Of a stretch of 32,000 nucleotides of DNA, positions 1 to 32,000 are shown piece after piece. The notes under the pieces are model-generated. The model was not told where the DNA came from. It ran no database searches and saw nothing but the letters and a program-made list of their open reading frames with translations. Origin of the DNA: Candidatus Hermodarchaeota archaeon. Lineage in GTDB: Archaea > Asgardarchaeota > Heimdallarchaeia > Hodarchaeales > Hodarchaeaceae. Made by a program: the position numbers and the translations under genes. The number at the start of each line of letters is the position of its first letter. The first letter of the stretch is position 1. The stretch covers positions 30,001 to 62,000 of the forward strand of contig JBHLKY010000023.1 in assembly GCA_048886185.1 (NCBI GenBank), written 5' to 3'.

Positions 1-1
1 A

Positions 2-712
2 GAAATCAGACGACTCCAAAAGGAGATTACTGACAAGAATCAAGAAATTGAATCATCTGAGCAGAGATATGCCGAGAAGGAGTCTGAATTAACTATTCTT
101 GAGAGATCTGTTGATCAAGGTCGAGCTGATTCAATTAAATTAATAAATGAGCTCGATGCTAAGATTCAGAGAATCTTAGGAAAGATTGAGCAGCTTGATA
201 AACAAATAAGTGAAAAGTCTGAACGTATTGATCAGATTGACCAAGTTCAGTCCGAATTCAACTTCTATAGTGCCTTAGAAGCTTATCTCGAAGAACGGGA
301 AAAGATCGTTAAACTAGGTGTTATCGAGAATTTTAATCATCAAATCAAGAAAGTGTATCAACTAATGTCGTATCAAGATTTTGAAGACATTCGTATTGAT
401 CCGAACTTTAACTTAATTGTTAGACGTAAACGAAAGGGAAAATTAATAGACCAACCTATCGAAAGTTTAAGTGACAGTGAACGTATAACAATTGCTCTAA
501 TTGTGATGTTAGCTGGACGTGAGGAATACCTAACTGATTATCCCCTATTCGTTTTAGACAAAGTTACTTTAGATTACGATCCCACAAGGTTTGAAATGAT
601 CTTAGATTACCTGAGTCAACGAGAAGTTCCATATACTTTGGTCACTCTTGCGCAAAGTATTGAAGAGGGTAGTGGGCAGTTAGAGGTTGAGTACATTGGT
701 GTTAAAACATAA
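2..712 (+). CDS. SMC/Rad50/Sph-like coiled-coil ATPase, C-terminal part (5' end outside window)
   Basis: The frame of the 353..712 ORF is open back to base 2 (EIRRLQKEITDKNQEIESSEQ..., heptad coiled coil). It then shows an ABC signature-like LSDSE, a Walker B-like PLFVLDK and a D-loop-like LDYD, as in archaeal SMC-like Sph proteins. Confidence 0.75.
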   Translation, partial: EIRRLQKEITDKNQEIESSEQRYAEKESELTILERSVDQGRADSIKLINELDAKIQRILGKIEQLDKQISEKSERIDQIDQVQSEFNFYSALEAYLEEREKIVKLGVIENFNHQIKKVYQLMSYQDFEDIRIDPNFNLIVRRKRKGKLIDQPIESLSDSERITIALIVMLAGREEYLTDYPLFVLDKVTLDYDPTRFEMILDYLSQREVPYTLVTLAQSIEEGSGQLEVEYIGVKT

Positions 713-714
713 CC

Positions 715-1074
715 CTAATCCCTAGCTGCAATTGCTTCAATCTCTATTCGTGCTCCCAAAGGTAACGCTGCTACTTGAATTGTAGCTCTCGCTGGGGGTT
801 CAGATGGAAAAAATTTTGCATATTCCTCATTTACTAATGCGAAGTCGTTTATATCTGTTAAGAAGATAGTCGTTTTTACTATATCACTTAGATAGGCTTT
901 TGCTTCATTGAGTATATTTTCGATTTTCTCAATTATTTCCCTTGTTTGAGTTTGAATATCAGCGTCCAAATTTGTCGCAATTTGACCAGAAACATATATG
1001 TGTTTTTTTCTTGATGTTTGAATCGCAGGACTGTATGGACCTACTACTTGACCGATTTTTATTGCTTTTTTCAT
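715..1074 (-). CDS. ridA: RidA/YjgF/YER057c/UK114 family enamine/imine deaminase
   Basis: GPYSPAI, IYVSGQI, IVKTTIFLTDINDFALVNEEY, PPARA (catalytic Arg) and LPLGARIEIEAIA. ATG at 1074 preferred over the track's GTG at 1083. Confidence 0.92.
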   Translation of the reverse strand: MKKAIKIGQVVGPYSPAIQTSRKKHIYVSGQIATNLDADIQTQTREIIEKIENILNEAKAYLSDIVKTTIFLTDINDFALVNEEYAKFFPSEPPARATIQVAALPLGARIEIEAIAARD

Positions 1075-1091
1075 AATTATCACATTTAAGA

Positions 1092-1520
1092 TTATTCAAT
1101 TAAGTATGGTAATTCCAATAGCATTAATTTTGATACAGGGTCTTCTGTTCGTGAAACTCCAGGTTCATAAACTGAAATTTGAATTTCACAGGTAACTGAA
1201 ACGATACACCCTTGAAAAATATGTCCTCCAATACAGGATCCATCTTGCTGACCGAAAACTCCATGAATATGAACTATTTGATTTTGAGCAATATTTCCAT
1301 TTAATGATAATAACTCAAGATTTTCCGAAAAATTCATTTTTTGATATTCCTCACCATCAAAAAAACCAATATTTGCTTCAGAAACAGCTCCAATTCCATG
1401 GATCTGTCCAGAGGAGATTTTGTTGCGCTTACAAAATTTTTGGAGTGATTCGAGGATATCTTCTCCTCGAAAAAGGCGTAGGAGGTAATTCTTTTGATTA
1501 TTTTGCAAAATGTATTTCAT
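1092..1520 (-). CDS. PPC/DUF296 domain protein
   Basis: LRLFRGEDILESL, GIGAV, ELLSLNGNI, VHIHGVFG, IGGHI and TCEI match the DUF296 His triad. GGAGA Shine-Dalgarno-like motif upstream of the ATG. Confidence 0.9.
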   Translation of the reverse strand: MKYILQNNQKNYLLRLFRGEDILESLQKFCKRNKISSGQIHGIGAVSEANIGFFDGEEYQKMNFSENLELLSLNGNIAQNQIVHIHGVFGQQDGSCIGGHIFQGCIVSVTCEIQISVYEPGVSRTEDPVSKLMLLELPYLIE

Positions 1521-1900
1521 ATGGGTAAAATCTCCTTGATTTATAGTAAAATTGTGAATAGATACAGTTTGCTAAATAATTTAAATAATGTTCATAAAAC
1601 TCTAGACTATCAAGAATTGCAGTTCATCTCCAATATTCTTTTCAAATTCATCTCAAATTATCATTTCAGAGGAGAGAACGAAGAAATTCAAGTGTGATTT
1701 GTGTCTAAGCTTACACCAATGTCTGATTTTTTGAAATCAAAGAATCATAGAAAAGGTTTTTTAAGAGGGATTCATTATGTTATTTGGAATTGCTTTTATA
1801 TTTTTGATTTAGAGCCTAGTAAGTCTTTAGTCAATCAAGATAACATCAAGAAACACATGATTTAGTACATCATTGAAGGGATTTTATGAGGTTTTAACTG

Positions 1901-2872
1901 TTGAAAATGCATTGTGATAGTAACTGTAGGCCCTGTGTGTTAGAGGGGGGTCCTAATCGGGATCTCGACAATAAGAATGCTGGATTCATGGCCTATTTCT
2001 GCCCCCAATGCCGATCGTCCTTCTTTTGTGAAATAGGAGTTGTACGTCAATATTCCTCCAACAGGGTTAGTTATTCCTGTGTTGACTGCAGTTCAAAGTT
2101 GAAAATCCTCTCTCTCGAAGAAATTGCCTTAGAAAAAGCTCGTTTCTTGATGGATAACCGTAAATTAAGTAAGAGTGGAAAATTTAGGCCAGCTCTCATA
2201 CAAAAGAAGCTAAGTAGACCTGTTGAGACCCTTTCCATGTTATACGATACTAAAACAACTAGTGCCTTCCACCAGTCGCTTATAACAGAAATGACAAGAA
2301 TTTCAGGACTAACCCCACAAGTTATTAGTAATTTCGCACGGGATTTTGGGATTGGAGAAAATGTTATCTCGAATCTTTCAGGAGATAATGAGTCAATTTT
2401 ATTGACACTTGCAAGCGTTTCACCCAAATTTGTAGAAATTCTTCATTCAATTCTTATCGGACGTGATCCGAGCGTCAATGGAGGTTTGGGTCTACGTTTT
2501 TCAGTATTTGCAAACAATATTGCAGATATTGTGTTCATACAACCTTCCCGGTCTCTCGTGGAGGCTGGACCTTACGATTTAATTGCTTATGATGGACAAG
2601 GGATGCGAATATGGGTGTTCTGCGTCCAAGGAGTAGTTGATTCAAAAGACATCGAGAAAATTGTAGGCCCACTTCTGAATCAAGAACTATCTGAATTTAG
2701 TGGGGTATCTAAAATCTGTATTGTCGCACAAGGTTTTTCATGGGTTGCCCTACAGATTTTACGGAAATATCGGGGGATTGTGGTTGATAAAAGATCAATT
2801 CCATTCGAAATTTGGCAAGAAAAAACCATTGAGGATCATCCCGAAATTATTTTCGAAAATATTCGGCTTTAA
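1901..2872 (+). CDS. Cys-rich Zn-finger protein with C-terminal degenerate Mrr/PD-(D/E)XK-like domain
   Basis: Eight Cys in the first 63 aa (CxxxCxxC, CPQC-x5-C, CVDC). The C-terminus (GPYDLIAYDGQGMRIWVFCVQG...VDSKDIEKIVG...ICIVAQGFSWVAL) resembles the Mrr_cat pattern without the ExK/QxK lysine. Confidence 0.5.
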   Translation: MKMHCDSNCRPCVLEGGPNRDLDNKNAGFMAYFCPQCRSSFFCEIGVVRQYSSNRVSYSCVDCSSKLKILSLEEIALEKARFLMDNRKLSKSGKFRPALIQKKLSRPVETLSMLYDTKTTSAFHQSLITEMTRISGLTPQVISNFARDFGIGENVISNLSGDNESILLTLASVSPKFVEILHSILIGRDPSVNGGLGLRFSVFANNIADIVFIQPSRSLVEAGPYDLIAYDGQGMRIWVFCVQGVVDSKDIEKIVGPLLNQELSEFSGVSKICIVAQGFSWVALQILRKYRGIVVDKRSIPFEIWQEKTIEDHPEIIFENIRL

Positions 2873-2880
2873 TCAACGCG

Positions 2881-3441
2881 GTGTTATTATTGAGTTCTTC
2901 TTTGTCAACTTTAGGGGACTATTACAGAATTATATTTCTTGGGAGCGAAAAAGTAGGGAAAACTTCAATTGTTCACTGGATTCTTGATCTTCCCCATCAA
3001 GAGGACTATCTTCCTACAATTGGAGTAAGATTCTATAATCTGGACTCGTTCCTGAATAATAAGCAGTATTTTCTACAGCTTTGCGACATTTCAGGTAACA
3101 AAATCTATTCTAATCTACTCCCATTGTTAATAAAGACAGTAGCTGTCGCTATACTAGTTTTTGATTATAAGAATCAAGATTCTATGGTGGAAGCTCAAAC
3201 GCTATTTAAGAAGGTACGGGAATATCTTTCACCAGATCAAATAGTAGTTGTGGGCAATAAATCTGAAAATAAGAAAAAAATCATTCCTAAAATATTGGAT
3301 TCTTGGACTAAAAAGAATAATGTAAAAATAATTTCTGTATCTGTTCATAAGAATATAGGAAAATATGTACTTCTACAGAACATTAATAGAATAATTCTAG
3401 GGTTTTCTGGTGATCAGGTAAAAGAAATAGATAAATCATAA
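2881..3441 (+). CDS. Ras-superfamily (Rab-like) small GTPase, divergent
   Basis: G1 GSEKVGKT, G2 PTIG, G3 DISG, G4 NKSE, G5 SVH. The exact start (GTG/TTG) is uncertain. Confidence 0.88.
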   Translation: MLLLSSSLSTLGDYYRIIFLGSEKVGKTSIVHWILDLPHQEDYLPTIGVRFYNLDSFLNNKQYFLQLCDISGNKIYSNLLPLLIKTVAVAILVFDYKNQDSMVEAQTLFKKVREYLSPDQIVVVGNKSENKKKIIPKILDSWTKKNNVKIISVSVHKNIGKYVLLQNINRIILGFSGDQVKEIDKS

Positions 3442-3461
3442 ATCGAGTCCCATTTCCAGAT

Positions 3462-3863
3462 TTATACCCATTCCTCATTCTCGTTTTGACATGAGGCTTG
3501 AACGATCTCACATTCCCACCACTGAGATTCTTCCTGAAATGGACAAGTATCAATAGTTACTTGACATTTTTGATCTTCCCTTAAGTAGAGGCAAAGACTC
3601 GTCATTAATAAGCGTAAGTTCATTTTTTCTGGCTGTTCGCCCATTTGATAACTTCTATGTAATCTATCACGAATTTCTTGATAATTATGTACCTGAACTG
3701 TTGTTAGGATGCTTCCAGTCTTAAATGTAATGCCCCCAGTTAGTGCTGAATCATCATATTCTAGAAATTGGAAGAGTTGACGTTGCAATGAATCAAGTAG
3801 TTCATCATCAATGTCTCCTACACCCATCATTTTCAATAAATCACGTAATCTTTTCCTAAACAC
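3462..3863 (-). CDS. Hypothetical protein with C-terminal Cys cluster
   Basis: 133-aa ORF filling the space between the GTPase and the divergent promoter region, with five Cys in the last 45 aa. May start at ATG 3830. Confidence 0.6.
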   Translation of the reverse strand: MFRKRLRDLLKMMGVGDIDDELLDSLQRQLFQFLEYDDSALTGGITFKTGSILTTVQVHNYQEIRDRLHRSYQMGEQPEKMNLRLLMTSLCLYLREDQKCQVTIDTCPFQEESQWWECEIVQASCQNENEEWV

Positions 3864-3944
3864 TGACTTGAGGCCTTCATTGATACTTTCTTATTGATCT
3901 CTCTGTTTCTTTCACTCTACTTCTTATTTCTAGCTAAAATTGGT

Positions 3945-3990
3945 TAAATTTATAATTATATAATTTATGCATCCTTTATAATTGTACATA
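3945..3990. promoter_or_regulatory. Putative divergent archaeal TATA-box region
   Basis: TTTATAATTATATAATTT and TTTATAATT runs lie between the divergent starts at 3863(-) and 4030(+). A GGAG Shine-Dalgarno-like motif precedes ATG 4030. Confidence 0.4.
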
Positions 3991-4029
3991 ATTAAAACGC
4001 TTTGGACATAGTACAAGGAGATTTTTGAA

Positions 4030-6915
4030 ATGGTCGAGAACGATTACAACCCTGTAGTTTGGGTTAGTTTAGCTTCTGTTTCAGGTCTGAGCTTGATCAG
4101 TTTGGGGCAGCCTGGTCTAAGAACTGACCTTGATGAGCAAGTATATACTGGTGGGTTGACTGCCGTTCAAGCTATGCTAGGTGGGGAAATTGGGGGCGAT
4201 ACTGAACGATTTGTAGGTGGGAGTCACAGTAATAGAACAGGTAGGTTTCTAGTTAAAAACGATAGAGGCGAGCTTGTTGGTCAATTCTTGTTAATTTCTC
4301 CCAAAAATCTTAACGTTGCTCCAGAATTGGTCGATTTTTATGAACAGCTTGTTACAATCTTTGCCGAGGATACAATTCAGACTGAAGTTTATGAACGAGT
4401 CCAAAGAGAATTTAGAGCCTTGGGAGTGAATGATGTCTTAGATATCTTTTTTGATAGTATAAAGAAGGCAAGAAAGCGTAAATCGCTCCCCATGAATAAG
4501 GACATGTTCTTTTCAGCTCTCACCGAAGCAACATTCAAATCTATTAATGATTATGAGTATTCAACGACCTTAGTTAAAATATCTGAATATAAAGGGAAAT
4601 ATCACGATCTTCATTTAAAAGTTCAGAACGAAAGGAATGATCTAATAACAGAATTATCGCAGGATATGTTAGAATTCATGACAAGTGAGCATCCACATGC
4701 TTTAGTGACATTCCCTAAGATTGATTCATTAAGAAAAGATTTTCTAAAATATATGCAATCAGAAATTAATAGTATTGAAAAACAAAATAAGGTAGAAGAA
4801 GCACTTGAAGAAATAATCGAAGATTTCAAGAAAAATGACTTAAATGGCGTTCTCGCGGACTTTGCTCTTAGTGAGGTTACTAAAGTTAATCTTTATGCAC
4901 GTCTAGAAGATGAAATTTTTAAAAAGTATCGCCGGGAATTTCCACTGCTTTTTCTTGTTGATCCCAAAATAAATGGTTTTTTAAGCGCTATAGAAAAACT
5001 CACGACTAAGATAAATGAAGAATATGATGTAGCAGGAACTTTATCACGTATTGGTCATGATATGTTAGTGGGTCATGAAAAAGAGGAAAAATTGGTTATT
5101 CCTTTTATTCGACAATTTTGTGATCAATTTGCTACAGGATTAACCCACGCAGCATGGAAATATATGCAAATTATCTTTAGAATCGTAACAATGGAGACTG
5201 AAATCGATGTGACGGATGTTCTTTCGGCATTAGAAGGACAAATCCCTGATTCTCACTTTTCCACAGTCCAACGGATGATTACCAAATATAAGATCACAAA
5301 GCTTGATCCCCTTTCCTTTTCAGTAAAAAAAGCAACTGATATATTACCCTTTTATAGAGCATTATTAGCTTCAATAGGTTATGGTGTTAATTTTCTTATT
5401 TTTCAAGTTACTTTGGGGGAAGAAAACCCAGATAATTATCTCAATCATACTATAAAGAATTTATATGACTTCAGTACTCAGATTATACCCACTTTTTCAA
5501 TATTTTCAATCTATTCTCATTTAGAAAAAATACAACCACGTTTAGAGTTTAATATAGGATATCCTGAGTTTAAAAATGAAATTGATATTACAACTTTAGA
5601 TGTCCAAACATTAACACAAGCATTCATAGAAGCAACCAATGATTATCTCCAAAAAGAACATCAACAAATAGAAAGCCGCTTAGACGAGTTTCAAAAGGCC
5701 TTTGAAGAGCAAATAAATGACATTCACAAATTTTTGTCACGGAAACCAATCGACATCTCTAAAGGTTATTCTACTGATCTTAAAGAGTTAAAATTACTTT
5801 CATTTTCAACAAAACTTGTTGAAAGCATTGAATCCATTTTACAAAAGACTCAAGAAGAATACAGGGGTATTATTGAAAGAATATATCCTGATTTAGATAA
5901 AGCAAAAGAGGCTGCTTTGGAATTTGTCAACAAACAAATTGATGAAAAGAAGTTAGGATCAATTCTATCAAATCGTGGATTTCTTGAAAAAACTCGAGAT
6001 AATTTTCAAAAATTCATACGTAAAACTCGAGAGTCAATAGAAAAGAGGTATAGTGAGCTTCCTTCAAAAGTTGAAAAGGATTTTAATGGATTTCAGAAAG
6101 AATTCACAAAAATATTTTCTCGTGAATGCCCTTTTCTCAATATTGACAGGAAAGCATTTTCAAAAGGGGATAAGAACTATCTCCAGGATCCCTCTTCCAT
6201 CATTAATAAAATTCAAGGATCAATCAAGCAAATTATTACTAAAGATCCATTTATCTCTTCTGAGAATCTAGGTCAATATTATTTTTATTCCAAAAACATG
6301 TCTTTACCCACGAATCTTCAGTTTGCAATTTCAGATTCATTAGTTCACAATAAGAAATCATATCCTTTTCTAAAAGAAGCGATAGAAAACCTGAAATCGA
6401 ATCCAAACCAAGACATTTTCAAAAGTTATGCAGAAGTTTTAGAAGATCAAACAAAAGGATTAATGTCAAGAATTTTCCAAGAAGCAGGAAGAATCATAGG
6501 AAAAGATTACTTAAGATCTGATCCTGACATTTTTTTCATAGAGAGAGATAAAAAACCTATCCCCACTCTTGAAATGGGAGTTTTATCGTGTGTTGACGCT
6601 ATGAATTCTCTCCGAGATTTATTAGGTTTAAGAATTGCCGTTGAGTCGGAAAAACGCGAAGAGATAACACTATTCCATGTTTCCGCTACAATCCCAGATT
6701 TTGGATGTGATTATGACGATCTGAAAAAAGTTTGGAAGAAAAAGGAATGGACTCTAAGAAAGGTACTACTTCTCTTGAGTTGGCGCTCTATTCTAAAATC
6801 GAATGCGTTTTATCTTAACTTACTCCAATATTCCAGCGGATTCTACTCAACTCGAGTAAAAGAGTCACTTGAGGAAATTTTGGAAGAAATTGGGAGAGCA
6901 ATAATCTCTAGTTGA
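4030..6915 (+). CDS. 961-aa protein: N-terminal longin-like domain plus long alpha-helical/coiled-coil region
   Basis: The N-terminus (VVWVSLASVSGLSLISLG...DEQVYTGGLTAVQAMLGGEIG...GQFLLIS...LVDFYEQLVTIF) follows the beta-beta-alpha-beta-beta-beta-alpha longin pattern. The rest is E/K/L-rich helical sequence with no evident TM segment. Confidence 0.55.
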   Translation: MVENDYNPVVWVSLASVSGLSLISLGQPGLRTDLDEQVYTGGLTAVQAMLGGEIGGDTERFVGGSHSNRTGRFLVKNDRGELVGQFLLISPKNLNVAPELVDFYEQLVTIFAEDTIQTEVYERVQREFRALGVNDVLDIFFDSIKKARKRKSLPMNKDMFFSALTEATFKSINDYEYSTTLVKISEYKGKYHDLHLKVQNERNDLITELSQDMLEFMTSEHPHALVTFPKIDSLRKDFLKYMQSEINSIEKQNKVEEALEEIIEDFKKNDLNGVLADFALSEVTKVNLYARLEDEIFKKYRREFPLLFLVDPKINGFLSAIEKLTTKINEEYDVAGTLSRIGHDMLVGHEKEEKLVIPFIRQFCDQFATGLTHAAWKYMQIIFRIVTMETEIDVTDVLSALEGQIPDSHFSTVQRMITKYKITKLDPLSFSVKKATDILPFYRALLASIGYGVNFLIFQVTLGEENPDNYLNHTIKNLYDFSTQIIPTFSIFSIYSHLEKIQPRLEFNIGYPEFKNEIDITTLDVQTLTQAFIEATNDYLQKEHQQIESRLDEFQKAFEEQINDIHKFLSRKPIDISKGYSTDLKELKLLSFSTKLVESIESILQKTQEEYRGIIERIYPDLDKAKEAALEFVNKQIDEKKLGSILSNRGFLEKTRDNFQKFIRKTRESIEKRYSELPSKVEKDFNGFQKEFTKIFSRECPFLNIDRKAFSKGDKNYLQDPSSIINKIQGSIKQIITKDPFISSENLGQYYFYSKNMSLPTNLQFAISDSLVHNKKSYPFLKEAIENLKSNPNQDIFKSYAEVLEDQTKGLMSRIFQEAGRIIGKDYLRSDPDIFFIERDKKPIPTLEMGVLSCVDAMNSLRDLLGLRIAVESEKREEITLFHVSATIPDFGCDYDDLKKVWKKKEWTLRKVLLLLSWRSILKSNAFYLNLLQYSSGFYSTRVKESLEEILEEIGRAIISS

Positions 6916-7580
6916 ACTTTACTACAAGATACCTTAGAACGTTTAATATTATGGTCTTTCCCAGTATGAATCATCCCAAAAACACAGGAGTTTACCCACC
7001 TCAAGAGGATACTTGGTTTCTAGCTGATATCTTAGAAATTAAATTTCAAGAAGAGTTAATGGTAATTTCTCACCCATTGACAGTATGTGAGATAGGAGTA
7101 GGGGGTGGCTTTATTTCCATTGCCTTAGCTAAGAAATTTCCTCAAATTCATTTTATCGGAACTGATATTTCTCCTCAATCGGCACTATCATGTCAAATGA
7201 ACATGTCAAACCATCTTCATCGTGACCAGTTTGATCTTGTGTGTATGGATTCAATCCATGGATTTAATCCTTTAAAATTTCATCCTGATTTAGTTTATTT
7301 CAATCCCCCTTACGTAAGAACAGGTCTGGATGAAATGAAGAAAGGGTTCTTGGAAAGAACTTGGGCTGGTGGTCCCAGTGGGATTGTAGTAATCCAAAAG
7401 TTCCTTAAAGAGCTATCTCGTTTCTCTTTCAGGAAAGCATTTTTTTTATCGTCCAATTTAAATGAAAACGAATTATTAGAGACTATTTTTCATCGAATTT
7501 TCAAATTTCAAGTTATCTCTGATAGAAAAATCGGAGATGAGAGATTGTTATGCTTCGAGGTTCGACCCAAAGGGTACTAG
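6912..7580 (+). CDS. hemK: HemK2/N6AMT1 (Mtq2)-type release factor glutamine methyltransferase
   Basis: VYPPQEDTWFL, motif I EIGVGGG, GTDIS, NPPY and WAGGPSGIVVI. 4-bp TTGA overlap with the upstream stop. Confidence 0.88.
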   Translation: MNFTTRYLRTFNIMVFPSMNHPKNTGVYPPQEDTWFLADILEIKFQEELMVISHPLTVCEIGVGGGFISIALAKKFPQIHFIGTDISPQSALSCQMNMSNHLHRDQFDLVCMDSIHGFNPLKFHPDLVYFNPPYVRTGLDEMKKGFLERTWAGGPSGIVVIQKFLKELSRFSFRKAFFLSSNLNENELLETIFHRIFKFQVISDRKIGDERLLCFEVRPKGY

Positions 7581-7592
7581 AATAAACATATT

Positions 7593-8309
7593 TTATTTTT
7601 GAAAGTGAGTAAGAAAATCAACAATATTTTTTAATGATCTTTCAGAATCCTCTAGATATAATAATAGACGATCGTTTTCTTGAGTGGGATGATCAAGTGG
7701 GAAAATCTTTTCCTTTGAATCTTCTCGTAGAATGTTTAGAATTCGAACTTTTGGGATGCGAAGATCATCAACCGGGAGTGTTATTCTGCTTTTAGGAACA
7801 GAGATGGAGATAACTGGGGGCTTTACTAGTGGTAAACCCATTTGATTGTAGAGTTCATTTACAATTTGGTTCAGGTTATCAACAATGATAATTTGACCTT
7901 GTTTTTGTCCAGATAGATATTGAACGAAAGGAGGAGCAAATTGTTTTAATAGAATGACTTTTAATTCATCATTAGATATAAATGCCATAATATTCTGAAT
8001 TATAACTGGATCCTCATGAAGGATAATGACTTTTTCTGCGTATTGAAAGCCAATGGTTTCATAGAGGTTTCTTTTAGCATATTCTTCATTCTGTTCTTCA
8101 TAAAGGACATTAACTTCATCTTTAACTTCCTCTATCCATGCTAATTTCTTATCTGATATTAAAGCAACCTTGCTTTGCCCACCAATCCTGATCAATTGGT
8201 CAATAAAAGCTTCCGCAAAAATGTTACTTCCAAACACAAAAATCGTGTTTTGTTTTTCCACAGCTTTTTCGGCAAATTTACGAACCCGTCTTCGTCTAAA
8301 AAAACCCAT
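7593..8309 (-). CDS. Stand-alone RCK (TrkA_N + TrkA_C-like) regulatory protein
   Basis: Rossmann-like TIFVFGSNIFAE, VALIS, LYETIGFQYAEKVIIL and VILLKQFAP, plus a TrkA_C-like C-terminus (RILNILRE...ENDRLLLY). Clearly paralogous to the RCK part of the upstream gene. Confidence 0.7.
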   Translation of the reverse strand: MGFFRRRRVRKFAEKAVEKQNTIFVFGSNIFAEAFIDQLIRIGGQSKVALISDKKLAWIEEVKDEVNVLYEEQNEEYAKRNLYETIGFQYAEKVIILHEDPVIIQNIMAFISNDELKVILLKQFAPPFVQYLSGQKQGQIIIVDNLNQIVNELYNQMGLPLVKPPVISISVPKSRITLPVDDLRIPKVRILNILREDSKEKIFPLDHPTQENDRLLLYLEDSERSLKNIVDFLTHFQK

Positions 8310-9626
8310 TTAGTTAACCTCCTCATCATGGTCTCCTGAGTCATAGACTGGTGGATCCTCAATCGTTGGTATTTCAATTGTAGGTATCTTAAGGTACTCC
8401 TCTGGAGTTGGTACTTCTTTAAACTCCTCCTCTTCCTTTTGCTTTTTTTCCTTCTCTTTCTTCTTCTTAGGTGTTTTTGGGAGTAGAGGAAGTTCGGTAA
8501 CAACTCTGTTGGTTAATCTCATGTAATAATTAGAAAAGAAATAGATTATCACACGATCTCCCAATTTCATTTTTTCTTCTGGTGATAAGAGTTCCTCCCC
8601 GCGACGAATGAGAAGAACCTTCTGTCTAATAAGATCTGAACTCATAGCTTTTCCTGTAGAACCTACGTAGGTTCTCGGGACATCTATCTCGACAGTTGGA
8701 GGAAAATCGAAATCCATACTCAGAGAATGAACTAGGCCCTGAATAGTAGCATCTAGATCTTCGATAATGATGAGGTTTTCGTCTTGGACAAGATCGCTAA
8801 ATACAAAAGCAGGAGCATATTGGGAAAGGAGTATAATCTCAACATCAGGTCTCACTCGTCTGATATTTGTCAAAATATTCTGGTTTAATTCAATGCTTTC
8901 AGTAAGAATCATGATACGACTGGCGTTCTTGAAGCCAATAATATCATATAAATTTGGTTTTTCAAATTCCAACTGATTCTCAACCACGTATTTGTCAATT
9001 CCCTGTAAACTACGGATCCAGAGCAGATCAACATCAGCAATTAATGATACCCTTTCTTCATAACCATATTGAAAAATCATCTCAAACAGAAATTGCTCTG
9101 CAGGTCTTGAAGTTCCAAAAACATAGGTAATATCCTTCCTTGTATTCACCTTGTCTCGATACTTGGCTATTGGGGATTTAATCATTGCTCGGATGATTAT
9201 AGTAAGAGTACCGATAATACCAGCGCCATATCGTACCGTTGTCTCGTTAAAAATCCCTGTTATCAAGGTATGGTGCAATCCAGCTTCAGAGCCAGGCTCT
9301 CCAAAATTAGATCCTCCCCACGCGTTCCAAGGGTCTCCAGGTATTAACCCGAGGGCAAGAGGAACACCCCAAATTACTAGAACAAGAAGAAGCGCAATAA
9401 AAAGACCGATCCAGAAGAAAAGGAGAAATAAATCTTGAAGGGGGATATAATATTTTATTTCTCGTAGGACAATTCGAATGACTAGCTTTGCATTTGCTCG
9501 GGCTGCTGTTAAATTAAACTTTAATTGACGCATATTGTCTCCGAATGTCCTTTTCTGACTTTTTACTCTTTCTTTCTTCTTTTTCTTATCTTTTTTCTCT
9601 TTCTTTAGTTCAGAGGATTGATTCAA
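8310..9626 (-). CDS. Membrane protein, 2TM (ion-channel-like) plus RCK domain
   Basis: Hydrophobic segment LFLLFFWIGLFIALLLVLVIWGVPLALG, then LHHTLITG...TTVRYGAGIIGTLTIIIRAM, then RCK (TYVFGTSRPAE, LYDIIGFKNASRIMIL, VLLIRRGEELLSP...LGDRVIIY). TTG start with an AGGTGA Shine-Dalgarno-like motif. Its TAA abuts the next ATG. Confidence 0.65.
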   Translation of the reverse strand: MNQSSELKKEKKDKKKKKERVKSQKRTFGDNMRQLKFNLTAARANAKLVIRIVLREIKYYIPLQDLFLLFFWIGLFIALLLVLVIWGVPLALGLIPGDPWNAWGGSNFGEPGSEAGLHHTLITGIFNETTVRYGAGIIGTLTIIIRAMIKSPIAKYRDKVNTRKDITYVFGTSRPAEQFLFEMIFQYGYEERVSLIADVDLLWIRSLQGIDKYVVENQLEFEKPNLYDIIGFKNASRIMILTESIELNQNILTNIRRVRPDVEIILLSQYAPAFVFSDLVQDENLIIIEDLDATIQGLVHSLSMDFDFPPTVEIDVPRTYVGSTGKAMSSDLIRQKVLLIRRGEELLSPEEKMKLGDRVIIYFFSNYYMRLTNRVVTELPLLPKTPKKKKEKEKKQKEEEEFKEVPTPEEYLKIPTIEIPTIEDPPVYDSGDHDEEVN

Positions 9627-9978
9627 TGACTATCACCTTATTTTCGCTTTTATTAAACTGATGGATCTGAAATATCCCTTGATAAGCTTCTCACACAGAA
9701 TTCTTTTGTATAATCTGAAGTAATCTTGTCATAAAGCTTCATTAAATAATTATTGGTAATAACTCAAGAGCTTCTTATAAAAAAATTGATTCTTTCCAAG
9801 GTAACCAATTTTTTGTTGAAGAGAATGAATTGGGAAGAGTCTTTAGTTATTAAATTTCTAAGTCATCCTCTGATATTGAAAGGGATTATAGTAAATATAT
9901 TATATGAGAAAAGGCTGCTATGGCACTTTAATCGTGATCTCTCTCTGCCTTATGACCAAATTCTTATAATCTTTAGTC

Positions 9979-10158
9979 TTATTCGACCTCTGCTAAAGAA
10001 GCGGGTGAACTTCCAGATTTCCATTGGAGTTCTCGTTTGAGTAAATCTCGAATAGCCATTCGTATAGCTTCCGATCGCGAGCTATATACACCTGTCCGAA
10101 CCAACTCATCTAACCCTTCCAAGTATGTATTGGGTGCCTTAAATGATATAAGTTTCAT
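9979..10158 (-). CDS. Ribbon-helix-helix (CopG/CdrS-like) transcription regulator
   Basis: MKLISFKAPNTYLEGLDELVRTGVYSSRSEAIRMAIRDLL matches the archaeal RHH consensus (SRSEAIR.AIRDLL). ATG at 10158. Confidence 0.88.
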   Translation of the reverse strand: MKLISFKAPNTYLEGLDELVRTGVYSSRSEAIRMAIRDLLKRELQWKSGSSPASLAEVE

Positions 10159-10470
10159 TTCTACTGCGCTCTTAATCAAATATTCGTTTGAAGAATATAC
10201 ATTTAGAGATGTAACTCGAGTTTAATCGGAAGCCTAACTTAAGTTTAAATTCCTTTGGCCTTTATAAGGAAATAATTTCCTGATTAAAAGGAGATGTTTT
10301 ATGCTTTTTCCCAAAAAAGTAAGGGAATTAATATTCATAACTAATTTGAGTAGAACATAGAGGGCCGTACTTTAATATTCATTGTTATTTCGTTAGTTGC
10401 GAGAAAAAATCCTGCGTATCAAAAAGACAAATGCTTTAAATGGATTGAGAGCAGTTCTTAGATAAGGTGT

Positions 10471-10878
10471 TTGCATATGACCAATTCGTTCAATGAAGTT
10501 TCTGAACAATTAAAAGAAATTCAACAGAATCTCACACAAGCCGTAAATATTGTAAAAGAAGTTCCAACAAAGCTTAATCAGTTTCTTGGGGAAAAAAAGG
10601 ATTTAGAAGAGCTAACTGAAAAGCTTAATCAGTTCAATACTGATCTTAAAAATCAAATCTCCACACTTGAACATAAGTTTTCCGAAGAACAAGCAGAATT
10701 TGAAAGAAAACTTGAATCTAACGAAAATAAAATCGTTTCTCTACAACGAGAGCTTGATCTAACAAAAGATGATGTAATCAAGCTGCAGGCTCAATTAAAA
10801 TCAAAGGATGACCGAATCAATATATTAGAGAGTCAAAACAAGGAATTAACTGATTCATTAAGACAACAATCCCAATAA
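10471..10878 (+). CDS. Small all-coiled-coil protein
   Basis: Continuous heptad pattern over about 130 aa. AGGTG Shine-Dalgarno-like motif upstream. Confidence 0.75.
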   Translation: MHMTNSFNEVSEQLKEIQQNLTQAVNIVKEVPTKLNQFLGEKKDLEELTEKLNQFNTDLKNQISTLEHKFSEEQAEFERKLESNENKIVSLQRELDLTKDDVIKLQAQLKSKDDRINILESQNKELTDSLRQQSQ

Positions 10879-10900
10879 ATTCTTAATAATTCAAAATTGG

Positions 10901-11650
10901 GTGCCTATAAGTTTGAAAGTGGCCTTCATTTCGGATATACACGGAAATTTGGAAGCCCTTTCCACAGTCATTAAAGATATCAATAATAATGATGAAATAG
11001 AATTAATCTGTTGTACTGGGGACATTGTGGGATACTATCCACATCCTAAAGAATGTATTGACATAGTACGAAAAAACTGCCACCATATTATTCGTGGAAA
11101 TCATGATGAGGTTGTTACTGATAAGAACTTTAAAGAGAAGAAATCATGGTTTAATCCAATTGCCGCTGATTCTCTAACTTGGACTCGCGAAAAATTATTA
11201 GAATCTGATGCTGCAAGCCACTTCCATTATCTTGAGTCTTTACCTGATAGTAAAGAGGTTATTTTTGAGGGAAGAAAAGTTTTACTTGCGCATGGAACGC
11301 CTGAAAAAAAATGGGAATATTTTCTTTTTCCTTATTGGCTTGGGGAACCCCTTCCTGAACAAAAAGTACAAATCAATGAGTGGTTAAAAAAATGGGAGTT
11401 AGTTATTATTGGTCATACTCATCAACCTTTTATCTATAAGCATCGGAAAAAAGTCGTGGTGAACCCTGGGAGTGTGGGACAATCTCGTGATGGGGTACCA
11501 AAAGCAAGCTATGCATTAGTAGATATTACTAATTCAAGAATTGACGCAGAAATCATCCGTCTTGATTACAATATCAAAAATACTTGTGAGGCTCTTATTC
11601 AAGCCAAGTTGCATGAACATCTGTGTTTAAGGTTGTTGACAGGAAATTAA
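10901..11650 (+). CDS. Calcineurin-like metallophosphoesterase (YfcE/MJ0936/PrpA-like)
   Basis: Five motifs: SDIHGN, GDIVG, RGNHD, AHG and GHTH, plus NPGSVGQSRDG. Confidence 0.92.
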   Translation: MPISLKVAFISDIHGNLEALSTVIKDINNNDEIELICCTGDIVGYYPHPKECIDIVRKNCHHIIRGNHDEVVTDKNFKEKKSWFNPIAADSLTWTREKLLESDAASHFHYLESLPDSKEVIFEGRKVLLAHGTPEKKWEYFLFPYWLGEPLPEQKVQINEWLKKWELVIIGHTHQPFIYKHRKKVVVNPGSVGQSRDGVPKASYALVDITNSRIDAEIIRLDYNIKNTCEALIQAKLHEHLCLRLLTGN

Positions 11651-11710
11651 AGGTATATTACCTATCTTTAATCTTTCACAATCGCACACGAAACTGAATG
11701 TGGGATTAGG

Positions 11711-11742
11711 AAAACTCCTTTTTATGAAAATAAAGAGTTTTT
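11711..11742 (+). terminator. Possible hairpin plus T-tract between the metallophosphoesterase and gyrB
   Basis: AAAACTC-ctt-TTTAT-gaaa-ATAAA-GAGTTTT forms a bulged stem with a GAAA loop and ends in a T-run. Confidence 0.25.
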
Positions 11743-11905
11743 ACTCAAGTGATTTTTGTCTGAAAAAGGTATTTTCTTTAGAAAAAACTTAAAAGTCATT
11801 TTGTCGAAATTTATACATAATAAAGTTGAATTTCTTTACTTTGGATTAATCAAATAATGAAATTTTATCACATTTTTTTAAACTAGAGTCATTCGGTGTC
11901 AGATT

Positions 11906-13885
11906 TTGTCTGGAAATTATGATGCAAGTAGTATACAGGTTCTAGAAGGCTTAGAGGCCGTTCGTCGTCGTCCAGCGATGTATATCGGTAGTATTGATGA
12001 AAATGGGCTTCTTCATTTAGTGTGGGAAATCGTGGATAACTCGATTGATGAAGCAATGGCTGGTGCGTGTGACCAGATCAAAGTCATCCTAGGTCAAACA
12101 GAACATGGTTTTGAATCTGTTACTGTTCAGGATAATGGTCGTGGGATTCCCACGGAACCACACCCCGATTATAACATGTCATCCTTGGAATTAGTCACAA
12201 CTCGTCTTCATTCTGGTGGGAAGTTCGATCACACGTCATACAAAGTCAGTGGTGGATTACATGGAGTCGGAATTGCTGTAGTAAATGCACTATCTAGTTG
12301 GATGCAAGTTAAAGTTAGAAGAAATAACGGACCGGTGCTAATGCAAGAGTATGTTAGGGGAGAAACAATCTCTCATGGATTAATCAAATTAAAAGAAAGA
12401 TGGAAAGATCATAGTGGGACACATATATCATTTATTCCTGATCGTGAAATCTTCGAGACTGTTCACTTCGATATTTTACCTATCCGGAATCGGCTTCGTG
12501 AACTGGCGTTTCTGAATAAAGGGCTCGTTATTACTTTAATTGATAATCGAAAGCCATCAAGCGAAACAATTGTCAAGTTAGATGAGTCTTTTGAAAAAGA
12601 AAAGGAAAATACTTGGACCTTCCATTATGATGGTGGGATCCAAGCCTATGTTGAACAATTAGGAAGAAATCGAATACATGATGACATTCCTTATTTTGAT
12701 GAAACTATTGAAACCACCCAAGTAGAAGTATCGTTAGCTTATGATAGATCTGAACGTGAATTAGTTTACACTTTTACAAATAACATCAATACCCGACATG
12801 GAGGGACTCATTTATCAGGATTTAAATCAGGTTTGACCAGAGCAATCAATGCCTATGTCCTGAAAAATGAACATTTAGTTAGGAATACACATTTGCGAAA
12901 AAATCTAAAGGAAAAAAGGTCAATTTTTTCAGGAAATGACGTTCGTGAGGGATTAATTGCTGTTGTTTCTGTAAAAGTCATGAATCCACAGTTTGAGGGG
13001 CAAACGAAGAGTAAATTAGGTAATAGTGAAGTCAAGGGAGTCGTAGAACGCTGTAGCTATGAAAATATATTGAAATTCCTTGAGGAACATCCCACCAGTG
13101 CCAAAGAAATAATCGATAAATGTGAACAAGCCGCTACAATTCGGATGAAATACAGGCAAATTCGTGAAGCTGTTAAGAAAACTCAAGCGAAAGGTACAGG
13201 AAAACTTGTCGATTGTTCGGAATCTGATCCAGCAAAACGGGAACTGTTCTTGGTAGAAGGTGATTCAGCAGGGGGTAGTGCTATCGAAGGGAGATGGAGT
13301 GAATTCCAAGCCATCCTGCCATTAAGGGGGAAAGTGATAAATGTTGAAAAAGCACGTTTGGAAAAAGCAATGAGAAACAAGGAAATACTTGAAATCATTC
13401 GCTCTATTGGTGCAGGATATCGGGAAACCTTTGAAATCGAAAAAGTTCGGTATCACAAAGTAATATTGCTCATGGATGCCGATATTGATGGTCATCATAT
13501 TGTTTGTTTACTCCTAACGTTTTTCTTCCGCTATATGCCCGAACTGATTGATGAGGGTTATTTGTATGTAGCACAACCTCCTCTTTATCGAATTAAAAAA
13601 GGTAATAAGGAGCAATATGTCCTTACTGATCAGGAAAGAGATGATATTGTTAACGAATGGGGAGGAAATGTTGAAATTAGTCGTTTTAAGGGATTGGGGG
13701 AAATGAATCCAATACAGCTAAGAGAAACTGTCATGGATCCTTCAAAACGTACTCTTCTTCAAGTCACACGAGAAAATATCATTGAAGCTGAACGAATCTT
13801 TGTAACTTTGATGGGTGATGAAGTGAGACCCAGGCGAGAATTTATCCAAACGCATGCATTAGAGGTAGAAAATTTAGATATTTAG
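11906..13885 (+). CDS. gyrB: DNA gyrase subunit B
   Basis: LEAVRRRPAMYIGS, EIVDNSIDE, DNGRGIP, GGLHGVG, TOPRIM EGDSAGG, PLRGKVINV, DADIDG and RFKGLGEMNP. Short form lacking the large proteobacterial insert. TTG start. Confidence 0.97.
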   Translation: MSGNYDASSIQVLEGLEAVRRRPAMYIGSIDENGLLHLVWEIVDNSIDEAMAGACDQIKVILGQTEHGFESVTVQDNGRGIPTEPHPDYNMSSLELVTTRLHSGGKFDHTSYKVSGGLHGVGIAVVNALSSWMQVKVRRNNGPVLMQEYVRGETISHGLIKLKERWKDHSGTHISFIPDREIFETVHFDILPIRNRLRELAFLNKGLVITLIDNRKPSSETIVKLDESFEKEKENTWTFHYDGGIQAYVEQLGRNRIHDDIPYFDETIETTQVEVSLAYDRSERELVYTFTNNINTRHGGTHLSGFKSGLTRAINAYVLKNEHLVRNTHLRKNLKEKRSIFSGNDVREGLIAVVSVKVMNPQFEGQTKSKLGNSEVKGVVERCSYENILKFLEEHPTSAKEIIDKCEQAATIRMKYRQIREAVKKTQAKGTGKLVDCSESDPAKRELFLVEGDSAGGSAIEGRWSEFQAILPLRGKVINVEKARLEKAMRNKEILEIIRSIGAGYRETFEIEKVRYHKVILLMDADIDGHHIVCLLLTFFFRYMPELIDEGYLYVAQPPLYRIKKGNKEQYVLTDQERDDIVNEWGGNVEISRFKGLGEMNPIQLRETVMDPSKRTLLQVTRENIIEAERIFVTLMGDEVRPRREFIQTHALEVENLDI

Positions 13886-13900
13886 ACATCAGAGGTAGAA

Positions 13901-16399
13901 TTGAAGATGAGTAGTAGTATTAAACTGACTCCTATCGAACTAACTATGTCAAAGAGCTATTTAGAATATTCAATGTCGGTTATTACTAGTAGAGCCTTGC
14001 CACATGTACGAGATGGACTTAAACCTGTCCATAGACGAATTTTGTGGTCAATGCACAATTTAGGGTTAGTCCATAACAGACCACCACGGAAATGTGCTCG
14101 CACAATAGGTGAGACCCATGCAAAATACCATCCCCATGGAGAAGCAGCAATATATGATGCCTTAGTAAGGATGGCACAAGAATTTTCTTTTCGCTACCCT
14201 CTGATCCTGGGCCAGGGTAACTTTGGGAGTATGGACGGCCAACCCCCAGCAGCTCAACGCTATACAGAAGCTCGTATGGCAAAAATCACTAGTGAAATTC
14301 TAAAAGATATTGAAAAAGATACCGTTGATTTTGTAGACAACTTTGATGGATTAGACAAAGAACCTATCATTCTTCCAGCTAGAATTCCTAATCTTCTAAT
14401 CAATGGAGTAATGGGAATCGCTGTTGGAATGGCAACATCTATGCCTCCTCATAACCTAACTGAAGTATTAAATGGAGTTATTGCCACAATTAAAAATCCT
14501 GAAATTAGTACAGAACAGTTAATGAAACATATTCCTGGTCCTGATTTCCCCACTGGTGGGGTCATTTTTGGTACCTCAGGTATTAAGCGGGCTTACCACA
14601 CTGGTAGTGGAAATGTTATTTTACGAGCGAAGTATGAAATTGTTGAGAAGAAAAATAAAACTCAGATTGTCATCACAGAGGTACCTTTTCTTGTTAAACG
14701 TCAAGATACGATCGAACACAGAGGATTAGTTGATATTATTGAACAGATGAAGGAATCTGGCAAGCTTCCAGAAATTGGTTCAATAAAAAATGAGTCTAAT
14801 ATTATTCATGGCACTAGAATTGTGATCAATTTAAAAAAAACTGCTAATTTGGATATTGTGCTAAATCGGCTGTTTAAGTATACTCCAATGCAAATTTCAT
14901 ACTCTATTAAGAATATGGTGCTTGTAGATGCTCGTGTGGGTACCGAAACTCGATTTCGGCCTAAGAAATTGAATCTGAAGGGATTGATTAACCAGTTTAT
15001 TGATCATCGATATGAAATAGTAGTTCGTCGGACAGAATATGAGCTGAAGAAAGCTCAAGAACGAGCACATATTCTCGAAGGAAGGAAAATAGTAGTAGAA
15101 AATCTAGATGAAATAATTTCAATTATAAGAGCATCCGAGACGGCAGCAGAGGCCCAATCTTCATTAATATCACGTTTTTCTCTTTCAGAGATTCAAGCTA
15201 AAGATATTCTCTCACTTCCTTTGAGGAGTTTAACTCGTTTTGATCGTCAAAAAATAATTAAAGAATATGAGGATGTTTTAAAAGCCATTAAAGATTATAA
15301 AGAGATCTTAGATAGTCGTGATCGTATTTTTGATATTATTATTGAAGAAATAGAGGAAATTAAAAGTAAATACGGTGATGAACGTCGTACAACGATTCTA
15401 AGGGATGATTCTGAAGGATTTCAAGATTGGACTGGTAAAACTGAGGAAGATTTTATATCAGAGGAAGATATTGTTATTACACTAACTCAAAATGGCTACA
15501 TTAAATCCATTCCAGCTGAAACCTATAAAGCTCAACATCGTGGAGGAAAAGGAATAAAATCAATGGAAATTGGGAAAGATGATTTTTTGAAAGAGATGAT
15601 TGTTGCTTCTACTCACGATACTATCCTCTTTTTCACAGTCAATGGGAAAGTATATAGCGTTCGTGGATACCAAATTCCACTTTCCAAACAACGTGTTACA
15701 AAAGGAATTAATATTGTCAATCTAATTCGAAAAGAAACTGATGATGAGATTGAAACCATGATTTCAGTATCTAATTTCGATGAAGAACACTTTTTGGTAT
15801 TGGCTACTAAAAACGGGCTGATCAAAAAAACCACACTAACTGATTACGCAAACATACGAACTACTGGGATTATAGCGATTCAACTTAGAGATCAAGATAT
15901 GATTGTTGGTGTTAAAGTTACTGATGGAACTAAGGATATCGTGCTAGCTACACAGAAAGGGAAAGCAATACGTTTTCCTGAGAACCAAGTACGCGCTGTT
16001 GGGAGAAGTAGTATTGGAGTCTTAGGGATTCGACTAAGAGAGGATGATTTTGTTGTCGATATGGCGATTGTTGACGAAAAAAAGACATTATTAACAGTAT
16101 GCGCGAATGGATTTGGAAAACGAACAAAGTTCAATCAATACCGAATTACTCGTCGAAACGGAAAAGGTGTGATTAACATCAAAACCAAAAAAGGAAACGG
16201 TGACGTCATTGCGGTACGAACTGTAGCGGAGACCGATTACCTCATGCTAGTTGCTAGTGATGGGAAATTAATACAAATACCAATAAGAGATATTAGAACA
16301 ATTGGTAGATCCACGTCTGGGGTGACTTTGATGAGGCTAGACAAACAGAAAGGAGTCACAATTACCTCTCTTGCTATTTTAATAGAGGATAAATCTTAA
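13901..16399 (+). CDS. gyrA: DNA gyrase subunit A
   Basis: RDGLKPVHRR, YHPHG, catalytic AAQRYTE (Tyr codon 14261-14263), PGPDFPTGG, GyrA-box QHRGGKG (15533-15553) and a beta-pinwheel CTD of repeated blades. May start at ATG 13907. Confidence 0.97.
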   Translation: MKMSSSIKLTPIELTMSKSYLEYSMSVITSRALPHVRDGLKPVHRRILWSMHNLGLVHNRPPRKCARTIGETHAKYHPHGEAAIYDALVRMAQEFSFRYPLILGQGNFGSMDGQPPAAQRYTEARMAKITSEILKDIEKDTVDFVDNFDGLDKEPIILPARIPNLLINGVMGIAVGMATSMPPHNLTEVLNGVIATIKNPEISTEQLMKHIPGPDFPTGGVIFGTSGIKRAYHTGSGNVILRAKYEIVEKKNKTQIVITEVPFLVKRQDTIEHRGLVDIIEQMKESGKLPEIGSIKNESNIIHGTRIVINLKKTANLDIVLNRLFKYTPMQISYSIKNMVLVDARVGTETRFRPKKLNLKGLINQFIDHRYEIVVRRTEYELKKAQERAHILEGRKIVVENLDEIISIIRASETAAEAQSSLISRFSLSEIQAKDILSLPLRSLTRFDRQKIIKEYEDVLKAIKDYKEILDSRDRIFDIIIEEIEEIKSKYGDERRTTILRDDSEGFQDWTGKTEEDFISEEDIVITLTQNGYIKSIPAETYKAQHRGGKGIKSMEIGKDDFLKEMIVASTHDTILFFTVNGKVYSVRGYQIPLSKQRVTKGINIVNLIRKETDDEIETMISVSNFDEEHFLVLATKNGLIKKTTLTDYANIRTTGIIAIQLRDQDMIVGVKVTDGTKDIVLATQKGKAIRFPENQVRAVGRSSIGVLGIRLREDDFVVDMAIVDEKKTLLTVCANGFGKRTKFNQYRITRRNGKGVINIKTKKGNGDVIAVRTVAETDYLMLVASDGKLIQIPIRDIRTIGRSTSGVTLMRLDKQKGVTITSLAILIEDKS

Positions 16400-16415
16400 T
16401 AGGTGGGAAAATATC

Positions 16416-19400
16416 ATGACTAAGGCTGCGAAAACAACTAAAAAAGAAAATATTACTGAAGAGAAAGTCGTGCGAAGATCTGCAGCTGATTTTTTTCAAG
16501 ATAATAAAGCAATTGCTGGTTTTGACAATACCATGCGCGTTGTGTTTACCAGTGTGCGAGAATTAGTTGAAAATGGACTTGATGCAGCTGAAAGAATTGG
16601 AAATTTACCAGAATTACACATAACAATACAACGGTTGGAAAAAGAAGATATCGCTAGATTATTAAGCATTAGTAAGTTTGATTCAGCAGAAAAAATTGAT
16701 TTCATTCGATTAACTGTCCGTGATAATGGGAGTGGTGTTCAAAGCGAATTTGTACCCCCTTTATTCGGGAGGGTTTTAACAGGTAGTAACTATGGAGCCC
16801 GACAATCTCGTGGTCGTTTTGGCCTTGGTGCGAAGATGGTGTTATTAAATGCCATGTCATCTGTTGACCTCCCTCTTGTCATAAAATCAAAGTATATCAA
16901 TGAAGACTTTACTAGCTATTATGAGCTAATGATAAATTTAGCCGAGAATGAGCCGATAATATTAACTCAAAGAGAAATCCCTCAAGAAACTGCTGAAGCA
17001 ATCCCCAATTCGGGCACAGAAGTAAATGTAACTTTTACTGGTTCTTGGAACCTTGCCTCTCGTTGGATTCGTGAATATTTTTCCCAATTAAGTTTGATTA
17101 CCCCGTATTCTAGCTTTTACGTTCAATACCCTGATATTGATGAACCAATAGAAATGAAAAGAGTCGTCGAGGAGATGCCTGCATATCCACAGATCGCAAA
17201 GGTGCATCCTTGGGGAACTGACATTACTCAATTTAAGCGTGAGCTAGCAGTAACGAGAAGTAAAACCATGGAAACCTTTCTCCAAGATCACTTCCAAGGC
17301 ATTGGGCCTAAAACAGCTCAGGAATTCTTAGATTTTGTTAAAATAGATCAAAATAAATCTCCCAACGATCTTTCTGCAAGCGATATTAGGCGAATAATTC
17401 ACGAAGGGTTTGTGATGCCCGATTCTGACCCTAAAAAGCGTCGTGAACAAAAATACTTTCCATTCAGGAGACCAAGTGGCGATTCTCTCTCACCACTAGG
17501 TTCAGAATTATTAGCAAAAGGGATTGAGAAAGAACTGAATCCACAATTTGTCCGCTCAGCTGCAGGAGAAATTTCAGCTTATTCTGGGCATCCTTTCATC
17601 GTCGAGGTAGCCCTAGCTTATGGAGGGCCAATACTTTCCAGCGAATCTGGCAATCCGAAAATTTATCGATTTGCAAATCGAATTCCGTTATTATTTGGAG
17701 CAGGAAATGACATAATCACGAAATGTGTTCAAAAAATGAATTGGAAAGCTTACAAAATCAATATCAATAAATCACCTATCGCTATTGTTGTTTCAGTTGT
17801 TTCCTCAAAAATTCCTTTTCCAGAAACTAGTAAAGAGTATATTGCTGATGTTGACGAGCTTCGAAAGGAAATAATGCGAGTATTGAAAAAATTAGCTAGA
17901 GGATTAAGTCAACACTTAGGACGAGCTGAACGAGAGCGTCGGGAGAAACAAAGACAATCCCGATTTGAGAGCGCAGCTCCCAAAGTACTTCAGAATCTGT
18001 CAAAAATATTGGAAGTTACCCAAACTCCTTTCCTTTTACAGTCTTCTGAGGAGATATCAAAACTAGAAAAAGCCCTTGCTTCAGCAGTTCCCAGATTAGT
18101 TCGACGTACTTTTCCTCCCAGTCCTTTGATCTCGTCTATTGGGGAGTGGTTACCAATGGAGACTTATGTAACTCTTGTTGAACATAATATTCAAACAATC
18201 TACCAATTTTTACGAGCTCCTGTAGCAGAATTAAGTGATATTACAGGCCTAGCAGAAAATAGAATAGCAGAAATCAAACGTGCAACAGTTACTAGTCAAG
18301 AAAGGTCAAATTATGCCCCTTCTATGCGAGAATTCGAATTATTTTCCAAATCTATTGAAGATGATTATAGTAAATATCGTGATTCATTACGTATTCACAA
18401 AGCATTGAATAAACGGTGGATTGTATCTTCTTTGGATTTTTTTGCAACCCCGATACCCCAATTGCGCTTGGTTGAAAGTTTTCCTGAGAAACTTCTATAT
18501 GAGGCAAAACAAAGAGCAATCGATAAACATCTAGCGAATAATCCTGTAAGCGATTTCAGTTTACAATTACTTCCATGGATAACTGAAGATTTGGAGAAAA
18601 ATCTTAAGTCAGCTAAAATTCACAATATTCTAGATTATATAATTGCATTTCCAGAAAAGCTGGCACAAATACCAAACTTATCAATCCGATTACTTGAATC
18701 TGTAAAAAAGGAAATCAAAGATGGGATTACTCAAGGGTATATAGACCCTGAGAAAGTAATTGGAGCCGCTACATTTGATTGGATGGATTATCGTGTCACC
18801 CCACGTTTACGAGGGAGAAATATATCAAAAATAAGAGAATTTATGGAAACTCCAAATGAAAAATTAGCAGATATATCGGAACTTTCTGAAAATTTAATTC
18901 TCCGTTCAAAAAAGATTCATAATGAAGTACTAGTACAATTAAATGAGGAAAAACCCTTCTTAAAAGTGACAGCTCTCCAAGAATCAATGATATCAGACCT
19001 GGAACGGCTGGAAATTAATGGCTTCATTGATTTTCTCTTAGCTGAAGAAAAGGATCTACAAATAATTCGTGACTTAATATCACACCTTATCTCATTGAAA
19101 CAGGATGAAGTCCAAGAACAGATTGAACAAGAACATGAAATCTTTCCTACGAAGGCTGCTTGGTGGCTTGATTCAGAACTAGAGGTCCAGTTAAAGGATT
19201 TAGGTATTCAAACAGTGTACGATTTTGTACGTTGTCCTTCTTCAAGATTATTACAGTTAAAAAAGTTAGACCCAAAAATACTAGAAACTATTAAAAAAAC
19301 ATATGGAACTCCTATTCCCCTTTTAACTTCGGAAGAGTGTGAAAAACTAGAAACTTATAAAATTCTTTGTTTAGAAGAACTTCGGGCTGCAACATCAGAG

Positions 19401-22400
19401 TTGGAGTTAAAACCAAAGGCGTTTCACGATCGAATAACAGAATTACTAAAACTCCTGAATGTCCCTATTTGTTATCTTCCTGTTCCAAGTAAGTTCTATC
19501 ATACACTTCATCATATGGGAGTATCGAGAGTCATTGATTTTTTGATATGGCCTGACGATGATTTACATAAAAAAACAGGAATGTCTTACAAACTCATAGA
19601 AAGAACGAAAAGCAAGATTTCTGTTAAGGAAATTGAATCTCAAATTAAGAATAAAGCTCTTCCAGTAACTGTGTTATCAAAGAATTTGGAAGGAAAATCT
19701 TGGCAAAAGTTATATGAAACAGAACTTAGTATCCAACAGCTTTATTACGATTTACCTTATTCTACTGAGACAATAAATCACTTGGGGCTTTCAAACCGTG
19801 ATATATCACAGCTAAATACCTTATTTTTAACACCAATCTCAATGATCCCTCAAATTAAGCCTAATTGGGTAACTAGGCTACACACCAAAGGTATTAATTC
19901 CTTTATTGATTTGGTAACATGGTCAAGAGCTGATATTTCGGAAATAATTGGACGTGATGAGAGTTTTATTAATAATATGTTATCAAATTTCGATTCTTTC
20001 CTTTCTGGAATGCCATTAATTGACTTAGGAGTTTTAAACCCGAATGAGATGAATTCGTTAAAATCAAAAGGGTATACTACCATAGAAAGTGTATATTTTT
20101 GTGTTCGTAAAGAAACATTCGGAATTATGGGAGTAAAATGGAAAAAAATCGAGAGGTTTCAACGAATTCTTGAAACACCAGTGGCTATGTTACAATTACG
20201 TAGTAGTTCTGATAAATCCGCCATTCGTATTTCTCATGATAGTTTAGAACGTCTCGCCAGTAATGGAATAGATCAGATAATTAAACTCATCTATTGGACT
20301 TCGGATGAATTAAAGTCTATCCTTCGAATACCTTTATCGCGTATTGAAGAAATAAAACAATCAGTGGCAATCAAGGAACATGGAATGCCTCTAGAAATGG
20401 TTTGTGGATACAACCGGAAAACCATTTCAACATTATTGGGATATGGTATTGAAACGGTTGAAGATCTATATTTTACGGCTTCTGAAGACATGTTAGATGA
20501 GGATGATGAGCTTGATTGGAGTTATGTGAAAAAAGCAATTGAAGCACTTGATCTTCCTGTGACCTATCTCTCTGGGGTAATTACCGCAAAATATATTGAA
20601 AAATTAATAAAAAAACGGATTGACACCATTATTCGTTTCTTGATAACCTCTAGTGAAGAACTTTCTGAGATCTTAGAGACCCCTCCTGAGAATGTAGAAA
20701 ATTTAAGAAAGAAAATAAATCTTATTCAACTTCGAGAGTCGACAGAGACTTCTGTATCGATTCTTGAAGGCCTATCAAGGAAACAACTTCAAATTCTAGC
20801 TGAGGAACAAATTTTAACCATATTTGACTTTTTAACTAATCCTGATGACCAAATTAGCAATTTATTAGAGATAAATCTCGATCAAGTGGTTACAATGAAG
20901 AAAGATCTAAATTTCACAAATATTAAGTCGATTAAAGAGGAGAAAATGATTCCCCTGGCTAAAATTTCCCTTTTCGATAAAAAGACTGTAAGAACACTTG
21001 CTCGTTTAGGCATAGAGAGCCTGGCAGATTTATACTATGTTGCCACTCCAAAAACCTTTGCTGAAAGTGAAATCGATTGGCAAGAAATACTTGACGCAAA
21101 AACTGTGTTAGACATGCCAGTTGGTATTAGTCCAGTTCCCACAAATGAAGAGCTGGAAAAACTTCGAGATTCTAAGATAAGAACGGTTTTGGATTTGATG
21201 ATGGAGTCTCAGGATGAGCTAGCGGCACGTACAGAGATTTCATCAGCTAGGATAAAAGCTTTTCAGGATTCAATCAATATCAATGCAACTTTAACACTCT
21301 TAAAGAGGTTAACAATTGATCGGCTTAATTTTCCCACAGATTATCTTGCTAGATTACATCGTGAGGAATTATCTACAATTTATGAGCTCTTGACAAATCC
21401 CAATGAAGACATTTTTCTCGTAAAAGAGGGTGACAAAAAAATACGTATTGATAGAGAAAGGTGGGCTCGATTATTTTCAATCTTAGCTATTCCCCTTGCT
21501 TTAGTATTGGGACCTGATCGTGAAGATGTTAAGAAGCTTAAACAGAAGCGAGTTGAGACGTTACTAGATGCATATTCAGCATCACTGGAGAGGATTGAGA
21601 CAATTTTAGAAGCTGATCCCTCTGAACTTTATGTTGAATTGAATACACTCAGTTTTTCTGAAATTAATCAATTCATGAAGATTCCAATCTGTTTTATTCC
21701 TAATATCACCACTGAATGGATTAATACTCTCTTAAAACATTCCCTTACCCGTGTTGGGGATCTATTAAATATTAATACTAGTGACCTTGCTGAAAAGATA
21801 GGTACGACATCGCCTAAGACTCGGTCATTAGTGTCAGGAATTACCATGCCTGGAGTTATTAAGTGTTTAGAAGAAGATATGATTCCCCTCAATAGTTTTT
21901 ACAATATAATTCCCAAAAAAGTAATTTCTGACTTGGAGAATAGGAAAATTACTTCAATTCAAGAGTTAATCTTACATGATAAGACTGAATTCAACAATGA
22001 AGAATTGAAGAAGATTTATGAGGTTCTTGACAGTCCAATTAACAGGTTAACTGAAGATTTTCCATTGAGTGATTTACGTAAGTTGTCTCAAAGTGGAGTT
22101 TCAACAATTTCGGATTGGATGTTCACTCCAAATAGCACGCTATCTAAGCTGTTGGGGATAGATATTTCTGAAATAATTTCTTTGAAGAAAAAATACGATT
22201 TTCAAGCTGCTGGTGAAATTACTGAGGCTGACACTCCTCTTCAGGCTGTTATAGAATCAGGTTACATAGATTTCGAGGAAGTTGAAAATCAAGGTATAAA
22301 GGTTTTAGAAGATTTGTTATTCGTTGATTTGGGAACCATATCAGTATCAGATCAACTGAAATCTCGACTGAATGATTTGAAAGAAGCTCTTAATTCATCA

Positions 22401-23360
22401 TTAGCTTATTATCCTTTACTTCCTCCTCAGTACGTAATTCCATTAGCCCTTAATGGCGTTACATCTATTGCACAATTGATAAAAATGGATTTCAAGCAAT
22501 TAGAGGATCCAATGAACGTTATAGGGGAAGAAGAATACAATGTTGCTAGGAATTCAATAAATTTAGTGGATATCATCACTCATAAAAAAACTGATACAGA
22601 GTTTAGAGTCAAACTATCGACTCTGAAAGCATTTTCCTCGAAACAATTGGAAAAGATTAAGGACCTCGGTATCGATAATGTAATTGACCTTTATTTCCGA
22701 TTAGATACGGAAAGACTCACCAAATCACTTGTAAAACCTGTAGAAACTGTTAAACAAGTCTTAGAAAAACCTGTTGCCATTTTACCAGATCTTCGTGACA
22801 ATTTTCCCCAGAAAATCCTTCTATTGTATAATGCTGGTATAACTTCCATAATAGAATTCATGTTTTGGCCAAAAGATGACCTAGCAGAGTTACTTGAAAT
22901 AAAACGATATGATGTATCTAAATACCGAAAAATTGACATTGGTGGTTTAAAACGGAAAAAGAATTTAGGAACACCTATTGAGAATTTTGTTAGGATCCCT
23001 GAAGATTCAATTAATGCTTTTCAAGAAATGGGAATTGACAATATAGAGGATCTGTACTTTCATCTTAAGAGATATAACTTCATTCCTGAAGAAATAGTTC
23101 CGTCAAAGCTAATTAAGTCGTGTATTAAAGACCTAGAGAATCCAATTGTACGTATGGCAAATTTACCAATACCAGTAGCAGAGGAGTTAGTCAAAAGAGG
23201 AATTACACGGATTATTGATTTCCTCTATTGGCCTGATGACGAATTGAAGCAAATTTATGGATTATCAGCTGCTAAAATCAAACAAATAAAAGGAAACATC
23301 AGACTTAGGAGAAAATCTGATGTTGTTGGGCGATTGGATTCCTATATGACAAAAGAATAG
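16416..23360 (+). CDS. top6B: DNA topoisomerase VI subunit B with a C-terminal HhH-like repeat array of about 1750 aa
   Basis: GHKL motifs RELVENGLDA, DNGSG and GRFGLGAKM; H2TH HFQGIGPKTA; transducer RFANRIPLL and SKEYIAD. The core ends near 18090 and the same frame continues without a stop to 23360. AGGTGG Shine-Dalgarno-like motif upstream. Confidence 0.95.
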   Translation: MTKAAKTTKKENITEEKVVRRSAADFFQDNKAIAGFDNTMRVVFTSVRELVENGLDAAERIGNLPELHITIQRLEKEDIARLLSISKFDSAEKIDFIRLTVRDNGSGVQSEFVPPLFGRVLTGSNYGARQSRGRFGLGAKMVLLNAMSSVDLPLVIKSKYINEDFTSYYELMINLAENEPIILTQREIPQETAEAIPNSGTEVNVTFTGSWNLASRWIREYFSQLSLITPYSSFYVQYPDIDEPIEMKRVVEEMPAYPQIAKVHPWGTDITQFKRELAVTRSKTMETFLQDHFQGIGPKTAQEFLDFVKIDQNKSPNDLSASDIRRIIHEGFVMPDSDPKKRREQKYFPFRRPSGDSLSPLGSELLAKGIEKELNPQFVRSAAGEISAYSGHPFIVEVALAYGGPILSSESGNPKIYRFANRIPLLFGAGNDIITKCVQKMNWKAYKININKSPIAIVVSVVSSKIPFPETSKEYIADVDELRKEIMRVLKKLARGLSQHLGRAERERREKQRQSRFESAAPKVLQNLSKILEVTQTPFLLQSSEEISKLEKALASAVPRLVRRTFPPSPLISSIGEWLPMETYVTLVEHNIQTIYQFLRAPVAELSDITGLAENRIAEIKRATVTSQERSNYAPSMREFELFSKSIEDDYSKYRDSLRIHKALNKRWIVSSLDFFATPIPQLRLVESFPEKLLYEAKQRAIDKHLANNPVSDFSLQLLPWITEDLEKNLKSAKIHNILDYIIAFPEKLAQIPNLSIRLLESVKKEIKDGITQGYIDPEKVIGAATFDWMDYRVTPRLRGRNISKIREFMETPNEKLADISELSENLILRSKKIHNEVLVQLNEEKPFLKVTALQESMISDLERLEINGFIDFLLAEEKDLQIIRDLISHLISLKQDEVQEQIEQEHEIFPTKAAWWLDSELEVQLKDLGIQTVYDFVRCPSSRLLQLKKLDPKILETIKKTYGTPIPLLTSEECEKLETYKILCLEELRAATSELELKPKAFHDRITELLKLLNVPICYLPVPSKFYHTLHHMGVSRVIDFLIWPDDDLHKKTGMSYKLIERTKSKISVKEIESQIKNKALPVTVLSKNLEGKSWQKLYETELSIQQLYYDLPYSTETINHLGLSNRDISQLNTLFLTPISMIPQIKPNWVTRLHTKGINSFIDLVTWSRADISEIIGRDESFINNMLSNFDSFLSGMPLIDLGVLNPNEMNSLKSKGYTTIESVYFCVRKETFGIMGVKWKKIERFQRILETPVAMLQLRSSSDKSAIRISHDSLERLASNGIDQIIKLIYWTSDELKSILRIPLSRIEEIKQSVAIKEHGMPLEMVCGYNRKTISTLLGYGIETVEDLYFTASEDMLDEDDELDWSYVKKAIEALDLPVTYLSGVITAKYIEKLIKKRIDTIIRFLITSSEELSEILETPPENVENLRKKINLIQLRESTETSVSILEGLSRKQLQILAEEQILTIFDFLTNPDDQISNLLEINLDQVVTMKKDLNFTNIKSIKEEKMIPLAKISLFDKKTVRTLARLGIESLADLYYVATPKTFAESEIDWQEILDAKTVLDMPVGISPVPTNEELEKLRDSKIRTVLDLMMESQDELAARTEISSARIKAFQDSININATLTLLKRLTIDRLNFPTDYLARLHREELSTIYELLTNPNEDIFLVKEGDKKIRIDRERWARLFSILAIPLALVLGPDREDVKKLKQKRVETLLDAYSASLERIETILEADPSELYVELNTLSFSEINQFMKIPICFIPNITTEWINTLLKHSLTRVGDLLNINTSDLAEKIGTTSPKTRSLVSGITMPGVIKCLEEDMIPLNSFYNIIPKKVISDLENRKITSIQELILHDKTEFNNEELKKIYEVLDSPINRLTEDFPLSDLRKLSQSGVSTISDWMFTPNSTLSKLLGIDISEIISLKKKYDFQAAGEITEADTPLQAVIESGYIDFEEVENQGIKVLEDLLFVDLGTISVSDQLKSRLNDLKEALNSSLAYYPLLPPQYVIPLALNGVTSIAQLIKMDFKQLEDPMNVIGEEEYNVARNSINLVDIITHKKTDTEFRVKLSTLKAFSSKQLEKIKDLGIDNVIDLYFRLDTERLTKSLVKPVETVKQVLEKPVAILPDLRDNFPQKILLLYNAGITSIIEFMFWPKDDLAELLEIKRYDVSKYRKIDIGGLKRKKNLGTPIENFVRIPEDSINAFQEMGIDNIEDLYFHLKRYNFIPEEIVPSKLIKSCIKDLENPIVRMANLPIPVAEELVKRGITRIIDFLYWPDDELKQIYGLSAAKIKQIKGNIRLRRKSDVVGRLDSYMTKE
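18180..23300 (+). repeat. Tandem protein-level repeat array of HhH/RadA-N-like modules in Top6B
   Basis: About 28 modules by eye, with consensus L...G(I/V).(T/S)(I/V).(D/E)(F/L) and often W/TP..EL....G.....I..IK. Examples: HMGVSRVIDFLIWPDDDLHKKTGMS, NAGITSIIEFMFWPKDDLAELLEI, KRGITRIIDFLYWPDDELKQIYGLS. Spacing is about 55-70 aa. Confidence 0.85.
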
Positions 23361-23376
23361 GAAGGATGAATTATTA

Positions 23377-24786
23377 GTGTCTGAAAAAAATTGGATTAAT
23401 GTAATAATTGAGGATTATTCCTTCACCCATAATGTTGTTAAAACTGACATAGAGAAAGATGGTTCATTAAGTACTCTCAAAACCTTAGTACAAAAAGAAC
23501 TTAATTTGAAAAAACAGCCTTTTTTAATTTTTTTTGGACCCAAGAAAGCGAAACGTTATGAAGAGCTTACGAACAAGAACCTTAATTCGCTGTGGGAGCT
23601 GACGAAATCAGATGAGGTGGTATTACAGATCCGACGAAAAGTCGATTTGTCAAAAGTTCGAAGAATACGAGAGGTATTAACATCAGGAGAAGTTGATTTA
23701 CCTGTATCAGTCCTAAAAGTTGACAATGTGGCTCCAGAGGAAACTCGTAAACGCTTACAAGGAGTAGCGAGAGATTTTCTTGAAGAAATCGCTGAGGATC
23801 CCAAAGGAGCGGCATTTCGTATTCCAGCTCGGAGTTCTGAAAACGTGGGATATGATAATAATTCAAAAATGGTATTGCTGGGAAGTCATGTTGTTGACAG
23901 ACAGTTTCGCCATCTTAGTAGCGTCAAAAGTGTGGTGCAATTAACTGGATTAATGCGATATGTATGTGAAATTTTAGAAACTGAAAAACACGCTACAAAA
24001 CGACATCTTTTCTATCGTGATGTCAATTTATTCGAAAACCAACGGGTTTCTGATGGATTAATAGAAGATTTGGGTGCATTATTACGTGTGTCTCGAAATT
24101 CTATGAATGTAATTGCTTCTGCTAAAGGAAAAGTGATTGGGAGGATGTCTTTCACTGAAGGGGGGGATCTTATTGATTGTACACAAGGATTAGGGGGTCA
24201 TGCTATAACTCCTATGCTGGATCAGGTAGATAATATTGAGAGCGATGCTGAATTTGTATTAGTAATTGAGAAAGATGCTGTATTCCAAGATTTAGCTGAA
24301 GATAAATTCTTCAATTATCTTCCTTGTGTTTTAATAACTGCTTCTGGGCAGCCTGACATGGCTACACGCATGTTCATAAAGAAAATTCATGATGAACTAA
24401 GGCTGCCAATTTTAGGATTCCTAGATGCTGACCCATATGGATTAGATATTCTCAGAGTATATTCAATTGGGAGTAAGGCGCTGAGTTTTGAAAGTGTTGA
24501 ATTAGCTGTTCCTGACATTCGTTGGTTAGGATTATTACCTTCTGATATTCAGGAATATTCTATTCCGAAATCTGTTCTTATTAAGATGACGGAGAATGAC
24601 ATGAAACGAGCAGATGACCTACTCCAAGAAGACTTCGTAAAATCTCGTCCAGAATGGGAGAAACAAATAAGGATTATGATTGAAACGGGGAGAAAAGCCG
24701 AAATTCAAGCACTTGCAGGGAAAAATTGGCGATTTATGACTGGTACTTATCTTCCGTCAAAGATTGATTCTGCAGATTGGGTTTAA
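23377..24786 (+). CDS. top6A: DNA topoisomerase VI subunit A (Spo11 family) with an N-terminal extension
   Basis: Catalytic motif TKRHLFYRD (Tyr codon 24013-24015), TOPRIM VIEKDA, GQPDMATR, DADPYG and KAEIQAL. About 90-110 extra N-terminal residues. GTG start. Confidence 0.95.
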   Translation: MSEKNWINVIIEDYSFTHNVVKTDIEKDGSLSTLKTLVQKELNLKKQPFLIFFGPKKAKRYEELTNKNLNSLWELTKSDEVVLQIRRKVDLSKVRRIREVLTSGEVDLPVSVLKVDNVAPEETRKRLQGVARDFLEEIAEDPKGAAFRIPARSSENVGYDNNSKMVLLGSHVVDRQFRHLSSVKSVVQLTGLMRYVCEILETEKHATKRHLFYRDVNLFENQRVSDGLIEDLGALLRVSRNSMNVIASAKGKVIGRMSFTEGGDLIDCTQGLGGHAITPMLDQVDNIESDAEFVLVIEKDAVFQDLAEDKFFNYLPCVLITASGQPDMATRMFIKKIHDELRLPILGFLDADPYGLDILRVYSIGSKALSFESVELAVPDIRWLGLLPSDIQEYSIPKSVLIKMTENDMKRADDLLQEDFVKSRPEWEKQIRIMIETGRKAEIQALAGKNWRFMTGTYLPSKIDSADWV

Positions 24787-24831
24787 TATTCTATCAATTC
24801 TTTTTTCTAATATCTACTGAGATCTTGAAAT

Positions 24832-24846
24832 GAAAGATTTTATAAT
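24832..24846 (+). promoter_or_regulatory. Putative BRE/TATA promoter
   Basis: GAAAGA followed by TTTTATAA (24838-24845), about 30 nt upstream of ATG 24876, which fits archaeal short-leader spacing. Confidence 0.5.
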
Positions 24847-24875
24847 TTTACTACTGTAGAATCAAATTCAAGACA

Positions 24876-25544
24876 ATGTCTCAAATCTCATTTTTCATAT
24901 TTCCAGAATATAGAAATCAAATTTCAACTGGGGCATTGCAAAAAAGTCTTGATTTGGTTGAAAGCATAATTGGGTTTTCAAAAGGAAATAGTTTGAGTAA
25001 TAAGACCATAGAGCGGATTACCGAGAAGCTAGGTTCTCGGATGGAAGGAACAACACTGTACCCTGGAGGTAGTAGCGTTTTATTCGGTTGGAGTTTTCCC
25101 TTTAAAAAAATTGGTTCAATTGTAATAAAACCGTATTATAATCGAGAGATGACAGCATTGATGATTCATTACTTAACTTGGCAAGATTTTATCAAAGAGT
25201 TTCAGGATCTGCAAATCAAGCTGAAAGGAAAAGATATTCGAGTAATAATCCCAGCAATCGTTGGTCTAGCTAAAATTGAGACTTTTTCAAGGTTTTATCC
25301 CATCTTAATGACTATTGAGGCTCCTGGAAAGCCTGCACAGATGTATCCCTCGGTAATTAAGAATATTGGTACACTAGCGCGCGATTTAGGACAAAGAGGT
25401 ATCATTTGTGATCCTTATCCTTCTAATTGGAAGATTTCCTTCGTTAATGGTCAAGGTATTATTCAGTACATTGACCTTTTAAGCTCCAACCAGCTAAAAA
25501 ATGTTCATAGTCGAATTGCAGGGCTATTAAAGGATCTTGGATAG
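24876..25544 (+). CDS. Minimal atypical protein-kinase-fold protein (RIO/Bud32/Kdo-like)
   Basis: Gly-loop-like YPGGSSVLF, IVIK (beta3 Lys), IPAIVG, hinge-like LMTIEAPG, catalytic loop GIICDPYPSN (DxxxxN) and YIDL in place of DFG. Confidence 0.55.
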   Translation: MSQISFFIFPEYRNQISTGALQKSLDLVESIIGFSKGNSLSNKTIERITEKLGSRMEGTTLYPGGSSVLFGWSFPFKKIGSIVIKPYYNREMTALMIHYLTWQDFIKEFQDLQIKLKGKDIRVIIPAIVGLAKIETFSRFYPILMTIEAPGKPAQMYPSVIKNIGTLARDLGQRGIICDPYPSNWKISFVNGQGIIQYIDLLSSNQLKNVHSRIAGLLKDLG

Positions 25545-25560
25545 ACCACTCAACAGAATT

Positions 25561-26112
25561 CTACTTTTGGGAATCACGATAATAAACTGCTCGACGAATA
25601 GCTGAAGCAAACGCTGTACCGACACCTTGATTTTTGATCGCCGAGGTCGAAAAATAAGTTGCATTCATTTTATCCGCAAACTTCAATCCTATGTCGTCAC
25701 TGACTTCACGTTCTTTCTCTAAATCAGTTTTATTTCCAACTAAGACAGCTGGACTGTCAGGGAGAATTTTTTTCGCTTCTTTCACCCAACTTGGGAGTGA
25801 AAGGACTGTGTTTTTCCTGGTTACGTCAAATATGTACATAATAGCATGGGCACCCTCGTAGAATAGAGGGCGAACTTTATCAAAAGCAGGTTGACCAGAT
25901 AAATCCCAGAAAATTGCAGTCGTTGTTTGATCACTTGATGAGCTTTTGAGTTTTATAAAGGAAATATCAGCCCCCGCAGTTGGTTTGTGTTCAAATTCCC
26001 TCCCAGTAAATACAGAAACTAACTGGGTTTTCCCTACTAACGCATCACCAGCAACTACAATTTTATATTGCGAAAAATGAGGCATCTCAAAAAGAATATC
26101 ATCAGCAGACAT
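25561..26112 (-). CDS. Rab-like small GTPase
   Basis: G1 GDALVGKT, G2 PTAG, G3 WDLSGQ, RPLFYEGA, G4 NKTD, G5 SAI. No C-terminal prenylation Cys. GGAGA Shine-Dalgarno-like motif upstream. Confidence 0.93.
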   Translation of the reverse strand: MSADDILFEMPHFSQYKIVVAGDALVGKTQLVSVFTGREFEHKPTAGADISFIKLKSSSSDQTTTAIFWDLSGQPAFDKVRPLFYEGAHAIMYIFDVTRKNTVLSLPSWVKEAKKILPDSPAVLVGNKTDLEKEREVSDDIGLKFADKMNATYFSTSAIKNQGVGTAFASAIRRAVYYRDSQK

Positions 26113-26417
26113 ACTAAAGGCATCTCCATGATGTGATAAAAACTCTATCAGATATATTATGAATTTATGGTGATTTCTTAAGAAACTTTCTTTTTGGAAA
26201 AAACTTATACTTCTCCTCTAGTGTTTTTTTCCAAGAGAATGGAAGTAATATTCGAGAAATTCTTGTAGTATTAAAATTTAGTTTTCATTCCTGTCTTCAT
26301 TGGTTACTAATTTTTTTTCTTTAGCCAATGTTTCTTTTAGATGGATTGAACAATAATATTTTCCCTTATAACTAGCATAAAAGGCTTTATCACACTTACT
26401 GCAACTCCTAAATGGCT

Positions 26418-27374
26418 TCATCTTGTTTTCAACTCTGGAATCTTTGGTACTGTTCTTGCATAATTTGATGCGTGATAATAATAATTTACCTTTTTTATCG
26501 CTTCTAAAGGAATGTTAATATCCTCTGCAATCTTTTCTAAGGATAAATCGGATTCCAACCTTATTAAAATACGATCAACATCTTCTACAGGAATGTTGAA
26601 GAAAAATTCATAACTTGAAGGTGATTGAATAACTTTGGAAGAAATATACTCTTGAAGTTCAAGATGTCTTGCTAGTTGGAGGACCTGAGTTCGATAAAGA
26701 CTTGCCAATGGCAAGAAATCACACGCATGATATGTACCAAACTTTGTAAACAATCCTAATGACCACTCTGTTTTGTTTGATGATCCTATTACAGAAATGT
26801 TCTCTATTTCAGCCAAGAGAAATGCTAAAAGCATACCTAAGCGAATTTGACTTTTATGATGAGCAATTGTACGTTGGATAAACCTCTCCCGTTGAGAGGA
26901 AGGGTGCTTTGCAGGTGGAGAATATGTTTTTTTCTCAATTTCCCTACTTGCCATATCACGGAGTAATAGATAACTAAGATTGTAATTAAGAGATGAGATT
27001 AGCTCTGGAGTAACAAATCTTGACCTGATTTCATATTGTTCAGTAAATACTCCTCTTATTTCTTTAAGTATTCCTTCCTTATTTGCAAAAATAATGTTTT
27101 CTCGTGGTAATTTGATGTATTTATTAATTGATTCTAGATCCATTTCTTCACGGGGTTGCTTGTTAAGAAATCTTCCCTTTGTAACAAGCACCTTAACATT
27201 TTCTTTTCCAACTATTTCTTTAGCAAGATGGACATTTGTGATACTCTCAACACAGTCTCTATAAAGAACTAGAAGCCCATTGATATCTCTTTCTGCTAGA
27301 ATAGAGCGAATAAAGCTCTTAATTTGAGACTGTACTTTAACTGGATCTATTATCAAATTTGTGTCAAATGCCAT
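26418..27374 (-). CDS. NAD+ synthetase (NadE)-like protein with degenerate active site
   Basis: Collinear with NadE: DPVKVQSQIKSFIR, GKENV, VIGSSNKTEWSLGLFTKFG, DFLPLASLYRTQVLQLARHL. The SGGxDS loop position reads YRDCVES. ATG at 27374 has a GGAGA Shine-Dalgarno-like motif. Confidence 0.75.
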   Translation of the reverse strand: MAFDTNLIIDPVKVQSQIKSFIRSILAERDINGLLVLYRDCVESITNVHLAKEIVGKENVKVLVTKGRFLNKQPREEMDLESINKYIKLPRENIIFANKEGILKEIRGVFTEQYEIRSRFVTPELISSLNYNLSYLLLRDMASREIEKKTYSPPAKHPSSQRERFIQRTIAHHKSQIRLGMLLAFLLAEIENISVIGSSNKTEWSLGLFTKFGTYHACDFLPLASLYRTQVLQLARHLELQEYISSKVIQSPSSYEFFFNIPVEDVDRILIRLESDLSLEKIAEDINIPLEAIKKVNYYYHASNYARTVPKIPELKTR

Positions 27375-27816
27375 TCTACTTTCTCCACACCTATACATAA
27401 GATTGCATTTCTTTAAAATTATTTTTTGAAGGGTCATAAAAAGAAATTCAGAAAATTGTGAGTATTTACTTTATACACATTATGGTGTGATAAATCCGTA
27501 ATTAAGGTTCATTTTACTAAATATTAAGTGATTTTACTGTTCAGCCTTCATTTATTGGTAAATGAATTCTCTCAATTAATGATTTGGATACCATGAAACC
27601 CACTTATGAAGAAGGCACCCGAAAAGTTACAAAATATTAAGTTGAATTAGAGTAGCCAAAAGATTCTTGAAGAACTAGTTCTAATCACCATTATCAAGGT
27701 ACATAAAAAATAATGAATTTTAGGAATGCAAAAAACCATTAAACACTAGCAGCTTTAGACTTAATGATAAAAATAACGAAACTAGAAAGAACTAAAATCA
27801 GGTGTAACATAATAAG

Positions 27817-29319
27817 ATGACTGAGGAAAGAGATCAGATCAATCCAGAAAAAAGAGGAAAAATCTCACTTTATTCTCGGTTATTCGATTATGGTTGGCTT
27901 AACAAACGTCGCTTTATTGATATCCTTTTAATCTCTGTTTTGATTCTCTTTTCTAGTCTATTTCTCTTTTTTTATCATAATGATCCTCATATAGGAAACA
28001 TGATACTTTTTTCAATGATTTTTGTTGGAACCTTTTTATTAGTAGCAAGATATCACAATCTTCAATTAACTATTATCCTCGTCTCTTGTTCTATATCTGT
28101 ACTTTTGGCTTTTTTTTTGTTAGAAGATTTCCATTGGAATCGTATAATTGATCACTACATGGAGTGGGAGGTTCTAGCCGTAGTTTTTGGTATGTCAATC
28201 TTAGTAGAGGCAACCTCAGAAACAGGACTCTTCGATTGGTTAATAATACGGATGCTTAAGATATCTAAGGGAAATATCTTTCCTCTTTTTGCTCTTACTT
28301 TCCTCCTCACATTCTCTCTATCCACTGTCCTTGCTAATGTGACCGCGATGATCTTAGTCAGCTCAATGATCCTTACAGTATGTAATGGATTAGATTACGA
28401 TCCAACTCCTTTTTTACTTGGTGCTGTACTTGCAACAAGTATCGCGGGGATGGCAACACTAGTAAGTTCGCTTCCATCAATTATGGTTGGAGCTCCATCA
28501 GCAGGAAATATTGGATTTCTTGATTTTATAGTTGTTTCAATACCCTTTCTTTTAATTACAATTCCTATTTCGATTTTTTACTTGAAATGGGCATTTCCAT
28601 CAGAAAAAATACCTTTGGGAAATGTACCAATAAATGGGATAGATACCCAAATGATCCTTTCTCTTGATGAATGGGGAGTTGTTGAAGATCGTAGAAAGTT
28701 TTATCTAGCAGCACTTTCACTAATAATAACAATTATAGGTTTTGCTATTTCTCAACCATTGAAATTTCCCATAGGCGTGATCGCAATTCTAGGAGGTATA
28801 TTAGCGATTGTTTTAACAAGGAGTGATGAAAATCGTCTCATTCGTGAGCTTTCTTGGGATACTTTGTTATTTTTTGGCGGATTATTCATTTTAGTTGGTA
28901 CATTAGAAGATACATATGTTCTTCAAGACATAGCAGAGTCTCTTAAAGTAATAAGTGGTGGAAACTTGTTTTTCGCAGGTTTCCTTATATTAATAATTGC
29001 TTCAGTGGTCAGTGGAATTCTTGATAATATTCCTGTAACTGCTGCATTGATACCTATTGTTGCTGACATAAATGAACCATTTCTGGAAACAAATCCCTGG
29101 TTTCTATGGTTTATCCTAGTTTTTGCAGGAGCTTTTGGGGGTGGATTAACACCATTTGGTAGTGCTGCTTCAATTCTCGCAATCTCTATCCTTACGAAAG
29201 AGGGTCAGCCATTAAATTTTAGGTACTTTATGAGTCGACTTGTCCCTATCTCCCTCATTCTGCTTGTAATTAGTGGAATTTATCTATCTATTCTAGCTTT
29301 TGTCTTGGGGATTATTTAA
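27817..29319 (+). CDS. ArsB/NhaD (IT superfamily, P-protein-like) ion/anion permease
   Basis: About 12-14 hydrophobic segments, plus FGMSILV...TGLFDWL, LSTVLANVT, YDPTPFLL, WDTLLFFGGLFILVG.L, SGILDNIPVTAALIP and FGGGLTPFGSAA. Confidence 0.85.
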   Translation: MTEERDQINPEKRGKISLYSRLFDYGWLNKRRFIDILLISVLILFSSLFLFFYHNDPHIGNMILFSMIFVGTFLLVARYHNLQLTIILVSCSISVLLAFFLLEDFHWNRIIDHYMEWEVLAVVFGMSILVEATSETGLFDWLIIRMLKISKGNIFPLFALTFLLTFSLSTVLANVTAMILVSSMILTVCNGLDYDPTPFLLGAVLATSIAGMATLVSSLPSIMVGAPSAGNIGFLDFIVVSIPFLLITIPISIFYLKWAFPSEKIPLGNVPINGIDTQMILSLDEWGVVEDRRKFYLAALSLIITIIGFAISQPLKFPIGVIAILGGILAIVLTRSDENRLIRELSWDTLLFFGGLFILVGTLEDTYVLQDIAESLKVISGGNLFFAGFLILIIASVVSGILDNIPVTAALIPIVADINEPFLETNPWFLWFILVFAGAFGGGLTPFGSAASILAISILTKEGQPLNFRYFMSRLVPISLILLVISGIYLSILAFVLGII

Positions 29320-29521
29320 ATAAGAAGTTTCTTTTCTCAAATCTTTGGTATCTTGAGAATGAAAATTTGTTCGTGTTCAAGGGATTAGATCTTATTTTTA
29401 GGTGAAAATTTATTGGTTTAATTCCTAAATAACTTTAGACATTAAAATGACATTATGTTCTTTAAAAGTGAGTCTAGAGAATTTATCCGAATATACAATA
29501 CTACCCATTTAGAAAAATATA

Positions 29522-29554
29522 TATTCTACTAGTGGAAATTATACTAGTAGAATA
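29522..29554. promoter_or_regulatory. Perfect 12-bp inverted repeat, putative PadR autoregulatory operator
   Basis: TATTCTACTAGT-ggaaattat-ACTAGTAGAATA. It overlaps an AGAAAA-ATATATAT BRE/TATA-like element and ends 2 nt before the PadR GTG start. Confidence 0.7.
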
Positions 29555-29556
29555 AA

Positions 29557-30216
29557 GTGAGGCGAATCCAATTTAGTAATTTAGAATTCATCCCACCAAC
29601 TCAAATATCATTACTATTGATACTATCGGAAAGTCCAGCTCATGCTTGGCACATAAAGAAAGTGCTTGATGAAAGAGGCTTTGAAGAGTGGGTCAATATG
29701 AAAAAATCTACAATTTACAAGAACTTGGGTATATTAGAGGAAAAAGGGTACATCAAAGGATCGAAAAAATCACAAGAGCAGCTTTCAAGGAAAATTTACA
29801 AAATTACTGGTAGCGGTCAAAAGAAATTAAAAGAACAAATTCAGTTTTGTTTGTGTAATCCTCCAAAGGCAAAAACATTGTTTGATCTAGGACTGGCAGG
29901 AATCTCGTTGGTGACAAAATCTAATGCTATCTCTGCTTTAGAAAAATACAAAGGTCATCTGGATAATCGTATCAAGTGGTTTGAAAGAATTCTTAATCAA
30001 ATGGATAGTGTGAATGAAATTGTACGAGAAGGGGCCAAACAAAGGATAGTAGGTGGGATGACTGCAGAAGAATTTCAAAGTTCAGGGATTTCATACTGTA
30101 TTAAAGCTCTCTTCGATCGGCCATATTGGGTACTCAAGGCTCAGAAAGCGTGGTTGGAAGGATTCATTCATTCGATCAAAGAGGATGACGGAGAATTTAT
30201 GTTTCAAGAGGAGTAG
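29557..30216 (+). CDS. PadR family winged-helix transcription regulator
   Basis: LLLILSESPAHAWHIKKVL...STIYKNLGILEEKGYI...RKIYKITGSG, with a helical C-terminal dimerisation region. Confidence 0.9.
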   Translation: MRRIQFSNLEFIPPTQISLLLILSESPAHAWHIKKVLDERGFEEWVNMKKSTIYKNLGILEEKGYIKGSKKSQEQLSRKIYKITGSGQKKLKEQIQFCLCNPPKAKTLFDLGLAGISLVTKSNAISALEKYKGHLDNRIKWFERILNQMDSVNEIVREGAKQRIVGGMTAEEFQSSGISYCIKALFDRPYWVLKAQKAWLEGFIHSIKEDDGEFMFQEE

Positions 30217-30346
30217 AAATGTACATGCAATCTCTCATTAGAATTTTTCCCCATATTAAAAGTAATTATTGTGAATCCACCAAATTGGCATGATTATTTC
30301 AAAGGAAAATATAATTCAAGAAACACGAGAAAATGGAGAAATTTGA

Positions 30347-31384
30347 ATGAAAAACAACGAATACCTAATTCCAAATTTTCATCATGTACCAGGAGTTCAC
30401 TGCACTTCCTCCGCCATTAGAGATATCTTCCAATTTCATGGATTTAACATGAGTGAAGCAATGATTTTTGGCATAGGTAGTGGTATGGGACTAGCGTTTG
30501 GGAAAATAGGCAGTCAGAATCCGATTATTGGTGGACGACAGTATAAATTTGAAGACAATCTTTGCAAGCTGCTCAATATCATACTCAACAAATTTCAGAC
30601 TACAAATGAAGAAGAAGGCTGGTCACGACTCCAAGGTATGCTAAAAAGCAATATTCCAGCCGCAATAAACGTTGATATGGCTTATCTACCATATCAAGAG
30701 TTACCAGAGGAATTTCATTTTGGTCAACATACAATTGTTGTAGCTGGTTACAATCCTGAGAAATCTACGGTTCTTATTGCGGATACTCATTTTCCTGATA
30801 TGAAAGAAATATCACTTGAGGATTTAACAAATTCTAGAAATTCCTCTTATGATCGATGGATGGATCCAAGAAACTTTATCTATGAATTTACTTTTCCAGA
30901 AGCTATCCTAGATTTAGCAGATATTATACCCACTGCCATTCGAACAAATGGAGTGAACATTCAAAAAAAGAGTAGAATGATGCGTATATTTGGGATAACT
31001 AATGGTCTTGATGCTATCAGTAAATTCTCACAAAGTTTAAAGAAATTATCAACCTTGAGTAATCTAGAACTTCAAGAACGGTGTAATGAAATATCAGGAT
31101 TTATCTCAGAGTATGGAACTGGTGGTGGCCTCTTCAGGTTACTTTATTCACGATTTTTGGAAGAATCAGCTGATATATGCAGCGATCCTTCGTTAGTTAA
31201 ATTAGGGGAGTATTACAAAAATCTTGGCAATAAATGGGAAGAAATATCCCAAAATATTCTAAGAATACCCGAATCATCCGATCAAGAGAGAAAGCAAGTG
31301 ATACTACTAGTTATGGACATCCTGAATAAAATACGGATGCTAGAAGAGAAAGGTGCCCAAAAACTTCAAGGATACTCTGGTTAG
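30347..31384 (+). CDS. BtrH_N/DUF4872 papain-like (NlpC/P60-related) cysteine peptidase
   Basis: GVHCTSSAIRD (catalytic Cys), SEAMIFGIGSG, DMAYLPY, HFGQHTIVVAGY (His), VLIAD and YGTGGGLFRLLYSRFL. Confidence 0.8.
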   Translation: MKNNEYLIPNFHHVPGVHCTSSAIRDIFQFHGFNMSEAMIFGIGSGMGLAFGKIGSQNPIIGGRQYKFEDNLCKLLNIILNKFQTTNEEEGWSRLQGMLKSNIPAAINVDMAYLPYQELPEEFHFGQHTIVVAGYNPEKSTVLIADTHFPDMKEISLEDLTNSRNSSYDRWMDPRNFIYEFTFPEAILDLADIIPTAIRTNGVNIQKKSRMMRIFGITNGLDAISKFSQSLKKLSTLSNLELQERCNEISGFISEYGTGGGLFRLLYSRFLEESADICSDPSLVKLGEYYKNLGNKWEEISQNILRIPESSDQERKQVILLVMDILNKIRMLEEKGAQKLQGYSG

Positions 31385-31469
31385 AATAATGAGGGCTTAT
31401 ATTTGTTTATTCTTATATTCAACCTACTTTAGAGTAAGCATTTATTCTGGAAAAGAAAAAAAGAGGGAA

Positions 31470-32000
31470 TTAATCCCAGAGAAAATGATCAAGAAACGAA
31501 GAGGCAATGTTTACTCCAAGTTCACCAAAAAGGGAACCTAAACTATTACTCGAAGTACCGCCGATCCTCAAGACCTTATCACCCTCCACGATAGATATAC
31601 CATCCTGAGGATCAACCTGAACTAGGTGATGCTCCCCTTTACGAACTGAAATTTGTTTTTTATGAATTAAAACGAATTTTTTTTCTTCTGCAACAAGAAG
31701 AAAGTTTTTGCGACCGAATATGACATACTCATGATCTTTATCATCAAAAGAAATGTTCATATGGGGATCAGACTCTTCGATCCAATATTTTAATTTTGCA
31801 ATCATCTCTTTAGCTTGGTCTTTAATATTTTGGGCTTCCTGTTCGCTAAGAGTGCTCTGATGAAGAAAATTTTTCAATTCTGAGATAGAAAGGCCAAAAA
31901 TGACCAAATTAGAACCAGTAAACGTTGTGGTGTTCCCAACAGCACCTTGAGACGTGTGAACAATTGCATCAACAACAGCTTCAATCTGACCTAAGATCAC
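31470..32000 (-). CDS. Hypothetical protein, C-terminal part (5' end probably outside window)
   Basis: Frame open from the window edge to a stop at 31470. The GTG at 32000 is probably internal. No family recognised. Confidence 0.6.
   Translation of the reverse strand: MILGQIEAVVDAIVHTSQGAVGNTTTFTGSNLVIFGLSISELKNFLHQSTLSEQEAQNIKDQAKEMIAKLKYWIEESDPHMNISFDDKDHEYVIFGRKNFLLVAEEKKFVLIHKKQISVRKGEHHLVQVDPQDGISIVEGDKVLRIGGTSSNSLGSLFGELGVNIASSFLDHFLWD

What the first reader, a model, noticed from the sequence alone, without database searches (positions are those of the whole stretch)
16416..23360. Giant Topo VI B subunit (2314 aa) with about 28 HhH-like DNA-binding modules
Seen: an intact Top6B core (GHKL, H2TH, transducer with its Lys) occupies about aa 1-560. 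It is followed in one uninterrupted frame by about 1750 aa of repeats such as GITRIIDFLYWPDDELKQIYGLSAAKIKQIK. Known: archaeal and plant Top6B are about 530-700 aa, and this motif resembles RadA/Rad51 N-terminal HhH-type domains. Methanopyrus Topo V uses 12 (HhH)2 domains for processivity, salt tolerance and AP/dRP-lyase activity. Inference: this is a type IIB topoisomerase with a long DNA-wrapping or tethering arm. It could confer processivity, crossing or supercoil-handedness selection, chromatin anchoring or repair activity, replacing the plant accessory factors (RHL1/BIN4). I know of no described Top6B like this.
Basis: partly seen in the sequence, partly recalled or inferred. Interest (0 to 1): 0.92.

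Follow-up and report, generated by a model that had tools for sequence, protein, structure and literature searches.

The report
Giant Topo VI-B with HhH-domain arm
This Asgard (Hodarchaeales) archaeon's only topoisomerase VI B subunit is four times the usual size: a normal ATPase core is followed by a conserved train of 28 small helix-hairpin-helix-type domains and a clamp-docking-like end peptide, a design shared by Heimdall-group archaea, found in no paper I could search, and untested in function.

Summary
Window 16416-23360 (+) is one intact 2314-aa frame. Residues 1-545 are a complete Top6B core. Residues 572-2301 are 28 tandem modules of about 62 aa, related to the RNA polymerase alpha-CTD and the Rad51-paralogue N-terminal domain.

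It is not an artefact. Single contigs from three runs span it without indels. 27 full-length orthologues are collinear. The tail is under purifying selection (dN/dS 0.07 against 0.03 for the core).

It is not unique. The array occurs in seven of 33 families sampled in the phylum, always in the Top6B frame, with frames of about 2200-4300 aa. Candidatus Heimdallarchaeum endolithica is among them. This scan had already met the design in at least six other genomes.

The gene lies in a gyrB-gyrA-top6B-top6A string.

Function is inferred, not shown. Homology and the Topo V precedent point to a DNA-engaging or tethering arm. Against a simple DNA wrap, the tail is mildly acidic, most modules lack the hairpin glycines, and each module keeps its own identity across the class.

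All 27 orthologues end in a conserved basic, PIP-like peptide. Predicted docking on the genome's PCNA got weak support only.

I found no description in the papers searched. I file it as a new variant of a known kind.

The parts
16416..23360 (+). top6B, whole gene: 2314 aa, 264.9 kDa
   Evidence: ORF and translation; molecular weight; 27 collinear full-length orthologues.
16416..18050 (+). Top6B catalytic core, aa 1-545: GHKL ATPase, H2TH and transducer. The transducer is 17472-17954.
   Evidence: NCBIfam PRK04184 E=1.5e-133. Pfam Topo-VIb_trans aa 353-513. Alignment to 2zbk_B and 2q2e_B with motifs kept. Core pI 9.0.
18051..18128 (+). Short connector, aa 546-571, between the last transducer helices and the first module
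   Evidence: Lies between the core HMM end and the first module. No family assigned.
18129..23318 (+). Array of 28 tandem (HhH)2-like modules, aa 572-2301, mean period 61.8 aa, with almost no linkers
   Evidence: - Module detection and alignment.
- AlphaFold2 of aa 1139-1440: 4-5 short helices per module, pLDDT 77.9, pTM 0.62.
- VIA-align: RAD51C N-terminal domain 8gj9_B, Z 8.0, rmsd 2.7 A, 63 residues aligned.
- Module profile against PDB sequences: RNAP alpha-CTD 1doq_A E=3.9e-6 and RAD51D N-terminal domain 2kz3_A E=9.7e-5.
20205..20735 (+). Most conserved three-module block, aa 1264-1440 (modules 12-14), with a genus-invariant acidic loop E-D-M-x-D-E-x-D in module 13
   Evidence: Invariant columns in A1. 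The same block is recovered at about the same distance from the core in every distant array-bearing lineage tested.
23298..23357 (+). Conserved C-terminal peptide, aa 2295-2314: basic RLRRK followed by a PIP-like x-G-R-L-D-S-Y-M
   Evidence: - Alignment A5 of 27 orthologues: R, G and M invariant; L, Y and V nearly so.
- The genome's own Fen1 ends in QQALDKFF.
- Predicted docking on PCNA: weak support, 0.35 against a best control of 0.02.
23377..24786 (+). top6A (Spo11-type A subunit), 469 aa, with about 110 extra N-terminal residues
   Evidence: Pfam TOP6A-Spo11_Toprim E=2e-63 and TP6A_N E=3.3e-17. The N-terminal part is shared by the Top6A of array-bearing lineages.
11906..16399 (+). gyrB (11906-13885) and gyrA (13901-16399), directly upstream on the same strand with 15-16 nt gaps
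   Evidence: Pfam DNA_gyraseB, Toprim and DNA_gyraseB_C. Pfam DNA_topoisoIV E=8.9e-149 with six DNA_gyraseA_C blades. ORF spacing.

Best explanation
This is the working B subunit of an A2B2 topoisomerase VI, about 636 kDa with the adjacent Top6A.

Shown:
- The ATPase/transducer core is complete.
- Behind it sit 28 small four-to-five-helix (HhH)2-like domains, joined almost without linkers, then a conserved basic, PIP-like end peptide.
- The whole is conserved and under purifying selection.

Inferred:
- In solved Topo VI structures the end of the transducer sits next to Top6A. Two arms therefore leave the enzyme at its DNA-gate end.
- I read each arm as a semi-rigid tether, very roughly 70-85 nm if extended.
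- The arm would hold the enzyme on the chromosome through many weak module contacts with DNA.
- It may also do so through its end peptide, possibly docked on the PCNA clamp.
- That would concentrate strand passage (decatenation and relaxation) on replicating DNA. The gyrase genes lie in the same tight gene string, so gyrase would set supercoiling.
For: Identity and integrity.

Real and conserved:
- 27 collinear orthologues of 2279-2330 aa. Tail identity is 66% against 84% for the core, with gaps in only 127 of 2348 columns.
- Single contigs of three runs span 16000-24000 with no indel. They come from one study and may be the source samples.
- dN/dS of the closest pair is 0.073 for the tail and 0.030 for the core.

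Module family:
- Pfam RAD51D_N, HHH_5 and RNA_pol_A_CTD.
- Profile against PDB sequences: alpha-CTD E=3.9e-6, RAD51D N-terminal domain E=9.7e-5.
- Fold: Z 8.0, rmsd 2.7 A, 63 residues to the RAD51C N-terminal domain. Other modules match BAF, Y-family thumb HhH and alpha-CTD at Z 4.7-5.8.

Defined packing: pTM 0.62 for five modules, and module boundaries abut.

Only in Top6B:
- The array profile hits 71 of 400 genomes of the phylum, always in the Top6B frame, and nothing else in this genome.
- Among 1.84 billion representatives, nearly all long array proteins carry the Top6B core.

Modest basic positions: K/R at module position 51 in 53% of copies with no D/E. Positions 12-20 and 45-46 are 22-33% K/R.

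End peptide:
- It is conserved in 27 of 27 orthologues.
- It shares L-D-S-aromatic with the A. fulgidus PIP peptide KTTQSTLDSFFK (PMC4929162) and resembles this genome's Fen1 end, QQALDKFF.
- Distant array lineages end in QKSLDEYS, QKSLNAFQ, QKTLDAML or KEVDKFF.
- The short Top6Bs examined, from other Asgard, Bathyarchaeia and Methanosuratincola records, lack such an end.
- Predicted PCNA docking scored 0.35 against a best control of 0.02. That mark was reached by 58 of 80 solved complexes and 2 of 110 mismatches. At 0.60 or under, only 7 of those 80 solved complexes reached it, as did both passing mismatches.
- The runs agree in at least 80% of contacts and the partner's pLDDT is at least 49. 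PIP-PCNA complexes are solved, so the pass may come from memory.

Precedent: Topo V carries tandem (HhH)2 domains and was solved bound to DNA (8df7 title).

Gyrase link: the four-gene string. Within the class, array and gyrA occur in the same families, in line with Villain et al. 2022 (PMC9348778).
Against: - No DNA binding, clamp binding or enzyme activity has been measured.
- The tail is mildly acidic (net -39, pI 5.4). Across lineages it ranges from -0.041 to +0.014 charge per residue, so charge is not a conserved feature.
- The glycines at the two turn positions are kept in only 48% and 29% of module copies.
- Only 4 of 28 modules reach E<=0.01 on their own against Pfam RAD51D_N.
- Modules share only about 20% identity with each other, yet each is conserved in place across the class. 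That fits specific contacts or a fixed architecture better than interchangeable DNA-binding beads.
- Acidic (HhH)2 repeats such as NusA AR1/AR2, and SAM domains, bind proteins. Both appear among the fold matches.
- The end peptide lacks the canonical Gln and the second aromatic residue. The docking result is weak.
- Family f28 has the array but no gyrA (0 of 5, two genomes 100% complete). Families f19-f21 have gyrA but no array.
Confidence: 0.5

Rival explanations
1. The arm is a protein-interaction scaffold, not a DNA binder. Its individually conserved modules would each recruit or contact a specific partner (chromatin proteins, SMC, replisome parts, gyrase, or the N-terminal domain of Top6A). 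They would work as NusA acidic repeats, SAM tandems and Rad51-paralogue N-terminal domains do.
For: - Acidic to neutral net charge.
- Position-specific conservation of unlike modules, and an invariant acidic loop in module 13.
- Loss of most hairpin glycines.
- Fold matches include NusA AR (Z 6.0-6.5), SAM domains (Z 5-6.4) and the RAD51C/D N-terminal domains (Z 7.4-8.0).
- Top6A in array-bearing lineages shares an extra N-terminal domain.
Against: - No partner has been identified.
- The module profile's best sequence match is the DNA-binding alpha-CTD.
- The host enzyme works on DNA, and Topo V shows that HhH trains can serve a topoisomerase.
- Array length varies from about 22 to at least 38 detected modules, possibly near 58. 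That is hard to square with a fixed set of partners.
Confidence: 0.25
2. The arms make the enzyme self-associate or form a fixed superstructure, such as a cage, a ring or a higher-order assembly around DNA. Their role would be architectural rather than binding DNA or partners one module at a time.
For: - pTM 0.62 for five modules and the lack of linkers suggest a defined train.
- Adjacent modules are the least alike (normalised similarity 0.029 at lag 1 against 0.083 at lag 2 and 0.077 at lag 3). I recall this pattern from tandem-domain proteins.
Against: I tested no self-interaction. The tools return no coordinates or inter-domain error maps, so rigidity is inferred from a single number.
Confidence: 0.1
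3. Topo V-like added chemistry: some modules carry AP/dRP-lyase lysines, so the enzyme would double as a repair protein. This was one of the first reader's suggestions.
For: - From memory, Topo V's repair sites lie in its (HhH)2 domains.
- A lysine-rich module position exists (position 51, 53% K/R).
Against: - No significant sequence or fold match to Topo V. The best Foldseek row, 8df7_A, has E=0.076 and probability 0.30.
- No Pfam repair family is found in this protein or in larger relatives.
Confidence: 0.05
4. Artefact or decay: a misassembly, a lost stop codon joining two genes, or a pseudogene.
For: A few public contigs show the core and tail as two called genes (L010, L003) or a tail in two ORFs (L002).
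Against: - In L010 and L003 the homologous reading simply continues in another frame after a single frame change or deletion. These are lesions or errors in single contigs.
- 27 full-length orthologues, and open frames in dozens of genomes, run through the junction.
- Contigs from three runs, built by a second assembler, agree without indels.
- Tail dN/dS is 0.07.
Confidence: 0.01

Closest known systems
Canonical archaeal topoisomerase VI B subunit (S. shibatae 2ZBK chain B, 530 aa; M. mazei 2Q2E chain B, 621 aa)
   Same: The GHKL ATPase, H2TH and transducer have all motifs (E=7e-84 and 2.1e-65). It is paired with an adjacent Top6A.
   Different: About 1770 extra C-terminal residues, where S. 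shibatae has a short helical end and M. mazei has one Ig-like domain of about 100 residues (PMC9348778).
Methanopyrus kandleri topoisomerase V (type IC) with its tandem (HhH)2 domains (12 as I recall)
   Same: A topoisomerase followed by a long train of double helix-hairpin-helix domains. It is the only comparable precedent I know of. Its chains head the Foldseek list, though not significantly.
   Different: - The catalytic domain is unrelated (type IC against type IIB).
- The train here is more than twice as long and, in this lineage, mildly acidic.
- The modules are nearer by sequence to alpha-CTD and Rad51-paralogue N-terminal domains.
- No lyase evidence.
RNA polymerase alpha C-terminal domain and RAD51C/RAD51D N-terminal domains (Pfam RNA_pol_A_CTD, RAD51D_N, HHH_5; precomputed PF26169 HHH_XRCC3_RpoA)
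   Same: Module sequence profile (1doq_A E=3.9e-6; 2kz3_A E=9.7e-5) and fold (8gj9_B Z 8.0, rmsd 2.7 A, 63 aligned).
   Different: In the alpha subunit and the Rad51 paralogues these are single domains. Here 28 stand head to tail, and most lack the hairpin glycines.
C-terminal DNA-binding domains of type IIA topoisomerases (GyrA/ParC beta-pinwheel; eukaryotic Topo II C-terminal region)
   Same: By analogy only: an accessory C-terminal element near the DNA gate that shapes substrate choice or localisation.
   Different: Different subunit, different fold, and far larger here.
NusA acidic repeats AR1/AR2
   Same: Acidic tandem (HhH)2 domains. They appear among the fold and profile matches.
   Different: Two repeats that bind proteins in transcription, not a 28-module train on a topoisomerase.
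C-terminal PIP motifs of archaeal replication proteins (for example Fen1; A. fulgidus peptide KTTQSTLDSFFK, PDB 1RXM, as cited in PMC4929162)
   Same: Position at the extreme C-terminus, a preceding basic stretch, and the L-D-S-aromatic core.
   Different: No Gln at position 1, and Met in place of the second aromatic residue. Binding is predicted only weakly.

Membership tests
Topoisomerase VI subunit B (Top6B) | GHKL/Bergerat ATP-binding motifs: E/N box, G1 DxGxG, G2 | tested here: met
   RELVENGLDA, DNGSGV and GRFGLGAKM align to the S. shibatae motifs. These residues are invariant across 22 diverse array-bearing cores.
Topoisomerase VI subunit B (Top6B) | H2TH domain and transducer with the WKxY motif and switch lysine | tested here: met
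   Pfam Topo-VIb_trans 180.4 bits (cut-off 24). NWKAY and TSKEYIAD align to the S. shibatae segments, and the H2TH region aligns.
Topoisomerase VI subunit B (Top6B) | Curated whole-protein model score | tested here: met
   NCBIfam PRK04184 scores 446.2 bits against a cut-off of 274. TIGR01052 scores 354.3 bits, just under its 380.7 cut-off.
Topoisomerase VI subunit B (Top6B) | Partner A subunit (Spo11-type 5Y-CAP plus Toprim) | tested here: met
   The adjacent gene 23377-24786 has TP6A_N and TOP6A-Spo11_Toprim. This is the genome's only match to the Top6B transducer family.
Topoisomerase VI subunit B (Top6B) | ATP-dependent strand passage | not testable with these tools
   Needs purified enzyme.
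(HhH)2 / alpha-CTD / Rad51-N-terminal-like domains | Sequence-profile match | tested here: met
   Whole-protein RAD51D_N 101.6 bits (cut-off 27.3), HHH_5 45.8 bits (cut-off 27), RNA_pol_A_CTD 25.3 bits (cut-off 23.8). Module profile against alpha-CTD E=3.9e-6. Only 4 of 28 single modules reach E<=0.01.
(HhH)2 / alpha-CTD / Rad51-N-terminal-like domains | Compact fold of four to five helices with two helix-hairpin-helix units | tested here: met
   AlphaFold2 gives 4-5 helices per module, pLDDT 77.9. RAD51C N-terminal domain Z 8.0, rmsd 2.7 A, 63 of 64 residues. Z near 8 is in the tool's grey zone for helical models, so the fold match counts only together with the sequence match.
(HhH)2 / alpha-CTD / Rad51-N-terminal-like domains | Glycine-containing hairpins that contact the DNA backbone | tested here: inconclusive
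   Gly is present in 48% of copies at module position 21 and in 29% at position 41, over 28 modules in 27 orthologues.
(HhH)2 / alpha-CTD / Rad51-N-terminal-like domains | Non-specific DNA binding | not testable with these tools
   Net charge is -39.
Topoisomerase V-like enzymes | Type IC catalytic domain | tested here: not met
   The only catalytic module found is the type IIB Top6B core.
Topoisomerase V-like enzymes | AP/dRP-lyase sites within the HhH domains | not tested
   No usable alignment to Topo V. The best Foldseek row, 8df7_A, has E=0.076.
PIP-box PCNA-binding peptides | Qxx[LIM]xx[FYW][FYW] at a chain end | tested here: inconclusive
   The C-terminal VGRLDSYM has L at position 4 and Y at position 7, but no Gln and Met at position 8. 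It is conserved in 27 of 27 orthologues. More canonical forms occur in distant lineages.
PIP-box PCNA-binding peptides | Docking on PCNA | tested here: inconclusive
   Complex prediction gave weak support: 0.35 against a best control of 0.02. The runs agree in at least 80% of contacts and the partner's pLDDT is at least 49. The pass may reflect memory of solved PIP-PCNA complexes.

The most novel reading that the evidence does not exclude
Heimdall-group archaea run a clamp-tethered type II topoisomerase. Each Top6B would carry a semi-rigid arm tens of nanometres long, made of 28 to about 58 HhH-type domains. The end peptide would dock on DNA-loaded PCNA, and the modules would lie along or measure DNA. 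Decatenation would then be physically coupled to replication. That would be a new way of targeting a topoisomerase. It arose in lineages that many studies place close to the origin of eukaryotes, which have no Topo II.
Probability: 0.2. Interest if true: 0.85.

Novelty: new variant of a known kind. Interest (0 to 1): 0.7.

Why it matters
Topo VI is the general decatenase of archaea and the ancestor of Spo11. Published structural and evolutionary work treats its B subunit as a protein of about 500-800 residues.

In the Heimdall-group families sampled here, except one, it is a 2200-4300-residue protein. Most of its mass is an uncharacterised train of HhH-type domains.

If the arm tethers or steers the enzyme, it would reveal how these archaea organise chromosome untangling alongside an acquired gyrase. 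Many studies place them close to the origin of eukaryotes.

The train is also a natural multi-HhH fusion, of the kind from which Topo V domains were borrowed to make DNA polymerases more processive and salt-tolerant (from memory). It is directly testable: express the enzyme with and without the arm.

Public annotation as plain 'Top6B' hides all this. Alignments trimmed to the core, as in published phylogenies, would not show it.

Tried and rejected
- **Foldseek against the PDB** with the five-module model: no match at E<=0.001. The top rows were Topo V, RadA/RAD51 and tandem SAM domains at E 0.08-0.8. Global alignment of a multi-domain model is a poor test, so I used VIA-align instead.
- **Expression:** no RNA holder is listed among the sequencing runs, so expression could not be examined.
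- **Tail as a separate gene:** the array-only proteins in the exhaustive search turned out to be contig fragments (L008, L009). Others were frame-broken calls (L010, L003), where the homologous reading continues in another frame. L002, from a distant lineage, has a TAATG stop/start overlap inside its tail. It may be a true split and was not resolved.
- **Strict two-module super-repeat:** adjacent modules are the least alike, but lag 3 scores about the same as lag 2, so I found no clean period of two.
- **Gyrase as the sole driver of the array:** this fails for f28 (array, no gyrA) and for f19-f21 (gyrA, no array).
- **Extra catalytic domains in the larger relatives:** Pfam finds none.
- **Unrelated hits to the module profile:** P0075 is a bacterial-type protein with seven alpha-CTD repeats plus sigma-70 region 4. 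P0094 and P0106 are low-complexity or unrelated hits.
- **Literature:** five full-text searches and seven papers read gave no description of the array. The nearest is 'a globular domain' at the C-terminus of Top6B in gyrase-encoding Asgard archaea (PMC9348778).
- **Unused:** the second structure-prediction job. The tool returns no coordinates, so a longer model would not have shown the arm's shape.
Full report
**What is there.** Window 16416-23360 (+) is one open frame of 2314 codons with an ATG start. It sits in a same-strand string with gaps of 15-16 nt:
- gyrB, 11906-13885
- gyrA, 13901-16399
- top6B, 16416-23360
- top6A, 23377-24786

The host genome is a 4.84-Mb, 75-contig assembly, 96% complete. 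Close relatives of the protein are labelled Hodarchaeales or Hodarchaeota, for example Candidatus Hodarchaeum mangrovi at 58% identity over the tail. The DNA comes from sediment metagenomes.

**The core.**
- Residues 1-545 are a complete Top6B. NCBIfam PRK04184 gives E=1.5e-133, and Pfam Topo-VIb_trans gives E=2.8e-53.
- The core aligns to S. shibatae Top6B (2zbk_B, E=7e-84) and M. mazei Top6B (2q2e_B, E=2.1e-65).
- The ATP-binding boxes, the H2TH segment, WKxY and the switch-lysine segment are all kept.
- The downstream Top6A has both of its Pfam domains.
- This is the genome's only match to the Top6B transducer family.

**The tail.**
- An iterated HMM finds 28 modules between aa 572 and 2301, with a mean period of 61.8 aa and essentially no linkers.
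- Shuffled tails give 0.18 hits against 26. An HMM trained on the first half alone recovers 12 modules in the second half.
- Modules share only about 20% identity with each other.
- The consensus is a hydrophobic core plus a leading Pro, an Asp at position 27 (77% D/E), Gly at two turn positions (48% and 29%) and a Lys/Arg at position 51 (53%).

**What the modules are.**
- Whole-protein Pfam scores are significant for RAD51D_N (101.6 bits), HHH_5 and RNA_pol_A_CTD. Only 4 of 28 modules pass alone.
- A profile of the 28 modules matches PDB sequences of Thermus RNA polymerase alpha-CTD (E=3.9e-6) and the RAD51D N-terminal domain (E=9.7e-5). NusA acidic repeats, the RAD51 N-terminal domain and Y-family and XPF HhH units score more weakly.
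- AlphaFold2 of aa 1139-1440, with 27 orthologues, gives pLDDT 77.9 and pTM 0.62, with four to five short helices per module.
- Foldseek finds nothing significant.
- VIA-align places one module on the RAD51C N-terminal domain (Z 8.0, rmsd 2.7 A, 63 residues, 25% identity). It then lists the BCDX2 RAD51 paralogues, the PolQ HhH region, NusA AR, the Rad51 N-terminal domain, Pol X, alpha-CTD and SAM domains at Z 5-7.6.
- Sequence and fold together support an (HhH)2 or SAM-like domain of the alpha-CTD / Rad51-N-terminal kind.

**It is real.**
- 27 full-length orthologues (2279-2330 aa) align collinearly. Tail identity to this protein is 66% and core identity 84%. Only 127 of 2348 columns hold any gap.
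- Single contigs of three of four runs, built by a second assembler, span 16000-24000 with no indel. They are from one study and may be the source samples.
- For the closest pair of genus genomes, dN/dS is 0.030 in the core and 0.073 in the tail, at dS of about 0.9. More distant pairs are saturated.
- Called 'split' forms in public contigs are frame changes or a deletion within single contigs. One distant contig with a TAATG overlap remains unresolved.

**How widespread it is.**
- Searching 400 genomes of the phylum with the transducer family gave these open frames:

| Group | Top6B open frame |
|---|---|
| Own genus | 2312-2346 aa |
| Family f3 | 4244 aa |
| Family f4 | mostly 4140-4305 aa |
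| Family f5 | 2532-3573 aa |
| Family f6 | 2194-3587 aa |
| Family f28 (another class) | 2286-2297 aa |
| Other Asgard groups | mostly about 500-680 aa |

- A five-module profile hits 71 of 400 genomes. The counts are f1 20/21, f2 2/2, f3 1/1, f4 28/31, f5 3/3, f6 12/12 and f28 4/5. It hits none in f7 (0/12), f20 (0/135) or the rest. Every hit lies in the Top6B frame.
- Named records include the complete genome of Candidatus Heimdallarchaeum endolithica PR6 (CP084167.1). Its frame runs beyond 3873 aa to the edge of the fetched locus.
- A profile search of 1.84 billion representative proteins gives only 244 hits at E<=0.001. Nearly all the long ones (1904-4341 aa) carry the Top6B core.
- Larger relatives show no other Pfam family in the tail. 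At least 38 modules are detected in a 4341-aa relative, with gaps in multiples of about 60 aa.
- A three-module block (aa 1264-1440 here) is recognisable at about the same distance from the core in every array-bearing lineage tested. The array is therefore old and its modules have individual identities.
- This scan's earlier reports describe the same architecture in at least six other genomes.

**Gyrase.** In the same class, gyrA is found in 68 of 70 genomes of families f1-f6 and in none of 12 in f7. That parallels the array. However, f28 has the array without gyrA (0/5), and f19-f21 have gyrA (133/153) without the array. These are few independent contrasts. They fit only in part the idea of Villain et al. 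2022 (PMC9348778) that Top6B C-terminal additions followed the acquisition of gyrase.

**How it may work.**
- The arm starts where the transducer ends. As I recall from the solved structures, that is next to Top6A at the DNA-gate end.
- Homology to DNA-binding HhH domains and the Topo V precedent favour a DNA-engaging arm. So do the modestly basic module positions.
- Against a simple polycationic wrap: the tail has net charge -39 and pI 5.4, while the core has pI 9.0. Charge varies among lineages from -0.041 to +0.014 per residue. Most hairpin glycines are lost. The modules are conserved in place but are unlike one another.

**The end peptide.** I followed a lead from an earlier report (e1-5444058) and looked at the C-terminus.
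- All 27 orthologues end in RLRRK-x-DV-h-G-[RQK]-L-D-[SA]-Y-M plus two to five residues.
- The genome's own Fen1 ends in QQALDKFF. The A. fulgidus PIP peptide is KTTQSTLDSFFK (PMC4929162).
- Distant array lineages end in QKSLDEYS, QKSLNAFQ, QKTLDAML or KEVDKFF.
- The short Top6Bs I examined, from Njordarchaeota, Hermodarchaeum, two unnamed Asgard records, a Bathyarchaeia MAG and Methanosuratincola, have no such end.
- A predicted complex of the genome's PCNA (residues 1-256) with the last 45 residues scored 0.35 against a best control of 0.02. This is 'weak support', with the caveats listed under evidence.

I therefore rank the readings as follows:
- A chromosome or replisome tether that may also touch DNA along its length: about 0.5.
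- A pure protein scaffold: about 0.25.
- An architectural self-assembly role: about 0.1.
- Added lyase chemistry: about 0.05.
- An artefact: about 0.01.

**Novelty.** Five searches of the paper library and seven papers read turned up no description. The nearest statement is that gyrase-encoding Asgard Top6B ends in 'a globular domain' (PMC9348778). The proteins are deposited as plain 'DNA topoisomerase VI subunit B'. I class this as a new variant of a known kind. It is interesting to topoisomerase and Asgard specialists and directly testable.

Noticed in passing
window 11906-24786: All four type II topoisomerase genes (gyrB, gyrA, top6B, top6A) lie head to tail with 15-16 nt gaps. In most genus genomes gyrA lies on the same contig a few kb upstream of top6B. 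In the three family f4 genomes whose gyrA was listed, the two genes are on different contigs.
   Followed up: partly
window 23377-23710 (Top6A aa 1-110): Top6A carries about 110 extra N-terminal residues with a faint Pfam hit to the ubiquitin-like UN_NPL4 domain (E=0.04). The Top6A of distant array-bearing lineages (462-467 aa) aligns through this part. The Top6A of Bathyarchaeia and Thermoprotei (about 360-390 aa) does not.
   Followed up: partly
L114:1492-2349 (G000 contig C9): The single PCNA of this genome and its genus is 280-298 aa. It ends in an extremely acidic tail of about 35 residues with repeated D-E-D-W units.
   Followed up: no
G000 contigs C13, C1, C14 (twice), C2 (loci L004-L007): The genome has five strong Rad51/RadA-family matches with open frames of 334-370 aa, plus one weak match. 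That is an unusually large set of recombinase paralogues.
   Followed up: no
window 20205-20735 (Top6B aa 1264-1440): This three-module block is the best conserved part of the tail across all array-bearing lineages. Module 13 holds a genus-invariant acidic loop followed by a Trp. It is a candidate specific interaction site.
   Followed up: partly
L002:860-980; L010:5800-6200; L003:7600-8100: Public contigs in which the giant Top6B is called as two genes. Two are single frame changes or a deletion. The third, from a distant lineage, has a TAATG stop/start overlap inside the tail and could be a true split.
   Followed up: partly
genomes G080-G090 (family f7, same class): This family lacks both gyrA and the array. 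It mostly has two Top6B-type frames per genome, about 500 aa and about 1110-1120 aa. I did not examine the nature of the longer copy's extension.
   Followed up: no
protein P0075 (from the representative library): A 1059-aa protein with seven tandem RNA polymerase alpha-CTD repeats (E=5e-86) plus a sigma-70 region 4. It is an unrelated example of an alpha-CTD train.
   Followed up: no
window 25561-26112 (-), 4030-6915 (+), 8310-9626 (-): A Ras-family small GTPase (Pfam Ras E=7e-35) lies just downstream of the topoisomerase string. A 961-aa ORF and a 438-aa ORF upstream have no Pfam match.
   Followed up: no
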